Assembly (NCBI GenBank): GCA_938075155.1
Contig: CALJGL010000023.1
Location: 42,987-106,986 of the forward strand
Origin: an uncultured bacterium
GTDB lineage: Bacteria > Planctomycetota > UBA8108 > UBA1146
Length of the DNA: 64,000 bases
Reading direction: 5' to 3'
In this document: positions 1-64,000 of the stretch, piece by piece
Position numbering within the stretch: position 1 is the first letter of the stretch
How the letters are laid out: the number at the start of each line of letters is the position of its first letter
Position numbers and translations under genes: made by a program
The notes under the pieces: model-generated
Seen by the model: only the letters and a program-made list of their open reading frames with translations
The model's database searches: none
Told to the model about the DNA's origin: nothing

Positions 1-543
1 GGGGTCCTCCGAAAGTGATCCAGCCGAAGAGTTAAAGCGGCTCAGAGAAATTCATGGTCCTTCTCCCATTATCGTTGTCGTCGAACAGACGTATTCTGCC
101 GGAAAAGGTGGAGAGTGGCTCGCAGAAGATCACAGGATCGAAGACCTTTCGACTCTTGGTTTCGGATTGTCTCAACTGAGGGACCACCTGCTTCTTCAAA
201 GGAACATTCAGGCGGATCATTGGGTTCTTGCGGGGGCAGCACAAGGTGCTGAGGTGGTGGTTTCGATATCCGCAGGAGATCCGGACTGGCCACGCGTTTG
301 GATCGCCCCTGGATCGGGGCCGGGTTGGTTTGGCATGGAGGGATTATCAGATCCTCCCGATGAGCCACACTCTGGACCTGGAATTCGTGTCGTGACCACA
401 GAAGAGCATCGATCTCGGTGGGAGATGGAACTTAAATCACGTGCGCAGGTGGGGACTCCCATGGAAGTTCGGGTCGAAGCGGTGGAAGACCAAGTCGAAT
501 CCAGAATGCACCATCTGATGGGCAAGGAATTAGACTTAGGGCC

Positions 544-1185
544 TCAGGCGAAAAACTTTAGAGCGAAAAATCCCAATACGCCCATCACCAAAGCTCCGAT
601 TGAGATCCAGCCGAACCAGCGTTCGATGAATTCTTTCACTTTCTCGCCATAAATACGAATCAGAATTCCCTCAGCCATGAATCGTATGCCGCGCCCTGCG
701 AGGCTGGCCAGAGTGAATATTCCCAATGGCATTCCCGCTGCTCCTGAAGCGATGGTGAAGACCTTGTAGGGGAGGGGAGTCAGTGCTGCTGCGAGCACTG
801 CGATGAATCCCACATCGATGAATCCTTCTCGTACCTCTTCAAATATTTCGTGTGCTTGAAAAAAGTCGAGAATCGCAACCCCGACCGAATCGAACGCCCA
901 TGCACCTATCGCATATCCCAGCCAGCCTCCGGCAACGGAGGCGAGTGTCGTCAAGACGGCGAGGGGGATGGCTCTTTTTGGATTTCCAATTCCTAATGCA
1001 ATCAGTAACGGATCTGGAGGAATCGGGAAAAAACTCGATTCAGTAAAAGAGACCGTCGCTAATACAGCAGGGCCTCTTCGAGTTTCTGACTCGGCTAAAA
1101 TCCGATTGTAGAGACGCTTGAGAAAAGAGTCTTGAGAGACGATTTCTTGATCTTCGGATGGGCGAGAATCGTCAGGCACCGACAT
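544..1185 (-). CDS. DedA/SNARE-associated family membrane protein. The ORF track extends to 1308, but the likely start is the internal Met at 1185 (MSVPDD), which avoids a long overlap with thiE.
   Basis: FPIPPDPLLIALG motif typical of the DedA/YqaA family. Multiple hydrophobic segments. Confidence 0.6.
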   Translation of the reverse strand: MSVPDDSRPSEDQEIVSQDSFLKRLYNRILAESETRRGPAVLATVSFTESSFFPIPPDPLLIALGIGNPKRAIPLAVLTTLASVAGGWLGYAIGAWAFDSVGVAILDFFQAHEIFEEVREGFIDVGFIAVLAAALTPLPYKVFTIASGAAGMPLGIFTLASLAGRGIRFMAEGILIRIYGEKVKEFIERWFGWISIGALVMGVLGFFALKFFA

Positions 1186-2305
1186 TCCTTTCGGATCGGG
1201 CAGCTTCAAGTTTCTCGGCCAAGAGGCGGGTGGCGGCTTCGGGGTCTTCTTTTCCAATGATTCCAGTGCAAATAGCAATGCGATCAGCACCCGCAGAGAG
1301 AACAGCATCTATTGTCGTGTCATCGACTCGGCCTATGGCGAAGCCGGGGAGTGGGCAACAACTTTGAGATTCTGTGATGTATCCGGTACCGACTGACGAG
1401 CGGTGGACTTTTGTCCGGGTTTCGTGGATCGGTCCCACTCCGATGTAGTCCGCCCCCAAGCCGGCCGCTTTTCCAGCCTGTTCTTTACAGTGGGTCGATA
1501 AGCCTATGATGGCATCGGGGCCCAATATTTTTCGTGCTTCGTGGGGAGGGACATCTTCTTGGCCGAGGTGCACTCCATCTGCTCCAGATAATTGAGCCAC
1601 TGCGATATGGTCATTAATAATCAGAAGAGTGTCTGTTTTCTCGGTGATGGCTCGTAATCGCCGTGCCATATCGAGGAGTTGACCCGTCGGGCAATCCTTC
1701 TCTCGAAGTTGGACAATGTCGGCGCCACCGGCGATAGCGGCTTCGGTGGTCTCGTAAATATCTCCTCGGCACAGGGATTCTGTGACGAGCAGATAGAGTC
1801 GTCTGTCCCCGAGTGATTTGCCCCGAGTCAAAATTCCGGTGCAGATACTGTCGAGTGAATATATCGAGTAACGGATTTCCTGCATCTGTTGAGCCAAGTC
1901 AGAGTCGACCAATCGAAGTTGTTCCTCGATGGAGCGGGACGCTTCCCGAACTCTTGAGGTATTGGCTGCGAGCAGACCTTGGAGATGGGCGTGGGGCCCG
2001 GTCCCTTCGACGGAACTCAGAGGATCTCCTAAGAGATCCCGGATCGCGCCGAGTGGGCCCCATCGTTTTTCTAACTGAACCCGTATTCCGGAAGCTCTTC
2101 TGCGGAGGTCTTGCCAGCCCGCCGCTAATGGCGAATTCTGCAGGTGGAAGCGGCAGGGGTCCTCCAGCGTCCTCAATCCTTCGGTCAGGCGGTGAAGGGC
2201 CGCATCCAGGGTTCTCTGGAAGCCGGGATCGAGGGAGTCAGGAGATGGCTGTATATTCATGCCCCCAGAGTGGTCGGAGAAAGGCTCTTCATCAAGCCAT
2301 ACCAT
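1172..2305 (-). CDS. thiE: Thiamine-phosphate synthase with an unusual N-terminal extension of about 160 aa
   Basis: The C-terminal ~210 aa matches the ThiE TIM-barrel: LLVTE...GADIVQLREKD, HLGQEDV, GADYIGVGPIHETRTK, IGG. The N-terminal 160 aa has no evident TMP-synthase similarity. Confidence 0.75.
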   Translation of the reverse strand: MVWLDEEPFSDHSGGMNIQPSPDSLDPGFQRTLDAALHRLTEGLRTLEDPCRFHLQNSPLAAGWQDLRRRASGIRVQLEKRWGPLGAIRDLLGDPLSSVEGTGPHAHLQGLLAANTSRVREASRSIEEQLRLVDSDLAQQMQEIRYSIYSLDSICTGILTRGKSLGDRRLYLLVTESLCRGDIYETTEAAIAGGADIVQLREKDCPTGQLLDMARRLRAITEKTDTLLIINDHIAVAQLSGADGVHLGQEDVPPHEARKILGPDAIIGLSTHCKEQAGKAAGLGADYIGVGPIHETRTKVHRSSVGTGYITESQSCCPLPGFAIGRVDDTTIDAVLSAGADRIAICTGIIGKEDPEAATRLLAEKLEAARSERNVGA

Positions 2306-2377
2306 TACGCTCCCCTCGGGGCCAATACACCCTTACACTGCATGCCGAAGGGAGGTCATCCTGTGAGAACCTTGTAT

Positions 2378-2875
2378 ATGTTGTCCGCTATAATTCCGGG
2401 ATTACCGTTGCTCCTTCATGGGCGATATTCCCCAGGATTATTGCTGTTCCTCTTTGGTACAGCGAGTTGGACCCTTCATGCCGCTTCTCATTTGAGAGTG
2501 GGAGGGGATCGACAGTTGTTTCTCGTGGTCAGTCTACTGGCAGGGATCAGCTGTTCTCTCGCGACATTGATATGGACATACCACTGGACTTCGAATGAGC
2601 GCATTGAGCAGACGAAACAAAGGGTAGAAGCGGCTCTCGACGAAGCACAAAGGTCTTATCTTCGTGGTCGTTTGGATCAAGCCAGGACTTCTCTCGATCA
2701 GGGATTGAAGCACGATTCTAGAGATATCGATCTGCTCTTTCTTGATTGGCAAGTCGCGCGTCGCATGGGGGATGATCCTCGTGCTCGAAGAAGTCGTAGA
2801 ATGCTCAGAAAATATGACCTAGAAGAGAAATGGCTCTGGGAAGTCCAGAGAGAGGAGCTCGTTCGTGGCCGATGA
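2378..2875 (+). CDS. Hypothetical small membrane protein. The longer ORF from 2144 would overlap thiE.
   Basis: Hydrophobic N-terminal half and a charged helical C-terminal half. The ORF ends overlapping the purM start. No recognisable family. Confidence 0.3.
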   Translation: MLSAIIPGLPLLLHGRYSPGLLLFLFGTASWTLHAASHLRVGGDRQLFLVVSLLAGISCSLATLIWTYHWTSNERIEQTKQRVEAALDEAQRSYLRGRLDQARTSLDQGLKHDSRDIDLLFLDWQVARRMGDDPRARRSRRMLRKYDLEEKWLWEVQREELVRGR

Positions 2876-3959
2876 TACACCCGTGGATGCTCGATCAAAA
2901 AAAGTCACATACAGAGATTCGGGTGTCGATATCGATGCCGGAAATGAAGTGGTCGACCGGATCCGTGAAGCTGTGCAGTCTACTCAGGATGATCGGGTGC
3001 TGGCAGGGTCGCATGGAGCATTCGGTGGATTCTTCCGACTGTTAGACAACGATGGGGGGCTCTTCGGTAAACCGATGAAAAACCCTATTCTTGTGGGAGC
3101 GACGGATGGCGTCGGTACCAAACTGAAAGTTGCTTTCAGTTGTGGGGTATTAGATTCAGTCGGAATCGATCTGGTCGCAATGTGTGTCAACGATTTGATC
3201 GTGGGCGGAGCACGTCCTCTGTTTTTCTTGGACTATGTCGCGACAGGGAAAATCTCTGCTGATGCGATCGCTACGGTGGTTGAAGGAATAGCCGAGGGCT
3301 GTCGTCAGAGTGGTTGCGCCTTGTTGGGTGGAGAAACTGCGGAAATGCCAGGCTTCTATAAGCCGGGTGAACTCGACCTCGCCGGATTCTCAGTAGGAGT
3401 TGTCGAGAAAGATGAAATCCTAGACGGCTCGACTGTTCGATCGGGTGACAAAGTCATTGGACTAGGATCCAGCGGCGTGCATTCCAACGGATTTTCTCTC
3501 GTTAGACGTGTCCTGATGGAAGGCCCTGGGGCTTTACCTCTCGACCAAGACCCCGCTGGGTGGGGTTGCACTTTGGGTGAAGAACTTTTGAAACCCACTC
3601 GTATCTATGTGAAGTCTTTGCTAGAGGTCTTGGATCAGGATCGAAGTGCTATTCATGCACTGGCCCATATCACTGGAGGAGGTTTGCTTGAAAACCTTCC
3701 TCGTGTTCTCCCTGAGGATTTATCGATTACCCTCCAGAGATCTTCATGGGAACGTCCTCCCATTTTTCAACTGATTGAAGAGAGAGGTCCTGTCGAAGAG
3801 TCAGAGATGGATCGAGTTTTTAATCAGGGCATTGGTATGGCTGTGATCGTGGCTGCAGATGAAGCGGAGAGACTGACAGAGCGGTTCCGTGAGTTGGGCG
3901 AAAAAGCGTGGATCATCGGTTCCGTGTGTGAGGGTGATGGAGTTCAAATTCTTCCCTGA
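2865..3959 (+). CDS. purM: Phosphoribosylformylglycinamidine cyclo-ligase (AIR synthetase)
   Basis: GVDIDAGNEVV, GATDGVGTKLKVA, GGETAEMPG. Length is as expected for PurM. Confidence 0.9.
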   Translation: MADDTPVDARSKKVTYRDSGVDIDAGNEVVDRIREAVQSTQDDRVLAGSHGAFGGFFRLLDNDGGLFGKPMKNPILVGATDGVGTKLKVAFSCGVLDSVGIDLVAMCVNDLIVGGARPLFFLDYVATGKISADAIATVVEGIAEGCRQSGCALLGGETAEMPGFYKPGELDLAGFSVGVVEKDEILDGSTVRSGDKVIGLGSSGVHSNGFSLVRRVLMEGPGALPLDQDPAGWGCTLGEELLKPTRIYVKSLLEVLDQDRSAIHALAHITGGGLLENLPRVLPEDLSITLQRSSWERPPIFQLIEERGPVEESEMDRVFNQGIGMAVIVAADEAERLTERFRELGEKAWIIGSVCEGDGVQILP

Positions 3960-4035
3960 AGAGCATCTTCAAGTTCTCGTCTATAGAGTGCGCCTTGTGT
4001 TCGACCCAGACTTGAAAACGAGTTCGATCAGATTT

Positions 4036-4905
4036 CTAAGTCTGGAGAGAGTCCAACTTTTTCACCGTGGGTAACAATCCCTTGGCAGAGAGGTCGACTT
4101 CACCGGTGAAGGTGATTTCCGCCGGACCTGTGATCGCCATGTGAATCGCTCCGCTGGAGTTCACTTTGCGGATGAATAACTCACCCCCCGGCATTGATAC
4201 GGTCACTTCATCTTCGAGCAAGTTCTCCTGTTGCAATGCAACGACAGCGGCTACGGCCCCTGTCCCACAGGCGAGAGTCTCGCCACATCCGCGTTCCCAG
4301 ACTCGTAGCTGAAGTTTGTTCTTCTCTTCAATCACATAAAACCCGACATTGACTCTCTCAGGGGCGGACGCTTCTAGGGTGGGGCCGAGTTCTCTTACGG
4401 GATCGATTCCCGTTAATGCTTCTTGCGAGACGACCAAATGAGGATTTCCAACATTGACAGGTATCCCTAGGAAGTGTTGGCCTTGAATCTCAAATTCTAA
4501 GGGAGCGGAACAGACCACTGGACCTAGTACTGCTCGCGACAGGAATTCTCCGGAGTCTGAAAGATAGATTTCGACAGGAACCATCCCGGAGTCGGTCAGG
4601 ATTTGATGGACGCCCTCTTTTTCAAACAGGATACGAGACACGACGCGGAGGCCATTCCCGCACGCTTCTGCTCGGCTGCCGTCTGCATTCCAGCATTCCA
4701 TGGCTGGAACACCTTCATTTCTCCTGATGACGAGTAATCCATCCGCTCCGATACCTGTTCTGCGACAGGTGAGACGTCGGGCCAGTGGACCCAGATCTTC
4801 CGCCAGGTGTCCGTTTTTTTCGTCGAGGACAATAAAGTCGTTACCGGCTCCGTGTGCTTTTAGAAATTTCAAAGGAACGTGGCTCAAATTTCCCCTACTC
4901 ATCAA
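4036..4905 (-). CDS. dapF: Diaminopimelate epimerase
   Basis: KFLKAHGAGNDFIVLDE, GNPHLVV, ACGTGAVAAVVA (the two catalytic Cys regions). About 280 aa. Confidence 0.85.
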   Translation of the reverse strand: MMSRGNLSHVPLKFLKAHGAGNDFIVLDEKNGHLAEDLGPLARRLTCRRTGIGADGLLVIRRNEGVPAMECWNADGSRAEACGNGLRVVSRILFEKEGVHQILTDSGMVPVEIYLSDSGEFLSRAVLGPVVCSAPLEFEIQGQHFLGIPVNVGNPHLVVSQEALTGIDPVRELGPTLEASAPERVNVGFYVIEEKNKLQLRVWERGCGETLACGTGAVAAVVALQQENLLEDEVTVSMPGGELFIRKVNSSGAIHMAITGPAEITFTGEVDLSAKGLLPTVKKLDSLQT

Positions 4906-5060
4906 TTTTCGCCATTTAGGCGAGAGTTCTTCAGAAAAGAAGGCCTAATGATCAGGTCCCCGAGTGATATCAACTTCGCTGGAGGAGTGTTGCATCGGAC
5001 GTCTCTTCAGACTCGAATGATAAGTGAAATTGGTGACTGGATCGAGAGGATGATTGTTCC

Positions 5061-6050
5061 ATGAACGATTCGAAAAGTTCTTCTGACCAAAATGAAGAAA
5101 AGGCTCCTAGGCCTGATTCTGAAGTGTCAGTGAGCCGCGAAAATCGGGGATCATTGAGAAGTTTGGGATTATTGATCATTTTGGGCCTCACCCCGATATT
5201 GATCTACACGGCTCTCCCGAATAAGTCACATGAGGAAGTTCCTGTAGAAAACGCATTAAGGCGTGGCAAAGTCAAAGTCGTACTCACCGAATCCATCGAT
5301 GGGAATGAAACTGAAATTAATATCATCGATCTGATTTTGAAACGTTCAATGAGTCAGCATGGATTTGTGATTGTGGATCAAGACTACGATTACTTGTTAC
5401 AAGGATCTCTTTCCTGTGAATATTACCAAGCATTGACCTTTGATTTCGGAGAGTCTTCTCAGCACCTTGAGCATCAGTACCACGGAAAATTCACAGGAGT
5501 TCTCGAAGACAGTTCAGGAAAACTCCTGCAAGACCTTTCCTTTCCAGAGCCACTGATGAATGGACGTACGGATAATGTGCTGGCGCAACGAGATATCAGG
5601 AGGCGGGCTTCAACTTTGATCGCAAGCAACGTGGTGTCAGGGCAGGTATTGGGGAATACGGAAGTCCTCGGCCTTTTGGATGCCATGACAGATACTCTGG
5701 ATTCTCGAACCTACAATGAAGTCGTTGGCGAGTTGGTCGTGATTGGTACTCCGGCAGTCCCTTACCTTTTAGATGCTCTGCGCGATGAGCGACCGGTGCA
5801 ATTGGCGGGGACTTATCCGGGTTTCGAGGATTTAGAAAAAGACGAACTTAAGATTTATCACGTTGCTGATCTGGCTCTGCGGGACATTCTTGATCGTGAT
5901 AGTTTCTTGGATCCAGGGTCTGCTGACGATTATCTGCATCGAACGAGAATAGCATGGCAGTGGGAATGGGAAGACATCCAAAGGATTCCTGAGAACTTAC
6001 GCATCGTTCCTGAGAAACGTCAGAATACTGTCCCTGCTACAAAGGGATAA
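5061..6050 (+). CDS. Hypothetical protein with an N-terminal TM segment and a HEAT/PBS-lyase-like repeat
   Basis: Hydrophobic stretch LGLLIILGLTPILIYTAL. Motif VVIGTPAVPYLLDALRDERP resembles a HEAT repeat. Confidence 0.5.
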   Translation: MNDSKSSSDQNEEKAPRPDSEVSVSRENRGSLRSLGLLIILGLTPILIYTALPNKSHEEVPVENALRRGKVKVVLTESIDGNETEINIIDLILKRSMSQHGFVIVDQDYDYLLQGSLSCEYYQALTFDFGESSQHLEHQYHGKFTGVLEDSSGKLLQDLSFPEPLMNGRTDNVLAQRDIRRRASTLIASNVVSGQVLGNTEVLGLLDAMTDTLDSRTYNEVVGELVVIGTPAVPYLLDALRDERPVQLAGTYPGFEDLEKDELKIYHVADLALRDILDRDSFLDPGSADDYLHRTRIAWQWEWEDIQRIPENLRIVPEKRQNTVPATKG

Positions 6051-6086
6051 CCCCGTACCATTTCTCACTGAAAGACGAGCAACAAG

Positions 6087-6899
6087 TTGAGTATTCATCC
6101 GACAGCAGTGATTCATGAGAGTGCCAAAATTGGCAAGGGAGTCGAAATAGGCCCATTTTGTCAAATCGGAAAGGACGTGACGATCGGCGATGGCTGCAAG
6201 ATCTTTTCGCATGCATACATCGGCGAGAGAACTGTTCTGGGGGAATCCGTTGAGGTGCATATGCAAGTGGTGGTGGGCCACGAACCACAAGATCTGACTT
6301 GGGCACGAGAGCCTAGCTCATGTGAAATCGGAGCCCACACGGTACTCAGGGAATTTTCTACGGTTCACCGGGCTTCTCGCCCCGGGGGGATGACTCAAAT
6401 CGGCCAGCGTTGTTTACTGATGGTGGGTTCTCATGTGGCCCATGATTGTGAAGTGGGCGATGGAGTGGTTCTTGCGAACCATTGTTCTTTGGCAGGACAT
6501 GTCAAAGTGGGAGATGGAGCATTTCTGTCTGCCAACTCATTGGTCCATCAGTTTTGCAGAGTGGGTCGTTTTGTCATGCTCGGTGGGGCTGCTGTCGCCG
6601 TTCAGGATATACCTTCCTTCATGTTGTCGACGGGAGATCGTGCTGTCATCCGAGGCGTGAACGTCATTGGGCTTCGAAGAGCGGGATTTTCCGCAGATAT
6701 CCGAAGAGCTATTCAGGATGCCCATCGCTTGCTTTTCCGTGGAAAAAAGACGATTCCAGAAGCGACCGAACTCTTATTCCAAAGCAAGGTTCCTGAGATT
6801 TTAGAACTCGCAAATTTCATCGCTGATTCGGCAAGGGGAGTCGCTACCGGAGTTTCTATGGCCAGTTTCACGTCGCAAGATCAAGACCTACCACAGTGA
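6087..6899 (+). CDS. lpxA: Acyl-ACP:UDP-GlcNAc O-acyltransferase
   Basis: N-terminal hexapeptide repeats (IHPTAVIHESAKIGKGVEIGPFCQIGKDVTIGDGCKIFSHAYIG) and the LpxA C-terminal helical domain. Confidence 0.85.
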   Translation: MSIHPTAVIHESAKIGKGVEIGPFCQIGKDVTIGDGCKIFSHAYIGERTVLGESVEVHMQVVVGHEPQDLTWAREPSSCEIGAHTVLREFSTVHRASRPGGMTQIGQRCLLMVGSHVAHDCEVGDGVVLANHCSLAGHVKVGDGAFLSANSLVHQFCRVGRFVMLGGAAVAVQDIPSFMLSTGDRAVIRGVNVIGLRRAGFSADIRRAIQDAHRLLFRGKKTIPEATELLFQSKVPEILELANFIADSARGVATGVSMASFTSQDQDLPQ

Positions 6900-6906
6900 A
6901 ATCGAT

Positions 6907-7989
6907 ATGAAAATTGGATACTTGGACCCGTCACCGGGGGGGGCACCTTCTGGAAACGTGAGCACTTCTCAAAGGTTGCTCAGGCATTGGAGGCAGTCAG
7001 GTCACAAGGTGGTCTCTCTGTCCACTCGTGGGATAGACAAGCAAAGTACTTTTTCGGTCCCCCAGATGCGTCAGATGATTTCTGAGCAGAACATGATCAT
7101 CGCTCTTCATTCTCTGCACTCGATGCGTGCTCTTAGAGTATGGCAATCGATGGCTCAGCGGCCCCCATTAATTTTCGTCGTCAGTGGGACCGATCTGTTT
7201 CAGCCATTGCTGAAGAGTGGGAGCATTTCAAAAGATTTCCAGTTTGTGTGCTCAAATGCGGATGCCATTGTGACACTCGCCGATGGCTTCTCTCGATTCT
7301 ATCCCAAAGCTGACCGAAGGCAGTGGGCCAAAAAGACCCAATTCATTGCACAAGGTGCAAAGCCACTCCCGTCCTCTCTAAAGCCTTCAAGTTCACGAAT
7401 ACGGGCAGTTGTGGCGGCCAATTTCCGAATGATTAAGGACCCGCTTCTTCCCGTCAGGGCTCTCGAAAAACTATTGGCTGAAAGAATGAAAACGGAAGAA
7501 GTGAGCCCTCAGTTGGAGGTACTCCACTTCGGATCGGTCTCGGGACATAAGTATAAGCGTGCTGTTGAAAATTCAGAACATCGAATTTCATCATGTGGGC
7601 TTTCATGGCGATGGAAGGGAGTGGTTACCCAAGGAGGACTTCGGAGGTGGTTAGGCTCAAGTCACCTTTTGATTCAGTCTTCTCTCCACGAGGGAGGAGC
7701 CAACATTGTTGGAGAAGCCGTCATGGGGAGGATCCCGATCATCGCCAGTCGTATACCTGGCAATACGGGACTCTTGGGAATGAAACATCCCGGTTTATTT
7801 AGTGTGGGATCTGCGACAGGATTGGCTCGACGCCTTAAAGAATTTATCTCCGACGAGGCATATCGTCAGGAATTGAAAGCCGCTTCCGAGCGACTCTCTT
7901 CGAATCATGACTTGGAGAAAGAGCGAATCGCTTGGGCTGATTTGATTGAGAATATTGGGAGGTGTGGGAGACCATCCACCACAAGTTAA
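6907..7989 (+). CDS. GT-B fold glycosyltransferase (GT4-like), immediately downstream of lpxA
   Basis: EX7E motif HEGGANIVGEAVMGRIPIIASRIPGNTG near the C-terminus. About 360 aa. Confidence 0.6.
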   Translation: MKIGYLDPSPGGAPSGNVSTSQRLLRHWRQSGHKVVSLSTRGIDKQSTFSVPQMRQMISEQNMIIALHSLHSMRALRVWQSMAQRPPLIFVVSGTDLFQPLLKSGSISKDFQFVCSNADAIVTLADGFSRFYPKADRRQWAKKTQFIAQGAKPLPSSLKPSSSRIRAVVAANFRMIKDPLLPVRALEKLLAERMKTEEVSPQLEVLHFGSVSGHKYKRAVENSEHRISSCGLSWRWKGVVTQGGLRRWLGSSHLLIQSSLHEGGANIVGEAVMGRIPIIASRIPGNTGLLGMKHPGLFSVGSATGLARRLKEFISDEAYRQELKAASERLSSNHDLEKERIAWADLIENIGRCGRPSTTS

Positions 7990-8024
7990 TAGACTTCCGT
8001 CATTATTGAATTAGAAGAGTGGAA

Positions 8025-9482
8025 TCAAGGTAACTTCCGTTCCTCTTCTCTTCCTAGAAGGTCGATTTCGTGCTTCTGCCTTTGGTATCGACGCCAGATG
8101 TCTCCCGTTTCCCAACGTGGGGGAGTCAACTCTAACTCCCAATCTTTAAGAAGACCCATAAGTTGCTCCACCCGCTCGGGTTCTTCCATAGCACGATTGG
8201 TGGTTTCACCGGGATCAAGAGAGAGTTGGACGAGTATCGGTTTCTTGTAACCAGAGTTCTCTTTCTCGATACGTATGAGCTTCCAATCCCCCTGTCGAAC
8301 TGCTGCTGCGACTGTACGTCTCCAATATAGAGTTTCACGTGAGATCACATGAGTGCTGTCTTCGAGGAGAGGAAGAAGATTGAGACCGTCTAGCTCAGGG
8401 GATGGGGTATGAGTCTTAGAGCCTGCAACAGCAAGAAATGTGGGAGTGAGATCCAGACTGGATATTAGGGAAGAATTCTCTCCGGAATCGAATCGATCTG
8501 GCCAATGGAAGATAAACGGAACTCTATGGCCCCCTTCCCATTTACTTCCTTTCATTCCTCGCCATGTCCCATTGTCAGAAGCATTGTTTGTGGCTCCTCC
8601 ATTGTCGGAGAGGAAGACGATCAAAGTATCTTTTTCGATTTGTTTTCGTGAAAGAGCGGATCGAATCTTTCCGACACCTTCGTCCAGTGCCGCGACCATG
8701 GCTGCATACTTTCGGCGTTTAGGGTTTTTTATCGATGTGTATTTTTCGAGCAGGTCAGGGCGGGCGTGCATGGGGGTATGGGGAGCGGTGTAAGAAAGCA
8801 TCAGGAACAAAGGTTTGTCGGTTGTGCTTTTTTGGATCAGTCGGACTCCTTCATCCGTGATCCAATCGGTGAAATATGAAAAAGATGATTCTGGTACATG
8901 CTCACCATCTCGTTCGAGAAGTCTCGATTTGGAGAGAGGTTTTTCGAGAACAGGGAAATATGATCGGGAGCCCCCGAGGATTCCTGAAAAATGATCAAAG
9001 CCTAAGGATCGAGGATGGTTATGAGTTTGAGCACCGAGGTGCCATTTACCCACGAGTGCTGTTTGGTAACCCACGCTTTTCAAGCGTGAGGCCAGTGTGG
9101 ATGTCCCCGCGAGTAGACCCGTTCCAGCTCCTCCCAAATTACATTCAAAGCCCTGGGTTTGAGGATATCTGCCCGTCAATAAACCCGCACGGGAAGGAGC
9201 ACAAACGGAGGCGACCACATGGGCATCGGTACAAACAATCCCTTCAAGTGCAATGCGGTCGAGCTGGGGAGTTGAGATATCGGAGACTCCCGTGAATCCC
9301 AAATCGGAATAGCCCAGGTCATCGGCGACGATAAGAATGATGTGGGGTGGGCTCTTCGGACTGATCTCAGCGGAACGCTGAAGGGGCCCAGAACACCCGA
9401 TGGCCCCGAGAAAAACCCAAAAAAATGCAGAGAGAACCAAAAATAAATTCGTGGCAGGGGGAGATCCCGAATTGAAGGCCAT
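8025..9482 (-). CDS. Secreted sulfatase (formylglycine-dependent arylsulfatase family). The ORF track starts at 9602; the internal Met at 9482 gives a proper signal peptide.
   Basis: ILIVADDLGYSDLGFTG and the C-x-P-S-R fGly motif CAPSRAGLLTGRY. N-terminal hydrophobic signal. Confidence 0.85.
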   Translation of the reverse strand: MAFNSGSPPATNLFLVLSAFFWVFLGAIGCSGPLQRSAEISPKSPPHIILIVADDLGYSDLGFTGVSDISTPQLDRIALEGIVCTDAHVVASVCAPSRAGLLTGRYPQTQGFECNLGGAGTGLLAGTSTLASRLKSVGYQTALVGKWHLGAQTHNHPRSLGFDHFSGILGGSRSYFPVLEKPLSKSRLLERDGEHVPESSFSYFTDWITDEGVRLIQKSTTDKPLFLMLSYTAPHTPMHARPDLLEKYTSIKNPKRRKYAAMVAALDEGVGKIRSALSRKQIEKDTLIVFLSDNGGATNNASDNGTWRGMKGSKWEGGHRVPFIFHWPDRFDSGENSSLISSLDLTPTFLAVAGSKTHTPSPELDGLNLLPLLEDSTHVISRETLYWRRTVAAAVRQGDWKLIRIEKENSGYKKPILVQLSLDPGETTNRAMEEPERVEQLMGLLKDWELELTPPRWETGDIWRRYQRQKHEIDLLGREEERKLP

Positions 9483-9896
9483 GATGAATCCTCTCAAATG
9501 TAGGTCGAGGCGGGTATTTGACCAGATCAGCATCTCACTTCTGTCGGTGAGATCCATACCCCAGATCAGCATAATTCGGTTCAATACCACTGTAGGGGTC
9601 ATTTTGAATAGAATTGAGTGGGAATTAAAAAAGGCGCACGGTGGGTTTAGAACCGTGCGCCGGAAGATAGAGATGAAGACTAAATAAGGTGGTCATGCAC
9701 TCTCCTCAAGGAATAAATCCCGACCACAAACGCATTCTATGAGTTAACAATATGGTTAACAAATGGAATATTTGAAAACTCTCAGAGGATGCCTGATCGT
9801 TCCTGATTGACATGGAAGTCCAATTTTGTCCCACTGTTGTTCAGGGGCGGGGGGGATCCGCACCCGAATGTTTGAAACGAATGACAGGGGGATCAA

Positions 9897-11207
9897 GTGT
9901 CACAAGTGACCAACGAGGCTCAACGTTCTCGTCTCTTCTGGGCCAGTTGCATGGCTCTCATTTCTACCTCTATCGCATTTGGAGTGATCACCGCTTCGAT
10001 AACCGATTTTGGGAAGGTGTACAATCTCAGCGAGACGGAGAAAGGCTTTATCGGGGGGGCTGCTCTCGGAGGCTTTGCCTTTTCCATCATCGCACTCGGT
10101 GTGGTGATCGAAAAGATAGGCATCGCCATTTCTCTCAAGATGGCATTCATGTGCCATGTCTTTGGTGCGTTGTTGATGATGTTTGCCGAGGGATTTTCAC
10201 AGTTGATGGCAGGTGCATCCATTATTGCACTCGGAAACGGATGCGTTGAAGCGGGTTGTAATCCACTCGTCGCAACACTGTTTCCCAACAATAAGACGGT
10301 GAGGCTTAACCAGTTTCATGTCTTTTGGCCTGTGGGAATCATCATTGGTACTCTCTTTGGGTACTTCCTGACAGAAGCGGCTGCCACTCTTCCCGCTGGT
10401 GAGGTTTGGTCCTTCATGGGATTGAGCTTGCTGCAAGCGAAGTTGTCCTTGGTTCTTTTGCCCACCGTTGTCTACGGGTTCATGTTCATGGGACAAGAGA
10501 TCCCTCAGACTGAACGGGTGCAGTCAAATATTCCTGCTGCAGAAGTTACAAAGGCGGCGCAGTCACCTTTGTTCTTGACGATGCTCTTCTGCATGGGATT
10601 GACGGCAACATTAGAACTTGCACCGGGTCGCTGGATTGAGGCATTGATGGGTCCCGCTTTTGTGGCGGCAGGCTTCAAGAATAACGCTGCTCTTCTGGTG
10701 CTGGTTTATGGAATGGCTTTGATGGCTGTTCTTCGCTACAGCGCAGGTAGTTTTGTGAAAAAGTTTTCTCCCACAGGGCTGCTCATGGGATCTGCAATCC
10801 TGGGCGGTGTGGGTCTCTTTGCCATGACTTACGCTTCCAGTATGCAGTCGATCTTCCTGACGGCGACGATCTTCTATGTCGGAGTTTGCTTCTTCTGGCC
10901 GACGATGATCGGATTCGTCGCAGAGAGAATTCCCAATAGTGGTGCTTTAGGCCTTTGCCTTATGGGTGGAATCGGAATGCTCGTTGTGGGCTACGTGACT
11001 GTCCCAGGCGTGGGAATGATCCAAGACTACTACAAAGAGGCAGCACTTCTTGCAGGAGAAGGTGAGTCCGCAGCGATCGCCTATGCGGGCAAGATGGCTT
11101 TCCGCTGGGTTGCTGCGTTGGCCATTCCTCTCGTTCTGATTTTCAATCAGTTGAACAACAGGTTTGGTAAGGTTTCGAACGGTGAAAACGTGGCTGTCTC
11201 CGCTTAA
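9897..11207 (+). CDS. MFS transporter, sugar (FucP/glucose-galactose-like) family
   Basis: About 12 predicted TM helices and MFS-type loop motifs. 436 aa. Confidence 0.75.
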   Translation: MSQVTNEAQRSRLFWASCMALISTSIAFGVITASITDFGKVYNLSETEKGFIGGAALGGFAFSIIALGVVIEKIGIAISLKMAFMCHVFGALLMMFAEGFSQLMAGASIIALGNGCVEAGCNPLVATLFPNNKTVRLNQFHVFWPVGIIIGTLFGYFLTEAAATLPAGEVWSFMGLSLLQAKLSLVLLPTVVYGFMFMGQEIPQTERVQSNIPAAEVTKAAQSPLFLTMLFCMGLTATLELAPGRWIEALMGPAFVAAGFKNNAALLVLVYGMALMAVLRYSAGSFVKKFSPTGLLMGSAILGGVGLFAMTYASSMQSIFLTATIFYVGVCFFWPTMIGFVAERIPNSGALGLCLMGGIGMLVVGYVTVPGVGMIQDYYKEAALLAGEGESAAIAYAGKMAFRWVAALAIPLVLIFNQLNNRFGKVSNGENVAVSA

Positions 11208-11220
11208 TCAGGAGAAGTCG

Positions 11221-11270
11221 TCTTACAAAAAAGTCCCGGATGTCTCTCGACATCCGGGACTTTTTTTTTA
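11221..11270. terminator. Bidirectional rho-independent terminator between convergent genes
   Basis: Perfect hairpin gtcccggatgtc-tctc-gacatccgggac, flanked by an A-run upstream and a T9 run downstream. Confidence 0.8.
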
Positions 11271-11278
11271 TGACTTCA

Positions 11279-13705
11279 TCAGGGACATGCATTGAACGAG
11301 TCGCACCCTGGGGCCGCTCCCGGTGAGACAGGACCACAAGTGGGGAAAGGACCGACGGGTGTTGCGCCGCTATCAAAGAGGTAGACCAGAAGATAGACCA
11401 CGTCAGAGATGTCCACTTGCGAGTCACCATTCACCTCATAGGCAGCAACACAGTTTGTACTGGCACCGGCAAAGAGGTACTGGAGACTTTGCACAGCATC
11501 ACTGATGTCGTGACTTCCGTCAGCATTTGTGTCCCCGGCAACGTAGTTGACAACACCGCTGCATTCGTCGGGGATACCGTCGTTATTCGCGTCAACACTA
11601 GAACCCGAACTGATGTCGCAGGAGTCCAGAACGCCGTTGCTGTTACAGTCGTTCGCACTCATCAATTCGCAGCCGTCATGGATGCCATTGTTGTCACAGT
11701 CAGGAATTCCCGCACCTGCAATAGCCACGTCCATACCCCAGACGTTGAGAAGACCCTCATCGCCTCCTGCGGTGTCTGTAATCGTTAATGTCCAGTCGCC
11801 AAGGGCGTTAGCTCCATCAAAGGCCGACAATGGGGCAGCAGGGCTCGAAGTATTCGTTCCAGTCTCGTCGTCATAGGTCGTGTTGATGTCATCTGCAGAG
11901 CCACCGGCACCTGCGTGAAGGAAGATGGAGGTTCCCCCGGGATCTGCGATGGTGATGTCAAGGTCTCCGATAAACGTGTGTGTCAATTCCACGAGAACAT
12001 TCACATCATCGATGGTGCCAATTTGGTCGACATTGAGGATGCGAACGACAGCAGGCAGGTTGTCAGCGATGGGAGCGGGAGGAGAGACATTATCAACATA
12101 GGTGAATATTCCCGCTGCTTCACAGATGTCGAGAACGCCGTTGGTGTCACAATCGAGAGCCGGATTTGATGATATCTCACAGCCGTCGATCACATCGTTT
12201 TGATTACAGTCCGCTGAAGTTCCTTGTGAAATTTGGCAGCTATCAAGAACTCCATTCAAATCGCAATCGGCTGCTCCAGCGGTGATTTGACAGGAGTCAG
12301 GAATGAAATCGTTATCACAATCACCGGCTCCTGCAATAATTTCACAGGCGTCAGCGATGCCGTCATTATTGCAATCGTCCTGACATTCGTCGAGGAGTCC
12401 ATTTCCGTCACAGTCGGATGCTCCAGAGGCAATCTCGTCAGCGTCAGGAATCCCGTTGCCATTGCAGTCTAGATTTCCAGCGGCAGGTGCCACTGCAGGT
12501 ACTAAAAGGGAATCCACTGCACCGGGAGTAAACAAGCCGACCGTTAAATTTGCTGGGACAGGAGGAGAGGTTGTTGTGAATCGGAAATTGTAAGTGGTTC
12601 CCCAACGGATGGCATTGGCATTGGTATCTTGAGCAAAGGTAGAAGTGTTCCAGGTGATAGCCCCACCACTGTTAGACGATGACCAATCTGTTCCGTCATA
12701 AACTTCAGTACTGTGATACTCCACATCGTGAAAGCCGATGGCGCTGGGAACGACGCCTAATAAGGGAACCGAGAAACTGCGTGCGCTTCGTGTCGAGTCC
12801 ATATTGTAGAGCGCGTATTCATACTCCCAAAGATTGGCAGATTGCTGAGTGACCTTGTAACCGAGAATCATGAGGCCATCTTCACCGTCAGAAATGTCGA
12901 CGAGCGTGACTCCTGGGTCGACGTCTTGCCAAGCTTGCAAAGCGGGTTGTTGTCTTTGAGTAGTTCCTAGGAAACTGATGGCGTGGTTTGAGGTACTCGC
13001 AGAGATGGACACTTCACGATAACTACAGTTGTTGTGATGATTTCCGGCAGCCGCATCATCGGGAGTCACGTAATGACCCTCTACAAAGTAGCGGGCATTT
13101 GTGTTGAGGGCAGGGGTGAGGTCATTTCCATGCACTCTTAGCCTTCTGTAGGTCAAGTCGGCATTTGAAGGATCCATGATCTGGGGGTAAACGAAAATGC
13201 CGTGAGCGGGGTCGGTGACTTCAGAGCGAGATCCCAGACTACCTTGGCTTCCATTCAAACTAGCGCCGTATGGATCTGAGCAACCTACACCGAGGCGAGA
13301 GCCGGATCCTGAGGAGACGCAGCCACAATTGCAAATGTTACCTTGGAGTGCTGTGAAGCCATGCTTCAGCCAACTCATCCCAATCTGCTCGAAGCGCCCA
13401 TCTTTGAGGCGATACATGTTTTGGCCAATCACCGGGTGTTCATTGGTACTGGAGATCCAGAGCAATTCTTCGGTGCCGATATTGCAAGACGTGGTTCCGA
13501 CTGAGAAGGCGTAGTATCCGCCAGAGTTGCCGTAGCTCTGAGTGCCGACAAGGTCTCCGACGATGACGTCTGCTCCGGTGCCTCCCTGCCCTCCGCCTGG
13601 ATCGCATTGTCCGTGCAGGATTGAACCTTGAATCAGAATTGTGACAATCACCAAAGTTCTGAACATGAAACTGCTCCCATTCCGCGGGCGAGTTGAGCTT
13701 CCCAT
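11279..13705 (-). CDS. Large secreted protein with a proprotein-convertase P-domain, Cys-rich DCDxNG repeats and a C-terminal dockerin-like module
   Basis: Signal peptide. P-domain signature THTFIGDLDITIADPGG. Repeats CDGNGLLDECQDDCNNDGIADACEI. C-terminus GDTNADGSHDISDAVQSLQYLF...VNGDSQVDISDVVYLLVYLFDSG...PFPTCGP...C. Confidence 0.75.
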   Translation of the reverse strand: MGSSTRPRNGSSFMFRTLVIVTILIQGSILHGQCDPGGGQGGTGADVIVGDLVGTQSYGNSGGYYAFSVGTTSCNIGTEELLWISSTNEHPVIGQNMYRLKDGRFEQIGMSWLKHGFTALQGNICNCGCVSSGSGSRLGVGCSDPYGASLNGSQGSLGSRSEVTDPAHGIFVYPQIMDPSNADLTYRRLRVHGNDLTPALNTNARYFVEGHYVTPDDAAAGNHHNNCSYREVSISASTSNHAISFLGTTQRQQPALQAWQDVDPGVTLVDISDGEDGLMILGYKVTQQSANLWEYEYALYNMDSTRSARSFSVPLLGVVPSAIGFHDVEYHSTEVYDGTDWSSSNSGGAITWNTSTFAQDTNANAIRWGTTYNFRFTTTSPPVPANLTVGLFTPGAVDSLLVPAVAPAAGNLDCNGNGIPDADEIASGASDCDGNGLLDECQDDCNNDGIADACEIIAGAGDCDNDFIPDSCQITAGAADCDLNGVLDSCQISQGTSADCNQNDVIDGCEISSNPALDCDTNGVLDICEAAGIFTYVDNVSPPAPIADNLPAVVRILNVDQIGTIDDVNVLVELTHTFIGDLDITIADPGGTSIFLHAGAGGSADDINTTYDDETGTNTSSPAAPLSAFDGANALGDWTLTITDTAGGDEGLLNVWGMDVAIAGAGIPDCDNNGIHDGCELMSANDCNSNGVLDSCDISSGSSVDANNDGIPDECSGVVNYVAGDTNADGSHDISDAVQSLQYLFAGASTNCVAAYEVNGDSQVDISDVVYLLVYLFDSGATPVGPFPTCGPVSPGAAPGCDSFNACP

Positions 13706-13925
13706 TCGTACTGGATAGGAGAACTCTGTATCTCTGAAATTGTAAATCGGTCTATCAGTCCATAATAATTTGCTGAGTTTGATTATATGTTCGTATTCGA
13801 GTTGAAGCGAGACCGAGAATTTCAGGTATCGAATGACTCGCGAATACTATGAAGAGAAGAAGCACAGGGATCGGAGTCACGAATTCTGGATATTGTGAAG
13901 TAGGTTCGGGAGTGGGGGCGTCACT

Positions 13926-13960
13926 GCCAAAAAAAAACCCCGCCACCCGGAGAGGTGACG
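13926..13960 (-). terminator. Rho-independent terminator downstream of tRNA-Thr
   Basis: On the minus strand, cccgtcacctctccgggtggcgggg hairpin followed by a T9 run. Confidence 0.6.
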
Positions 13961-13974
13961 GGATTCATATTTTA

Positions 13975-14050
13975 TGGAGCTGGCGACGGGAGTCGAACCC
14001 GTGACCTCAGCTTTACGAAAGCTGTGCTCTACCAACTGAGCTACGCCAGC
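13975..14050 (-). tRNA. tRNA-Thr (anticodon CGU)
   Basis: Reverse complement reads GCTGGCGTAGCTCAGTTGGTAGAGCACAGCTTTCGTAAAGCTGAGGTCACGGGTTCGACTCCCGTCGCCAGCTCCA. Cloverleaf with 7-bp acceptor stem, TTCGACT T-loop, CGT anticodon, encoded CCA. Confidence 0.85.
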
Positions 14051-14180
14051 GACTCAAGATTTCCACTGAATTGCGACCAGAGGTACGAAGTCCTCAAAGG
14101 TGAGCATATCTGTTTCATGCGAAGGCGGCAACTTCACCGCCACGGTTGTCGTGGATTGATGCCTGAAATCGGCAGTGGAT

Positions 14181-15098
14181 CTACGAAGTCGTGATTTCTG
14201 GGTCAGGAAGTTTGCTGTGGGGATGCTTTTGGTACTCCGCTGTCCGAGCCTCGCTGGTCAGGTGCCTGTATACCTGAGTGGTCGCGAGGTGCTTGTGACC
14301 GAGGAGCTCTTGAACTTCGCGAAGATTCGCTCCGCTATCCACCAAATGAGTGGCATAAGAATGCCTCAAAGTGTGAGGACTCGTTTTCTGATCTAAGCCG
14401 GCACGCCCGACATATCGATCAAAAATCTTGCGAATGGATCGGTCCGAAATTCGTTCTCCGAAACGATTGAGTAAAACAGGGACAGGGGCCCAGTTTCCAT
14501 TCTCTGGAATCCAGCGGGAGGGAATCGCTTCCCTGTAACTGATCAAAGATCGAATGGCATGTTCACCAATCGGTACGATTCTTTCCTTGCGACCCTTACC
14601 GAATGCTCGGACGAGGCGAATTTTGCTGTCGATATGGCACCAGTCGAGAGCCACAAGTTCACTCACCCTTAGTCCTGTACTGTAAAGGATTTCAAGGATG
14701 GCTCTGTCTCGCAATCCTCGATAAGTGTCGGTCTGGGGTTGGTCCAGTAATCGCATCACTTCCTGGATGGTGAGGAAGTGCGGGAGTGACCGCGGGACCT
14801 TTGGCGTATCCAGTTCGAGGAACGCGCAACGGCCTTCGAGTTTGTTTTCTCGTTGGAGAAACCGGAAGTAGCCCCGTACGGAAGCCAATTTACGGGCTAT
14901 CGTAGATCGGGAGTATCCCAGTTCTCCGAAGTGTGCAAGCCAGCGGCGCACCTCTTCGGTGCTTCTGGACACCAATTCCGAGAGATTATTAACTTGAAAG
15001 AACTCCTGAAGTTGCTCGAGATCTTTGCGATAGGCCCGGAGCGTCTCCGAACTTAGATTTCGCTCTGACTCGAGGTGCTGAAGGAATGAATCCATCAA
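14181..15098 (-). CDS. Tyrosine site-specific recombinase, XerC/XerD family
   Basis: N-terminal SAM-like domain (LESERNLSSETLRAYRKDLEQL). C-terminal catalytic HTLRHSYATHLVDSGANLREVQELLGHKHLATTQVYRHL with R..HxxR..Y. Confidence 0.85.
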   Translation of the reverse strand: MMDSFLQHLESERNLSSETLRAYRKDLEQLQEFFQVNNLSELVSRSTEEVRRWLAHFGELGYSRSTIARKLASVRGYFRFLQRENKLEGRCAFLELDTPKVPRSLPHFLTIQEVMRLLDQPQTDTYRGLRDRAILEILYSTGLRVSELVALDWCHIDSKIRLVRAFGKGRKERIVPIGEHAIRSLISYREAIPSRWIPENGNWAPVPVLLNRFGERISDRSIRKIFDRYVGRAGLDQKTSPHTLRHSYATHLVDSGANLREVQELLGHKHLATTQVYRHLTSEARTAEYQKHPHSKLPDPEITTS

Positions 15099-15264
15099 TT
15101 CGCACCATCTTCCCAGCCCGAAGGCGATTCCCTTGGCTAGATCCTATGAAGTCCGGAAAAAAATTTGAAGCCGATCCCCGGCATTTGGGGGACGTGTCGT
15201 GGCTGAGAGCACCTTGTTTTGGAGAATCTAGAGCCGGAACGGTGTGGATAAGTCGTGGAAATGG

Positions 15265-15516
15265 TTAGCGGATCTGACCGTGAATCCGGCAAATCAGTTC
15301 TCTGACGACGGAACGGAAGTGGTCGATAGTGAGCTCTTCTTCGTCCGTTTCGACCGCTTCGTCTAAGGATCTGGGGGCAGGAGAGCCCATTTTGAGAAGT
15401 TCTTCCAATAATCCCGGCATATCTTGACGGTCGTAAAGAATGCAAAACTCCTCTTTTTGGCTGACCACCATGAGAGAACTGTCTTCTGTGGAAAAAGGGT
15501 TCGATTCGGATTCCAT
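15265..15516 (-). CDS. Hypothetical small acidic protein (83 aa)
   Basis: ORF with an AAGGA-like SD about 10 nt upstream. No family recognised. An alternative overlapping ORF 15137-15580 is less likely. Confidence 0.3.
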   Translation of the reverse strand: MESESNPFSTEDSSLMVVSQKEEFCILYDRQDMPGLLEELLKMGSPAPRSLDEAVETDEEELTIDHFRSVVRELICRIHGQIR

Positions 15517-15631
15517 GATTATTATCGTCCTTCAGTAAAGAAATTGCCGTTCTCGGGTGTTCTATTGGTACATCGTCCATGCCTCCGCCTAACTGGAGGC
15601 TTTTTTTGACAGGTTTTCGGAAGGTCTCTGA

Positions 15632-17062
15632 ATGTTGAAGTCGCCATTTGAGAGTTCTGTTCAGGTCGTTCCTCTAGGGATTCTTTCTTTGGAGCCTGTG
15701 CTAGAGCAGATTTCTCCAGGTGAAGACTGCTTTCTATTGGAGAGTGGACTCGACGTGGCAGGCACTGGTCTCTGGGACATATGGGGGTTTGATCCCATCT
15801 CGTCTTTCGAAATCGCAGCGAATGAAAATCCACGAGAGCTTGAAGATCGTCCGTTGAAGAAATTCGATCACTGGTTTCGACAGTGGGAAGTAGAGCAAGC
15901 TCCACTTCAACTTTCTGGTGAGACAGTGCCTTTCACGGGGGGCGCCGTGGGGTGGCTCAGTTATGAGTTGTTGGATGATTTCTACGGAATGAATACTCGC
16001 GAAATTAGTTCGACAGCGAATATCGCTTGGTTAGACGAATTACCTCGACTCAATTTCTCTCTTCACGATGAGATTTATGTTCGGTTTGCTTCCACAGGTG
16101 AAGCATGGTTTCTTCACAGAAATCGTGAGGGTTGGAAAGATCGAATGGAGTTCCGTTTTTCCTCAGCGGTCGTCAGCCAGCCGAATTCAGAAACACCATC
16201 CATGGTCGCGTCTTCATTTTCCGAATCCGAATATTTGGAATCGGTAAGAGAGATTCAAAAACGTATCGGCCAAGGAGATGTCTACGAAGTCAATTTGGCT
16301 CGAGGGTTTCTGGTCGAAGGGTGCCCAGAACCGAAAGATCTTCACGCCCGTTGGCGACAAGCTCAGCCGGTGCCCTATGGCGCACTTTTACAATCTTCAA
16401 CACATGCTGTTGTGAGCGCATCGCCAGAGCAGTTCCTGCGTCGTCGCAATAAACACATCTGTACTCGTCCCATTAAGGGAACTGTGCCCAGAACAGGAGA
16501 TCCCCTCAAAGATCAGCGGGCTGGTGCTCAATTACTAGCGAATGAAAAAGAGCGCGCAGAGCTGGCGATGATCATCGATTTGGAACGCAACGACCTGGGC
16601 AGAATCTGTAAGCCGGGAAGTGTGGAAGTGACAGCCGTCGCGGATGTTGAGGCTTACTCCACTGTGCTGCATACGGTGGCTACGATCGAAGGAGTTCTTC
16701 AAGGAAATCCGGGTCCAGGTGAGATTCTGGAAGCCACATTTCCTGGGGGGTCGATTACAGGTGCGCCAAAGAGAGCGGCAATGCAGGTCATCCGAGAATT
16801 GGAGCCTTGGCCTCGATCTGTATATACAGGATCCATTGGCTGGTTATCCCCGAACGGCGACCTGGAATTCAATATTGCAATTCGAAGTGCTATCGTCGCC
16901 GCCGGCCAGGCACTGATTCCTTTTGGCGGGGCGATCACATGGGATTCCGATCCTGAAAGTGAGAGCCGTGAAATTGGCCATAAAGGAAGGGCGATTTTGG
17001 GAACGCTGGGACTGGATACCGGCGTCGATCCTGAAAAAAACCTGGAGAGTCTCCCGGGCTAG
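15632..17062 (+). CDS. Chorismate-binding enzyme, aminodeoxychorismate synthase / anthranilate synthase component I family
   Basis: C-terminal chorismate-utilising domain: GDVYEVNLARGF, ERAELAMIIDLERNDLGRI, GSITGAPKRAAMQVIRELEP. Confidence 0.8.
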   Translation: MLKSPFESSVQVVPLGILSLEPVLEQISPGEDCFLLESGLDVAGTGLWDIWGFDPISSFEIAANENPRELEDRPLKKFDHWFRQWEVEQAPLQLSGETVPFTGGAVGWLSYELLDDFYGMNTREISSTANIAWLDELPRLNFSLHDEIYVRFASTGEAWFLHRNREGWKDRMEFRFSSAVVSQPNSETPSMVASSFSESEYLESVREIQKRIGQGDVYEVNLARGFLVEGCPEPKDLHARWRQAQPVPYGALLQSSTHAVVSASPEQFLRRRNKHICTRPIKGTVPRTGDPLKDQRAGAQLLANEKERAELAMIIDLERNDLGRICKPGSVEVTAVADVEAYSTVLHTVATIEGVLQGNPGPGEILEATFPGGSITGAPKRAAMQVIRELEPWPRSVYTGSIGWLSPNGDLEFNIAIRSAIVAAGQALIPFGGAITWDSDPESESREIGHKGRAILGTLGLDTGVDPEKNLESLPG

Positions 17063-17063
17063 T

Positions 17064-18809
17064 TTAACTGTCGAGCCAGTTCGCAAATGACCGAAGCATC
17101 TGCGAGATGACTTCTTGGCCTTCTGAGAAACTTTGCCACGTAAACCAGAATCCGACACCGGCTACCACAAGGGCAGAAAACACAGGAGCTAATTTAATCA
17201 GAGGTGAACTGGCTGTGACGCCCATTCGATCGATCACTCCCTCTTTGCCCAGAGTCAACAGAGTACCGATTCCAATCAGCGTGACACCCAATCCCATACT
17301 GAAGAATATCAGTATGACGATTCCAAGGGGGAGGGCCTGAAAGTGGGCGGCGACAAGAAGAATTGTGAAACCCGCCGGACAGGGGACGATGCCTCCACTG
17401 AGTCCCAGAGCGAGTAAATCCCTGAACCTGACTCCACCATCCTCACCCCAGCCTTTAGGAACATGCGAGTGATCGTGCGAGTGGTCATGCGAGTGGTCAT
17501 GCGAGTGATCGTGTGAGTGATCGTGTGAGTGATCATGTGAGTGGTCATGCGAGTGGTCATGTGAGTGACCGTGCGCTTGTCCTTTGAAGTGTCGGTAGCG
17601 GTGGCGTGCGAGGAACAGGCCAAACAGGATCAACATGACTCCAGAGAGAACACTAAAGGTCGTGGTAATCCAATTTTGATAGGTGGCTGACATCGATTTG
17701 TCGGCACTCCACTCGATCAATGACAAAAGTACGAGGCCAAGAAGAAAGACACTGGCGGTATGTGCGATGGTGACAATGATGCCTAGGACCACAGCGTCCC
17801 TGATGCGACCCCGAGTACCTACCAGATAAGCAGCGACCATCGTTTTACCATGGCCTGGCCCGAGTGCATGTCCCGCTCCATATATAAAGGCCAGAAGGAG
17901 AGCGAGCATGATCTCCCAGATGGCTGCTTTTCCAGAGACGATGGTTTCGACGATATTACCGATCTCTTCTTCTTCAGAGACCTGTGGTGGGTTGTCACCC
18001 TTTGCAATTTCGGGGGGACGAGTGGGTTTAAAGGTGTCTTTATCAGAGGTGTCTTTTTGACTTGAGAGGGGGTCTGACCCTTTCGATTTATTCAGCCATT
18101 GGCGAATCGAATCAGACGTGGGTGGATCATCTTCAAAAGGGTCAAAGGGCGTAGCACCTGGGTGAAAATGGAGTATTGAATTCCGACCTGGTGTGCGCAG
18201 AAAAGGACCTTGGTCCTCGATCAGTTCCGGAGCGGGATCAAGGATTAGAACTGAAAGAGCCGGGTCGTGGTCTTCCAGTGGAATCCAGGTGATTTGACTG
18301 GAAAGGCGATTGGTATGAGTGCCGTCATGCCAGTGGAGCCACCAACCACCCGCGCCCCAAGGAGCATCGTCAGGAAGTGCTGAAGGAAGTTGACCTACCA
18401 GTGTGAAATAAACATCAAAAGCTCTCGCACTGACGGATCCTTGCAGGCCTTCTTCTTCGATGGTTTTCAGTTCTAGAGGGATTTTTTGCCCATTGATTTG
18501 GAGGCTTAAATCTGGAAGCAATGAACTGAGTAGGTTTTCCAAATAAGGACGCCACTCAGCCTCTTCGACTCGTTCATTATTGTTGGCATCGAGATTGGAG
18601 AGGACCGGAAAGCCAGAAGAGGCACTCCAGCCGTGATTAAAAAGCATGACCAATTCTGAGCCACGAAGTGTAAAGGTGACTTGAGTGCCGACACCCTCCA
18701 ACAATTCGTGAGCCTGGACCCGCCGTTGAGTCGAACTGCCGAAGAGTACGGTCAGAGTCGTGATTAGTAGCAGGTATTTCATTGCGCTGGTTTTCAGCAT
18801 GCTTCCCAT
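17064..18809 (-). CDS. Fusion protein: N-terminal periplasmic domain with signal peptide, plus a C-terminal NicO/RcnA-like Ni/Co efflux permease with an (HSHD)9 His-rich loop. The alternative start at 18782 (MKYLLL) removes the overlap with uvrD.
   Basis: HALGPGHGKTMVAAYL and GGIVPCPAGFTILL parallel E. coli RcnA HGLEPGHSKTMMAAF and GGLIPCPAAITVLL. His-rich tract HGHSHDHSHD... sits between TM helices. Confidence 0.75.
   Translation of the reverse strand: MGSMLKTSAMKYLLLITTLTVLFGSSTQRRVQAHELLEGVGTQVTFTLRGSELVMLFNHGWSASSGFPVLSNLDANNNERVEEAEWRPYLENLLSSLLPDLSLQINGQKIPLELKTIEEEGLQGSVSARAFDVYFTLVGQLPSALPDDAPWGAGGWWLHWHDGTHTNRLSSQITWIPLEDHDPALSVLILDPAPELIEDQGPFLRTPGRNSILHFHPGATPFDPFEDDPPTSDSIRQWLNKSKGSDPLSSQKDTSDKDTFKPTRPPEIAKGDNPPQVSEEEEIGNIVETIVSGKAAIWEIMLALLLAFIYGAGHALGPGHGKTMVAAYLVGTRGRIRDAVVLGIIVTIAHTASVFLLGLVLLSLIEWSADKSMSATYQNWITTTFSVLSGVMLILFGLFLARHRYRHFKGQAHGHSHDHSHDHSHDHSHDHSHDHSHDHSHDHSHDHSHVPKGWGEDGGVRFRDLLALGLSGGIVPCPAGFTILLVAAHFQALPLGIVILIFFSMGLGVTLIGIGTLLTLGKEGVIDRMGVTASSPLIKLAPVFSALVVAGVGFWFTWQSFSEGQEVISQMLRSFANWLDS
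17462..17572 (-). repeat. 12-nt tandem repeat (about 9 copies) encoding the (HSHD)n metal-binding tract of the transporter
   Basis: gtgatcgtgcga / gtggtcatgcga units repeated head to tail within the coding sequence. Confidence 0.8.
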
Positions 18810-21064
18810 TCCTCATCCGGTGGCGATATCGGTGTCAGGGGCGCATAGGCGACGACGAGTTGTCGCTCTTCACCATTTTCAAATCGAACGGTGATGCGGC
18901 GAGATGAGCCGTATCCCTGGACAGTATTGACTCTGCCTCGTCCCAGTAATTCATGTTGAACCCATGCACCGGGGTGGAGTCCATCGTCTTCCTCAGAGTC
19001 ATGAGCACTCTCTTCGTCCCATACTGTAGGAGAAGTGTGACCTGACCGAGAGGGGGATCGATCAAATTCGATGGAAGTGCCTTCGAGTTCGCTAAGGAAG
19101 GAGGAGGGGAGTCGAGGTTCTCTCTCTTGGAATCGTCTTCGCCATGAACTATGGGTCAAAACCAATTCTTCCATGGCTCGTGTGACGCCCACATAGAGCA
19201 ACCTTTTTTCTTCATCAATGCCCTCTACTTCACCATGACGAGAGTGGGGAATCAGAGTTTCTTCGACTCCGATGATGATGACTTTTTCAAACTCCAGTCC
19301 CTTTGCCGCGTGCAAGGTCATCAATGAGACTTTTTCTTTCAGTTCTTCCTGACTATCGGCATCGGCTACGAGTGCGATGCGCTCTAGGAAAATCGTGAGG
19401 GGGTCAAAGTCGTCTTCATTATCCTCGTGTCTTTGGAGAGGTTGCTGGCGGGCGAGATCGAGGATCTCTTCGGTCTCTGCAGCGGCGGCAACCAGTTCTT
19501 GTAGGTTTTGTTCTCTTTCTTGCCAGTTCTCAGGTTCAGATCTTTCAAGATGAGAAATATATCCACTGGCTTCGATAGCCTGCTCGACAAGATCTGCGAG
19601 TCCACCCGAAAGTCGGTCTTCCAGTTTCTCTAAGACTTCTCGCAGATGATCGATCCCCTTTTTTGCTTTTCCTTTGATGCCCTCTGTGCAGTCGGACCTT
19701 CTCAGGTGTTCACCCATCGTTCGTCCATTAGAAATCGCGGCGTCTTGAAATCTTTCAAGACTGACTTTGCCGATCCCTCTTGCCGGTGTGTTGAAAATTC
19801 TTTGCAGAGCCACATCGTCACGGCTGGATCGGGCAGCTCTGAGATATCCGAGAATATCTTTGATTTCTTTTCTCTCGTAGAAAGACATTCCGCCGACGAC
19901 GGCGTATTGAAGTCTTCGTCGTACAAACTCTTCCTCGATAGCACGCGAGAGTGAATTGACCCGATAGAGGACAGCGATCTGGTCGCTGGACACCCCTTCT
20001 GAGAGCCAGGACTCGACGTGGTCACATACCCGGCGGGATTCAGTTCTTTCATCGTGCAGTTGTTGGACCCTGACGGCATTGCCGTCCGCATTTTCAGTGA
20101 ACAGTTCCCGGTGACCAAACTCAGATCCGGCGAGTCTGGAGGCGACTTCCAGGATCTGGGGGGTGGATCGATAGTTTTGTTCAAGAGTCACGACTTGATG
20201 TTGGGGGAAGTCTTCTCTGAAACGGTTGAAGTTATCGGGACTCGCACCTCTCCAAGAATAGATCGACTGGTCAGGATCACCCGTCACGCAAATATTGCTG
20301 TGACTCTGTGATAACAGTTTTGCGATCAGGTATTGAGGTCGATTGGTATCTTGGAACTCGTCAATCATGACGTACTGGAATCTTTCTTGAAGTCGTTCAA
20401 GAACGTCGGGATGTTCCGTCAGTAGTCGCACGACTAATAGAAGGAGATCGTCGAAGTCGGCAGCATCTCTTTCTTCCAGTAATTCTTGATATCTTCCATA
20501 CAGTTTGCCCAACTCCCGGTCGCGGAATGTTGCGGCTTGATCGATGGCGATCTCTGGAGAGACCATCTGATTCTTCCACTGACTGATCGTAGACATCGAA
20601 GCTCTTGGTGGAAAAGCCGTTCTGTCGAGTTGAAGTTGCTTCATCACTTCTGTGACGAGTTGTTTTTGGTCGACCGAATCATAGATCGAGAACTGACTCG
20701 TGTAAGGTTCGAGGCGGTGTGCGTGACGACGAAGGAGTCTTGCGCAAAAGGAGTGAAAGGTTCGGAGTACTGGCCGGTCTTCTTCGAGACCAAGTGCTGC
20801 AGAACCAAAAAATCCGTTGCCATGAAAGGAGTCGAGTTCTGGGATGGAGAGCAGTTGCATCGTTCTGCGAAGCATCTCTTCGGCAGCTTTGTTGGTGAAG
20901 GTGATGGCCAGAATAGAACCCGGGGCTATTCCGGAATGAACCATGTCAGCGATTCTTTGAGTCATCACCCGAGTCTTGCCACTGCCCGGGCCAGCGATCA
21001 CCACCAGAGGACCCGCGTGGTGCGAGACGGCTTCCTGCTGAGCTTTATTTAATCCCTCGCTCAT
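18794..21064 (-). CDS. uvrD: ATP-dependent DNA helicase, UvrD/PcrA/Rep family
   Basis: LNKAQQEAVSHHAGPLVVIAGPGSGKTRVMTQRIA (Walker A), DEFQDTN, QNYRST, and an extended C-terminal domain. 756 aa. Confidence 0.9.
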   Translation of the reverse strand: MSEGLNKAQQEAVSHHAGPLVVIAGPGSGKTRVMTQRIADMVHSGIAPGSILAITFTNKAAEEMLRRTMQLLSIPELDSFHGNGFFGSAALGLEEDRPVLRTFHSFCARLLRRHAHRLEPYTSQFSIYDSVDQKQLVTEVMKQLQLDRTAFPPRASMSTISQWKNQMVSPEIAIDQAATFRDRELGKLYGRYQELLEERDAADFDDLLLLVVRLLTEHPDVLERLQERFQYVMIDEFQDTNRPQYLIAKLLSQSHSNICVTGDPDQSIYSWRGASPDNFNRFREDFPQHQVVTLEQNYRSTPQILEVASRLAGSEFGHRELFTENADGNAVRVQQLHDERTESRRVCDHVESWLSEGVSSDQIAVLYRVNSLSRAIEEEFVRRRLQYAVVGGMSFYERKEIKDILGYLRAARSSRDDVALQRIFNTPARGIGKVSLERFQDAAISNGRTMGEHLRRSDCTEGIKGKAKKGIDHLREVLEKLEDRLSGGLADLVEQAIEASGYISHLERSEPENWQEREQNLQELVAAAAETEEILDLARQQPLQRHEDNEDDFDPLTIFLERIALVADADSQEELKEKVSLMTLHAAKGLEFEKVIIIGVEETLIPHSRHGEVEGIDEEKRLLYVGVTRAMEELVLTHSSWRRRFQEREPRLPSSFLSELEGTSIEFDRSPSRSGHTSPTVWDEESAHDSEEDDGLHPGAWVQHELLGRGRVNTVQGYGSSRRITVRFENGEERQLVVAYAPLTPISPPDEEWEAC

Positions 21065-21484
21065 CGATTCCTGACTCTTCCGCGAGGCCCTGCTGAGGAC
21101 CCAATTCTTGAATTAATGCCTCCCCGGGCGTTCAGGGGGACGTGGAGCATGGTCCACCCCAGAAACCATTTGGGCAAGCGGGACCCGTTGAGCAATCCCA
21201 TTGAGCCATGTTGGACGATTCGGACTATGCAGGATCATGAGGGCCAGAGGGGACTATTTGAAGGATGAAGACCTCTCAGGCGTGTTCAAGTTGACGGCCC
21301 CCCGTGGGTTACTTATGATCCTAGGCTGCCTTCGACTCATTCCCGTCACCTATCAGGTTGCCCGGGGCTCAGTTGGCCTGAGGCTGGATACTGATGCGTG
21401 GTACTGTTCCGAGTTCTGCAAATTCGATCGAATGGCAGTACCTACGACGTCTGAGTCGGTGATTCTTTCCCCTGAGGAGGAAAA

Positions 21485-22765
21485 TTGGATATTCAAGAAG
21501 AAGTCTCCATCCGCGAATTGATTCTCGACAGAGAGACTCATATCGATTTCTACCATGAAGTTCGCCAAGGCGTGACTTCCCGCAGAGACGCGATCGATGA
21601 ACTCGAATCGCTTATCGATGAAATCACAGATGATTTCAGAAGGGCGATCGCCTTAGATCTTTTGGGAAAAAGGGAAGAGGCGAAGGGGTTCCTGCGTAAT
21701 TGCCAGGACAATGCCATGTGCGTTCACTTGCTTGGAAAACTCAGCCTTGAAGAGGGGAATTCCAAAGAAGCTTTGGTCGTCCTTGAAACAGGATGGGCCA
21801 GCTTTGGATCTGTCGTTCCTAGGATCGGCATGTTGCTTTGCGAAGCAATGATTCATGAGCATCGTATTGATGAGGCTCGTGCATTGCTCTCCAAGTTGCC
21901 CGACTCTGTCGATCACCCAAGAATTTGTTACCTCGAGGGTCTGCTTCACCAACATGAAGGTGACTACGACGAAGCCTTGCAATTCTACTCCACTGCAGCG
22001 GAGGGGCGTCCCGAGGAAACACGATTCCAGTTCCGCCTCGGATACATGCATTCTCTTTATGGTGACGAAGAGTCCGCCATTGAGGCATACCGTATGTGCC
22101 AGAGGAGTACTCCACTCTACGCCAGAGCGATGATTAATCTCGGGCTTCTCTACGAAGACACCGATCGATACGAGGAAGCGATCACCTGCTACCGCATGGT
22201 TCTGCTTTCCAACCCTGATCATAACCGTGCACGTCTCTATCTCCGCGATGCAGAAGCTTCCCAGTCGATGTACTACGATAGGGATAAGGAGAAGGAAAAG
22301 GTACGTATGGGGCAGGTCTTGCAAATACCTGTTACCGAATTTGAACTTTCAGTACGTAGCAGAAACTGCCTTCAAAAGATGGGGATTCACACTCTGGGTG
22401 ATCTCGTCTCAAAAACTGAAGCCGAGTTGCTCTCCTACAAGAACTTTGGTGAAACGAGTCTCCAGGAGATTCGCAAGATCTTGGTTCAAAAGAATCTTCG
22501 TCTCGGGGAAAATTCTCAGAGAGGTGAGACCTCTCTTCTGGGGATGGACAGTGAAGCTCAGGCATTGCTGGGTGAGCCTGTCAGTATTCTTGAGCTTTCC
22601 AGTCGCAGTCAAAGATGCATGGACCGACTCGGCATCGAAACGATCTCAGATCTTCTTCAGCGCAATGAGTTGGAATTAGTGAGCCAGAAAAATTTCGGAG
22701 TGACCTCCCTCAATGAGGTGAAGCGTAAACTGACCGAGCGTGGCTTAACTCTGACCAGCGGATAG
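21485..22765 (+). CDS. TPR-repeat protein with two C-terminal RNA-polymerase alpha-subunit CTD-like (HhH) domains
   Basis: TPR-like repeats in residues 60-260. Two copies of an alpha-CTD-like segment: VLQIPVTEFELSVRSRNCLQKMGIHTLGDLVSKTEAELLSYKNFGETSLQEIRKIL and ILELSSRSQRCMDRLGIETISDLLQRNELELVSQKNFGVTSLNEVKRKL. Compare E. coli RpoA [48 protein letters not shown]. Confidence 0.7.
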   Translation: MDIQEEVSIRELILDRETHIDFYHEVRQGVTSRRDAIDELESLIDEITDDFRRAIALDLLGKREEAKGFLRNCQDNAMCVHLLGKLSLEEGNSKEALVVLETGWASFGSVVPRIGMLLCEAMIHEHRIDEARALLSKLPDSVDHPRICYLEGLLHQHEGDYDEALQFYSTAAEGRPEETRFQFRLGYMHSLYGDEESAIEAYRMCQRSTPLYARAMINLGLLYEDTDRYEEAITCYRMVLLSNPDHNRARLYLRDAEASQSMYYDRDKEKEKVRMGQVLQIPVTEFELSVRSRNCLQKMGIHTLGDLVSKTEAELLSYKNFGETSLQEIRKILVQKNLRLGENSQRGETSLLGMDSEAQALLGEPVSILELSSRSQRCMDRLGIETISDLLQRNELELVSQKNFGVTSLNEVKRKLTERGLTLTSG

Positions 22766-22774
22766 CGAGGGGAC

Positions 22775-23374
22775 TTGTTCGAATACCTTGCCGGTGAAGT
22801 CGTCCGAATCGGGTCAGACCGTGTGACGCTCGATATATCGGGTGTGGGATATGGTTTGAAGGCACCGGGGGGAACTCTTTCTAAACTGAAAGAGGGAAGT
22901 TCCGCCCGTTTGTTCATTTCTCACCGTATCCGAGATGACCAAATGGTTTTCTTTGGATTTTCCCAACCTGAAGAGCGTGATCTGTTTGAGCGATTGTGTC
23001 AGGTATCGGGCGTAGGTCCCGCCTCCGCGCTCGCTTTGCTCTCGCATATCACTCCGGAAAACTTCAAGAATGCAATTCTCGATGGAGATAGCAAAGTCCT
23101 CGAGAAGGTCAAAGGGATCGGTAAAAAAACAGCCCAGCGAATCGTCCTCGATTTGCGGGGAGCCCTTGAGAAGGAAGACCTGGCTTCAATCGTGGGTAGT
23201 CCGGCTGTAGCAGGGGTACCCGAGGGACCAGCAGCGGATGCGGTTCGCGCCCTGCAAGTCTTGGGTTTTCCTGTTGTCGAGGCTCAGGATCGAGTCCGTC
23301 GAGTCGTCGCTGAGCAATCCGACTCGGCATTGATTGCCGAAGATCTCGTTCGTCTTGCGAGCCGAAGAACTTAA
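22775..23374 (+). CDS. ruvA: Holliday junction branch-migration protein RuvA
   Basis: MFEYLAGEVVRIGSDRVTLDISGVGYGL (OB domain), HhH pairs, C-terminal domain III. About 200 aa. Confidence 0.9.
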   Translation: MFEYLAGEVVRIGSDRVTLDISGVGYGLKAPGGTLSKLKEGSSARLFISHRIRDDQMVFFGFSQPEERDLFERLCQVSGVGPASALALLSHITPENFKNAILDGDSKVLEKVKGIGKKTAQRIVLDLRGALEKEDLASIVGSPAVAGVPEGPAADAVRALQVLGFPVVEAQDRVRRVVAEQSDSALIAEDLVRLASRRT

Positions 23375-23541
23375 GGCTTTGAGGTTCGAGGCTGACCTTT
23401 ATCATCGGTAGAGAGTCCTCTAGAGGATTCCAGTGTCGTCCTTAGTGGCGATTTGTCCCCTTCCAAAGAGCACCAGCAACAGATCAAAGTTTATGAACGT
23501 GATGGCTCTCTGCGAGTCTTCTCGTCTCAGATACGGTATGA

Positions 23542-24201
23542 ATGATCTCTACTCTGAATCTGTGCCTACTCCTAGCGACCCTCACACCGGGACCCATATC
23601 GGATCTCCCAGTTACGCTCCTGGTCCATCCGGGTTTGACCTCGATCGCATTCAGCCAATTCGTCGAAGAGTTGGAGAGTTCTGAGACGGATCGGTTCTAT
23701 GAGAGTGATTCGTTTCAGATTCCAGCAAAAATGACTGTGATAGGGAATGAGAACTCAGCGAAGTGGGATGGACTCGTCTTAGGTCTGGGGAGACAGATAA
23801 TTCTCCAGCATCTCAGAGAAGATCCTGATTTCGGATCCGAATCGTATCGAAACTCACTCCAAGCCATGGTTCTCTCGGATTCCCTCGAATCAAAACTGGA
23901 TTCAGGGCTGAGGGACCCTCTTCTAGATGCCCCCTGCTGGGTTCAGGAGACATGGAAACCGCAAGATACCGTTGAATTAGACTCCACAGTAAGATCTCGA
24001 TCCTTTCTCTCTCTCTGGGCAGATGATCCTATTCAGCCCACAGGTATCGACTCCAGCGACTCCGTTATTTGGGGTCTTGGAGCCACCATTGAGTTTCAGC
24101 AACTCGATTCTCAAGCAGATTCATGCTGGAGCCTCAGGATGACTGCGAACCTCGATAATCAGGGAGATAAGGGAGTCCTATTTCAGATCTGTTGGCATTG
24201 A
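23542..24201 (+). CDS. Hypothetical protein
   Basis: ORF only. Weak hydrophobic N-terminus. No family recognised. Confidence 0.25.
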   Translation: MISTLNLCLLLATLTPGPISDLPVTLLVHPGLTSIAFSQFVEELESSETDRFYESDSFQIPAKMTVIGNENSAKWDGLVLGLGRQIILQHLREDPDFGSESYRNSLQAMVLSDSLESKLDSGLRDPLLDAPCWVQETWKPQDTVELDSTVRSRSFLSLWADDPIQPTGIDSSDSVIWGLGATIEFQQLDSQADSCWSLRMTANLDNQGDKGVLFQICWH

Positions 24202-24319
24202 GTCTCTGGTCTTCTTGACACGATCCCCTGATCCCGCCACCATTGCCCCTTGGCTCTGATCTTTGGTTCTGGATTCTATCCATGACCAGAAGGAGAAGAG
24301 TCTGTGAGCATGAATTGAT

Positions 24320-24397
24320 GGTGGGTGTAGCTCAGTCGGTTAGAGCGCCAGTTTGTGGTATTGGAGGTCGAGGGTTCGAGCCCCTCCTCCCACCCCA
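24320..24397 (+). tRNA. tRNA-His (anticodon GUG) with an encoded G-1 and CCA
   Basis: G-GTGGGTG-TA-GCTC-AGTCGGTT-AGAGC-G-CCAGT-TTGTGGT-ATTGG-AGGTC-GAGGG-TTCGAGC-CCCTC-CTCCCAC-C-CCA. The extra 5-prime G pairing with C73 is the tRNA-His hallmark. There is one U-U mismatch in the acceptor stem. Confidence 0.8.
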
Positions 24398-24402
24398 GCT
24401 TT

Positions 24403-24437
24403 TTTAAGGGAACCCTTAGGGGTTCCCTTTTTTCGTT
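24403..24437 (+). terminator. Rho-independent terminator after tRNA-His
   Basis: aagggaaccc-ttag-gggttccctt hairpin followed by TTTTTT. Confidence 0.75.
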
Positions 24438-24510
24438 TTGTCATCAAACGGTAGTCAGCAGACAGTCGTCAGCGGGCCTCAAGAGGGAGCCATGACGAAT
24501 AGACGTGGGT

Positions 24511-24960
24511 TTAATCACCGTCTCTAGAGAATTTGCCTCGATCTTTTTTTATTCGTGATCTCTTTTTCTTATCATCCAGTCGTCGATGCTTACTCGAAAG
24601 TGTGGGACGAGTGGCGGTACGTTTTTTCTTTTTCTTTAACGACGACGATAGCCAATCCTTGAACCGTTCGAGAGCGCTCTGGCGATTTCTTGAGGCAGAT
24701 CGTTCCTCGCTGGCCAGTATTCGAAGGACACCTTCATTCCCTAGCCGAGAAATATGCTCTTTGAGGAGTCTTTGTTTTTCTGGGGGTGAGAGAGCATGGG
24801 TGTTCGTCACTGACCAACGTAACTCGACAGCGGTGGCTGAACGATTGGAATGTTGTCCACCGGGGCCGCCTCGGGTTTGTTGGCGCATATGAATCTCGGA
24901 CCATGGAATCCAGCGATCTTCTCGCCAGCATAATCCTCGTGTTCCATCAGGTGATTCCAT
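24511..24960 (-). CDS. arfB: Alternative ribosome-rescue factor ArfB (peptidyl-tRNA hydrolase, YaeJ family)
   Basis: GGQ motif in RGGPGGQHSNRSATAVELRW, plus a highly basic C-terminal tail (KKKKKRTATRP...KKKRSRIKKDRGK). About 140 aa. Confidence 0.8.
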   Translation of the reverse strand: MESPDGTRGLCWREDRWIPWSEIHMRQQTRGGPGGQHSNRSATAVELRWSVTNTHALSPPEKQRLLKEHISRLGNEGVLRILASEERSASRNRQSALERFKDWLSSSLKKKKKRTATRPTLSSKHRRLDDKKKRSRIKKDRGKFSRDGD

Positions 24961-25082
24961 CGAGTTCCTTCCCTGAGTGTCAGGATAGGTGCCAAGTCTT
25001 CACTTTGCGAGACTCAAGCAGACTTGCCTCTGCAACGATCCAGTGGGATGCTGTAAATGTCTGAGCAAGAAAGGTTGACGCT

Positions 25083-27107
25083 GTGGCCATGAACAAATCC
25101 TTGTCGAAAACCAGACTTATTGAGAGCGTCACTGATATAAGCCTCTTGGTAATACTCATTCTTGCGCCGATTTTGGCTTCTGGCCAACTGTGGGCTGCGA
25201 CTCCAGACATGGCTGATATTCCTGCAGAGACTCTGGAAAGGCTAGGCCTTTTTCATAGTGTTCTCGAGTGGCCCGAAGATGCTCCAGCAACAATTTGCGG
25301 CCTCTCTCAAGGAGGATTTGCACTCCTAACAGAGGCTCAGCAGTTGTGGACGGTCCGCTGGAAGGAATCGCAGTTTGATAGGGGGGAATCCCAGAGTGTT
25401 CCCCTCAAAGGGAAGCCCTCCTGCATGTTGGAATGGGATAAAGGAATCTTTGTCATCGGTTCCGATTTGGGAGAATTGGTTTTGTGGGATGCCCGTGAAA
25501 GCAAAGTGCTCCGTCGCTGGGATGGTTGGGGGAGCCCCTGGGAACCTGTCGCACTTTCTCAGTATGAGGAACGGATCACAGCTGGAAATAAGGAAGAGGC
25601 TTCTGTCTCGCGTCTTCTTGTCGCAGATCGAATCCAAGGCAGAGTTTTAAAACTGGACATTGATTCAGGAGTGCTTCTGCACTCATGGAATGGATTTATT
25701 GACCCGACTGCAATATCTGTCTTCGAAGATCAGATTCGTGTCAGTGATAGGGGCTGGCATCGGGTGATTTCGTGCGTGTCAGGCGAAGACCAAGGCCGTT
25801 TCGATCAAGGGCTTGGAGATCATGGTGCCGCTCCCGGTTTGTTCGCAGGACCATGGGGCTTGGAAATCATCTCTCGGAATTGGATGCTCGTCTCAGACAG
25901 GGATAATCACAGAATACAAGTTTTGGGTCGCCATGGCATGGCGATGCATCACTGGGGGCTTCACTCTTTGATTCCTCGCGAATCCAACGGGCGATTACAT
26001 TACCCCGAGGAAATCGTTTTTGATCGAGACAACATGCACGTTGCTGTTCTAGAGCCGAGCGAACGAAGAGTTCAGGTCTTTTCTGTGAGAGATCCAGAGA
26101 TGGCTGCAGATCCAGCTGAATCATGGCAGCGGGTGGATCTGGTTTCTCACTTTGGGGAGAGTTGGGCCATCGATCACGGAGACGAAAGTTTCCTGCTCGT
26201 CGTTGTTGAGCCCGATTCCGAGCGTATTTCAATTCTTGATCATCGTCAGCAGAGTCCAATAGAGATCGATGATGTGGGTGGGCATGGCACTAAAGTAACT
26301 CGGTTTCGCACACCTTCTGGGGTCGATTTTATGCACCGACCTGGATATCCCAGATTTGTCGTCTCTGATCGAGGGAATCGAAGATTGCAGATGTTTGAAG
26401 TCCGCAGACCGCCTTCTGCACTCGTTGTTCGAGAACCTTGGGTAACGGCTTTCATTCGAAGCGTGGATCTCTCCCAGTTGGCAACTATGACTCCAGAGTG
26501 GAGTTCAGATGTAGATCCTATTCCCGGTGCCGTTGCGTGTCTTAAGGATGGCCAAATTGCGGTCGTGGATCAGGGCCAACCCCGAATACTTCTTTTGAAC
26601 GATCAGTTCCGGGCAATGGGGCTTCTTGGAGAAACTGCTGGGCTGAAGAAAATCAGTGCCATTTCTGAAGATGGAAATGGTCTACTTGTTGCAGACTCCA
26701 GTGCTCAAAAAATATTACGGCTCGGATTGGATGGATCCGTCAAAGTGATTCATTCAGGAAGTGTCGAAGGAGTGTCCGTTCAGCCTGCAGGAGTGGCTCG
26801 TCATGCGGATGGTTCTATTTGGTGGACCGATTCGAAGGGGCATCGACTTCTGAAAACAAACGAAGACTCGGGAGAGACCCTTGTCATTCTTGGAGACACT
26901 GTTGCAGGAAATCGAATGAAAACTGGGGAGCGTGATCTTTACAGACCTGCTGCCTTGAGAATCACAAAGGATGGCAAAGTCTGGATTTTGGATCAGGGAA
27001 ATCACAGGGGAGTGGTCCTCGATAAAGAGGGCGTATTGAAGCATTTTGGAAGTGCGACTTACCTCCCCAATGCAAAAATAGATACTCCCACGAAGGGCGA
27101 GAGTTGA
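25083..27107 (+). CDS. Secreted NHL-repeat beta-propeller protein
   Basis: Signal peptide. Recurring NHL-type motifs VSDRDNHRIQVLGRHG, VVSDRGNRRLQMFE, LDQGNHRGVVLDKEG. Confidence 0.75.
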   Translation: MAMNKSLSKTRLIESVTDISLLVILILAPILASGQLWAATPDMADIPAETLERLGLFHSVLEWPEDAPATICGLSQGGFALLTEAQQLWTVRWKESQFDRGESQSVPLKGKPSCMLEWDKGIFVIGSDLGELVLWDARESKVLRRWDGWGSPWEPVALSQYEERITAGNKEEASVSRLLVADRIQGRVLKLDIDSGVLLHSWNGFIDPTAISVFEDQIRVSDRGWHRVISCVSGEDQGRFDQGLGDHGAAPGLFAGPWGLEIISRNWMLVSDRDNHRIQVLGRHGMAMHHWGLHSLIPRESNGRLHYPEEIVFDRDNMHVAVLEPSERRVQVFSVRDPEMAADPAESWQRVDLVSHFGESWAIDHGDESFLLVVVEPDSERISILDHRQQSPIEIDDVGGHGTKVTRFRTPSGVDFMHRPGYPRFVVSDRGNRRLQMFEVRRPPSALVVREPWVTAFIRSVDLSQLATMTPEWSSDVDPIPGAVACLKDGQIAVVDQGQPRILLLNDQFRAMGLLGETAGLKKISAISEDGNGLLVADSSAQKILRLGLDGSVKVIHSGSVEGVSVQPAGVARHADGSIWWTDSKGHRLLKTNEDSGETLVILGDTVAGNRMKTGERDLYRPAALRITKDGKVWILDQGNHRGVVLDKEGVLKHFGSATYLPNAKIDTPTKGES

Positions 27108-27607
27108 TGAATCCTGAATATGAAAAATCTGAAGGACCCGGGTGGTGGGTCATGGCTCTCTTGGTGATCTCTCTCGTACTGGGACTTGCATTACTCTTGT
27201 TGGTCGGGTGCCAGCCCTTGTCTCCTTCCGTGCGATCAGTGGAGGAGGTTCCATTTGAAATGGTAAAGGTCGCTTCCGACCAGATACTGATGGTGACGGG
27301 CGATAGAAGTTACAGGGTCCTCCTTAATATTCCCGAACAACTTCCGGAGAACGAAGAGTTTACAGTGAGCGGGACGGTGTTTGATTCAAATGGGCCGGTC
27401 TCGGATGAGGTGAGAGTTCATTTTGATGCCGGCATGCCTCAGCACGGTCATGGACTGGCCATCGACGTTGATACAGAGAGGTCGGTGAAGGGTGAATTCC
27501 TGACACCCGGAGTCCGGTTTCATATGAAAGGTCGCTGGCTTTTGACAGTAGACATCGCAGAGGGACCGCACTTTGAACGTGCGAGAGCTTGGGTTTCGGT
27601 TAAATAG
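27107..27607 (+). CDS. Small putative lipoprotein or membrane-anchored periplasmic protein, translationally coupled between the NHL protein and the cytochrome c peroxidase
   Basis: N-terminal hydrophobic segment ending LLVGCQP (possible lipobox). His-rich motif GMPQHGHGL. Start overlaps the upstream stop (TGATG). Ends 3 nt before the next gene. Confidence 0.45.
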   Translation: MNPEYEKSEGPGWWVMALLVISLVLGLALLLLVGCQPLSPSVRSVEEVPFEMVKVASDQILMVTGDRSYRVLLNIPEQLPENEEFTVSGTVFDSNGPVSDEVRVHFDAGMPQHGHGLAIDVDTERSVKGEFLTPGVRFHMKGRWLLTVDIAEGPHFERARAWVSVK

Positions 27608-27609
27608 AT

Positions 27610-28797
27610 ATGCCAGGTTTACTGCTCCTCCTCTCTTTGGCGACGCTCTTGGAAGATCCCCTTCTGCCAGAACCTTGGCGAGGGAAAGCTCTTTCCTTGG
27701 CACGCTCGGATCTCAGAAATTCTGATTCGATATCAGGGAAAGAGTCTTTTCGTCGAGATCTTGGCGAGCTGCTTTTTTATGCGACGGGTTTCTCTGAGAA
27801 TCCTTCGAACTCTTGTGCTTCTTGCCACGACGCAGAGAGAGCTTTTCAAGACCAACGATCACATCCGAGAGGCCTCCAAGGAATCGCGCGTGATACTCCA
27901 AGTCTGTGGGGCGTTTCTGGGCAGCGTTGGTGGGGCTGGGACGGGCGTTGGGACTCATTGTGGGCACAAGCTCTGGAGCCGATTGAATCCGTAGATGAAA
28001 TGGGGGGAGATCGCCTCATGCTCCTTCGTTGGATCGACGAGGATGATCAGAGAAGAGATTTGTTTGAAAAAGGATTTGGTCCGTTGCCTTCTTTGGCTGG
28101 TCTGCCGGAGAAAGCACGTTCCGGTTCTGATTGGCATCCGGACTATCTTCTCGTTTCGAAGTCGAGGCGAAAAGAAATAGATTTGGCTTTCTCGAAAGCG
28201 GGTCGATCTATCGCGGCATTTGAAGCCACTTTGGAGGCTCCTCGATCGTCATTTGACGATTATATCGACGCATTGGCGACGTCGGATCTTCATAAAGCTG
28301 AACTGTATCCTGCGGAAGCACGAAGAGGATTGATCTTATTTTTGGATAAGGGGCGATGCATTCTCTGCCACGGAGGACCCTTACTTTCAGATGGGGAGTT
28401 TCACGACACGGGATTGCTGACTTCTGGAAGTTCAGGAAAAGACTCTGGCAGATATGGCGGAATTCTTGAATTGAAGTCGAACCCTTTCAATCTTGAAGGG
28501 CAATTCTCAACGGCTTCTGAAATGGAAGGAGCCGATCGGACAAGAAGGTTGAAGAGAGATCCCTCTGTTTGGGGGGCATTTCGAACCCCTTCATTGAGGG
28601 GGATCCGTCACACCGCTCCTTATTTTCATGACGGAAGTCAGAAAGACTTAAAGAGTGTGATTCGATTTTATACTCGCAGAGATGGGGCTCGGAAAAAGAG
28701 CCAGGCGGCCGGGCACCACGGTGAAAATTTGATGGAAGAGCTCAATTTCACTCCGGGTGAGGAATATTTGCTGGAACGATTTCTGGAGACATTATAA
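27610..28797 (+). CDS. Di-heme cytochrome c peroxidase (CCP/MauG family)
   Basis: Two CxxCH motifs (CASCHDAERAF, CILCHGG). CCP signature FRTPSLRGIRHTAPYFHDGS...VIRFY. Confidence 0.85.
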   Translation: MPGLLLLLSLATLLEDPLLPEPWRGKALSLARSDLRNSDSISGKESFRRDLGELLFYATGFSENPSNSCASCHDAERAFQDQRSHPRGLQGIARDTPSLWGVSGQRWWGWDGRWDSLWAQALEPIESVDEMGGDRLMLLRWIDEDDQRRDLFEKGFGPLPSLAGLPEKARSGSDWHPDYLLVSKSRRKEIDLAFSKAGRSIAAFEATLEAPRSSFDDYIDALATSDLHKAELYPAEARRGLILFLDKGRCILCHGGPLLSDGEFHDTGLLTSGSSGKDSGRYGGILELKSNPFNLEGQFSTASEMEGADRTRRLKRDPSVWGAFRTPSLRGIRHTAPYFHDGSQKDLKSVIRFYTRRDGARKKSQAAGHHGENLMEELNFTPGEEYLLERFLETL

Positions 28798-29057
28798 AGC
28801 GGACTAATAATGGACTCCGAGGTCGATGACCTCTTTATTGAGGTCATCTGGAAGAATACGTGGCCCCTTTTGATTTCAGACTTGAGGTCGTATAATAGGG
28901 GTAGCCCGGTGTTAAATACTTTTGCCGACGGTTGGACTGTTAGGTTTCGTTCCTGAGTTGGATCTGATGGGGACTTGATAATAAGTTTCCCAAAAAAGAG
29001 TGCCATCTGAGGTGCAGTCTTTCCAGAGGTCTTATCACGATCATGAATGAGTCTTTC

Positions 29058-29091
29058 TTCGTCATCGTTCCTAGTTCGTCATCGTTCCTAG
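29058..29091. repeat. Direct tandem duplication of a 17-nt unit in the upstream region of the 29105 gene
   Basis: ttcgtcatcgttcctag repeated twice head to tail. Confidence 0.7.
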
Positions 29092-29104
29092 CAGGATTGG
29101 CCCA

Positions 29105-31558
29105 TTGGTTTTGATCCAGAAATATTACTCTTCAAACTCATATTTGAAGTCCCTACTCATTTTAGGAATCTGCGTAGTTTCCCTCAGCTCTCCATTCGTC
29201 GGAGGACACGAGGAAGATCTGAAAGCACGAAACGTACTTCCTCCTTACAACGGGTCTGGATACAGAAGAGATGCTGGAGGGGTTCAACCCTTTGGTCCCG
29301 TCGGGGGAACTTCCAATGGAGTGGAATTACTCTCTTGGGTCACCCTCCCGGAGATGCAGGCGGGAATTTCCAATGGAAACGATTGCTGGGGGCATACGTC
29401 CGCTTCTGGACGCGAATATGCCCTGATGGCGCATTCTTCGGGGACCACTGTGATTGAGGTCACCAATCCCGGGAACGCTGTGGTGATCGATACCGTCGCT
29501 GGCCCTACAAGTCTGTGGCGCGACGTGAAAAGTTTCTCCACATTCGCTTATTCAGTGAGTGAAGGGGGTTCAGGGATCCAAGTGATCGACCTGACCGATA
29601 TTGATAATGGAGTCGTCTCTCTTGCTGGAACGATCAATGACGTGGGTTCAGCAGCGACTCACAATGTCGCTATCGATGAAGAGAGTGGATTTCTCTACCG
29701 CTGTGGTGGCGGTGGAAACGGCCTCAGGATTTATAGTCTCGCAGACCCCGGGAATCCAGTTTTCGTGGGAAGTTGGGGCGAGAGGTATGTGCATGATGTT
29801 CAAGTGAAAAGAATCTTGAATACGACCACGCAGATAGAGCGAGAGATCGCATTTGCTTGTTCCGGCAACAATCCTGCCGTTCTTGATATTGTAGATGTGA
29901 CCGACAAGGCGAATCCTATCGTGCTTTCCTCGACGCCATATGGAGGATCTCAGTATTCTCATCAAGGCTGGGTGTCAGAAGATAATAAGTTTTTCTACCT
30001 TGGGGATGAACTCGATGAAAATGGTTCTCAGGGGACGAAGACATACGTTTTTGATGTCAGGGTGTTGGGGTCTCCAAGCTTGGTGACGGAATACATCAGT
30101 GACAATCCATCCATAAATCACAATATGTACACTCTTGGAAATCGAATCTTCCAAGCGAACTACAGGAGTGGATTAAGAATTCTAGACGATACGAATCCAC
30201 TCAATATCACCGAGGTCGGATTCTTTGATACTGTCCCCGAGGATGACAACGCAGACTTCAGTGGCCTTTGGAGTTGTTATCCCTACTTTCCGAGTGGCAT
30301 TGTTATCGGGAGTGATATGCAAAAAGGCCTGTATGTATGGAGCATTCAGCCGGTTCCATTTGTCTTCGGATATCCTGCAGGAATTCCTGATTTGGTGAAT
30401 CCCGCTGGAGATACCCTCATCGTTGAGATCAATGCACAGACAGGGTTTTCAGTCGATAGTTCGACTCCCAGTCTCTGGGTCGATAATGGTGCAGGTTTCG
30501 TTTCCTCTAGCATGGTAGAGATCTCACCTGGAATCTTTGAAGGAAATTTCCCGCCTTCGACGTGTGGCTCGGAAATTCGTTGGTATGTATCTGCGGCTGC
30601 TTTGACGGGCGAAATTCAGTTTGATCCGCCGTCCTCTCCAGCAGGCTTCTTTGCAGCGACTTCCGGATCGGGATTGAATACTCTCATCAGTGAAGACATG
30701 GAAATCGATAACGGCTGGCAAGTGGGGCTTCCCTCGGATGATGCGACGACAGGGATCTGGACCCTTGGAGACCCTAACGGTACCGTCGCACAACCCGAGG
30801 ACGATAACTCTCAGGTGGGCAGTTTCTGTTGGTTTACCGGACAGGCTGCAGCGGGTTCAGGGGCCGGAACAAACGATATCGACGGAGGAACGACGACTCT
30901 TACTTCTCCGGTCTTCGATCTCTCTACGGCTACTGATCCTCAAATCTCTTACTTCCTTTGGTATTCCAACACTTCAGGAGCAAGTCCTTCAGCAGATGTT
31001 TTCCGTACGGAGATCAGTTCGGATGGGGGCGCAACATGGGCTCTTCTTGAAGAAGTTGGGCCTTCTGGACCGAATACAGCCGGAGGCTGGATACAGCGGC
31101 AGTTTAATCTCTCCGCATTTATTACGCTGACAAGTTCTGTCCAAGTTCGATTCATCGCTTCTGATCTGGGCTCACCTTCTGTGGTGGAAGCTGCGATCGA
31201 CGATCTCGTGATTTCTGACCTAGATTGTAATGATTGCAATGGTAACGGAGTGAATGACGCTACAGACATCGCCGCTGGGACGAGTGCAGACTCTAATGGA
31301 GATGGCATTCCCGATGAGTGTCAATGCACCCCCTTTATTCGTGGTGAATTGAATGATGATGGAGAAGTAGATATCTCGGATGCCATTCAGATATTGTTAC
31401 AACTCTTTAGCGGATCGCCTTCTCCCCAACCGGTGGAGAGAGCGGACGTGAACAGCTCTGGCAGCGTTGACATCGCAGACGCCGTTTACCTTGTGCAGTA
31501 TTTATTCCAAGGAGGAACGCCTCCCGGTTTCCCATTCCCAGTTGCGGACTGTAACTGA
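29105..31558 (+). CDS. Secreted LVIVD-repeat beta-propeller protein with a C-terminal dockerin-like module
   Basis: Signal peptide. LVIVD-like repeats (IQVIDLTD, GLRIYSLADPGNP, VLDIVDVTD). C-terminus GELNDDGEVDISDAIQILLQLF...ADVNSSGSVDIADAVYLVQYLFQGGTPPGFPFPVADCN. Confidence 0.75.
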   Translation: MVLIQKYYSSNSYLKSLLILGICVVSLSSPFVGGHEEDLKARNVLPPYNGSGYRRDAGGVQPFGPVGGTSNGVELLSWVTLPEMQAGISNGNDCWGHTSASGREYALMAHSSGTTVIEVTNPGNAVVIDTVAGPTSLWRDVKSFSTFAYSVSEGGSGIQVIDLTDIDNGVVSLAGTINDVGSAATHNVAIDEESGFLYRCGGGGNGLRIYSLADPGNPVFVGSWGERYVHDVQVKRILNTTTQIEREIAFACSGNNPAVLDIVDVTDKANPIVLSSTPYGGSQYSHQGWVSEDNKFFYLGDELDENGSQGTKTYVFDVRVLGSPSLVTEYISDNPSINHNMYTLGNRIFQANYRSGLRILDDTNPLNITEVGFFDTVPEDDNADFSGLWSCYPYFPSGIVIGSDMQKGLYVWSIQPVPFVFGYPAGIPDLVNPAGDTLIVEINAQTGFSVDSSTPSLWVDNGAGFVSSSMVEISPGIFEGNFPPSTCGSEIRWYVSAAALTGEIQFDPPSSPAGFFAATSGSGLNTLISEDMEIDNGWQVGLPSDDATTGIWTLGDPNGTVAQPEDDNSQVGSFCWFTGQAAAGSGAGTNDIDGGTTTLTSPVFDLSTATDPQISYFLWYSNTSGASPSADVFRTEISSDGGATWALLEEVGPSGPNTAGGWIQRQFNLSAFITLTSSVQVRFIASDLGSPSVVEAAIDDLVISDLDCNDCNGNGVNDATDIAAGTSADSNGDGIPDECQCTPFIRGELNDDGEVDISDAIQILLQLFSGSPSPQPVERADVNSSGSVDIADAVYLVQYLFQGGTPPGFPFPVADCN

Positions 31559-31623
31559 GGAGGATGAAATTGTTTGACGTGACTGTTTGAGCAATCATCT
31601 CATACAGTTCCGTTAAATAGTTT

Positions 31624-31684
31624 GGCAGTGGGGGCCGGCAGTGGGGTCGGCGCGTAATCTGGCGCGTAATCTGGCGAGTGATCT
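31624..31684. repeat. Short tandem repeats in a convergent intergenic region
   Basis: ggcagtgggg appears twice. ggcgcgtaatct appears twice, followed by ggcgagtgatct. Confidence 0.6.
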
Positions 31685-31749
31685 CCGTTGATACTCTCAG
31701 ATTCTATTGCAAGGGTCTCTTCTCTTACCGAACCCCGCCTTTGTTCTCT

Positions 31750-34059
31750 TTATTCGATGCGCAGGTCATCTATTCCTAATCGGATATCAAAGGGAGCGGT
31801 TCCGTCGGTCGTAAATACCCAATCGAGCATTCCTAGCGAGTTGAAGTTCAAGTTGGGATTGACGTTGAGGAAGTCTTCTAAAGGTATCGTCACGTCCAGA
31901 AACCGTTGATATTTCAGTGGCACAACTGGGCTCACTGAAATGGACTGTGGATGGTTTCCATTTTCAGGAAGATAGTTCATCAGGTTCAGAGTAGCTGTCT
32001 GAGCTGAAGAATCTCTGAGAGAGAGAGTTGCCGTAAAGTGCCACCCAATATTGTCGAGCCCCCCATGAACGTCATGATTCTTGATCCTGAACTTAAGGTT
32101 CTTCTGCGAACCCAATGACATGGGAGCGAAGATGAAGCCTAGGGGCATATTGATGCTCGAGTCTCCTTGAGGAGGCAGGATACAAATCAGGTTCGTGATC
32201 TCAGGGATAGGTTGAGGCAATGGGAAAGGCCAGTCGTAACAGGGTCCGGAATCGAAGAGAATCATATTCGTATGAGATATTTCGAACCCTTGCGAGTTGA
32301 TGGGGAACTGATCGAAGTTGTCGATTTCAAACACTCCCGAGAGGTTCCTTTTTGTTGCAACACTTTCGTATTGTGAACGTTGAGATTCTGTTCCGTAGAG
32401 CAAGCCTTCCATGCTGATGTCATCGAATGCGTACCTATTGAGGAAGGCCAGCATCCATTTACGGGTCAGATCGTGCTGAAGGCTGCGGGAAATGTATGGG
32501 CAAGAGTCTACGGCGGGTGATTGCGGAATCCACGTACATGTGCCGCACCCCAGACTTGAAGAATTGCTGCTATAGCCATGACAACCGCCGTAAATACAGA
32601 CTGCGGTGGTGGCTCCTACCATTCTCTCCAGAAGCCTCTCGGCATATGGGTAGATGACATCGGTGTCTTGTTCTGCTGTGATACTCAAAATTGGAACATC
32701 CGGAAGGGTTTGCCAACGAGTCGTATTTCCTATCCAAGAATCCTGTTTTGCATCTGTGGGTTGAAGAAGGATTAATCCTGGTGTGTTCGGTTCCAATTCA
32801 GCAGCGGTGACAGCGGCTGATGCACCACGGCTATGGCCGCCATAGAAAACCCTGTGCACATCGATAAGGTCAAAGAGGGGTGAAGTTGAATCTTGTGACA
32901 TCGCTTCAACGACTTCACGCGTTTTGAGGAGAACTCCTGCAGCGGCATCGTGTCCTCCCCAGCAGTACCAATCGGTGTAGACTTCGAAGGAAAAAGTGTT
33001 CCCTACGGAAACACAGATGACCCCATGCGTGGCCAGAAAGCCCAATAGACTGTCGTAATCGTCCCAATTGAACCCTGTTCCGTGGTGGAAGATAAGAATG
33101 GGAGCAGGGCCACTCAATCCTTCAGGAATGAGAATTCGAAGAGGCTTTAGGTCTGTGATTTGTGAGCTAAGTGGGGGTGAAGCGTTACAGCCCCAAAGTG
33201 GGTAGGGAGGGGGCCAGGGTAAATGATGAGTGAACTCAAAAAAGGTCTCGAGGACAGAGACAGAGTGCGGACCGGGTATGTTGAGATTGGGTGCTGGTTG
33301 TATTTGAGATTCTGAATCTTCAAAGGCAGCCAGTCTGCATTTGTAGAACACCAATTCAGCATTCGGAGCTTTAGCAAAAAGATTAAACTCGTGTATTCCA
33401 GGGGGGATATTTGTCGCGGAAAGAGTGCCCCAGCGAGTATCAAGACTCAGGTCACCCGGCAAATTGTCGCCGGGAACAATTCCGTACCCTGAATAAGTCA
33501 CAGATTCTGATATCACTCCGGTGCTATTTCCTGTCTCCCAACGAATCTCTGGATGACGAAACTGGGGTAACTGATCCAAATAGGGGAGGGATTCCCTGAA
33601 TGTGGAAAGGGTGAGTTGTCGGGTTTCTGTCACCTCTCCGAGGGAGCAAGGAGGTTCCATGCAGGTCAGCACTGTGGGGTTTAAATCGAAGTCGCAGTTG
33701 GGAAAAGGTGCTGGTAAAGCATTAGGAGAGCCAGTGAACACAAACCCGAGAAGGGTGATGACGTCATCTAATTGAAGAGAGCCATCGATATTAATATCGG
33801 CCGAGGCTTCGCAGGGGAGTCCTGTCCCTGAGCCAAAAATTTCTTCAAGCAAGAGAACGGGATCACTCAGGTCAATAAATTGGTCGCCATTGATATCACC
33901 CCGCAGGAATCCTTGAATGGGAGCCATTTGAGCTACACAGGTGGGAGACTCGGCTATCCATGCGCCGAGCAGAATGGTTACTAACCAGAAAATACGAATC
34001 CATGTGCCCATTGGGAGTCTCGCGCCTTTCCGTTTAGAGCGAACTTTAATGTCCATCAT
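31750..34059 (-). CDS. Secreted alpha/beta-hydrolase (GHSRG serine-hydrolase motif) with an N-terminal dockerin-like module
   Basis: Signal peptide. Residues about 40-130: RGDINGDQFIDLSDPVLLLEEIF...ADINIDGSLQLDDVITLLGFVFTGSPNALPAPFPNC. GxSxG-type motif GGHSRGASAAVTAAE. Confidence 0.7.
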   Translation of the reverse strand: MMDIKVRSKRKGARLPMGTWIRIFWLVTILLGAWIAESPTCVAQMAPIQGFLRGDINGDQFIDLSDPVLLLEEIFGSGTGLPCEASADINIDGSLQLDDVITLLGFVFTGSPNALPAPFPNCDFDLNPTVLTCMEPPCSLGEVTETRQLTLSTFRESLPYLDQLPQFRHPEIRWETGNSTGVISESVTYSGYGIVPGDNLPGDLSLDTRWGTLSATNIPPGIHEFNLFAKAPNAELVFYKCRLAAFEDSESQIQPAPNLNIPGPHSVSVLETFFEFTHHLPWPPPYPLWGCNASPPLSSQITDLKPLRILIPEGLSGPAPILIFHHGTGFNWDDYDSLLGFLATHGVICVSVGNTFSFEVYTDWYCWGGHDAAAGVLLKTREVVEAMSQDSTSPLFDLIDVHRVFYGGHSRGASAAVTAAELEPNTPGLILLQPTDAKQDSWIGNTTRWQTLPDVPILSITAEQDTDVIYPYAERLLERMVGATTAVCIYGGCHGYSSNSSSLGCGTCTWIPQSPAVDSCPYISRSLQHDLTRKWMLAFLNRYAFDDISMEGLLYGTESQRSQYESVATKRNLSGVFEIDNFDQFPINSQGFEISHTNMILFDSGPCYDWPFPLPQPIPEITNLICILPPQGDSSINMPLGFIFAPMSLGSQKNLKFRIKNHDVHGGLDNIGWHFTATLSLRDSSAQTATLNLMNYLPENGNHPQSISVSPVVPLKYQRFLDVTIPLEDFLNVNPNLNFNSLGMLDWVFTTDGTAPFDIRLGIDDLRIE

Positions 34060-34508
34060 ACCCCAATTTCTTCAATTCAACTTCAGTATTCAAATGCGGT
34101 AATATTTCAATGATCCATGCATTTGAATGTTTAACAATTGGGACTGGTTTATCCGTATAGGTGCCCGGAAATGCCTTCCTAGTGGCATTGGCCGCTTTTT
34201 TGTATGCCCGGAATATGCTTGAGTTGTCTTAATGTATTGTTAATATTGCGTTATTAGTCATTCGGTTTGTAGGGATATTGTAAGCCTGCATGTTAGTCGA
34301 TTGGGTGGCTGAAACGCATTGGCACAACGACGATAGCGGAGTTTCTACGACTCTGATTCGTCCTAAATTCCCCAACTTCGTTTGGGGAGAAATGGCTTCA
34401 GCGAGCCATCTGGGAGGAGACGAAATGTCAGATCTTCACATGAAGTCTGTACACACTGTTTCTAAGAGATTCGAATCCAAAGAATCTTGGCAGGGCAGTG
34501 ACGTCAAA

Positions 34509-37500
34509 ATGGTATTGCTCACATTATTCACGGTCTTTGTAATGGGCTACTGTAGCCCGGCGCTTGAGGCTCAATCAGATCCTGTCCCGCCGGCAGCTCC
34601 AACAAACCTCGAATGCATCGTTGAAGTGGCGCATTTGGAACTTTCTTGGACGAATACGGGCGAATACGATCAGATTCTGATTCGTCGTAACGGAGTCCTC
34701 CTAGAGTATCTCAATGGTTCTTCCACGAGTTACCTCGATATGGACGTCCCTGCCAATTTCCACCTTTATTCCGTTCATGGAATGACGACGGGTGCAAATG
34801 GTCAGGCTGAGGGTGTGGGAGCAGAGTGTTCTGTCTTCCTTATTCCGCCTCCCATCGAGCCAGGATTAGAAGTTCCTGCAGCGCTGAATTTCTTGCCCAT
34901 TCCCCTGCCCGACAATCTCTTCGACTTTATTGCTGATCCTGATATGGCGATTGCTTTGGGTAAGGCATTCTTCTGGGATATGCAGGCAGGATCTGATGAT
35001 CAAATCGCTTGTGCGACATGCCATTATCACGCCGGAGCTGACAACCGTAGAACTCATCAGTTGTACAACGGTCACAATGAAATTTTTGACCTGACTGTTG
35101 CAAACGAACGTCTTACTGCAACTGATTTCCCGCTCCATAAGCTGGCAAACCCGAATGATAATACGTCTGCTGTATTACAGAGTGTCGATGACACCATAGG
35201 GTCTTCAGGAATCTTGCATTCAAATTTCCTCTCTCTTACAGAGGACGCCAATGGAGTTGTTGGTGAAGAAATCGTCAGTATTGAAAATGCAGATAGCATC
35301 AAGGTCAATTCAGACGGTACGCAGGTACAAATGCGTAATGTCACAGACAGGAACGCTCCCTCTGTGATCAACTCCATCTACTTCCTTGAGACCTTCTGGG
35401 ATGGAAGAGCGTCTTTCTGGTTCAACGGAAGAGACAACTGGGGTCCGAGAAACCCCGATGCCTTTGTCTACAAGGTTCAGCCAGGTGGAACAGTGACTCA
35501 GGAAAAAATTCTGCTCGATAAAGCCTCATTGGCTTCTCAGGCTGCTGGTCCGATTCTGAGTGGCAACGAAATGTCTGCCCATGGACGAGACCTTCTTAAG
35601 GTTGGCAAAAAGTTGCTGAGCAGAGAGCCTTTGGCGACTCAAACAGTACACCCTAATGATAGTGTTCTCGGAGGAATGAGTGACGCTACAGACGGAAAAG
35701 GACTCGGTGAGACGACCTATCAGGAATTGATTCAATCTGCTTTTGTGACATCCTGGTGGGCGAGTGATCAGCTCTTCGGACCTGATCTTCAGCCTCTTAC
35801 AGATGTCGATGGAAACCTTCTCACTGGTGTTCCCAATGGCGTTGATCAGTTTTCAATGATGGAAGTCAACTTCTCCCTCTTCTGGGGATTGTCCATCATG
35901 ATGTATGAGTCCACCCTAGTTTCGGAAGACTCTCCTTACGACCGTTGGTGGAGAGCTACGAGAAATCCCGCGGATCCAAATGGCGACATTAATGCTCTCA
36001 GTTCTTTGGAGCATGAGGGAATGTCTGTCCTCGCCGGTTCAACCTGCATGTTCTGTCATACGACCTCTCTTTGGTCCAGTGCTGGAACCAGCAAGATTTT
36101 AACCGTACTCGAGCCAGAGGCTTCAGAGATCGAAGCTCTATTAGAGCGCATGCCGATGAGGGATATGCAACTTTCGGTCTATGATGGCGGATTCTACAAC
36201 CTTGGAGTGACTCCAACAGTTGAAGATATTGGTCGTGGTGGTATTGATCCATTCGGGCATAGTTTCTCGATTGTGAGAACGTTCCAAGAGAAAGCAAATA
36301 TTCCCAACTTGGATGATGACGGAGACGGCATTCCAAACGGAGCTGACCCCGATTTCATTGCTCATGATTTTCAGCCGTTTGCTGATCATGTTCTAGTTGT
36401 CACTCCTCCTCCTGCTCCTTGGGAAGATACGAACATGGATGGCATGTTCAAGACTCCCTCATTGCGAAACGTTGAGTTGACGGGACCATACTTCCACAAC
36501 GGAGGTGCTGGAACCCTTGAGCAAGTGGTGAACTTCTATGCACGCGGAGGAAACTTCGTTGACACAAACCTCGATACATTAGCTCCTGAAATGATCCCGC
36601 AGCCATTCCTCTCTATTAATGAGCAGAGGAAGTTGGCCATGGTGGCATTCATGGAATCACTGACAGATGACAGGGTTCGTTGGGAAAAAGCTCCTTTCGA
36701 TCACCCTGAAATCAGAGTTCCAGAAGGCGCGCTCGCGAGTGATCTCAATGGAGATGTGATCGCCGGCACGAATACCGTGGCTATCGATCGATTCAAGACA
36801 GTTCCTGCAGTAGGTGCTGAAGGTCGAAGTGTAGAGACTGATTCTGCCGGTCGTCCTCTTGATCCTCTGGTGAAGTTTCTTCAGCCAAGGACTGTCAAGG
36901 ATCTCTCATGCGTTCAGACTGGAGAATCGGTAACGATGTCTTGGCTTCCGCAGGAGTTCCCCAACGACGCTTCAACAAGTTTTAAGATTCTAAGAAACAA
37001 TCAAGTCGTTGCAGTTCTGCCCGAAACGGCAGCAAGCTTCACTGACGATTCGATTCCTCCGGGTGAGCATCAGTACACCGTTCGAGGTGAAGACGCCCAT
37101 GAAGGTTTCAATGCACATTGCACGGTCCTGGTGAACCCACCAGCACCTGTTGATCTGTCCTCGAATGTGAACGTGAATCAGGTGAGTTTGCAGTGGACAA
37201 ACCCCTGGCCTTACCACTCCATCGATATTTTCCGCGATGGCGTAAAAGTGGGTGATCAGTTAGCCGGTACTACTGAGATCTTTGTTGATGGCGGCGTGCC
37301 TGCTGGTCATCACTCCTACGAAGTTGTCGGAAGAATTCTGTCGATCGTTTCGGGTAATCTCATCTTCAGTGAACCTGCAATCGTTGGAGCCGACCGTCAT
37401 CCTCTCGCTGCACAAATCTTGGGCTGTACTTCAGTCGCAATGGGACAGAATGAGGTGACTTGGGGTAATACGGAGCCCTATGACTCACTGCGTTTGCTTC

Positions 37501-39176
37501 GCAATGGAACATTGATCAGTGAACTGGATGGTCAAGCATCGTCCTACCTCGATACCACCTCTTTACCGGGTGAGTCGAACTACTCGTTGATTGCAACAGT
37601 TTCCGGACTGGATTCGACTGAGTCTGGCTGTCTTGTGCAGCGTGCGCCACTTCCTGTGGAGTCACTCAGCTGTGATAACAATGGCGGGATCGCCGTGTTG
37701 TCTTGGGTGAATCCGGAGCCGTGGGAGCAAGCTGAAATCTATCGGGACGGTCAACTGATCAATATTTTGACTCAGATCCAAAATACCTATCAGGATGATT
37801 TCCTGACAAACTCTGGTTCTGGTCTTCACAACTACGTCATCAAGACTTACTTCGACGGTCTGACCTCAGGAGAAAACTCCTGTGGAATCTTGGTTGCACC
37901 GACTCCGGTCGTCTTGTTCGAGTGCGAGCCCCTCTCGGGTGGTGTTCTGCTTTCTTGGACCAATACAGATACTTACGACCAGATTCAGATCATGAGAGGC
38001 AGTGAGCTTCTGGTGAATTTGGGTGGTGGGTCAACTCAGACCTTCGATGGTCAAGTCGCCAGTGGTGCAGTGATTTACACACTGACGGCTTCTAGAGACA
38101 ACATTACTGCAAGTTCTGTCCAGTGCATGGTGACTATTCCTTCAGCACCAGTTTCAGATCTTGCTTGTTCAGATAGCGCTGGAGGCATCCAGCTTTCATG
38201 GACGAATGCCGACAACTATTCCACGATCGATATTCTTCGAAATGGATCTGTGGTAGACACCATCGCTGGTGCATCAAGTTCATACCTCGATAGTGCCGCC
38301 GGTGGTGGAACCTCGTTGTATCAGGTTGTTCCCAGCAGTAACGGAGTTGCTTCAGGCCTCTCCAACACCTGTGGCGGATCGATGGCACCGCTGCCCATAA
38401 CAGGGTTGCAAGGTCAGTTGATCGAGAACTGTCAGGGAGATGTGCTCTTGAGTTGGAGTAACGCGGAGTCTTACGATTCCATCCGCTTAGAGCGTAACGG
38501 TATTCCTGTAGTGACCTTGGCTGGATCTCAAACTGAGACAACGATCGACGTGGGTGCCCATGGGTTTTACGAGCTTGTGCTTGTTCCAGCGATGGACAAC
38601 ATTGATGGCCCCGCTGTGAGTACCAGTGTTGATTATGTTGCTGAAGTGGTTTCTGCGCCCACCGGATTCTCTGGAAGTGTCGATTCCGATACTTGTCAGG
38701 CGACTCTCTCTTGGTCAAACCAGGGGACTTACTCTCAGATTCAGATTGTTTCTGCAGGAGAAGTTCTGAGCACGCTTGCCGGTGGAGTGAGTTCCGCATT
38801 GATCAATCTTCCTGGTGCTGGTGGATACGTCCTTGATTTGGTCGTTATCGGAGAATGTGGCACTCAGGCGAGTTCCGCCGATTCTGTCGCTCTTGATTGT
38901 TCCGTGAGATTCCTACGAGGCGATCAAAATGGAGACGGAAGTCTGGATATCTCTGACCCGCTCTCATTACTCGGATTCATGTTTGGTGCCGGAGAAGTGA
39001 CCTGTGAGGACGCTTCTGACGCCAACGATGACGGTAATATCGACGTTTCTGACGCTGTACGCATGCTTCAGTACCTCTTTGGAGGGGCCAGCATACCAGC
39101 GCCGATAAACGGCTGTGGAGTCGATCCGACCGCTGATGGGTTGGGTTGTGAGCAGGGAGATCCGAGCTGCTCCTAG
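34509..39176 (+). CDS. Giant secreted protein of about 1555 aa: N-terminal di-heme cytochrome c peroxidase-like domain, an array of about ten ~85-aa Fn3/Ig-like modules, and a C-terminal dockerin-like module. The ORF track begins at 34290; Met at 34509 gives a signal peptide.
   Basis: Signal peptide [22 protein letters not shown]. CxxCH x2 ([16 protein letters not shown]) and CCP signature [31 protein letters not shown]. Repeating LSWTN....YD.I.I.RNG modules. C-terminus [23 protein letters not shown]...[22 protein letters not shown]...[12 protein letters not shown]...C. Confidence 0.75.
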   Translation: [1555 protein letters not shown]

Positions 39177-39465
39177 ATAGAAAACGAGACGTATCTTGCC
39201 GCGGCGACTCGTCGCCGTGGCAAGAAAAAGTCATAATAGTACGAAGTGTCATGAGTTAACTATGCGGTTAATAGGGTATCGTCTGGTAAGTCTTGAAAAA
39301 CAGGCCCCGAAGGTACTTGAATCTGTGCATTCGAGGAATAACATAAGGATCGCAAGTAATGTTGGCGAGAACGCCATCTGTGCGCTAAAGCCTTTATTGG
39401 CGTTAGTATGCGGCCTTATTTAATAGGAATAATAGGCGGGGTTCCCTGTCTCTAGGTGGTGTGTA

Positions 39466-41949
39466 ATGTGTTTACTAAGAATACTTTTTGATAACAAAAG
39501 GGCTGTTTCTGATGGGAGCTATGCCTTGAAAACTCAATACAATGTTGCGAAGTTTTTGTGGCTCGTGTTGTTCATTTCATGCTTTTCAATGAGCGCTTCT
39601 GCTCAGTTGGGCGTGGGCGATGCAACCATGGGTGTTACTGGTGCTGGCGTTAGTGGGGAAATCGAGTTCATGTCAGTCGATGACATGAGCAATCCGTTCT
39701 CCTCGGGAGTCATGGTCATTGCAGGTCAGGCTTGGATTATTCCAGCTAACCTGTTGATCGATCTACCCGCGAACAGACTGACTCTGCAGCAGCTCTTTGT
39801 GCAAGCGCCTTCAGAAGCACTCGCATTCGGAGAATCTGGCCTGGTCAAAGGGGACAGTTCTCTACGAGGTCGTGGTGGAGCAACAGCGCACCTCCTTGGT
39901 AACCAGATGGCTGATGGCCGAAACATTGCCGGAGACATTTTCATCCAAAAAGACGTCGACTCCCTCACTGGTAGGGTGAGCTACATCAATTACGAACAGG
40001 GATATGTTCGATTGAATGGTGACTCCGGATCTGACAGTGGCGGTGTGATGGTTCGTATCAATGATCCAGATAGTATTCATACGATCCAAAATGGACTCGG
40101 TTGCTCTGATGGCCCTAACTGTAGCCCAGACGTTCGATTCACAAATGATCCTGATAACTACACGGTCTGCTTCCTGACCGGATACCCCATGTGTATCCCC
40201 AGTACCCAGACCGGTGGAAACAGAACCACTGGTTCAGATGCTAATGGAGAAGGTGATCCGTTCTGTCCCCAAGCGAATCGCGACGGGGTTCAGCAATCCG
40301 GTGGTATTCTGGCGGAAGACTCTACGCTCTTTGCTCCCCTAAGAGTGGGAGACAATGTCGGAGTAGAAGGAAACAAGGAAATTATTGACGGAGTTGCCTT
40401 TTTCTCTGCTCACACTTTCGGTGTAAACAGAGCCATTCTCACAAGAGATACCCCCGACCAGCCTTCATACGTACTCGCGGATGAAGCAGAGTGGGATGCT
40501 CCTGGATTCGCTAATGAAAGAGCAAAGTCTCTCTTCATTGGATTCTCCTCTCTTGCTGATTCTCAAGTAAATGTATACGCCCTTTATGTCGATCCCTCGA
40601 CGAACGAAAACCACGAGAGAATCCTCGCCAGCACCGTTAATAATCCCATGAACATCAATCATGGAATCGGCCCTGGCGGTGGCAGTATCTTTAAGATGGT
40701 TTACGACGTGGATTTCCTTAAAGGAGCTCCCGTCGGTCCAAGAAGATCTCCTTGTACTCAGCTCAGGATCTCAGGATTCGATGTATGTCCGAATCTAGGA
40801 TCCATGGACGAGGAATTTGCGATTGTGTCCCCGATTGGTCGTGAAATCGTCATGGTTTCAACCCATGAAGCGGAACTATTGCCTGGAGTCACAGCACTCA
40901 ATCTTCAGGGAGAGCCTGCACAGCACGATCGGTATTTGACACCCGCTGGTGTCGGTCACCCCGAGTTTGGTGAGATTGATCTGAACCGTATGTGGTGGCC
41001 TATGATTTTCGCAGGAGAGCCTTGGAACCTCGATCGTCGTCTCGGCCCTGGTGGTTGCGCTGATGTCAATGGTGACGAGATCGTCGATTGTGAAGATATA
41101 AACATAGTTACAGTCGGTGAACTACGACTTGATCCGTTCCCCTTCTCAGGGTTGAACCCCATTACGGGCGTTCAGGGTGGCTTGAACATCAACATTATCG
41201 ATCCCGGCATTCCTGATCCGATCGCCGGTGAAATTTGTAACAATGGAATTGATGACGAAGGTGATCTGCTTGTCGACTGTGACGACCCAGAGTGCACCTT
41301 GGATAACTTCTGCATATTACTTGAGCAAGCCGGTGGCGAAATCGGTGAAGCAGGATTCTGTGGAAACTTCCTCGACGACGACGGAGACGGATTGGCCGAC
41401 TGTGCTGACCCTGAATGTGCATTCACCATCGACTGTGCTGGAATCGGCGCAAACCTTGGATTGCAGTTCGTTCCTGGAAATATGGAACGGGCCTTCGGAT
41501 ACTGGCCCTTCAGATACGAGGACCTCGACGGCGATCCCCTCAATGGTCAAGAAACTCTGGTCGACAGAATCTATTGGGAGAACCTCCAGTTGCTGCCTGC
41601 CGCAGGCACTGGTCCGATGGACATCCCTGAAATCGCAGGCGCATGTTCAAATCTCAATGGTGCTCCTGAGCCAGCACTAGGTGGCCAGTTGGGTATCGAC
41701 CTCGACTTGAATCAGAGTTCTACCAAGGTCATTACACAAGCTGAAATAGTGACTGACCCAGATAGTGATCACATAAGTTTGACATTCGGTAATGGCAGTC
41801 AAGGTGGGTCATTGCAGTTCCTGAATGGGAACTACATATACACCCCCGCACCTGGATTTACCGGAACTGAAAATTTTGAATATACGGCAACGGATCCTCA
41901 CGGTGGAGCGACCCAGGGAACTCTCAGGTTCGACGTTTCCCAGCCATAG
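39466..41949 (+). CDS. Large secreted protein (827 aa). Paralog of the N-terminal about 550 aa of the next gene. Cys-rich DCxDPEC repeats and one cadherin-like module. No dockerin.
   Basis: Signal peptide. Shared N-terminal domain motifs (IPANLLIDLPANRLTLQQLF, GYPMCIPST, NLDRRLGPGGC) present in both paralogs. Confidence 0.65.
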   Translation: MCLLRILFDNKRAVSDGSYALKTQYNVAKFLWLVLFISCFSMSASAQLGVGDATMGVTGAGVSGEIEFMSVDDMSNPFSSGVMVIAGQAWIIPANLLIDLPANRLTLQQLFVQAPSEALAFGESGLVKGDSSLRGRGGATAHLLGNQMADGRNIAGDIFIQKDVDSLTGRVSYINYEQGYVRLNGDSGSDSGGVMVRINDPDSIHTIQNGLGCSDGPNCSPDVRFTNDPDNYTVCFLTGYPMCIPSTQTGGNRTTGSDANGEGDPFCPQANRDGVQQSGGILAEDSTLFAPLRVGDNVGVEGNKEIIDGVAFFSAHTFGVNRAILTRDTPDQPSYVLADEAEWDAPGFANERAKSLFIGFSSLADSQVNVYALYVDPSTNENHERILASTVNNPMNINHGIGPGGGSIFKMVYDVDFLKGAPVGPRRSPCTQLRISGFDVCPNLGSMDEEFAIVSPIGREIVMVSTHEAELLPGVTALNLQGEPAQHDRYLTPAGVGHPEFGEIDLNRMWWPMIFAGEPWNLDRRLGPGGCADVNGDEIVDCEDINIVTVGELRLDPFPFSGLNPITGVQGGLNINIIDPGIPDPIAGEICNNGIDDEGDLLVDCDDPECTLDNFCILLEQAGGEIGEAGFCGNFLDDDGDGLADCADPECAFTIDCAGIGANLGLQFVPGNMERAFGYWPFRYEDLDGDPLNGQETLVDRIYWENLQLLPAAGTGPMDIPEIAGACSNLNGAPEPALGGQLGIDLDLNQSSTKVITQAEIVTDPDSDHISLTFGNGSQGGSLQFLNGNYIYTPAPGFTGTENFEYTATDPHGGATQGTLRFDVSQP

Positions 41950-41981
41950 GTCTCTCAATAAACCGAAAAGAAAACAGGAGT

Positions 41982-44900
41982 GTGAACACCATGTTCAACA
42001 TTAACGAGAAAGAAACAAAGAGGAGAGGTTGGATGATCGCGAATGCGCTCATCATAACAATCTTTCTTGGTTCAGTTCTTTCCTCGACCAATGTCGAGGG
42101 ACAGATAGCAAATGTACCGCAGCCAACTTCAGAGTCGGTAGTAGTCCTCGGTGAGATCGAGAACATCTTCGTCGATGACATGGATGACATGTTCTCTGCG
42201 GGCTGGATTGTTGCAGACGGAGTAGCGGTCAGGATTCCAAGTGGATTACTGATAGACCTCCCTGCTAACCGTCTTACCCTCAGGGATCTCATGGCAGGTG
42301 CGTCACCGGAATGTCTTGCTAATGGAGAGTCCGGGTTGGCGAGCACTGATGAGTGTCTTCGTAATAAGAGCCTCCAGGGTGGTGGTGCGCAAATCCTTGC
42401 AAACCGTTTACAAGATGGATCTGTCATCGCTGGAGACGTCTTTTTGAATAAATCGATGACGGGTAACGTCGCTGGAGGAATCGTTCCTCCAACCGTCGGC
42501 GGATACGTTTCATACATCAATTTCCAAGACGGTTACTTTGTCGTCAATGGTTCAATGAATGAGCGTCCGTTTGCAGATGGCGGACCCGATAAGCGTGGTG
42601 TGATCTGTCGTATTAACGACCCAGAGACACGTCAAACGATTCAGAGCGGCTTAGGCTGTATCACTGGAATGCCAAACTGTAGTCCAGATCCACGATTCAC
42701 TATCGATCCGGATAACTACAGTTGGACGTTTGGAACTGGATACCCAGTGTGTATTCCAAGTACGGATAACACATCGGGTGAACGTGATGACGACAGTGGT
42801 GCGAACATTCTCACCGGTGCCGGTGACGAATTCTGCCCAATGTGGAATCGCAACTTTGAGGGACCACTGAATAGAACTGTGCCTGACTCGACCTTCTTTG
42901 TTCCTCTGGCAGTGGGTGATCCCATTGGTATTGAAGGAAACTTCGAAGTGATCAACGGCGTAAGATTCTTCTCCTCGTATGGAGGAATGGTTCAACTTGG
43001 TCTGAAGACCAAGAATGAAAATGATCAGCCAGATTACATGATTTATGACGAGGTTGAGGGCGACGTTCCTCCCTTTGACAATGCTAGAATCAAATCATTG
43101 GCTATCTGTTTCACAACAATAGATGACATGCATGTGAACCTTTACAAGATGCATAAAGATCCTTCCACGGGAAATGACATCGAGTACATCTGGGGAACTT
43201 CCCTCGGAAATCTCGGAGCCAGATTTAATGGAATCCCGCCTAACGCTGGTGGAATCAACAAGGTCGAATACGATCTAGATTTCCTTCTCGGAGCTCCCGC
43301 AGCTCACGGTCCATGTTTGAATCTCATTAATGGTGGTTTCAATGTCTGCCCTCAGGGTGGAACGATGGAAGAAGAAGTGGCTCTCATGAGCCCTACTTCG
43401 AGAGAAGTTGTGGGCCGTACACTGCATAGCATGTCTCTGAATCCGGGTATTTTCCCCAGAGATATTCTTGGCTTCGAAGCCCAGCATGGAATGTACATTA
43501 CTCCACAAGGTCAGGGACACCCTGAGTTTGTAGAGATCAATCTCGATAAGAACGGCTGGCCATTCATCTTCGAAGGAATGCCTTGGAACTTGGATCGACG
43601 TCTTGGCCCTGGTGGTTGTGACGAAGATGCAGGGTGTGAAAACCTTGCAACTAATCCGGTTGGAAGTTTTCCTCTTACTCCATTCCCTTCAGCGGGTGAC
43701 CCCGATTGGGTATCTCACTCCATCGGTAATGGTATTCCACCGTTCGCTTCGCAAAGAATGACAGCATTTCATCCCTTTGGAGAAAATGACTTTATGCAGC
43801 CATTCTCGGATATACCGGGACCTAATCCAGCACTGCCTGCAGGGCTGTCGGATGGATTAACGGCTGAACATTGTGATATTCCAAACGATATGCCATTGGC
43901 GATTCAGGATTCTCTGAGTGCAGATGAAGACCAAGTCGCAATGATTTCAGACCAGGATTTGCTACTGAATGATTCTGATCCGGATCTCGACCAACTTAGC
44001 CTATTCCATTACGAGTCAACAAGCTTGAATGGCGGTACGATTCAAAGAATAGGGGCTGGACTGGTTTATCAGGGAGCGCCTGATTTCAATGGTAGTGACG
44101 AGTTCCACTACAGTATCACTGATAATCATGGTGGAACCTCACGTGGAAAAGTCTTGGTTATCGTTGCTGCAAAGAACGATGCGCCTGAGGCTCACGCCGA
44201 TTTCTTGACTCCTCCAAGTGACATTTACACATTCCAGGCCGAATTATTGTTAGACAATGACAGTGATGTCGATGGTGACACGATCACATTAGTTTCGATA
44301 AATGAATCTGTGAGCGGGTCCTCTGGAACAATGACAACTAACGCAGATGGAACGTTCACTTTCACTTCAGACCTGAATAGCACGGGTCCCAGTGTTTGGG
44401 ATTACACCATTTCAGATGATCTTGGCGAAACGGCCTCTTCCACATTAACTTTCTATGTGGGTAACCAGGCACCGGTAGCGTCAGATGATAATGTTGTTAC
44501 TGACGAAGACGTCGAATTGGTGATCAATGCACTTAGTGGTGATTCCGATCCAGATGCCAACGATACCCTCGAAGTGGTGTCTACTGGATCTGCTTCCTTT
44601 GGTAGCGTCGAAAATCTGGGTGGTGGATTACTGCTGTACACTCCAGACCTTGATCAGTTTGGGAGCGACGCTTTTTCCTACACGATTACTGACGGTAAGG
44701 GACTTTCTTCAACAGCTACGGTAAACGTATCTGTACTTCCTGTGAATGACGCTCCAAGATTGGGCGCTGATATTGCAGTAACACTTGAAGACCAGCCTGT
44801 TCAGATAAATGTTTTGAATAATGATTATGATCCTGAAGGCGATGCCATGACGGTATCTCTGCCGATCATCAATGCGTTCAACGGTAGTGTTGAGTTACTT

Positions 44901-46478
44901 CAGGGTGGCGTGATTCGATTCACTCCATTCCCCGACATGTCTGTTGGAGTTGCAGATAACTTCATGTACATGGTCACTGACTCAAATGGAGCTTCCTCTT
45001 CAGGAATGGTTTCCATCGAGGTGACACCGGTCAATGATGCTCCTATTGCGAATCCGGATACTGCAGTGACACTGGAAGACATTCCAACATTGGTCAATGT
45101 ATTGGCGAATGATGGAGACGTCGATAACGATCTCCTAAAGGTGATGTCTGTGGATGTCCCAGCAGATTTCCCTGCAGTGGTAACCTGGCAGACCAACGGT
45201 TCGATCGGGATCAGTCCTCATGCGGACTACAATGGAATCACTCCGAGTACCTTCACGTACATTCTTTCAGACGGATTCCTCACCGATCAGGGTGTGGTCA
45301 GTCTGCAAGTGCTCTCGTTGAATGACGCTCCGGTTGCAAACGATGATTTTGGTCATCAAGTGACTGAGGACGGCTCGGTAACTGTGGATGTTCTTGCCAA
45401 TGATACTGACGTCGATGGAGATACTCTTCAGTTAGCCTCAACTACGAATGGACTGTTGGGTCTGGCCGCTATCACGATTGATGGCAGAGTCTCTTACACA
45501 CCATTCCCCAATGCGAATGGTTTCGATAGCTTTACTTACACCGTGACTGATAACGCTGGTGGACAATCTTCTGCCACTGTTGAAGTTGAAATCCTCGCAG
45601 TGAATGACGCTCCCGAAGCAGGAGTATTGCCAATCTTCCCTCTTCCCGAGGATAGTTTGAAAACGTTCACGGCACTTTCAATCCTGCAGCAGGCCTTCGA
45701 TGCAGATGGCGATTCACTCGTTCTGACAAACATCGGGGAACCCGCAAATGGACAAGTCACGATTTCAGTAGATACGCAAGCAAACATCTCGTCGCTGATT
45801 TACGTTCCTAACCCGGACTTCAATGGAATCGATGAGTTTACGTATGAAGTATCTGATATTGCTTCCTCTGGAGCAGGCATCGTTCGCATGAACGTTCTTC
45901 CTGTCAACGACCTGCCTGTTGCAAATAATGACTCAGGTATTCTTGTCGAAGGTGGAACCAGCATCTCGATCGCACCTCTGCTCAATGACGTAGATGTCGA
46001 TGGCGATTCATTGTCTCTGCTCGGTATTATCAGTGGTCCTTTCCACGGGTCGATGCAGATCAATACGGATAATGGCACCCTGACATACAATGCTGACAGT
46101 AACTGGGACGGTGAAGATTCCATGATTTATAGAGTCACGGATAACCATGGTGGAATGGCAACGGCGAGTATCTTGATCGATATCACGCAGGCCACTTCAG
46201 CTGCTGCTTCCATGATTCGCTCCGATGCCAACGTCGATGGACAGTTGGACGTCTCTGATCCGGTGGAAACCATTATCCACTTGTTCCAGGGTCGTGGAGT
46301 TGCATGTCTTGCAGCATTGGATGCCAATGACGACGAACAGATCGACATTGCTGACGTGGTGTTCTCGCTGAGTGGATTGTTCGCTAACGGACAACTTCCA
46401 GCTGCTCCATATCCGTTCTGTGGTCAGGATCCCACTGATAACTTGCTCCCATGTGACGGTTTTGGTCTTTGCGACTGA
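41982..46478 (+). CDS. Giant secreted adhesin-like protein (1498 aa): paralogous N-terminal domain, about 10 cadherin-like/VCBS-type modules, and a C-terminal dockerin-like module
   Basis: Signal peptide. Repeated VNDAP...D.DGD modules. C-terminus SDANVDGQLDVSDPVETIIHLF...DANDDEQIDIADVVFSLSGLF...PYPFCGQDPTDNLLPC...C. Confidence 0.75.
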   Translation: MNTMFNINEKETKRRGWMIANALIITIFLGSVLSSTNVEGQIANVPQPTSESVVVLGEIENIFVDDMDDMFSAGWIVADGVAVRIPSGLLIDLPANRLTLRDLMAGASPECLANGESGLASTDECLRNKSLQGGGAQILANRLQDGSVIAGDVFLNKSMTGNVAGGIVPPTVGGYVSYINFQDGYFVVNGSMNERPFADGGPDKRGVICRINDPETRQTIQSGLGCITGMPNCSPDPRFTIDPDNYSWTFGTGYPVCIPSTDNTSGERDDDSGANILTGAGDEFCPMWNRNFEGPLNRTVPDSTFFVPLAVGDPIGIEGNFEVINGVRFFSSYGGMVQLGLKTKNENDQPDYMIYDEVEGDVPPFDNARIKSLAICFTTIDDMHVNLYKMHKDPSTGNDIEYIWGTSLGNLGARFNGIPPNAGGINKVEYDLDFLLGAPAAHGPCLNLINGGFNVCPQGGTMEEEVALMSPTSREVVGRTLHSMSLNPGIFPRDILGFEAQHGMYITPQGQGHPEFVEINLDKNGWPFIFEGMPWNLDRRLGPGGCDEDAGCENLATNPVGSFPLTPFPSAGDPDWVSHSIGNGIPPFASQRMTAFHPFGENDFMQPFSDIPGPNPALPAGLSDGLTAEHCDIPNDMPLAIQDSLSADEDQVAMISDQDLLLNDSDPDLDQLSLFHYESTSLNGGTIQRIGAGLVYQGAPDFNGSDEFHYSITDNHGGTSRGKVLVIVAAKNDAPEAHADFLTPPSDIYTFQAELLLDNDSDVDGDTITLVSINESVSGSSGTMTTNADGTFTFTSDLNSTGPSVWDYTISDDLGETASSTLTFYVGNQAPVASDDNVVTDEDVELVINALSGDSDPDANDTLEVVSTGSASFGSVENLGGGLLLYTPDLDQFGSDAFSYTITDGKGLSSTATVNVSVLPVNDAPRLGADIAVTLEDQPVQINVLNNDYDPEGDAMTVSLPIINAFNGSVELLQGGVIRFTPFPDMSVGVADNFMYMVTDSNGASSSGMVSIEVTPVNDAPIANPDTAVTLEDIPTLVNVLANDGDVDNDLLKVMSVDVPADFPAVVTWQTNGSIGISPHADYNGITPSTFTYILSDGFLTDQGVVSLQVLSLNDAPVANDDFGHQVTEDGSVTVDVLANDTDVDGDTLQLASTTNGLLGLAAITIDGRVSYTPFPNANGFDSFTYTVTDNAGGQSSATVEVEILAVNDAPEAGVLPIFPLPEDSLKTFTALSILQQAFDADGDSLVLTNIGEPANGQVTISVDTQANISSLIYVPNPDFNGIDEFTYEVSDIASSGAGIVRMNVLPVNDLPVANNDSGILVEGGTSISIAPLLNDVDVDGDSLSLLGIISGPFHGSMQINTDNGTLTYNADSNWDGEDSMIYRVTDNHGGMATASILIDITQATSAAASMIRSDANVDGQLDVSDPVETIIHLFQGRGVACLAALDANDDEQIDIADVVFSLSGLFANGQLPAAPYPFCGQDPTDNLLPCDGFGLCD

Positions 46479-46523
46479 TCCTTAGCAAGTGAGTACGACA
46501 AAGGGGATTGCTCCCTTGAAAAT

Positions 46524-46557
46524 GGCCCGCGAATAACATTCGCGGGCCATTTTTTTA
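46524..46557 (+). terminator. Rho-independent terminator after the giant adhesin gene
   Basis: ggcccgcgaat-aac-attcgcgggcc perfect hairpin followed by T7. Confidence 0.8.
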
Positions 46558-46774
46558 CGAATAGATCTCTGTAGGGGATACTAAATTGATGAATTTCGGA
46601 CTTTGACGGGTTATTGCTGCAATATCTTGCAGATCTAACTTGTTATTAGTTGTTTGAGATTCTTCACATTTTTTACGAGATTTCGTAGGATGTTATACTT
46701 CAACAGCAGATGGATCCCTGCTTCTGAGGGAGTCCGAAGATTTGCACGTCACTTTAGAGGAAGAGGCAGAGTCG

Positions 46775-47872
46775 ATGATTTTAAAATTGTTCTATGGTTC
46801 TTCAAGCCTAGGGCGAGCCGCCCTCATGGTTGCGCTGGGAATATTGCCACTTGCAGCATTGGGTTTGAATCACGATCCGTTATCAGGACAAGTACCGGGT
46901 TCCCCGCGTATCGAGTGTGATAATCCACTTGTTGAATGGGGAGAGCTTATCAAGGAAACCCCATTCACCCATGAATTCGAAATTAAGAATACGGGTGACG
47001 AGGTCTTGATCATTCAAAAAGTTAACGGCACCTGAGGTTGCACGGTCGCCGATCACGACGACCAAATCCCCCCCGGTGGGGTGGGAAAAGTTTCAGTAAC
47101 TCTCGATACAAAAAAGGTTCGGGGTAAAGGTGTCGCCAAGAACTTGAAGGTATTCTCCAATGATCCGGTGAACCCTGAATATACTTTGACTTTGAAAGGG
47201 ACGATTCTCGAAATCCTCGAAACCCGTCCTCTTCAACTGAAGTTGCTAGGGCTTGCTGGTACCGCCCTCAATGGAAGTTTTACTTTCAACGCGGGATCAC
47301 CGCTGGATGTAGAGATCACAGAGATACGATCCGCAGGAAAGCGTGTGACGGCGTCAGAGCCTGTCGTGCAAGAGGCCGGGCGGTCCTTTGAGATCACCCT
47401 GGACGCTGCACCCAATAACAAGCCTGCGATTCTGAGAGAAAAGCTATATCTGGACGTGAAAACAAGTGACGGAGTTGATCGTACTCTTGAATTTAATGTT
47501 CAGATTGACCACCGGGACCGCATCGTTCTTCAACCCAAGAACAACATCAAGTTCATGGACAAGGAGACGAAGGGACTGCTCAAGGATGGTTCTCCAATTG
47601 AGAAGAGTATTCTCGTAACAGGAGGAGACCCTTCAATTCAATTTGAGGTGACTGGTGTTGCTTTGGACGATCGTATTAAGGATGCATTCAGTACCAGAGT
47701 TCAGGAAGTTGTTCCTGGCAAGAGCTATCGTGTTTGGATCAAGTTGTCAGAATACCAGTCGACGCCAACGGTTCTTGGCAAGATGACGATTCAAACAAGC
47801 GACGAGATGAAAAAAGAGATCTCTATCTGGGTGATGGGCCAGTTCCCGCAGAAACGCCAAACTGCACCCTGA
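46775..47872 (+). CDS. DUF1573-domain secreted protein, a single reading frame interrupted by one in-frame TGA at 47036-47038. It is either a selenocysteine codon or a disrupted gene. The ORF track splits it into 46742-47035 and 47081-47872, which share one frame.
   Basis: Signal peptide MILKLFYGSSSLGRAALMVALGILPLAALG. DUF1573 signature region EIKNTGDEVLIIQKVNGT-[TGA]-GCTVA...IPPGGVGKVSV. The TGA sits where the family has the first Cys of its conserved CGC motif. Confidence 0.5.
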
Positions 47873-47900
47873 TGGTGTTTTAATTTTTCGTTGTTCAATA

Positions 47901-47947
47901 AATGAGCCTGCCACCCTTCATCGGTTGGCAGGCTCATTTGTTTCTCT
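47901..47947 (+). terminator. Rho-independent terminator after the DUF1573 gene
   Basis: 13-bp perfect stem aatgagcctgcca / tggcaggctcatt followed by a T-rich tail. Confidence 0.7.
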
Positions 47948-48171
47948 ATCGCTCAGCTGGTTGCGGAACTAAAGTGAACTAGCCTTGTTATCGTTTATAC
48001 TGCATCAGCGAATGTCAGGAGAGTTACGTCAGTTAGAGGGTGCGGAGAGCTGCGAATACAGCCATAATAGACCTAGCCCGGTTATTTGAGATTATCGTCA
48101 CTCGTGGACCTTTCGATATTTGGATCTACTGCGATCAACTCTCTCTGCGGAGGGGGTAAGTATCTCCGGCT

Positions 48172-50127
48172 ATGTTATTTTTGGAGAACTCGATGAAGTT
48201 CACTAGTGCTCTGGTGGGAAGATCTTATCTATGGCTGCTTTTCGTCGCATGCCTCCTAGGCGATGGACGTGAATCCTACGCCCAATTTCAAATTAGCAGT
48301 CCTGTTCCCACTTCTGTTGGTATCACAATTGCGGCCGCGGTTATATCGGACGTCACAGGTGATGGCATTGTAGATCTGTGTTCTATCGATGCCGGTGGCC
48401 AAATTGTAATTGCTACAGGGTTTGGCGATGGGGTTCATGGAGAAATCCAATCCTTCGACTATGGAGCTGGCATCGATGGTCTTGTCAGAGCGATCGCTGC
48501 TGGTGATTTGGATGCAGACGGAGACGAAGATCTTGTCTTTACGTGGTCTCATCCTCTTGGCGTGGGAGGATTTCTCTCGATAGTGCCCTTTGAGTTAGGA
48601 ATCCCGGGTAGTCGAATTGATTTCTCTCTTGATCAACAAGTCAACCGCACCCCATTTGATATTGAGGTGGGGGATTTGAATCAGGATGGTCGCCTTGATT
48701 TAATCGCTGGTACAAACATTCTTGACCAGGCGTTTCAGCCGGCCTATGTATCTGTGCTTATGGGTGATGCTGCTGCAATACCGGGAGTGATGTCATTTGA
48801 AACTCCGGTGCACTATTTCAGGTCTTCGATGGTTAGGGATGTCCATTTGGAGGACCTTGATGCAGATGGTGATCATGACGTCATCATGACTTGTAGAGGC
48901 GGGAATAGCCTTTCAGTTTTCGAGAATGTCGGCGCAGGAATACTCACATTCGCTTCAGAAACATTATTCCCTCTATCGCCTGAACCCTATGCGGTGAAAA
49001 CAACCGATCTTGATGGAGACGGTGTCATGGATATTCTCTTGGGGACATGGCAGACGAAATCCCTGATCCCATTGTTGGGCTTGGGAAACCTTCAATATTC
49101 TCGTCAAAACGAGATTGAATTGGGGCAATTGGGTTGGGGGGTGATGCACCGATTCGAACTTGAAGATATGAATGGAGATGGCCACCTTGATGCCGTTGCT
49201 CCTTTCTCAAGTGGAGTGATTTCTATCCACTATGGAGATGGAGAAGGGGATTTTGAACCCGGGCCTTTCTTTGTCACTTATCAAAGTGCCAAGTCTCTGT
49301 GGTTTCATGATCTGGATAATAGTGGAACTCGGGAGATGGTTTTAGAGCATACTGATCTGAAGCTCTTTACGACATTCTTTGGAGCTTTTGAATTGCGAGG
49401 GCATGTCTATTTTGATTCCCAAAGAATTCCGGCAGGTCTGGAGTCTGATCTGGTTCTTAAAGGGATCGCAAACCTTGGAATCAGAGGGATTGATACTGCC
49501 ATCGATATTGATAGAGCCCTCTTGATCCCATTGGATTTAGTACCCTCTCAAGCTGTCATGTTGGCCACTGGAGGGCTTGGCCCGGATTTTTGGTCCGTAG
49601 ACCTCGGGGTAAATCCTCAGGACCCTGTGACTCTCAGTTCGATTCTTCAGGGAAATGGTCAGGGTGGATTGGGTGCTGGGCTGATCAATGAGGTTGCGAT
49701 TCTTGGAGTGCAGACTGCTTCTCTTTCGAATCCAATACAGACGACGATAGCTCCTGCTCCTTTGAGTATCGGTGGCCCAACGCTCTCCTTGACTGGTGGC
49801 ATATCTACCTCTGTGAATGCAGGTACTGGCTGGTTGGATATTGAAGTACCCAAAAGGTTTGTTCGAGGAGACGTGAATCAGAATGGTGACGTTAATGTGG
49901 GAGATGCCGTCATTCTATTGAGAAGACTCTTTGGATTGGATTCTCCGGGACAGTGTCTTGCAGCCGAGGATGCTGACGGAGATGGAGCGACTGATATTGG
50001 TGACGCGGTTCGAATTCTGACCTACTTGTTCTCTAGTGGAATCCCTCCCGTTGAGCCATTCCCAGGGTGTGGTTTGGCAGCTGACCCATTACTCATTGAA
50101 TGTGAATTTCATTCCTACTGCCCATAA
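48172..50127 (+). CDS. Secreted FG-GAP/VCBS-repeat (integrin-alpha-like beta-propeller) protein with a C-terminal dockerin-like module
   Basis: Signal peptide. FG-GAP Ca-binding loops (DLDADGDEDLVF, DLNQDGRLDLIAG, DLDADGDHDVIMT, DLDGDGVMDILLG, DMNGDGHLDAVA). C-terminus RGDVNQNGDVNVGDAVILLRRLF...EDADGDGATDIGDAVRILTYLFSSGIPPVEPFPGCG...C...C. Confidence 0.75.
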   Translation: MLFLENSMKFTSALVGRSYLWLLFVACLLGDGRESYAQFQISSPVPTSVGITIAAAVISDVTGDGIVDLCSIDAGGQIVIATGFGDGVHGEIQSFDYGAGIDGLVRAIAAGDLDADGDEDLVFTWSHPLGVGGFLSIVPFELGIPGSRIDFSLDQQVNRTPFDIEVGDLNQDGRLDLIAGTNILDQAFQPAYVSVLMGDAAAIPGVMSFETPVHYFRSSMVRDVHLEDLDADGDHDVIMTCRGGNSLSVFENVGAGILTFASETLFPLSPEPYAVKTTDLDGDGVMDILLGTWQTKSLIPLLGLGNLQYSRQNEIELGQLGWGVMHRFELEDMNGDGHLDAVAPFSSGVISIHYGDGEGDFEPGPFFVTYQSAKSLWFHDLDNSGTREMVLEHTDLKLFTTFFGAFELRGHVYFDSQRIPAGLESDLVLKGIANLGIRGIDTAIDIDRALLIPLDLVPSQAVMLATGGLGPDFWSVDLGVNPQDPVTLSSILQGNGQGGLGAGLINEVAILGVQTASLSNPIQTTIAPAPLSIGGPTLSLTGGISTSVNAGTGWLDIEVPKRFVRGDVNQNGDVNVGDAVILLRRLFGLDSPGQCLAAEDADGDGATDIGDAVRILTYLFSSGIPPVEPFPGCGLAADPLLIECEFHSYCP

Positions 50128-50171
50128 AAAAACCACCTTCAACTTTTGGAGTTAAAGGTGGTTTATTTTTT
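50125..50171. terminator. Bidirectional terminator between convergent genes
   Basis: A-run, then ccaccttcaact-tttgg-agttaaaggtgg hairpin (one mismatch), then T-run. Confidence 0.7.
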
Positions 50172-50190
50172 GAAATGTACAGGGATGGGC

Positions 50191-50769
50191 CTAGGCGCGA
50201 AGTTCGCTTCCAGCTAGGCGCACTACTCGACGAGCGAGTTCTTCCGGGTCAAAAGGTTTGGCGAGAATGTCGTCGGCACCCAAGAGGCGGGCTCTGTCCA
50301 ACTCGGCTTGCTCCATGGCACTGATCACCAAAATCTTGGTCTTGCTCAGTTCTGGGGCGAGTCTGACATATTCAATGACGTCGAATCCACCTAGACCAGG
50401 AACTCGAAGATCGAGTGTCATCACGCATGGGAGGTGCTCTCTCAAGAGTGATCCCGCAGTGAAGCCATCCTGAGCCATGAATACATCAAAGTTATGTTTT
50501 CTCAGGGTGATTTCGATGGCTTTGGAGACGGTGGGTTCTTTCTCGACGACGAGTACTCGACGCGCGAGGTGCAGGAAATCTCTCGGAATGGGAATGTTGT
50601 TTTCCCTTAGAAACGAGATGAAGTTGCTGATTTCGACGCGGTTATCTCCACGACCGGGCAGCTGATATGCACGTAGCTGACCACGCTGAATCCAGCGAAT
50701 AACTGTACGAAAGTTTACGCCGCAATAACTGGCGATTTCTCCCGTAGTAAGGGTTCTCTTATCGTTCAT
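50191..50769 (-). CDS. Response regulator with reversed architecture: N-terminal MerR/excisionase-type HTH and C-terminal receiver domain. The ORF track extends to 50814; the start at 50769 has a GAGGAG SD 7 nt upstream.
   Basis: HTH in LTTGEIASYCGVNFRTVIRWIQRGQLRAYQLPGRGDNRV. Receiver-like C-terminal half (VLVVEKEPT..., VMTLDLRVPGLGGFDVIEYV, KILVISAMEQ, DDILAKPFDPEEL) with a conserved Asp in TLDLRVPG and K in AKPF. Confidence 0.7.
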   Translation of the reverse strand: MNDKRTLTTGEIASYCGVNFRTVIRWIQRGQLRAYQLPGRGDNRVEISNFISFLRENNIPIPRDFLHLARRVLVVEKEPTVSKAIEITLRKHNFDVFMAQDGFTAGSLLREHLPCVMTLDLRVPGLGGFDVIEYVRLAPELSKTKILVISAMEQAELDRARLLGADDILAKPFDPEELARRVVRLAGSELRA

Positions 50770-51026
50770 CCCACACTCCTCGCACATTACTCTACCTCGG
50801 TTAACAAATTTCAACTCGCAATGAAATTTGTAGTGAAGTCGGAAATCCCAATTGTCGTAACTGATTGATTGGGTGCAGGTTCCGGCTTCTCTTGTAAATC
50901 AACTATACACATATTGTATGTTTGTTAGTCATTTTGTCAATAGTTAGGAATGTCTATATCCGGTCCTGCAGTCCCGATTGGCCAAAAAATACCGGAGTGA
51001 ACTCAAGTTCTTTATGTGTGTCTTAA

Positions 51027-53195
51027 TCAAGGACAGTTTTGTCCTGTTTGGCAGGGAAGGAAATCTTGTGTCGGCGTATCAATTCCACAAGTCGCTCCCG
51101 GTGCTGCCGGTGCTAAGCCACCTGAATAAAGAAAGAGAAGCATGAATACAGGGTCACTGATGTCGATGTTTCCATCATCGTTCGTATCCACAGCATCTAA
51201 ACAGGTGTGATTTACAGATTGGAACAGGATGGAAAGCTGAGAGGAGACATCCGCTAGGTTTCTAATCCCGTCCAAATTGACATCTCCACGAATAAACAGT
51301 GGGCCTGGACTCGGACAAAAGATCTGACAGCTGACGGGCAGAAGAAGAGCTCCACAGGTACTGACGGGTGTCAATATCGCTGTCGTATTCAATCCTAGAG
51401 GCGCAGGGAGTGTGACCGAGGTTACATTTCCCGGGAGGGTCAGTGAGGTCGCACCCAGTTGAAGATTAATAGAACTGTAACTGGATTCATTCACCCATGT
51501 CAGATCAGCGATACAGGTTGCTGTATCGAGATTGCAGATCAAATTGGAGATAGGGATCTGTGGAATCAGAGGAGGAACATTTATCTCACAACAACTTGCG
51601 CCTGTTGCGGGGGTGAACCCTCCCAGACTCGGTTCGACACAGTATGTCATCATTCCTGATAAACCTGGATCGTGGACGAGTGAAGTTTCGGTTCCTAATA
51701 CCGTCGTGATTGGCAATAATTGGGAGGGATCAGGTCCACCTGAAATGAGGAAAAAGTCTGCGGGGCCAGCGGACTCCCAATTCAGAGTGACTTCTTGCGA
51801 GCAAGGGTTGGGAATGCTGCATGAGAAATCGAGAAGAGGGAGAGGTCTTTGATCGTAGAAGATCGCTCCTAGGTCAGGAGCTGTGTTGTCGGGGTCTAAT
51901 CCGTACAGAGGGTCACCTGCGTCGATGGCGGGAGAATTGGGATCTAGTGAGAAATCTTCAATGAGTGGGTTCGTAAATACGGGGTCGAAGAGGAACACTG
52001 TTGATCCGGGATACCCCGAGGAAATGACGCTGTAGTCGACCTGCGCCAATGTTGGAATATCGATCTCCAAAGTAACTGGATTCCATAATAGGCAGTGATT
52101 CACAAGCAAGGTCGATAAAGCTCCTCCTGAATTTGTTGGAGGATAGAACACTCCTCCTGAACTTCCTCCTGAACTTCCTCCAGAGGTGTTTCCAGTGATG
52201 GTTGACCTGTGTATTTCAACTTCGGTCAGGTTGATCGTGGAAGCGATCGCACCACCATTGGTATTCGCGGTATTCGAAGCGATGATACTGGAGTTGATGC
52301 TGAGGGTTCCGCCGTCGAGTCCAATTCCTCCACCGCGGCTACTGAAGTTTCCTATGATAGATGAGGAATCGATCGTCGTCGTACTTTGATAAAGGGTGAT
52401 TGCTCCACCCAAAAGTGAAGCTTGATTATTACTCAGCTGAAGATTCGACATTGTGATGGCGGAGATTCTCGAATAGATTCCTCCTCCAATAATGGCGGAG
52501 TTATTCTGAAAGCTACATGTGTTGATGCTGACTTGAGAGCACAGATTGAGAGTGATTCCTCCTCCGGCTGTCAGTGAAGAGTTATTACTGAAGCTACAGT
52601 TCTGAAGATTGATGACTCCACAGTTGGACAGGTAGATTCCTGCGCCCTCCAATGCGTTATTGCCTGAGATCGACACATCGGAAAGATCGAGTGAAAGCGT
52701 TTCTTCTGCATAGAGCCCAGATCCGAATTCAGCAGAATTCCCACTGAGGACACAGTTTTTGATGGTGGGGGAGGCGATAAATATTCGAATCCCGCCCCCT
52801 CGTCGGTAAGTTCCAGAAGAATCGGTAATAGGCCTTCCCGTTCCTCCTGTGATTGTGAATCCGTCTAGTATGGCGAGTTCGGTTTCTCCACCGGAGAAGG
52901 TGACAGTGGCTCCTTCATCAGGGCCCAGAGTGAGCAGTGATCCATCGATCGTCGTTTGGTCTGATCCTGCTGTGGAAAGGATGGAGATGTCTTTTCCTAT
53001 GTATGAGAGGTTTTCTTGGTAGGTGCCAGGTGAGACTAAGATCTGGTCGCCCGAATAAGCAGCGAAGATCGCTTGCTGAATGGTGGGGTACTCCGAGGGG
53101 ACCAAGAGGTCGATCGCTTCTGCCTGTGTTACTGAAAAGCATAAGAAGAGAATCGATAGCATCGATTTCAGCGGTTTCAGGAGATTCAATGTCAT
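51027..53195 (-). CDS. Secreted right-handed parallel beta-helix (pectate-lyase-fold) protein with a C-terminal dockerin-like module
   Basis: Signal peptide MTLNLLKPLKSMLSILFLCFSVTQAEA. Numerous beta-helix rung repeats (NNSAIIGGGIY, GNFSSRGGGIGL, NTANTNGGAIA). C-terminus RGDVNLDGIRNLADVSSQLSILF...DTNDDGNIDISDPVFMLLFLYSGGLAPAAPGATCGIDTPTQDFLPC...C. Confidence 0.75.
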   Translation of the reverse strand: MTLNLLKPLKSMLSILFLCFSVTQAEAIDLLVPSEYPTIQQAIFAAYSGDQILVSPGTYQENLSYIGKDISILSTAGSDQTTIDGSLLTLGPDEGATVTFSGGETELAILDGFTITGGTGRPITDSSGTYRRGGGIRIFIASPTIKNCVLSGNSAEFGSGLYAEETLSLDLSDVSISGNNALEGAGIYLSNCGVINLQNCSFSNNSSLTAGGGITLNLCSQVSINTCSFQNNSAIIGGGIYSRISAITMSNLQLSNNQASLLGGAITLYQSTTTIDSSSIIGNFSSRGGGIGLDGGTLSINSSIIASNTANTNGGAIASTINLTEVEIHRSTITGNTSGGSSGGSSGGVFYPPTNSGGALSTLLVNHCLLWNPVTLEIDIPTLAQVDYSVISSGYPGSTVFLFDPVFTNPLIEDFSLDPNSPAIDAGDPLYGLDPDNTAPDLGAIFYDQRPLPLLDFSCSIPNPCSQEVTLNWESAGPADFFLISGGPDPSQLLPITTVLGTETSLVHDPGLSGMMTYCVEPSLGGFTPATGASCCEINVPPLIPQIPISNLICNLDTATCIADLTWVNESSYSSINLQLGATSLTLPGNVTSVTLPAPLGLNTTAILTPVSTCGALLLPVSCQIFCPSPGPLFIRGDVNLDGIRNLADVSSQLSILFQSVNHTCLDAVDTNDDGNIDISDPVFMLLFLYSGGLAPAAPGATCGIDTPTQDFLPCQTGQNCP

Positions 53196-53595
53196 TCCTC
53201 CATGGGTGCATACGTGTATGGGTCTCAGCGGGGTTACTTCGGTATAGCCTTACTTCCATTTGGCAATCTTGGTGGGCTATCTAGGCTATCGTTAGTAATC
53301 CCATTGTACACCTATGTATGCACATTTATATGTTGGGGCGAGGTTCATAGGGAAAAGGCATAAGTGGCAATAACCACTGCTATTTGTCACTTTGGGCGAA
53401 AGTATCTTCTTCCGGGTAATATTTCCGGTTCTATTCATTGATCTTTGGCAGGATAGACAAAAAACTCGCCCTAGTTACAATCGGGCATACGAACTCTTTT
53501 TGTTAACGACTGCTCCCCGGCTGGCCGTGGCACTTTGCCCAGACCAGTTTAGGAGTCGTAAAGATCCAATGGGGCCATTGCCCCGCGGAGGACCG

Positions 53596-55029
53596 ATGCT
53601 GAACCAAAGCCGAATCTTCTCCAAGTTCTGTTTACTCGTCTGCGTTGTGGGCCTCCTCGGAGGTTGCTTCGGACGCAGTTCAAAGATCCAGGCACCTGCT
53701 CCCTTCAGTTACCCCCAGCAAGATTGGGTTTTGACGGTCGGTGATCCGATAGAGATCCCTGCACCCGAGATTTTCGGTCCCGTCCCTCTAGGGTGGGCAG
53801 TGTCACCGCAGTTACCAGCAGGTCTTTCATTCAATGAAGACAATGGTTCGATCTCCGGAATTCCTCAGGAGCCGTGCCCTCGGAACTTCTTTACGGTGAC
53901 GGCTTCGAACTTTGGTGGACAAACGAGCTATGGCATCTCCATCAGAGTATTACCAGAGGCTCCCTGTGATCTTGCATACCCCGTCACAGAGGTGACAGGC
54001 GTTCTTGCGTTTGCAGAGTTTCCGACTCTCGTCCCCTCCCTCGGTTGTGGAGGTTCGAACGATTACAGTATTGATCCCGCATTGCCTGAGGGTCTTTTGC
54101 TCGACATGTACACAGGAATCATCAGTGGAACTCCATTGATCAGTCATGGTCCACAAGAACATCAGATCACTGCGAGTAACGAAAGTGGCTCTGCAGTAAC
54201 GAGTTTGTTGATCGAGATCTTGCCTGCAGGCCCATGCGGACTCGTCTATGAAGAATCCGACAAAGTTGTTGCTCCAAATGCTGATATGGATCCGATTCTT
54301 CCGACCGTAGGTTGTGGAGAAGCTGAGATTTGGGAGATTAACCCTTCCTTGCCAGCTGGAGTAAACCTTGATCCCGCGACCGGAGTGATCAATGGTAATC
54401 CTTCAGTCGAGACCAATAGAATCGTCTACACGATTACCGCTTCAAATGAACATGGATCTGACAGTACTGAAGTAGCTTTACGTATCTCTCCAGTGTTCAT
54501 CTTTGAAATCGATCAACTGAGTGGATCCTTCAATCCTGAAACAGGTGAAGGTGGAGCTCAGGCCAGAATCATTTTGACTGAGGGAGAAGATAACGAGACT
54601 TTCCCAACGCAGATTCAACTGCTGTCTCTGGCATTGGCGCACGATCCCGAAAGTTTGGACGTCACTTCAATCGAACCCGGAGAAGACCTTGCAGGGTTGA
54701 ACGGTGGAGAGGGCCCCGACTTCTTTACGCCGTTCGAAACGTCGACAGGATTTACCCTTGGAATCGTGTTTTCCTTTAGTCCTGATTTCCCTGGAATCAG
54801 CGCAGAAACTCCGACCGAGATCGCTGTTGTTAACTACGTGACCGTTCCTGAAAACACCTCTGGAGATGCGGATTCAATCCTATCCAGTTTGGCGTGGGGA
54901 AATCCCGTAGCAGGTCAACCTGGTGTTCCCTATGTCGAGAACACCGTCGTATTAGATGGTGTGACCGGGATTCTACCTGTGACCATTGATAACAATGTTG
55001 AACTGGTTGCGGAAACTTCTGGCGAGTGA
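53596..55029 (+). CDS. Lipoprotein with about four He_PIG (putative Ig) repeats and a C-terminal cohesin-like domain (candidate scaffoldin). The ORF track begins at 53392; Met 53596 has a GGAGGA SD and gives lipobox LLGGC.
   Basis: Signal and lipobox MLNQSRIFSKFCLLVCVVGLLGGCFG. Repeats with PCDLAYP...LGCGG...IDPALPEGLLLD..TGIISGTP. C-terminal about 175 aa with ...LNGGEGPDFFTPFETSTGFTLGIVFSF..., shared with the next two genes. Confidence 0.7.
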   Translation: MLNQSRIFSKFCLLVCVVGLLGGCFGRSSKIQAPAPFSYPQQDWVLTVGDPIEIPAPEIFGPVPLGWAVSPQLPAGLSFNEDNGSISGIPQEPCPRNFFTVTASNFGGQTSYGISIRVLPEAPCDLAYPVTEVTGVLAFAEFPTLVPSLGCGGSNDYSIDPALPEGLLLDMYTGIISGTPLISHGPQEHQITASNESGSAVTSLLIEILPAGPCGLVYEESDKVVAPNADMDPILPTVGCGEAEIWEINPSLPAGVNLDPATGVINGNPSVETNRIVYTITASNEHGSDSTEVALRISPVFIFEIDQLSGSFNPETGEGGAQARIILTEGEDNETFPTQIQLLSLALAHDPESLDVTSIEPGEDLAGLNGGEGPDFFTPFETSTGFTLGIVFSFSPDFPGISAETPTEIAVVNYVTVPENTSGDADSILSSLAWGNPVAGQPGVPYVENTVVLDGVTGILPVTIDNNVELVAETSGE

Positions 55030-55086
55030 TCAACTTCACATTTTTGAATCTAGTCATACTAACGAAGTTATCTTTGAAGAGGAAAA

Positions 55087-58083
55087 ATGATCAGGTTCAT
55101 CCCCCTTATCCTGATGTTACTACTACTAGTTGTCCCCGGCTGTGGGGGCGGTACCGGTGGACCTCAATTGGAAGTTATTCCACCCCAAACAGTGGAATAC
55201 TTCGGATTGGGCCCGTTTCTTCTCGGCAAAGAAATTGTTGCAGTCGAACCCTTCATTTCGGGGGGGCAGCCTGACAACTGGACAGTCTCTCCAGAATTTC
55301 CTGCAGGGGTCTTGCTGAATCCCGAAACAGGTGTGATATCAGGAGTTCCCGAAGAGGTTCACTCTCCCACTCCGCATACCATCATGGCTCAAAACTCTAG
55401 CGGTCATTTTGTAATTACAGTAATGATCAGTGTTCTACCCACGACTCCCTGTGGATTAAGTTATGAAACAGAATCTATTCAGGTCATTCTTGGTGAACCT
55501 GTCGGCCCATTTGTTCCTTTGTACGGGTGTGGGCCTGTTCAGCTCTGGACCATTATTCCGCAACTGCCAGAAGGGTTATTGTTTGACTCTTCAACGGGCA
55601 ACATCAGTGGTGTAGCGCAAGTGACCCAGCCTCTGACTGAATATCTGGTGAGTGGTTTTAATCAATTTGGCTCCGCCAGCACGATATTGGCGCTTGAGGT
55701 CATTGGCCCTCCACCCTGTCAACTGACATACGAAGTAGAGACTGTTTCGCTCTCTCAAGGACAAACCTTGGAACCACTGCTTCCAGCTGTCGGTTGTGGA
55801 GATGTGATACTGTTTTCCATCGATCCCGCTTTGCCGGTGGGTTTGAGTCTTAATGTTTCAAATGGGATTCTCTCCGGAGAAGCAGGGGGAGTTCACCCAC
55901 TCACTCAGCATGAAATAATGGCGAGCAATCCTGCAGGATTCACAAGCTTCACCATTTCTATTGAGGTCTTGGTCGAGCCTCCATGCAATCTCCAGTATCC
56001 CGAGTCTGAGATGACTTTGACCGTTGGAAATATTTTGGCCGACGGATTCTTGCCGACATCTGAGTGTGGACCAATTAGTCAATATTCGGTAGATCCAGCG
56101 TTGCCAGAAGGCCTTCTCTTGAACCCGGAGACGGGCGAATTATCAGGAACTGTCCTGGAGGAACAATCAGAGACTGATCATGTAATTCGAGCGTCTAACT
56201 TAACTGGTTTCACGGAGTTCCTTCTCGGTTTGGAAGTTCATCCAGAACCTCCATGCGATTACGAATATTCGGTGAATACATTGGATCTGGAAGTGGGTAC
56301 GCCTCTTCAGGTGCTTGCTCCGCAAATCTCTTGTGGACTGCCGACGATATTTGAGTCGTTTCCTGTCCTGCCTGCTGGAATCCAATTGGATTCACAATCT
56401 GGCGAGATTTCAGGACAACCGTTGGAGACATTGAGCGGAATGGTTTTCACCTTTATCGCTTCAAACATTTCGGGTGTTTCGACGACAACGCTTGAGATCC
56501 AAGTATTGCCAGAGCCACCCTGTGATTTTCAATACCCCAGTGACCAGATTCAGTTAACAGTCGGTCATTCCTTATCACCGCTCGTACCCTCTACAGATTG
56601 TGGATCACCGACGAGCTACACTGCTCTTCCTCCACTTCCCTCGGGGATCATTCTTGAGGTCACGACAGGAATCATTTCAGGGATTCCCCAATTCGTAGGG
56701 GGACCCACAAGTCATGTCATCCTTGCCGGAAATGTATCTGGAGATGTGAGTTTTCCAATAGAAATTGAAGTGATCGAGGAAGCTCCTTGTGACCTTACAT
56801 ACCCAGTATTGAATCTAACCTTGGAAACTGGGCAAGAAGTTGGACCTCTGAATCCTTTAGTCGGTTGCGGAGTTCCGACAGAGTGGGTTGTTTCTCCCTC
56901 TTTACCCTCCGGATTGTCTTTGGACCAAATGACAGGGACTCTTTCTGGAACTGTACAGGAGACGCAAGTCACATCTTCTTACCAGATAGAGGCTTCGAAT
57001 GGTGCGGGTTCAACGTATTTCACACTTGAGATTGAAATCCATCACCCTGCACCATGTGGGCTGACCTATTCTTCCTCACTGATTGAACTTTTTTCGGGTG
57101 AAGATTTAGCACCCATGATCCCAAATGTGGGTTGTGGACCCGTAGAAGAATACAGGATTGATCCGCAGTTGCCTGAGGGATTAACTCTCGATCCTATGTT
57201 AGGAATTCTGCAGGGGACTGCTCAAGGAGAAAGTCCTATTATCGAGTACGTGATTTCTGCTTTGAATCCGACGGGTGCTTCTGATTTTCCAGTACTGATA
57301 TCCATCTTTGGAGCAGCACCCTGTGATCTTCAGTACCCTGAAACAGTTATTGCTGCACCAGTGGGCACTCTTATTGAGCCACAGGTTCCAGTTGTTGACT
57401 GTGGAGTTGTTTCTACTTGGAGTATTGAGCCTCCTTTGCCAGGTGGAATGGAATTCGATACGACTTCTGGAGTGATCAGTGGAGAAGTACTTTCTGAAAT
57501 AGAATCCCATCACACCGTGACTGCTTCCAATGGATTTGGAGATGTTCAATTCGAGCTGACCCTTGTTTTTCGATTGATATATGAATACAGAGGATCAGAA
57601 CTCGTCGTGCCATATTCCATTGCAGACGGTGTGGGTAGCGGGTCCTTCACGTTGACAGCCCAAGAGAGTGAATTGAATCCGGGCTATCCTACTTCTCTCT
57701 CAGGGATTTCAATGGCGATTCAGTACAACTCAAATCTTCTTCAATTTGTGGATGCCGTTCAGACTCCAGAAACTGCTGCGCTAAACGGGGGCGAGGGACC
57801 TGATTTTTGGGCGATAAACCCCATCGACGGGGGTGTCCTCATAGGCATGCTTGTTTCGTTTAGTTTTGTTGATTCCCTTATACTTACTGATGAAACCCCG
57901 ATTGTGAATCTGAGCTTGCAGACACAGCCAGAGGCTTTCATTGGGGATAGCGTTGGAGTCGCGGGTCAACTTATATGGGGGAATCCCACCACTATTCCTC
58001 TCGACAATCTGATTGTCATCGACGGGGCTAATAGTTCGATCCCGGTGATGGAATCCGTCCCCTTCTTGATCCAACCTCAATAA
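55087..58083 (+). CDS. Large lipoprotein with about nine tandem He_PIG repeats of ~95 aa and a C-terminal cohesin-like domain (candidate scaffoldin)
   Basis: Signal peptide MIRFIPLILMLLLLVVPGCGG. Nine modules of consensus PPC.L.Y......L..G.....P...CG........DP.LP.GL.L....G.ISG......... C-terminal 170 aa (57571-58080) contains LNGGEGPDFWAINPIDGGVLIGMLVSF. Confidence 0.75.
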   Translation: MIRFIPLILMLLLLVVPGCGGGTGGPQLEVIPPQTVEYFGLGPFLLGKEIVAVEPFISGGQPDNWTVSPEFPAGVLLNPETGVISGVPEEVHSPTPHTIMAQNSSGHFVITVMISVLPTTPCGLSYETESIQVILGEPVGPFVPLYGCGPVQLWTIIPQLPEGLLFDSSTGNISGVAQVTQPLTEYLVSGFNQFGSASTILALEVIGPPPCQLTYEVETVSLSQGQTLEPLLPAVGCGDVILFSIDPALPVGLSLNVSNGILSGEAGGVHPLTQHEIMASNPAGFTSFTISIEVLVEPPCNLQYPESEMTLTVGNILADGFLPTSECGPISQYSVDPALPEGLLLNPETGELSGTVLEEQSETDHVIRASNLTGFTEFLLGLEVHPEPPCDYEYSVNTLDLEVGTPLQVLAPQISCGLPTIFESFPVLPAGIQLDSQSGEISGQPLETLSGMVFTFIASNISGVSTTTLEIQVLPEPPCDFQYPSDQIQLTVGHSLSPLVPSTDCGSPTSYTALPPLPSGIILEVTTGIISGIPQFVGGPTSHVILAGNVSGDVSFPIEIEVIEEAPCDLTYPVLNLTLETGQEVGPLNPLVGCGVPTEWVVSPSLPSGLSLDQMTGTLSGTVQETQVTSSYQIEASNGAGSTYFTLEIEIHHPAPCGLTYSSSLIELFSGEDLAPMIPNVGCGPVEEYRIDPQLPEGLTLDPMLGILQGTAQGESPIIEYVISALNPTGASDFPVLISIFGAAPCDLQYPETVIAAPVGTLIEPQVPVVDCGVVSTWSIEPPLPGGMEFDTTSGVISGEVLSEIESHHTVTASNGFGDVQFELTLVFRLIYEYRGSELVVPYSIADGVGSGSFTLTAQESELNPGYPTSLSGISMAIQYNSNLLQFVDAVQTPETAALNGGEGPDFWAINPIDGGVLIGMLVSFSFVDSLILTDETPIVNLSLQTQPEAFIGDSVGVAGQLIWGNPTTIPLDNLIVIDGANSSIPVMESVPFLIQPQ

Positions 58084-58355
58084 GTAAGAGGTCTTAGGAT
58101 TTCGGCATTTAAATCACAAATGTCAGGAAATAGATAAGATATCTTCCCCTCGAAATGTTAAAATATTGAGTCATACCTTTATGAAGGTGTAATGTTATTA
58201 GTATTCGTGAATCCTTTTGTCGCTATGTATTACAAGAGGACTGTTATTTATTGAAGTCGTTTCACCTTGGGCGATGACCTGTGCTATGAAATTTAATATG
58301 AGTCTATTTCAGACAACTGAATAGCCTGATCTATTTATTCATAAGATTAAAAAGG

Positions 58356-59735
58356 ATGTTTTTCATGATCCATGTGCAATCAAAAATATTGACTCTGGTT
58401 CTACTGACCACTTTTTGTTGCTCTGACCTGAGTTTTTCACAGGTACATACCCTTACTGCCGGAACCGGATCTGTTCTTCCTGGGGGCACGGTTAATATTC
58501 CCGTATTGTTATCCAACGACGAAGGCGCTCGTGGATACAGCATGGGAGTTTCTCATTCAGGAACAGACCTGACCTTGACCGCAATGTCTCCAGGACAGGA
58601 AGCAGCGGATGCGAATGCAGGCACCGGCCCAGATTTTGAATTCATTGATCTAAGTCCTACGGGTGGATCCGGAGGAACCTACGGTTGTATTTTGAGTACT
58701 GGAGCGCCTCTTGACGAGATCGCAGTGGGGACCAATAACGAGATTGTGTTATTGAGCTACAGTTGCTCTGGGGCCGCAGCGCCTGGAAGTATTACATCAT
58801 TCAATTTCTCAGATACTCTGGGAACTCCCAACGTTCAGACTGTCATTAGTGTTGTCGCAGGTGGTACCTCTATCAGTCGTATTCCGACGAAGGTAGGGGG
58901 ATCTGTATCTGTTGATACCCCTCCCGTCACCGGATTGAGCTGTTTACTCAGTGACCCTTGTCTCTGTGACTTCAGTCTTTCCTGGTCGAATGCTATGACC
59001 TACGACAGTATCGAGATTACGAATGGTTCTGGAGCTGTGATTCAGACCCTTGCCGGTACAGCTACGACTGCTGTTGTCTCTATTAGTGGCACGACAACGG
59101 GTGGTCTCGCCTCTGATAACCTTTCTGTCAGAGGAATCTCCAACGCCGTGACGAGTGCAAATGCAACTTGTACTGCAACATGTCCTGTTGTGGATTTGCC
59201 CACTGCTCCAGCTGGAGTCTCCTGTTCTGTGAATCAGTCAAATGGTGAGACGACTGTTTCTTGGACCAACTCTTCTACTTACGCTGCGATAGAAGTCCGT
59301 TTGGATGGCGCATTGGTGGGAACGCTGGGGGGTGGTGCAACTTCGACCACTGTCACCATTGGTGGCCCCGGAAGTTACTCAGTTTCAGTGAGTGGTAGCA
59401 ATGTTTGCGGTGCTCTTTCCTCAGCAGGCTCTTGCACAGCTGTTCGCGATAACTTCTTTATTCGCAATGATATCAATCAGGACGGAACTCAGAATATTGC
59501 TGATCCGGTTCAGTTGCTTGATTTCCTCTTTGGTGGAGGAAGCGTGAGCTGCCTTGATTCTGCAGATGTGAATGATGACGGTACTAATAACATTGCCGAT
59601 GTTGTTTACAGTTTGAATGTGATCTTTGGAATCTCAGTAGGCGGAACTGTTCCGGTCGTTCCGGCACCAGCCTCCGCCTGTGGTGGAGATCCCACTGCGG
59701 ACGGTCTCGATTGCGCTTCCTTTAACGGTTGCTAA
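58356..59735 (+). CDS. Secreted protein with an N-terminal cohesin-like domain, Fn3-like modules and a C-terminal dockerin-like module (candidate adaptor)
   Basis: Signal peptide. N-terminal GGTVNIPVLLSNDEGARGYSMGVSHSGTDLTLTAM...GTGPDFEFIDLSP...ILST...KVGGSVSVD, compare C. thermocellum CipA cohesin GDTVNIPV...GIANCDFVYSYDPNVLEI...KSFDTAVY...IVFLF...FDGGVNV. C-terminus NDINQDGTQNIADPVQLLDFLFGGG...VNDDGTNNIADVVYSLNVIFG...CGGDPTADGLDC...C. Confidence 0.7.
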   Translation: MFFMIHVQSKILTLVLLTTFCCSDLSFSQVHTLTAGTGSVLPGGTVNIPVLLSNDEGARGYSMGVSHSGTDLTLTAMSPGQEAADANAGTGPDFEFIDLSPTGGSGGTYGCILSTGAPLDEIAVGTNNEIVLLSYSCSGAAAPGSITSFNFSDTLGTPNVQTVISVVAGGTSISRIPTKVGGSVSVDTPPVTGLSCLLSDPCLCDFSLSWSNAMTYDSIEITNGSGAVIQTLAGTATTAVVSISGTTTGGLASDNLSVRGISNAVTSANATCTATCPVVDLPTAPAGVSCSVNQSNGETTVSWTNSSTYAAIEVRLDGALVGTLGGGATSTTVTIGGPGSYSVSVSGSNVCGALSSAGSCTAVRDNFFIRNDINQDGTQNIADPVQLLDFLFGGGSVSCLDSADVNDDGTNNIADVVYSLNVIFGISVGGTVPVVPAPASACGGDPTADGLDCASFNGC

Positions 59736-59745
59736 TCTAGAATCC

Positions 59746-59795
59746 AACACCGAAAAAATCCTCCTGCACAGCAATGTGTAGGGGGATTTTTTTAT
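59746..59795 (+). terminator. Terminator-like imperfect hairpin plus T-run after the island, before the convergent liu cluster
   Basis: atcctcctgcaca-gcaa-tgtgtagggggat followed by TTTTTTT. Confidence 0.55.
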
Positions 59796-60667
59796 GAGAT
59801 CTCTCGGGGTTGATTGGAAAACCAATTTGCAGTTTCTGCCAGTGAAGAAGCGGAGACACCGGTAGCGACTCCTAATTGATCAAAGAGGGCCACCAGAGAT
59901 TCCGTCGAAACATTACCCGAAGCATTTGGGGCAAAGGGGCAACCACCAATGCCTCCTGCTGAACCATCGAATGACCGAATCCCTGCTTCCCAGCCGGCAT
60001 GAGCACTCTCAACGGCTTGTCCATGGGTGTCATGGAGGTGTAGGGATATCTTTGAGGTGATGACTTCAGCCGAGAGTTCCGAATTGAGTTGGTGGGTGAG
60101 CTGGAGGACATGCTCAGGAGTAGCACTTCCAATAGTATCTGAGATGACTATCTCGTGTGCGCCCAAATCCAGTAATTCTCGCGTCATGTACAAAACGTCA
60201 CTCCCCTCGACCTCACCCTCAAATGGACAACTGAAGCAACAGCTGAGATACGCTCTGAGGGGTTGGGAATCAGCCGCGACAACCAAGCTTTTGAATCGTT
60301 CCAATGAATCTTGTCGTGAACATGAAGCATTTTTCGTACTGAATGTTTCTGTTGCTGACGTAAAAAATGCAAAGGCCGAAACTCCAGAATTTTGTGCCCG
60401 TTCGAGCCCTTTGAGATTGGGAACTAACGCCCAGGCAAGAAAATCTGAGTTCTTGATTTTTGTAAAGAGTTGATCGCTACTGGCCATGGCGGGAACTCTG
60501 TCAGGCCTGACGAATGCTCCACACTCAATTTCAGAAAGGCCGGATTGAGAGAGTCGGGTGATCCACTCGAGGCGGGTCTCTATGGACAGTCGGTAGTCTA
60601 AGCTTTGAAGACCATCTCGTGGGCCCACTTCAACCAGTCGGACTGTTCCTGATTTCTGATCAGTCAT
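59792..60667 (-). CDS. Hydroxymethylglutaryl-CoA lyase. Start at Met 60667 overlaps the upstream gene's stop by 8 nt.
   Basis: VRLVEVGPRDGLQS at the N-terminus and an HMGL-like TIM barrel. About 290 aa. Confidence 0.85.
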   Translation of the reverse strand: MTDQKSGTVRLVEVGPRDGLQSLDYRLSIETRLEWITRLSQSGLSEIECGAFVRPDRVPAMASSDQLFTKIKNSDFLAWALVPNLKGLERAQNSGVSAFAFFTSATETFSTKNASCSRQDSLERFKSLVVAADSQPLRAYLSCCFSCPFEGEVEGSDVLYMTRELLDLGAHEIVISDTIGSATPEHVLQLTHQLNSELSAEVITSKISLHLHDTHGQAVESAHAGWEAGIRSFDGSAGGIGGCPFAPNASGNVSTESLVALFDQLGVATGVSASSLAETANWFSNQPREIS

Positions 60668-61124
60668 TTTGCTCCTCCTGATTTCGCTCCTCCCGATTCT
60701 GCTCATCTTCAGACAAAACGACCAGAGATTTACCCTGAGCGACAGAGTCTCCCACATTCACGAGCACTTCTTGAATCCGACCGGGTGCCGGAGCCTTCAC
60801 AGGGAGTTCCATTTTCATGGCCTCGACAACAACCAGTATTTGACCTGCGGAAACTTCATCTCCAACTTGAACCTTAATCTCGAGAACTGTTCCGGGCATA
60901 GGGGAGACCGTCGATCCGTCCGTAGAAGAATTCCCGGCTTCTCTGAGAGGTTCGAAAGTTGTTTGGTAATGACCTTGCCAACTGAATCTGGGTCGGTTGG
61001 CAGATCCCGTTAGGACGAATCGGTGTTGCTCTCCGTTCCTCTCTACAAAGAGGATAGGAGGGGTCCAGTCGAGGATTTTCCAGTCGAGGATTTTCCAGTC
61101 ATGATCTTGCCTGTCAGTGTTCAA
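60660..61124 (-). CDS. Biotinyl/lipoyl carrier domain protein. This is the BT plus BCCP part of methylcrotonyl-CoA carboxylase alpha. It is either a separate gene coupled by ATGA or the frameshifted 3-prime part of the upstream gene.
   Basis: Biotinylation motif EAMKMELPVKAPAPGRI. The start ATG overlaps the TGA of the biotin-carboxylase ORF as ATGA. Contains a 15-nt in-frame tandem duplication (DWKILDWKILDW). Confidence 0.75.
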   Translation of the reverse strand: MNTDRQDHDWKILDWKILDWTPPILFVERNGEQHRFVLTGSANRPRFSWQGHYQTTFEPLREAGNSSTDGSTVSPMPGTVLEIKVQVGDEVSAGQILVVVEAMKMELPVKAPAPGRIQEVLVNVGDSVAQGKSLVVLSEDEQNREERNQEEQND

Positions 61125-62659
61125 GGCAGTACCCCCTCGAGATTGTCCCAGCAGGTCCCACGTCGCCTCTGACGGCTTTTTTGCGATTTAGTCCCAGTGG
61201 TCAGAACTTTCTTGGCCATGGATCTGAGAGGGGTCTCCCAGCTCTCAGGGATCACAGGTGAGCACCATTCACCCCAATCGGTTTCTATCATTCGGGTGTA
61301 AAACTTCCCGGATGAAAATTCCTCTGATTTCAATAGGTCTCTCCCGAGCGAGATGGAGGTTTGGAGTGGAGAAATGGACGTACAGTCGATCGCTTGAATC
61401 AATCTGTCCTTTGCCTGCTCTCTGGTGTCACCTGTCGCGATGATTTTTGCCAGCATGGCATCGTAATAGGGCGTCACTGTATCTCCTGAGCGAATTCCAG
61501 AATCCACACGTATTCCCTCAAAAGAGGGCCAGCAACAATCAAGAAGACGGCCGGTGCTAGGAATGAAATTTTCACTCGGGTTTTCAGCATTGACCCGAAT
61601 CTCAATGGAGTGCGCACAAGGAGATTTCCCATCCAGGTTGGAAGGGAGTTTCTTACCGATGGCAACCATCCATTGTAGTTCGACGAGGTCGACTCCGTAG
61701 GCTTCTTCGGTGACAGGATGTTCGACTTGAAGCCGGGTATTCATTTCAAGGAAGTAATAATTTTCTCCTGAAGAGTCCAAAAGAAATTCTACGGTTCCTG
61801 CTCCTCTGTAATTCACGGAGATCGCCAGATTTTTGGCGGCACTATGCATCAGTTTTCGAATATCTTTTTCAATATGTGGAGCAGGTGCTTCTTCCACCAG
61901 TTTTTGATGGCGGCGTTGAAGAGAGCACTCTCGATCACCTAAAATTGCAACATCACCGAATCCATCCCCGACAACTTGCACTTCAATATGACGTGCGGGT
62001 TCGATCAATTTTTCGAGAAAGAGTCTGTCGTCGTTGAAGGAGGAAAGAGCTTCTCTGCGAGCAGAATGAATGGCTTCCTTCAACTCACTTGAATCCCGAA
62101 CGATTCTCATCCCTTTTCCGCCACCACCAGAAACGGCTTTGACCAGAAGAGGGTAGTCGATGATCTCAGACTGGCGTGTCCAGTCCTCTAGGGAAGGCTC
62201 TGCATTCTTGTGTTCCAGTTTCTCGGGAGACCATGCTGGAGTACATGGAACTCCAGCGGCTTCCGCCAACTTTCGAGCGGTGACCTTATCTCCCAAATCT
62301 CTGGCTTGTTCAGAAGTAGGGCCAATAAAGATCCACTTCTCCGATTCTACAGCAGTGGCTAGATCAGGGTTTTCTGATAAGAATCCCCATCCTGGATGCA
62401 GTGCTGTTGCTGAGAGTTCCTTTCCAGCTTCGATGAGTTTATCGAGTCTGAGATAGGATTCATTCGAGGGTGCAGCCCCGATATTGATGGAGAAGTCTGC
62501 CTCTTCGACAAAAAGCGCCCCTTTGTCCGCGTCGGAGTAGACAGCGATTGTTTCTACTTCCAGTTTTCTGAAAGTACGAATCAGTCTTCTTGCCGCTTCG
62601 CCGCGGTTGGCAATCAGAACTCTGTGAGTCGCAGAATCTTGATTAGAGTTCTTCGGCAT
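61121..62659 (-). CDS. Biotin carboxylase subunit or domain of methylcrotonyl-CoA carboxylase (alpha)
   Basis: ATP-grasp biotin carboxylase motifs (RVLIANRGEAARRLIRT, GGGGKGMRIV, biotin carboxylase C-terminal domain). 512 aa. Confidence 0.9.
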   Translation of the reverse strand: MPKNSNQDSATHRVLIANRGEAARRLIRTFRKLEVETIAVYSDADKGALFVEEADFSINIGAAPSNESYLRLDKLIEAGKELSATALHPGWGFLSENPDLATAVESEKWIFIGPTSEQARDLGDKVTARKLAEAAGVPCTPAWSPEKLEHKNAEPSLEDWTRQSEIIDYPLLVKAVSGGGGKGMRIVRDSSELKEAIHSARREALSSFNDDRLFLEKLIEPARHIEVQVVGDGFGDVAILGDRECSLQRRHQKLVEEAPAPHIEKDIRKLMHSAAKNLAISVNYRGAGTVEFLLDSSGENYYFLEMNTRLQVEHPVTEEAYGVDLVELQWMVAIGKKLPSNLDGKSPCAHSIEIRVNAENPSENFIPSTGRLLDCCWPSFEGIRVDSGIRSGDTVTPYYDAMLAKIIATGDTREQAKDRLIQAIDCTSISPLQTSISLGRDLLKSEEFSSGKFYTRMIETDWGEWCSPVIPESWETPLRSMAKKVLTTGTKSQKSRQRRRGTCWDNLEGVLP

Positions 62660-63461
62660 TGTCGGATCCGGTCGTCAACCATGGGGGGGTGGTTTTCTCA
62701 AGAAAAGCCCTGAGGCCTCCTTGTGCCTCAGCGGTGGCACGTCTTTCCGAAATGCGCAGCGAAGTCAAGTTCTGAAGCTGTTCTATAGAATCGAGAGCGT
62801 CTACCTCTCGAATCAATGACTTGGCTGCACTGACCGCTTCGGGGCCGCCGGCAAGAATGGCATCAATGATGTGGGCAATAGTTTCATCGAGCTTGTCGTC
62901 ATCGCAAACCTCGTGAATCATCCCGATACGATGTGCGGTTTGCGCATCAAAACGCTCCCCGGTTAGAAACCACCGACGGGCTTCCCCTGCACCTATTTTA
63001 TGGATCGCATAAGGAGAGATCACAGCTGGAATAATCCCAAGTCGAACCTCACTGAAGGAGAAAACACATGATTGTGCTGCGACGGTGATATCTCCTGCAC
63101 AGACAAGACCTGTACCTCCACCGATGGCTGCCCCGTGAGCACGAACGATCACAGGAAATGGCGCTTCAGAGATGGTTCTAAACATCTCCGACATTCGGAA
63201 AGCATCTTCTCTGTTCTGTTCAGGAGTGAGGTCGATGGAGTCTTTCATCCAATTTACGTCTGCTCCTGCAGAGAAAACCTTGCCTTCACCAGACAGTACA
63301 ACAACTCTGACATCGGGATCTGTAGAGAGTGAAGCAAAGGTATTGGTTAATTCTGAAATCAAGACAGCATCGAACGCATTCCTCACTTGAGGGCGGTTCA
63401 GAACAACATCGACTCGATCTGCTGATCGGCGAACTTCGATGGTTTTTTGAGTCTCGGACAC
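62643..63461 (-). CDS. Enoyl-CoA hydratase/isomerase (crotonase) family, likely methylglutaconyl-CoA hydratase
   Basis: Crotonase-fold motifs (VVLSGEGKVFSAGADV, GAAIGGGTGLVCAGDI). Sits inside the liu-like cluster. Confidence 0.8.
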   Translation of the reverse strand: MSETQKTIEVRRSADRVDVVLNRPQVRNAFDAVLISELTNTFASLSTDPDVRVVVLSGEGKVFSAGADVNWMKDSIDLTPEQNREDAFRMSEMFRTISEAPFPVIVRAHGAAIGGGTGLVCAGDITVAAQSCVFSFSEVRLGIIPAVISPYAIHKIGAGEARRWFLTGERFDAQTAHRIGMIHEVCDDDKLDETIAHIIDAILAGGPEAVSAAKSLIREVDALDSIEQLQNLTSLRISERRATAEAQGGLRAFLEKTTPPWLTTGSDNAEEL

Positions 63462-63470
63462 AAGAACCTC

Positions 63471-64000
63471 CTACATTCGGTAGATGCCGACTTTTCTCTC
63501 CTCTAGGGGGGCGCATGAAGCCGCTTCTATTCCAAGTCCAAGAATGTCACGGGTCATTGCGGGTTCGATGATGCCATCATCCCAAAGACGAGCAGAAGAA
63601 TACCATGGGCTACCCTCATGAGAGTATTTTTCGAGAATGGGGAGCGTGATGGCCTCTTCTTCTTCTGGGCTGATGGTTTTGCCTGTTGCAGAGAGTTTAT
63701 CTTTTTTGATTTGAAGAAGGACTTGGGCAGCTTGATCACCTCCCATCACGGAAATACGTGAGTTAGGCCACATCCACATCTGTCTGGGTTGAAATGCTCG
63801 TCCACACATTCCGTAGTTTCCGGCACCATGGGATCCTCCAATGATGACGGTGAATCTCGGTGAAGGGGAGTTGGCAACGGCGTGCACAAACTTAGCGCCG
63901 TCCTTGGCAATCCCTCCTTGCTCATAATCTTTTCCCACCATAAATCCCGTAATGTTTTGAAGGAAAATAATGGGGAATCCCCTCATGGAACATAGATCAA
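63471..64000 (-). CDS. Methylcrotonyl-CoA carboxylase beta subunit (carboxyltransferase). Partial: the N-terminus lies beyond the window end.
   Basis: Carboxyltransferase C-terminal region [58 protein letters not shown]. The ORF is open at position 64000. Confidence 0.8.

Follow-up and report, generated by a model that had tools for sequence, protein, structure and literature searches.

A gene on the minus strand of the window, by which we mean the whole 64,000-nucleotide stretch of planctomycete DNA analyzed here, encodes a helix-turn-helix (HTH) domain followed by a receiver domain and lies among genes for large secreted proteins. This raises the questions of what kind of regulator the gene encodes and whether its receiver still works as a phosphorylation switch.

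Gene and start codon

The first-pass annotation read the gene from a TTG codon, in an open reading frame at 50191-50814 on the minus strand. The frame was indeed present in the ORF list, but the TTG lies 45 nt too far upstream, inside a hairpin of the 5'UTR. All of the homologues, with lengths of 185-207 aa, share the N-terminus MxxKR.LTTG, and gene calls in syntenic contigs also give 192 aa. Since the homologue N-termini and the conserved GCGAGGAG Shine-Dalgarno both support the ATG at 50769, we assigned the start to this codon, and all residue numbers refer to the resulting 192-aa protein:

50191-50769, minus strand: HTH_17-REC regulator CDS, 192 aa, ATG start, stop included (ORF list and homologues)
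50776-50783, minus strand: Shine-Dalgarno GCGAGGAG, 6 nt 5' of the ATG (conserved block in the upstream alignment)

The caveat that the true start might lie elsewhere, leaving the HTH outside the protein, was thus justified for the start only, as the HTH is retained (residues 7-57 of 192). The motifs quoted at first pass, TTGEIASYCGVNFRTVIRWIQRGQL, TLDLRVPG and AKPF, were all found, and aligned to the HTH, to CheY D57 (D120 here) and to CheY K109 (K171), respectively.

Domain architecture

A Pfam domain search returned HTH_17 and then Response_reg, in agreement with the HTH-first, receiver-last order read initially from the DNA:

50599-50751, minus strand: HTH_17 winged helix, BldC/Xis/MerR-like, residues 7-57 (Pfam, 28.8-29.0 bits)
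50224-50556, minus strand: receiver (REC), residues 72-182 (Pfam Response_reg, 3LTE match, Foldseek)

The HTH_17 (PF12728) score passed the cutoff of 27 bits only marginally; a homologue (L076) scored 35.3 bits, and PF12728 is annotated in nearly all of the 120 best homologues. In the AF2 model used for the fold search (pLDDT 89.7), the elements E6-8, H9-16, H20-28, E43-46 and H47-56 build a winged helix of the BldC/Xis type. The top Foldseek matches were BldC (6ama/6amk), RacA and the Pukovnik Xis, with TM scores to the target of 0.77-0.85 and a probability of 1.0, yet E-values of only about 0.01-0.05, and the best profile matches in the PDB included BldC (E=0.013) and 8jbs (E=0.027). Streptomyces BldC (6AMA/6AMK), Pukovnik Xis (4J2N) and RdfS (8DGL) are, as here, small MerR-like winged helices without a coiled-coil dimerisation helix, and by sequence profile as well as by fold, residues 1-68 are matched best by BldC and the excisionases. 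However, the similarity to BldC and Xis is weak (E of about 0.01, 26-31% identity), both are single-domain proteins with no sensory domain, unlike the receiver-bearing window protein, and GRGDNR is a wing motif peculiar to HTH_17-REC proteins. The protein fell outside the MerR family proper in Pfam (MerR, 15.4 bits against a cutoff of 28.2), and its AF2 model has no MerR coiled-coil helix after the wing, where a short linker runs directly into the receiver.

An alternative is that the protein is not a transcription factor but part of a mobile element: an excisionase, a recombination directionality factor or some other architectural protein that bends DNA, to which a receiver has been added. 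It speaks for this that HTH_17 has the fold of excisionases, that the structural neighbours include Pukovnik Xis and RdfS, and that the window contains a tyrosine recombinase gene (14181-15098). This recombinase, however, is XerC/D-like and 35 kb off, att-like repeats and phage genes are absent from the flanks, and the closest structural match, BldC, is a transcription regulator. Furthermore, the regulator gene is chromosomal and syntenic in at least 24 species, and in other phyla it is single-copy and adjoins kinases. We thus regard an excisionase function as very unlikely, and rejected it on the basis of the stable chromosomal synteny and the lack of a recombinase nearby.

The receiver assignment was clear, with a Response_reg (PF00072) score of 62.8 bits against a gathering score of 30.2, over profile positions 1-110 of 111, and with 208 PDB receivers matching at E<=0.01. 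Its AF2 secondary structure consists of five alternating beta/alpha units, as in the (beta/alpha)5 flavodoxin-like fold, and Foldseek superposed it on RR468, PhoB, DivK and 3LTE with a TM of 0.9 and an rmsd of 0.9-1.6 Å. The model of the whole protein is a compact two-domain arrangement (pLDDT 91.4, pTM 0.81), and the fold search with it returned receiver matches only; therefore, no solved structure has the HTH_17-REC architecture.

The domain order had been described as inverted relative to canonical response regulators. CarH-type MerR regulators (5C8F, 8JBS), with CarH itself found in the HTH fold-match list, also carry the HTH first and a Rossmann/flavodoxin-like sensor last, although their sensor binds cobalamin, whereas that of the window protein is a receiver and the MerR coiled coil is missing. 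By MerR-type standards, HTH first is the normal order and nothing is inverted, and the HTH_17-REC architecture stands nearer to MerR-type regulators than to classical response regulators. The best-known regulator with an N-terminal output domain and a C-terminal receiver is PhyR, of the general stress response in Alphaproteobacteria. Its N-terminal domain, unlike that of the window protein, is sigma-factor-like and acts by partner switching, not by DNA binding. Neither Pfam nor NCBIfam gave any sigma-related match, including a sigma-70 region 2/4-like domain, in the window protein, and PhyR-like partner switching was rejected for this reason.

A cross-phylum family and its kinase linkage

The domain order is also no peculiarity of this gene, but defines a large cross-phylum family of proteins of 185-205 aa. 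A family search gave 888 matches, the best with E=1.5e-114 and 100% coverage, and HTH_17-REC loci were found 408 times in GTDB species genomes from at least seven phyla. At 50% identity, the family falls into about 100 clusters. The window protein belongs to this family by full-length homology and by the signature LTTGEIAxYCGVNFRTVIRW...LPGRGDNR. NCBIfam has no dedicated model for the family, and no functional study of HTH_17-receiver regulators was found in the full-text literature searched, although one may still exist elsewhere. Few bacterial switches are understood as well as response regulators, yet HTH_17-REC, present in hundreds of species, with Simiduia and Maricurvus among the cultured hosts, is a large, functionally uncharacterised family across many bacterial phyla. 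Distant members occupy unrelated genomic contexts.

The best PDB match to the window receiver was 3LTE, a Bermanella marisrubri receiver from structural genomics (E=1.3e-21, 41% identity over the entire receiver), with the motifs MTLDLxMP, KILVVS and GADDxLxKPF common to both. In the databases, the sequences nearest to 3LTE (86% and 77% identity) belong to HTH_17+REC proteins of 185 aa, so that 3LTE, too, appears to derive from a member of this family. The crystal contains the receiver alone, without the HTH or a domain interface, and its acidic residues are a canonical DDD, as opposed to E-K-E in the window protein. No functional paper on 3LTE was found in the literature searched.

Among the non-marine loci, 49 are acidic at the position of CheY D13, and 35 of these have a histidine kinase gene within 6 kb (for example, L005-L007); the family is thus basically one of two-component regulators. 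By contrast, none of the 10 loci with a non-acidic residue there in the same distant-relative comparison, and none of all 17 such loci, has a nearby kinase. The window regulator was noted at first pass to have no adjacent kinase, and indeed no HisKA or HATPase_c domain was found among the ORFs of at least 150 aa over the 64-kb window; a distal kinase outside it may exist. A histidine kinase within 6 kb was also absent from all 28 loci of the marine Planctomycetota clade to which the window belongs. Because its Asp-type members are likewise kinase-free nearby, the orphan status is older than the Lys described below, and is in itself no proof of phosphorylation independence.

Phosphorylation pocket

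Alignment with CheY and with 121 sequences of the family located the pocket residues as follows:

50536-50544, minus strand: E76-K77-E78 (GAG AAA GAA), with K77 at the Mg2+-ligand position of CheY D13 (CheY and family alignment)
50410-50412, minus strand: D120, phospho-acceptor (CheY D57), invariant in 121/121 sequences (CheY alignment)
50320-50322, minus strand: S150 (CheY T87), Ser in 120/121 sequences (CheY alignment)
50257-50259, minus strand: K171 (CheY K109, KPF motif), Lys in 121/121 sequences (CheY alignment)

The proposed phospho-acceptor Asp and conserved Lys were thus confirmed as D120 and K171, and with S150 also in place, the possibility that the C-terminal half lacks the receiver residues did not hold. 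The acidic pocket, however, turned out to be incomplete: of the two acidic Mg2+ ligands (CheY D12 and D13), E76 is present, but the second is replaced by Lys77, which the first-pass annotation had missed. The D13 position is Asp in 117 of the 121 family members, and Lys there is limited to the window protein and its closest relatives.

Such a substitution has known consequences elsewhere. CheY with D13K is a poor phosphorylation substrate but constitutively active (PMC4671073; bioRxiv 10.1101/781468), and it signals in the unphosphorylated state (PMC4671073, PMC13501900). In the diguanylate cyclase CpRldC, a natural Lys at this position of the receiver hampers phosphorylation, and the protein resists small-molecule phosphodonors (PMC13501900). 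Lys is also common at this position in phosphorylation-independent receivers such as RitR, whose E9-K10 pair is identical to the E-K pair of the window protein (PMC4395418). The HP1043-type atypical regulators likewise count among the receivers with a natural Lys there. The window protein is not an aspartate-less receiver: those of the RitR type have no phospho-acceptor Asp, D120 is kept here, and only the Lys is common to both. Moreover, CheY, CpRldC, RitR and the HP1043-type regulators all differ from the window protein in output domain and domain order, and what D13K does in CheY and the handful of further proteins studied may not carry over to it.

Because a kinase is absent nearby and the Mg2+-binding Asp is swapped for Lys, the window regulator is probably no longer an ordinary phospho-switch. 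On balance, and with moderate confidence, we favour the reading that it is an HTH_17-REC transcription regulator whose receiver has shifted towards a phosphorylation-independent function, and which is linked to a fast-evolving secreted-protein island.

The main competing account is a conventional orphan response regulator, in which an unlinked kinase phosphorylates D120, and K77 does no more than adjust metal affinity or the kinetics of autodephosphorylation. The retention and conservation of D120, S150, K171 and E76 count against our reading, as expected if phosphotransfer still matters, and speak for this account, as do the strong purifying selection on the receiver, the kinase linkage of the family elsewhere and the orphan status of the canonical sister species. 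On the other hand, K77 stands where a residue binds Mg2+ directly, phosphorylation of CheY D13K is poor (PMC4671073), the natural Lys variant resisted small-molecule phosphodonors (PMC13501900), kinases are missing near all 17 loci with a non-acidic D13 position, and the Planctomycetaceae branch later lost the Ser and Lys as well. The original proposal, in which a distal kinase may feed this orphan, is therefore upheld as to the missing adjacent kinase, but the feeding itself is weakened by a Lys where Asp is near-universal, given that CheY D13K signals without phosphorylation; we consider it possible but rather unlikely.

History and selection of the Lys clade

Seven genomes, the window and L009-L014, all carry K77, while the related locus L015 has Asn. 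Across 21 species, the codons at this position are GAT (Asp), AAT (Asn, L015) and AAA (Lys), and the Asn is a possible one-step intermediate, matching a GAT to AAT to AAA path. We compared selection on the receiver in the two clades and obtained nearly equal dN/dS values for Lys (0.033) and Asp (0.034); purifying selection on the receiver is strong and equal to that in the canonical sisters. Between the clades, dN was 0.170 for the receiver versus 0.044 for the HTH, and all 15 fixed differences, 14 of them besides the Lys change, fall in the receiver. Residues 80, 83 and 87 are among those that shifted along with K77. Since dS was saturated, an acceleration on the stem branch was inferred from these dN contrasts, without a formal branch test.

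The loss of one catalytic residue and the burst of 15 receiver substitutions might suggest a decaying relic, with the HTH alone being of importance. However, the dN/dS of the Lys-clade receiver equals that of the canonical sisters, the reading frame is unbroken in all seven species of the clade, and AF2 predicts, with confidence (pLDDT 91), two compactly packed domains (pTM 0.81). A pseudogenised receiver was thus rejected from the dN/dS of 0.03, and we regard the relic as highly improbable. Together with the Planctomycetaceae branch, in which the pocket is fully degenerate, the family offers a natural series for the loss of phosphorylation dependence: canonical and kinase-linked, canonical and orphan, Asn at D13, Lys at D13, and fully degenerate. 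This does not overturn current understanding; the case is well defined and testable but no surprise, and its interest is modest.

Secreted-protein island and gene expression

The regulator indeed lies, as proposed, inside an island, a run of large secreted repeat proteins with Dockerin_1, Cadherin/Big_9, He_PIG and FG-GAP domains. Its placement between dockerin-protein genes was half right: the downstream neighbour has a Pfam dockerin, but in the upstream 722-aa protein Pfam detected no dockerin at the C-terminus, only a weak EF-hand match. The divergent He_PIG gene, the 722-aa gene and the regulator follow one another in the same order in relatives whose regulator is as little as 68% identical, and the 20 loci of at least 83% identity that reach far enough also have the convergent FG-GAP/dockerin gene. 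In these syntenic loci, the neighbouring proteins drop to 34-56% identity. No other regulator lies within this fast-evolving set of genes for giant secreted proteins, which makes the gene an obvious handle on island control, although synteny within one clade may come from descent, not function.

The flanks of the gene contain the following elements:

50913-50940, minus strand: own promoter, TTGACA-16 nt-TACAAT, sigma-70-type (consensus scan, 11/12 matches)
50805-50830, minus strand: 5'UTR hairpin, 8-bp stem and invariant loop UUGCGAGU, with the formerly assigned TTG in its 3' arm
50130-50164, no strand assigned: bidirectional intrinsic terminator, which also serves the convergent FG-GAP/dockerin gene (terminator scan)

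Both promoter hexamers and much of the spacer are kept in 21 of 21 aligned marine-clade loci (at least 83% protein identity), with scrambled flanks, and the spacer of 16 nt differs from the 19-20 nt/bp typical of MerR targets. The hairpin was also obtained by single-sequence folding, and RNAalifold on seven species showed that five of its eight stem pairs have changed on both sides; no Rfam family matched it, and the Rfam scan of the gene flanks gave no significant match. The terminator at 50130-50164 has a 15-bp stem with an A-run on one side and a T-run on the other (-22.1 kcal/mol, z = -4.97). Bidirectional terminators had been claimed on both sides of the gene; only this downstream one was found, and neither terminator scan nor folding detected any between the upstream 722-aa gene and the regulator.

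Proposed mechanism

In the family at large, the BldC/Xis-like winged helix would be monomeric and, without the MerR coiled coil, unable to dimerise alone. BldC binds direct repeats as cooperative head-to-tail multimers. By analogy, this binding mode suggests how a monomeric wing-helix unit would need an external aid to oligomerisation. The C-terminal receiver might provide regulated oligomerisation or intramolecular occlusion, so that receiver activation would decide whether several HTH units bind DNA cooperatively, and in most phyla it would be a normal phospho-acceptor fed by a neighbouring histidine kinase. The receiver of the window protein would be functional but atypical, with an output largely or wholly independent of Asp phosphorylation, as in a natural CheY-D13K-type receiver. 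Its activity may be set by expression, through its own promoter and structured 5'UTR, or by a non-phosphoryl input, and the genes of the linked island would be the most likely targets.

The HTH head is strongly conserved: 25 of its 68 positions are identical from Planctomycetota to Gammaproteobacteria, all 25 being present in the window protein, and genomes carry several paralogues with the same recognition helix. A broader and distinctly doubtful reading would be an unrecognised cross-phylum regulator, with a near-invariant BldC-like head that reads one universal DNA feature or contacts RNA polymerase and is fed by varied receivers and kinases, the D13K-type change in marine Planctomycetota having rewired the receiver so that it switches a hypervariable island of dockerin and adhesin-like secreted proteins without phosphorylation.

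Finally, we searched for operators. No DNA target emerged, which counts against the favoured reading, and no operator-like motif common to the regulator promoter and other island promoters was found; the promoter core AATGACTAACAAACATACAAT occurs once in the window with up to three mismatches allowed, and the CAGTCCAGACAG element 5' of the -35 hexamer is present in one copy per locus. A k-mer enrichment over the 250 nt that precede each of 31 non-redundant family genes yielded no cross-phylum autoregulatory site; the only words to stand out were TTGACA and one from kinase promoters that is specific to Cellvibrionaceae. The family includes cultured Cellvibrionaceae.

Gene start and domain organization

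The minus-strand open reading frame at 50191..50814 encodes 207 aa if counted from TTG, the start chosen in the first-pass annotation. That choice had to be given up in favor of the ATG at 50769 as the predicted start (50191..50769, 192 aa), because all homologues open with MxxKR.LTTG, syntenic contigs carry a gene call of 192 aa, a GCGAGGAG Shine-Dalgarno sequence 6 nt upstream is kept across species, and the TTG-containing stretch has non-multiple-of-three indels between species. The HTH still lies within the shortened protein, and Pfam bore out the proposed order, HTH first and receiver last.

Pfam domains of the regulator
N-terminal, minus strand: HTH_17 (PF12728), 28.8-29.0 bits (cutoff 27)
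Second, minus strand: Response_reg (PF00072), 62.5-62.8 bits (cutoff 30.2), 110 of 111 profile positions covered

NCBIfam returned generic receiver matches only, and no dedicated full-length model. The C-terminal half matched 208 receiver domains in the PDB, the best being 3LTE (E=1.3e-21), a structural-genomics receiver from Bermanella marisrubri that is 43-51% identical to the family receivers. The closest database relatives of 3LTE, at 86% and 77% identity, are 185 aa long with the HTH_17+REC architecture, so the family probably already has a solved receiver.

AlphaFold2, with a 34-sequence alignment, gave a confident two-domain model (pLDDT 91.4, pTM 0.81), in which a strand, helix, helix, wing and helix are followed by a classical five-fold beta/alpha receiver. 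Foldseek of the whole model against the PDB returned receiver matches only, and thus no solved structure there has this architecture. The nearest folds to the HTH modelled alone (pLDDT 89.7) were BldC (6AMA/6AMK), RacA, and the Pukovnik Xis and RdfS excisionases, followed by the wing-helix heads of SoxR, NmlR, MtaN and CarH, while its sequence profile matched BldC (E=0.013) and the CarH-like cobalamin-binding protein 8JBS (E=0.027). From these matches, the head is a MerR-like, excisionase-type winged helix. The order earlier called inverted is in fact normal for MerR-type regulators, which place the HTH first and the sensor last, but the regulator lacks their coiled coil. PhyR is a known regulator with its receiver last. 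A XerC/D-type tyrosine recombinase (Phage_integrase and SAM-like N-terminal domain; 14181-15098, minus strand) lies about 35 kb away, with no apparent tie to the excisionase-type HTH_17.

The HTH_17-REC family

A word-indexed search retrieved 888 relatives, the best 120 of which are nearly all 185-207 aa long with the HTH_17+REC architecture; the sources label them simply "response regulator" or "excisionase family DNA binding protein". With one genome taken per GTDB species, a pattern scan located 408 family loci in Planctomycetota, Acidobacteriota (Thermoanaerobaculia), Latescibacterota, Gemmatimonadota, Melainabacteria, Deltaproteobacteria and Gammaproteobacteria; the gammaproteobacterial hosts include cultured Simiduia, Maricurvus and Pseudomaricurvus. 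When 1.84 billion 50%-identity representatives were searched exhaustively with HMMER, 122 matched at E<=1e-30, mostly as full-length proteins with both domains. Judged by these searches, the regulator is no oddity, its architecture being shared by a large family. This architecture is already catalogued in databases, with a probable structural-genomics representative, and the new part is modest: an apparently unstudied family whose DNA-binding head is unusually invariant. Across phyla, 25 of the 68 HTH positions never vary (LTTGEIAxYCGVNFRTVIRW...LPGRGDNR), and column identity averages 71% in the HTH versus 58% for the full-length alignment.

Two genomes carry paralogue pairs, L078 and L082 in a Latescibacterota MAG and L072 and L087 in a Planctomycetaceae MAG, with near-identical recognition helices and differing receivers and adjoining kinases, which would let several inputs act through shared DNA sites. 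The window comes from a close relative of the MAG "Planctomycetota bacterium BS30m-G49", to which its regulator is 100% identical and the neighboring proteins are 91-98% identical.

The secreted-protein island

From about 29 kb to 58 kb, the window is occupied by genes for large secreted repeat proteins, whose domains include Dockerin_1, Cadherin/Big_9, He_PIG, FG-GAP and PMP-like domains. The order of a divergent He_PIG gene, a 722-aa PMP-like gene and the regulator is kept in every sufficiently flanked locus of the marine clade (28 related marine Planctomycetota loci), down to 68% regulator identity. Next comes a convergent FG-GAP/dockerin gene in the 20 loci that have at least 83% identity and reach far enough, and the nearest downstream match in four loci of 68-71% is a 263-aa hypothetical protein. 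Because this order is kept while the island neighbors have diverged to 34-56% identity, the regulator is a fixed point that changes slowly within a fast-evolving island. The gene contexts of distant family members are unrelated, and the island link is therefore clade-specific.

Two marine-type loci, L023 (QNYK01000094.1) and L032 (JAFMMO010000007.1), come from MAGs labelled Bacillota and Proteobacteria; since both show the complete synteny of the marine Planctomycetota island, the bins are probably mislabelled or contaminated.

Other features of the window
51027-51299, minus strand: C-terminus of the 722-aa protein, with two dockerin-like Ca2+-loop-like repeats by eye (DVNLDGIRNLAD, DTNDDGNIDISD) and a weak EF-hand_5 match in Pfam (E=0.09); it may be a divergent planctomycete dockerin-like module
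34290-39176, plus strand: 1628-aa protein with CCP_MauG (di-haem cytochrome c peroxidase) segments, an RGI-lyase-like beta-sheet domain and a weak dockerin
27610-28797, plus strand: separate 395-aa CCP_MauG protein nearby; the two are redox-enzyme modules inside the island
21485-22765, plus strand: 426-aa protein adjoining ruvA, an unusual fusion in which TPR repeats are joined to the RNA polymerase alpha-subunit C-terminal domain, present twice (RNA_pol_A_CTD, E=3.4e-41, two stretches)

Receiver pocket and kinase linkage

The regulator was aligned with E. coli CheY, 3LTE and relatives, which placed CheY D12/D13/D57/T87/K109 at E76/K77/D120/S150/K171. The receiver residues expected from the first-pass annotation are thus present as the phospho-acceptor Asp, Ser and Lys, except that one of the two Mg2+-binding acidic residues is Lys. 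Among the window protein and its 120 best database relatives (n=121), D120 and K171 are invariant and Ser occupies the S150 position in 120, while the D13 position holds Asp in 117, Lys in three (the window, a 93%-identical protein and one fragment) and Pro in one. As D120 is retained, the protein is not an aspartate-less receiver.

To score kinases, three kinase catalytic regions from related loci served as phmmer seeds against all ORFs of 88 loci. Outside the marine clade, a kinase lay within 6 kb in 35 of the 49 loci with an acidic residue at the D13 position, often immediately adjacent, versus none of the ten with a non-acidic residue; the correlation is suggestive, as these ten represent only about three lineages and are not statistically independent. 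The family as a whole therefore consists of two-component regulators, its canonical members being kinase-linked. The regulator here is an orphan: as had been noted for its immediate neighborhood, no kinase is adjacent, and we found no kinase domain anywhere in the 64 kb, nor a kinase within 6 kb in any of the 28 marine loci (68-100% identity).

Most of the ten non-acidic loci belong to Planctomycetaceae and read END or ESD at the acidic positions; most of these also lack the Ser (Ala instead) and the Lys (Gln or Arg) and are clear pseudo-receivers. Nine Planctomycetaceae loci (L047, L051, L076, L077, L079, L080 and L084-L086) form a second branch of the family with a more degenerate receiver. 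They have Asn or Ser at D13 and Ala at T87; at K109, seven of the nine have Gln or Arg, and L047 and L051 still have Lys. Their phospho-acceptor Asp and HTH are intact, and no kinase was found within 6 kb. L076 neighbors housekeeping genes (malate dehydrogenase, RNase PH and an HtrA-like protease).

A fixed lysine in the metal site

Lys77 is fixed in the Lys clade (the window and L009-L014), and its codon history is consistent with stepwise change from GAT through AAT to AAA.

Residues 76-78 and codon 77
Window and L009-L014 (seven genomes): E-K-E, AAA
L015: E-N-D, AAT
Other species of 83-88% identity: E-D-D, GAT/GAC
Outgroup of 68-71% identity: D-D-D, GAC

Receiver dN/dS (Nei-Gojobori) is 0.033 in the Lys clade versus 0.034 in the Asp clade (sister species with Asp at this position); the receiver is therefore not decaying, and the lysine is held under purifying selection. 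Between the clades, dN is 0.044 for the HTH versus 0.170 for the receiver; with dS saturated, this compares dN values only and does not amount to a formal branch test. All 15 fixed differences between the clades fall in the receiver (positions 77, 78, 80, 83, 87, 98, 123, 140, 143, 154, 155, 170, 174, 180 and 188), of which 80, 83 and 87 belong to helix alpha1, the usual kinase-docking surface. This pattern points to a functional shift confined to the receiver, after which constraint was restored.

Atypical receivers, and receivers with a natural Lys at D13, are already known. CheY D13K, though poorly phosphorylated, acts as a constitutively active protein, and the equivalent mutation bypasses the kinases of other regulators (PMC4671073; bioRxiv 10.1101/781468). 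Phosphorylation-independent receivers often have Lys here, such as RitR with E9-K10 (PMC4395418), and a 2026 study linked a natural Lys at this Mg2+-ligand site of a diguanylate-cyclase receiver to poor phosphorylation by small-molecule donors (PMC13501900). What is new is the graded natural series, from kinase-linked canonical receivers through orphan and Lys-substituted to fully degenerate ones.

The perfect retention of D120, S150 and K171 is the main support for a conventional orphan response regulator, still phosphorylated by a distal kinase, which we consider rather unlikely. We give somewhat better than even odds to a combined reading in which the receiver controls DNA binding largely without phosphorylation. 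The BldC/Xis-like head would be unable to dimerise alone, and the receiver would supply regulated oligomerisation or occlusion, thereby controlling cooperative DNA binding. In the window lineage, Lys77 would fill or block the metal site, making signalling largely independent of Asp phosphorylation, and activity would depend on how strongly the gene is expressed (promoter, structured leader) or on another input, with the genes of the adjacent island as the probable targets.

Expression signals

Signals around the regulator gene
50940..50913, minus strand: promoter TTGACA, 16 nt, TACAAT (11 of 12 consensus positions)
50770-50912, minus strand: 5'UTR of about 140 nt
50805-50830, minus strand: 5'UTR hairpin with an 8-bp stem and invariant loop UUGCGAGU; compensatory changes, on both sides, at five of the eight pairs in seven Lys-clade species
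50130-50164: strong bidirectional terminator hairpin downstream (-22.1 kcal/mol, z = -5.0)

The promoter is conserved in 21 species amid scrambled surrounding sequence. The hairpin, matched by no Rfam family, may serve in post-transcriptional control of the regulator gene; upstream of it there is a second stem (GCCGG...CCGGC). The Asp-clade leader structure differs, a CTTTCCTC stretch pairing with GAGGAAG directly before the Shine-Dalgarno sequence. Terminators had been proposed on both sides of the gene: the downstream one stands, but our search found none between the regulator and the upstream 722-aa gene. A monocistronic gene is thus plausible, and read-through from the 722-aa gene could also occur.

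Directly upstream of the -35 in L001 and L015-L028 (e.g. L018 5790-5807), a 12-nt element, CAGTCCAGACAG, abuts TTGACA; of the 12 Asp-type species checked, 11 share it exactly and L017 has two mismatches, amid unalignable flanking sequence. The Lys clade, including the window, has an ACATTC..-type sequence in its place. Because it is single-copy per locus, the element may be an activator or UP-type site, one that changed together with the receiver.

Follow-up and report, generated by a model that had tools for sequence, protein, structure and literature searches.

Cohesin-dockerin pairs are best known from the cellulosomes of Gram-positive anaerobes. The anchoring and adaptor scaffoldins of Bacillota, such as OlpA, OlpC and SdbA of C. 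thermocellum, ScaB and ScaC of A. cellulolyticus and ScaC and ScaE of R. flavefaciens, follow a common logic, which recurs in the family described here: some proteins are bound to the cell and end in a cohesin, adaptors pair a cohesin with a dockerin, and others combine several tandem cohesins with one dockerin. Outside cellulosomes, to our knowledge, the roles of these pairs are almost wholly a matter of conjecture. A 2009 survey by Peer et al. reportedly covers bacterial and archaeal cohesins and dockerins from outside cellulosomes. Archaeoglobus fulgidus (2xdh) and Clostridium perfringens GH84/GH33 proteins (2o4e, 2vo8, 2jh2) have supplied solved examples, each a lone module on an enzyme or small protein, unlike the trio described below. 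We know of no non-cellulosomal example, and our literature search returned none, in which three genes form a conserved operon-like set that has lipoprotein stalks and belongs to a large family of scaffoldin-like architectures. In freshwater Planctomycetes (Nemodlikiaceae), a hypothetical 'planctosome' has been put forward (Andrei et al. 2019, ISME J; PMC6461901). Its anchor is a 2,210-aa protein with a lamin-tail domain (LTD) as tether, P-domains and a cohesin at the end; its adaptor combines a dockerin, a hyalin repeat (HYR) and a cohesin, and its cargo consists of M12B/M14 peptidases (PMC6461901). Our literature search found no follow-up on this proposal.

Here we analyze a locus within a 64-kb stretch of DNA (the window) from an uncultured marine Planctomycetota MAG. 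A reading of the sequence without database searches (the sequence-only reading) had proposed that three neighboring ORFs on the + strand, at 53596-55029 (gene 1), 55087-58083 (gene 2) and 58356-59735 (gene 3), share a cohesin-like domain. The ORFs themselves are borne out, with products of 477 aa (from the ATG), 998 aa and 459 aa, the last being 456 aa in most database copies. Public records label the proteins of the window 'hypothetical' or 'Ig domain-containing'. The trio carries a divergent, previously unannotated version of the cohesin and points to membrane-tethered, non-cellulose-degrading protein docking. It is syntenic in 13 of 13 related loci with sufficient flanking sequence, from different marine Planctomycetota MAGs; this synteny and the conservation of the gene 3 dockerin described below suggest that selection acts on the trio as a unit. 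In a promoter/terminator scan of 53100-59900, sites were rarer than in shuffled controls, which has no bearing on operon structure.

The domain common to the three products is about 165 aa long and exceeds chance similarity both by BLASTP and by a family HMM. The C-termini of the gene 1 and gene 2 products align over 147 aa at 32% identity (E 8e-17), and the gene 3 domain is matched by those of gene 1 (E 1e-7) and gene 2 (E 1e-3). Family HMM limits fall at about 54493-55020, 57577-58080 and 58443-58928 (E 1e-40 to 3e-46), and the coordinates of the sequence-only reading were correct to within a few residues; we annotate the domains at 54499-55026 (gene 1, subtype a, E 2.8e-46), 57571-58080 (gene 2, subtype a) and 58437-58926 (gene 3, subtype b, E 2.8e-41), all on the + strand. 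The motifs that had been cited, LNGGEGPDFF/W, GTGPDFEFIDLSP and LGIVFSFS / IGMLVSFS, are found in the window copies. The sequence-only reading was right about these three copies and overlooked a fourth, at 49399-49866 in the FG-GAP and dockerin protein encoded at 48172-50127 (family HMM E 8e-20; BLASTP to the gene 2 domain E 2e-5).

Structure and remote-homology searches agree that this domain is cohesin-like, and the outcome that would have spoken against it, placement in an unrelated beta-sandwich family with zero cohesin matches, did not occur. The gene 2 copy, chosen for modeling and the only one with a confident structural model (pLDDT 96.3), forms a nine-stranded flattened beta-sandwich (jelly-roll) superposable on solved cohesins, a fold shared with the scaffoldins of Bacillota. 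Its top 35 Foldseek matches are all cohesins, and by Z score cohesins, at 16.2-10.5, stand clear of the first non-cohesin at 9.7; the closest structures are Coh-OlpC (4dh2), CaCohA2 (6kgc), ScaC (4uyp) and ScaB (5nrk). An AlphaFold2 model of the gene 3 domain, computed from an alignment of only the four window copies, was unusable (pLDDT 35.9) and was discarded. Searched against the PDB, a whole-family profile retrieves cohesins only (best 5lxv_A, E 3.8e-5), and a profile of subtype b, to which the gene 3 domain belongs, retrieves 21 chains, all cohesins, 12 of them below 0.01 (best 5lxv_A, E 3.7e-7). The Pfam Cohesin model (PF00963) gives no direct match to the four window segments even at E<=10, nor to the whole proteins at E<=1, and is matched at E<=0.01 by 11 of 69 family members. 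Relatives above the Pfam cut-off exist, such as copy 3 of P0004 (E 2.5e-11; 44.4 bits, cut-off 24.1); P0035, with the same architecture as gene 3, matches both Cohesin (8e-5) and Dockerin_1 (2.7e-6).

Conserved positions of the family (GFSxGLxHD, NGGxGPDFF, GxTxGxVxSF, LGxPPVxN) lie on or beside main strands 3, 5, 6 and 8 of the gene 2 model, an assignment based on strand order. In canonical cohesins, the dockerin is bound by the sheet of strands 8-3-6-5. The strongly conserved NGGxGPDF loop is without counterpart in canonical cohesins, where it falls in a gap-rich alignment region, and could be a sign of a different ligand.

Genes 1 and 2 both appear to encode lipoproteins in which the cohesin-like domain stands at the end of an Ig-like stalk. 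The gene 1 product consists of a signal peptide with lipobox LLGGC|FGRS (Cys24, nt 53665-53667), three He_PIG modules (aa ~33-303) and the C-terminal domain; that of gene 2 has lipobox VVPGC|GGG (Cys19, nt 55141-55143; the Pro at -2 is atypical), nine He_PIG modules of about 89 aa, which is also the period of the array, and the C-terminal domain. He_PIG (PF05345) is matched over three stretches in gene 1 (E 1.3e-25, 90.1 bits) and nine in gene 2 (E 2.8e-54, 182 bits; Pfam cut-off 24). The earlier count of nine modules in gene 2 thus holds, whereas the four assigned to gene 1 become three by both Pfam and repeat dissection. Likewise, the Cys pair PCxLxY...CG, once ascribed to every module, is present in two modules of gene 1 and eight of gene 2 and missing from the first module of each array. 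The idea of a lipid anchor bearing a stalk gains support from orthologues. The lipobox Cys, called by pattern inspection, is invariant among the orthologues of both genes (identities of 40-97%): L[IL]GGC|FGRS is kept in 12 of 12 gene 1 orthologues, and gene 2 orthologues have L[AS]GC|GGG in every locus. The number of modules varies and the terminal domain is constant, with gene 2 stalks of 9 to ~20 He_PIG modules always retaining the cohesin, which is somewhat more conserved than the stalk (44-68% versus 39-52%).

Gene 3 has the makings of a secreted adaptor. A type I signal peptide (cleavage around SFS|Q, with SPI-type sites also in orthologues) precedes the cohesin-like domain, a pair of linker modules (aa ~191-365) and a dockerin with a Cys-rich tail (59451-59732, + strand). 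The linkers are Ig/Fn3-like, contain Cys and share homology with those of 51027-53195 (E 2e-7). The dockerin (aa ~366-426) contains two Ca-loop motifs, DINQDGTQNIAD and DVNDDGTNNIAD, followed by the Cys-rich tail CGGDPTADGLDC...C. It scores 12.1 bits against Pfam, under the cut-off of 22.9, and phmmer relates it to the solved dockerins 3ul4_B, 2mte and 1daq at E 0.009. Among orthologues it is the most conserved segment of gene 3 (68-86% identity). Linkers placed directly before the dockerin, in gene 3 and in 51027-53195, recall the X-dockerin dyads of cellulosomes.

Six C-terminal dockerin modules occur at 29-60 kb of the window. By alignment, both Ca-binding loops are conserved, as two tandem F-hand loop-helix segments (DxNxDGxxxxxD plus helix) of the dockerin type (PF00404), and five of the six have extra cysteines and a Cys-rich tail, unlike Bacillota dockerins. 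Besides gene 3, the carriers are the 651-aa FG-GAP protein at 48172-50127 (+; FG-GAP_3 E 5.5e-28), whose dockerin (aa 566-619, nt ~49867-50028) is above the Pfam cut-off with 27.5 bits, and four candidate payloads. A 722-aa beta-helix (PMP/NosD-like) protein at 51027-53195, on the - strand, shows weak Chlam_PMP and NosD matches and has two linker modules as in gene 3, a C-terminal dockerin motif and a Cys-rich tail. A 1498-aa protein at 41982-46478 (+) has eight cadherin-like/Big_9 domains (Big_9 5e-134) before a dockerin motif with Cys-rich tail. At 34290-39176 (+), a 1628-aa protein combines a di-haem cytochrome c peroxidase/MauG-like domain (CCP_MauG 6.9e-18), an RGI-lyase beta-sheet domain and a C-terminal dockerin (Dockerin_1 7e-4, and the motif). 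The dockerin of the 817-aa protein at 29105-31558 (+) also exceeds the Pfam cut-off (Dockerin_1 4.7e-7, 30.3 bits), aligns with the others and has no Cys-rich tail.

By Pfam, none of the window's dockerin proteins carries a glycoside hydrolase or CBM, unlike the cargo of Bacillota cellulosomes, and the cellulosomal combination of dockerin-bearing CAZymes with a cellulose-binding scaffoldin is not found within the 64-kb window. The host, a diderm planctomycete, also differs from the Gram-positive anaerobes of Bacillota cellulosomes, as does the anchor: an N-terminal lipid followed by a He_PIG stalk that carries the cohesin at its C-terminal tip, versus a C-terminal SLH domain or sortase signal. 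The NGGxGPDF loop and the escape from the Pfam model further set the window cohesins apart. With the 'planctosome' the trio shares a non-cellulosomal character, a cohesin-ended anchor, an adaptor with dockerin and cohesin, and non-cellulolytic cargo; it differs in its two lipoprotein He_PIG anchors, its Ig/Fn3-like adaptor linkers and its adhesin-like or haem-protein cargo. Pfam detects none of the 'planctosome' components (LTD, P-domains, HYR, M12B/M14) in the window proteins scanned. The trio's assembly is most likely a variant of the hypothesized 'planctosome'.

We thus consider it probable that the three genes are parts of a non-cellulosomal, membrane-anchored cohesin-dockerin assembly of marine Planctomycetota. 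An acylated N-terminal Cys would tether the gene 1 and gene 2 products to the membrane; their arrays of three and nine disulphide-braced He_PIG Ig-like domains would act as short and long spacers, and the divergent C-terminal cohesin as a docking socket. The Ca-binding dockerin of the gene 3 adaptor would plug into a cohesin, most simply that of an anchor, and its own N-terminal cohesin would let a further dockerin-bearing protein dock in turn. Within 30 kb, the candidate cargo comprises the FG-GAP, beta-helix, cadherin-like, di-haem peroxidase-like and 817-aa proteins. Adhesin-like and redox proteins would in this way be displayed in modular fashion, possibly in several tiers, at two distances from the membrane. 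Co-occurrence suggests that the cohesins may bind dockerins of the locus: six dockerins lie near the cohesins, and family architectures combine both modules. The pairing of individual modules is inferred.

We further assume that the complex is surface-exposed, facing the cell exterior. Diderm lipoproteins face the periplasm by default, and the periplasm is enlarged in Planctomycetota. Both facts favor a variant, on balance improbable, in which the same cohesin-dockerin assembly is periplasmic and its lipoproteins, sited either on the inner membrane or on the outer membrane's inner leaflet, organize enzymes and binding proteins. One candidate cargo belongs to the di-haem cytochrome c peroxidase/MauG-like class, which is typically periplasmic, and no secretion-system gene was recognized adjoining the trio. 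However, cadherin-like, FG-GAP, beta-helix/PMP-like and He_PIG domains are typical of surface or extracellular proteins, and stalks of 9 to ~20 Ig-like modules, tens of nanometres long, would better suit projection past the envelope; neither point is decisive.

The wider family bears on whether the domain docks at all. An exhaustive HMMER scan gathered 684 representative clusters at 50% identity, 245 of them at E<=1e-10. A word-indexed protein search recovered hardly any family members, with one match for the gene 3 domain, the fragment P0001, and four for a 69-sequence profile. Family proteins fall into lipoprotein-stalk-cohesin "anchors" and "scaffoldins" with a signal peptide, one to four cohesins and a dockerin. 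At least 65 of the best 150 representatives consist of a signal peptide, one to four tandem cohesins and a dockerin tail, and nearly all proteins that end in a cohesin without a dockerin start with a lipobox. It could be argued that the domain retains cohesin fold and ancestry but has lost dockerin binding, serving instead as a terminal ligand-binding or adhesive head on an Ig-like stalk (for a glycan, a mineral or a homotypic partner), with the nearby dockerins having other partners or being merely Ca-binding. The nearly invariant, family-specific NGGxGPDF loop, absent from canonical cohesins, would fit such a head, as would the lack of direct Pfam Cohesin matches in the window copies, the stalk-tip position typical of adhesin heads and the cohesin-like folds reported from non-docking settings such as the TMEM132 adhesion molecules. 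Yet most family members carry a dockerin in the same polypeptide as the domain, the window has six dockerins within 30 kb of its four cohesins, and arrays of two to five cohesins followed by one dockerin are a hallmark of scaffoldins rather than of adhesin heads; we regard loss of docking as quite unlikely. A chance resemblance to cohesins, with the shared segment being in truth a C-terminal sorting domain or some generic beta-sandwich of Ig-like or pilin-like type, is effectively refuted and retains a very slight probability, since fold (the gap in Z scores), profiles that independently find cohesins only and relatives above the Pfam Cohesin cut-off all point to cohesin, and the domain's occurrence at N-termini and in internal tandem arrays excludes a sorting signal.

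The cohesin-dockerin assembly may extend further, into a multi-tier, lipoprotein-anchored network of stalked anchors and chaining adaptors that would form a coat or fibre layer novel for diderms, a reading we offer as speculative. The adaptors of this network would include gene 3, the FG-GAP protein and the family's scaffoldins of two to five cohesins, all recruited by two anchor cohesins that stalks of 3 and of 9 to ~20 Ig-like modules keep at different heights. Joined head to tail in chains or branches, the adaptors could build up an extended layer displaying adhesins and redox enzymes, not carbohydrate-degrading enzymes, with the NGGxGPDF-loop cohesin subfamily paired with disulphide-stabilized dockerins. 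If true, diderm bacteria would gain their first natural scaffoldin system built on lipoproteins; our literature search found no description of an N-terminal lipid with a variable He_PIG stalk as natural scaffoldin anchoring.

Compact and conserved in evolution, the locus, with two anchors, one adaptor and several cargo candidates, lends itself as a test case from uncultured marine Planctomycetota, which are abundant. If binding holds true, it would give substance to the hypothetical 'planctosome' idea, a handle on the organization of the planctomycete surface or periplasm, and orthogonal cohesin-dockerin pairs with disulphide-braced dockerins for protein engineering.

The locus also reveals a sizeable cohesin subfamily, most of which Pfam misses and many members of which have scaffoldin-like tandem arrays. 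Its two sequence subtypes do not sort anchor and adaptor cohesins into clean specificity classes: subtype a accounts for 34 of 37 anchor-type domains, but many dockerin-bearing proteins have it too, 'b-a-dockerin' architectures among them. The data therefore do not support a simple division of the type I/type II kind. One 173-aa fragment, P0001, matches gene 3 over ~70 residues before diverging and was excluded from the alignments.

Three consecutive genes on the forward strand, at 53596-55029 (gene 1; 477 aa if translation starts at the ATG that yields a signal peptide), 55087-58083 (gene 2, a 998-aa ORF) and 58356-59735 (gene 3, a 459-aa ORF), are present as described in the sequence-only reading, which had proposed that they have a cohesin-like domain in common. 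The C-terminal 170 or so residues of the gene 1 and gene 2 products are indeed homologous to residues ~28-190 of the gene 3 product (BLASTP E-values of 8e-17, 1e-7 and 1e-3), and a family HMM locates the domain in the trio at E-values of 1e-40 to 3e-46, with boundaries that agree within a few residues with those first proposed. Two sequence subtypes were distinguished in the family: a, to which the domains of genes 1 and 2 belong, and b, represented by gene 3. A fourth copy, absent from the earlier reading, emerged at 49399-49866 from a motif scan and the HMM; it is the most divergent one and groups with neither subtype. It lies in the product of 48172-50127 (+), which comprises four FG-GAP repeats, the cohesin-like copy with a GGLGPDFW motif and a Pfam-significant dockerin, in this order, and is itself a cohesin-dockerin adaptor.

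Direct Pfam search gave no match to the Cohesin model (PF00963) from any of the four window segments, even at E≤10, and a profile of the four copies retrieved from the PDB a full-length match to cohesin 5nrk_A that is suggestive, albeit non-significant (E = 0.15). Scanned exhaustively with HMMER, 1.84 billion representatives yielded a family of 684 proteins at E≤1e-3, 245 of them at E≤1e-10. The third domain copy of one database relative, P0004, reaches 44.4 bits with Pfam Cohesin (cut-off 24.1), and another relative, P0035, with an architecture like that of gene 3, matches it at 8e-5; altogether, PF00963 is matched at E≤0.01 by 11 of 69 aligned family domains, with essentially no competing family. 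Searched against the PDB, the whole-family profile retrieves cohesins only (5lxv_A at 3.8e-5, then 1g1k, 3l8q, 2vn5 and 4dh2), as does the gene 3 subtype profile (21 of 21 matches, best E-value 3.7e-7). An AlphaFold2 model of the gene 2 domain, built from a 69-sequence alignment, is an all-beta sandwich (pLDDT 96.3, pTM 0.90), for which Foldseek places cohesins at ranks 1-35 of the PDB matches, including 1ANU, 1AOH and 1OHZ; 1ANU and 1OHZ are the structures that the sequence-only reading had named as examples for comparison. Since profile matches are to cohesins only and the top 35 structural neighbors are cohesins as well, membership in an unrelated beta-sandwich family, the outcome that would have spoken against a cohesin, is not what these searches returned. 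Independent sequence-profile and structural evidence thus supports the shared domain as a divergent cohesin. It is set apart by an NGGxGPDF(F/W) loop that hardly varies and lies between main strands 4 and 5; the canonical cohesins in the alignment have nothing equivalent. Positions conserved in the family map to, or next to, main strands 3, 5, 6 and 8 of the gene 2 domain model, which, matched by strand order only, may correspond to the canonical dockerin-binding 8-3-6-5 sheet.

The products of genes 1 and 2 carry this domain at the end of a stalk of He_PIG modules (PF05345), which Pfam identifies in three stretches of gene 1 (E = 1.3e-25) and nine of gene 2 (E = 2.8e-54). Repeat dissection resolved nine modules of ~89 aa in gene 2, as expected from the earlier reading, and three in gene 1, where four had been counted. 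The PCxLxY...CG cysteine pair, previously ascribed to every module, occurs in eight of nine and two of three, respectively, one module per array being devoid of it. Both signal peptides end in a lipobox cysteine (LLGGC|FGRS in gene 1, VVPGC|GGG in gene 2), and the L[IL]GGC or L[AS]GC motif is kept in all orthologues, in agreement with the lipid anchor initially suggested. The start of gene 1 varies in public data (window 53392 or 53596; 5445-6674 in the related locus L001), giving forms of 409, 477 and 545 aa, of which only the 477-aa form opens with a lipobox-bearing signal peptide. In gene 3 and its orthologues, a signal-peptidase-I-type site (..AQ|VHT) takes the place of the lipobox, so that the mature protein begins at the cohesin. 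Public records describe the window's proteins as 'hypothetical protein' or 'Ig domain-containing protein'.

The same division of labor is seen across the 150 best family representatives. A lipobox heads nearly all cohesin-terminated proteins devoid of dockerin, and their stalks are made of He_PIG, PKD or low-complexity Gly sequence. The commonest architecture, found in at least 65 of the 150, is a signal peptide followed by one to four tandem cohesins and a dockerin tail of ~90 aa. The largest scaffoldin-like member seen, P0006 (1676 aa), combines a choice-of-anchor I domain (PF22494, E = 8e-93), five tandem cohesins and a dockerin-like tail. Anchoring and adaptor/primary scaffoldins are built by the same logic. 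Subtype a accounts for 34 of 37 anchor-type domains; it is also present in dockerin-bearing proteins, and the subtypes therefore give no readable specificity classes.

The window has six C-terminal dockerin modules, all in its 29-60 kb stretch. Besides gene 3 (58356-59735, +), where Pfam gives a weak Dockerin_1 signal, and the FG-GAP-cohesin protein (48172-50127, +), the carriers are an 817-aa protein (29105-31558, +), a 1628-aa di-haem peroxidase/MauG-like protein (34290-39176, +), a protein with eight cadherin-like/Big_9 domains (41982-46478, +) and a beta-helix (PMP/NosD-like) protein (51027-53195, -). All six dockerins have two DxNxDGxxxxxD loops. In five, all except that of 29105-31558, which is devoid of the Cys-rich tail, the segment that joins the calcium loops has an additional cysteine and the module carries a PxxPxxxCGxDPTxDxLxCxxxxC tail, an unusual extension that suggests disulphide-stabilised dockerins. 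Ahead of the dockerin, gene 3 (aa ~191-365, window 58927-59450, +) and the beta-helix protein (aa ~452-595) share paired Ig/Fn3-like modules of ~85 aa with the pattern SCxxxxxCxxxLxWxNxxxYxxI... (BLASTP E = 2e-7). No Pfam model covers these two Cys-containing modules; they could be an X-module-like companion to the dockerin. Among the domains that Pfam detects in the window's dockerin proteins, none is a glycoside hydrolase or CBM; the system is therefore not a cellulosome. The 34290-39176 product combines a di-haem cytochrome c peroxidase/MauG-like domain and an RGI-lyase beta-sheet domain with a RoxA-like cytochrome c motif and the dockerin, an unusual redox enzyme for docking.

The window's exact contig belongs to a JGI metagenome assembly. 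In GTDB representative genomes, the gene 3 product has 17 full or partial orthologues (54-97% identity) and two further dockerin-only matches. Most orthologues come from marine Planctomycetota/Planctomycetia MAGs, with sources including the Black Sea, Mediterranean, Saanich Inlet, Antarctic, North Atlantic and UBA1146 bins. The order short He_PIG-cohesin, long He_PIG-cohesin, cohesin-dockerin is kept in all 13 loci with enough flanking sequence, as the sequence-only reading had asked of orthologous loci, and several of these have an FG-GAP copy upstream of the trio. Gene 1 orthologues always have three modules. Those of gene 2 have 9 to about 20 (1001-1992 aa) and keep the terminal cohesin, which is slightly better conserved than the stalk. 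Among gene 3 orthologues, conservation decreases from dockerin (68-86%) to cohesin (59-73%) to linkers (44-76%). Trio orthologues labeled 'Bacillota bacterium' (locus L018, QNYK01000074.1) or 'Proteobacteria bacterium' (NCG56324.1/NCG56323.1) likely reflect mis-binning or mislabelling; all others are Planctomycetota. An ENA entry, P0001 (173 aa), is identical to the gene 3 N-terminus over its first ~70 residues and unrelated thereafter, and is probably a frameshifted or chimeric assembly.

Comprising two lipoprotein anchors and a minimal adaptor in conserved linkage, and four cohesins and six dockerins in all, the locus likely encodes a putative membrane-anchored docking system. Anchor cohesins would capture dockerin-bearing proteins at the end of spacers that differ in length between the two anchors and whose length is evolvable. 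Further cohesins to extend the assembly could then come from gene 3, from the FG-GAP protein and from multi-cohesin scaffoldins encoded at other sites in such genomes. Non-cellulosomal cohesins and dockerins are, as Peer et al. reportedly found in 2009, widespread. A cohesin/dockerin 'planctosome', with an LTD-tethered anchor and peptidase cargo, has been hypothesized for freshwater Planctomycetes (PMC6461901); our literature search found no experimental follow-up of it, and what it yielded on natural cohesin systems anchored by lipoproteins or to the outer membrane was limited to reviews and engineering studies. The principle is not new: module pair and scaffolding logic are those of known cohesin-dockerin systems, whereas cohesin subfamily, anchoring device and cargo differ. 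The locus is a clean and conserved case that lends itself to experiments. It also brings to light a large cohesin subfamily, so far without annotation, in a phylum that matters ecologically and is poorly understood.

Between the dockerin genes lies a response regulator (50191-50814, -) that joins an HTH_17 (excisionase/MerR-like) domain at its N-terminus to a receiver at its C-terminus and is kept at the same position in locus L001; it is possibly a local regulator. Downstream of the trio, 59792-64000 (-) holds a leucine-catabolism-type cluster with HMG-CoA lyase-like, enoyl-CoA hydratase, carboxyltransferase and biotin-dependent ORFs. There, a separate 154-aa biotinyl-carrier protein (60660-61124) overlaps a 512-aa biotin carboxylase (61121-62659); the alpha subunit of the carboxylase is apparently divided between two ORFs.
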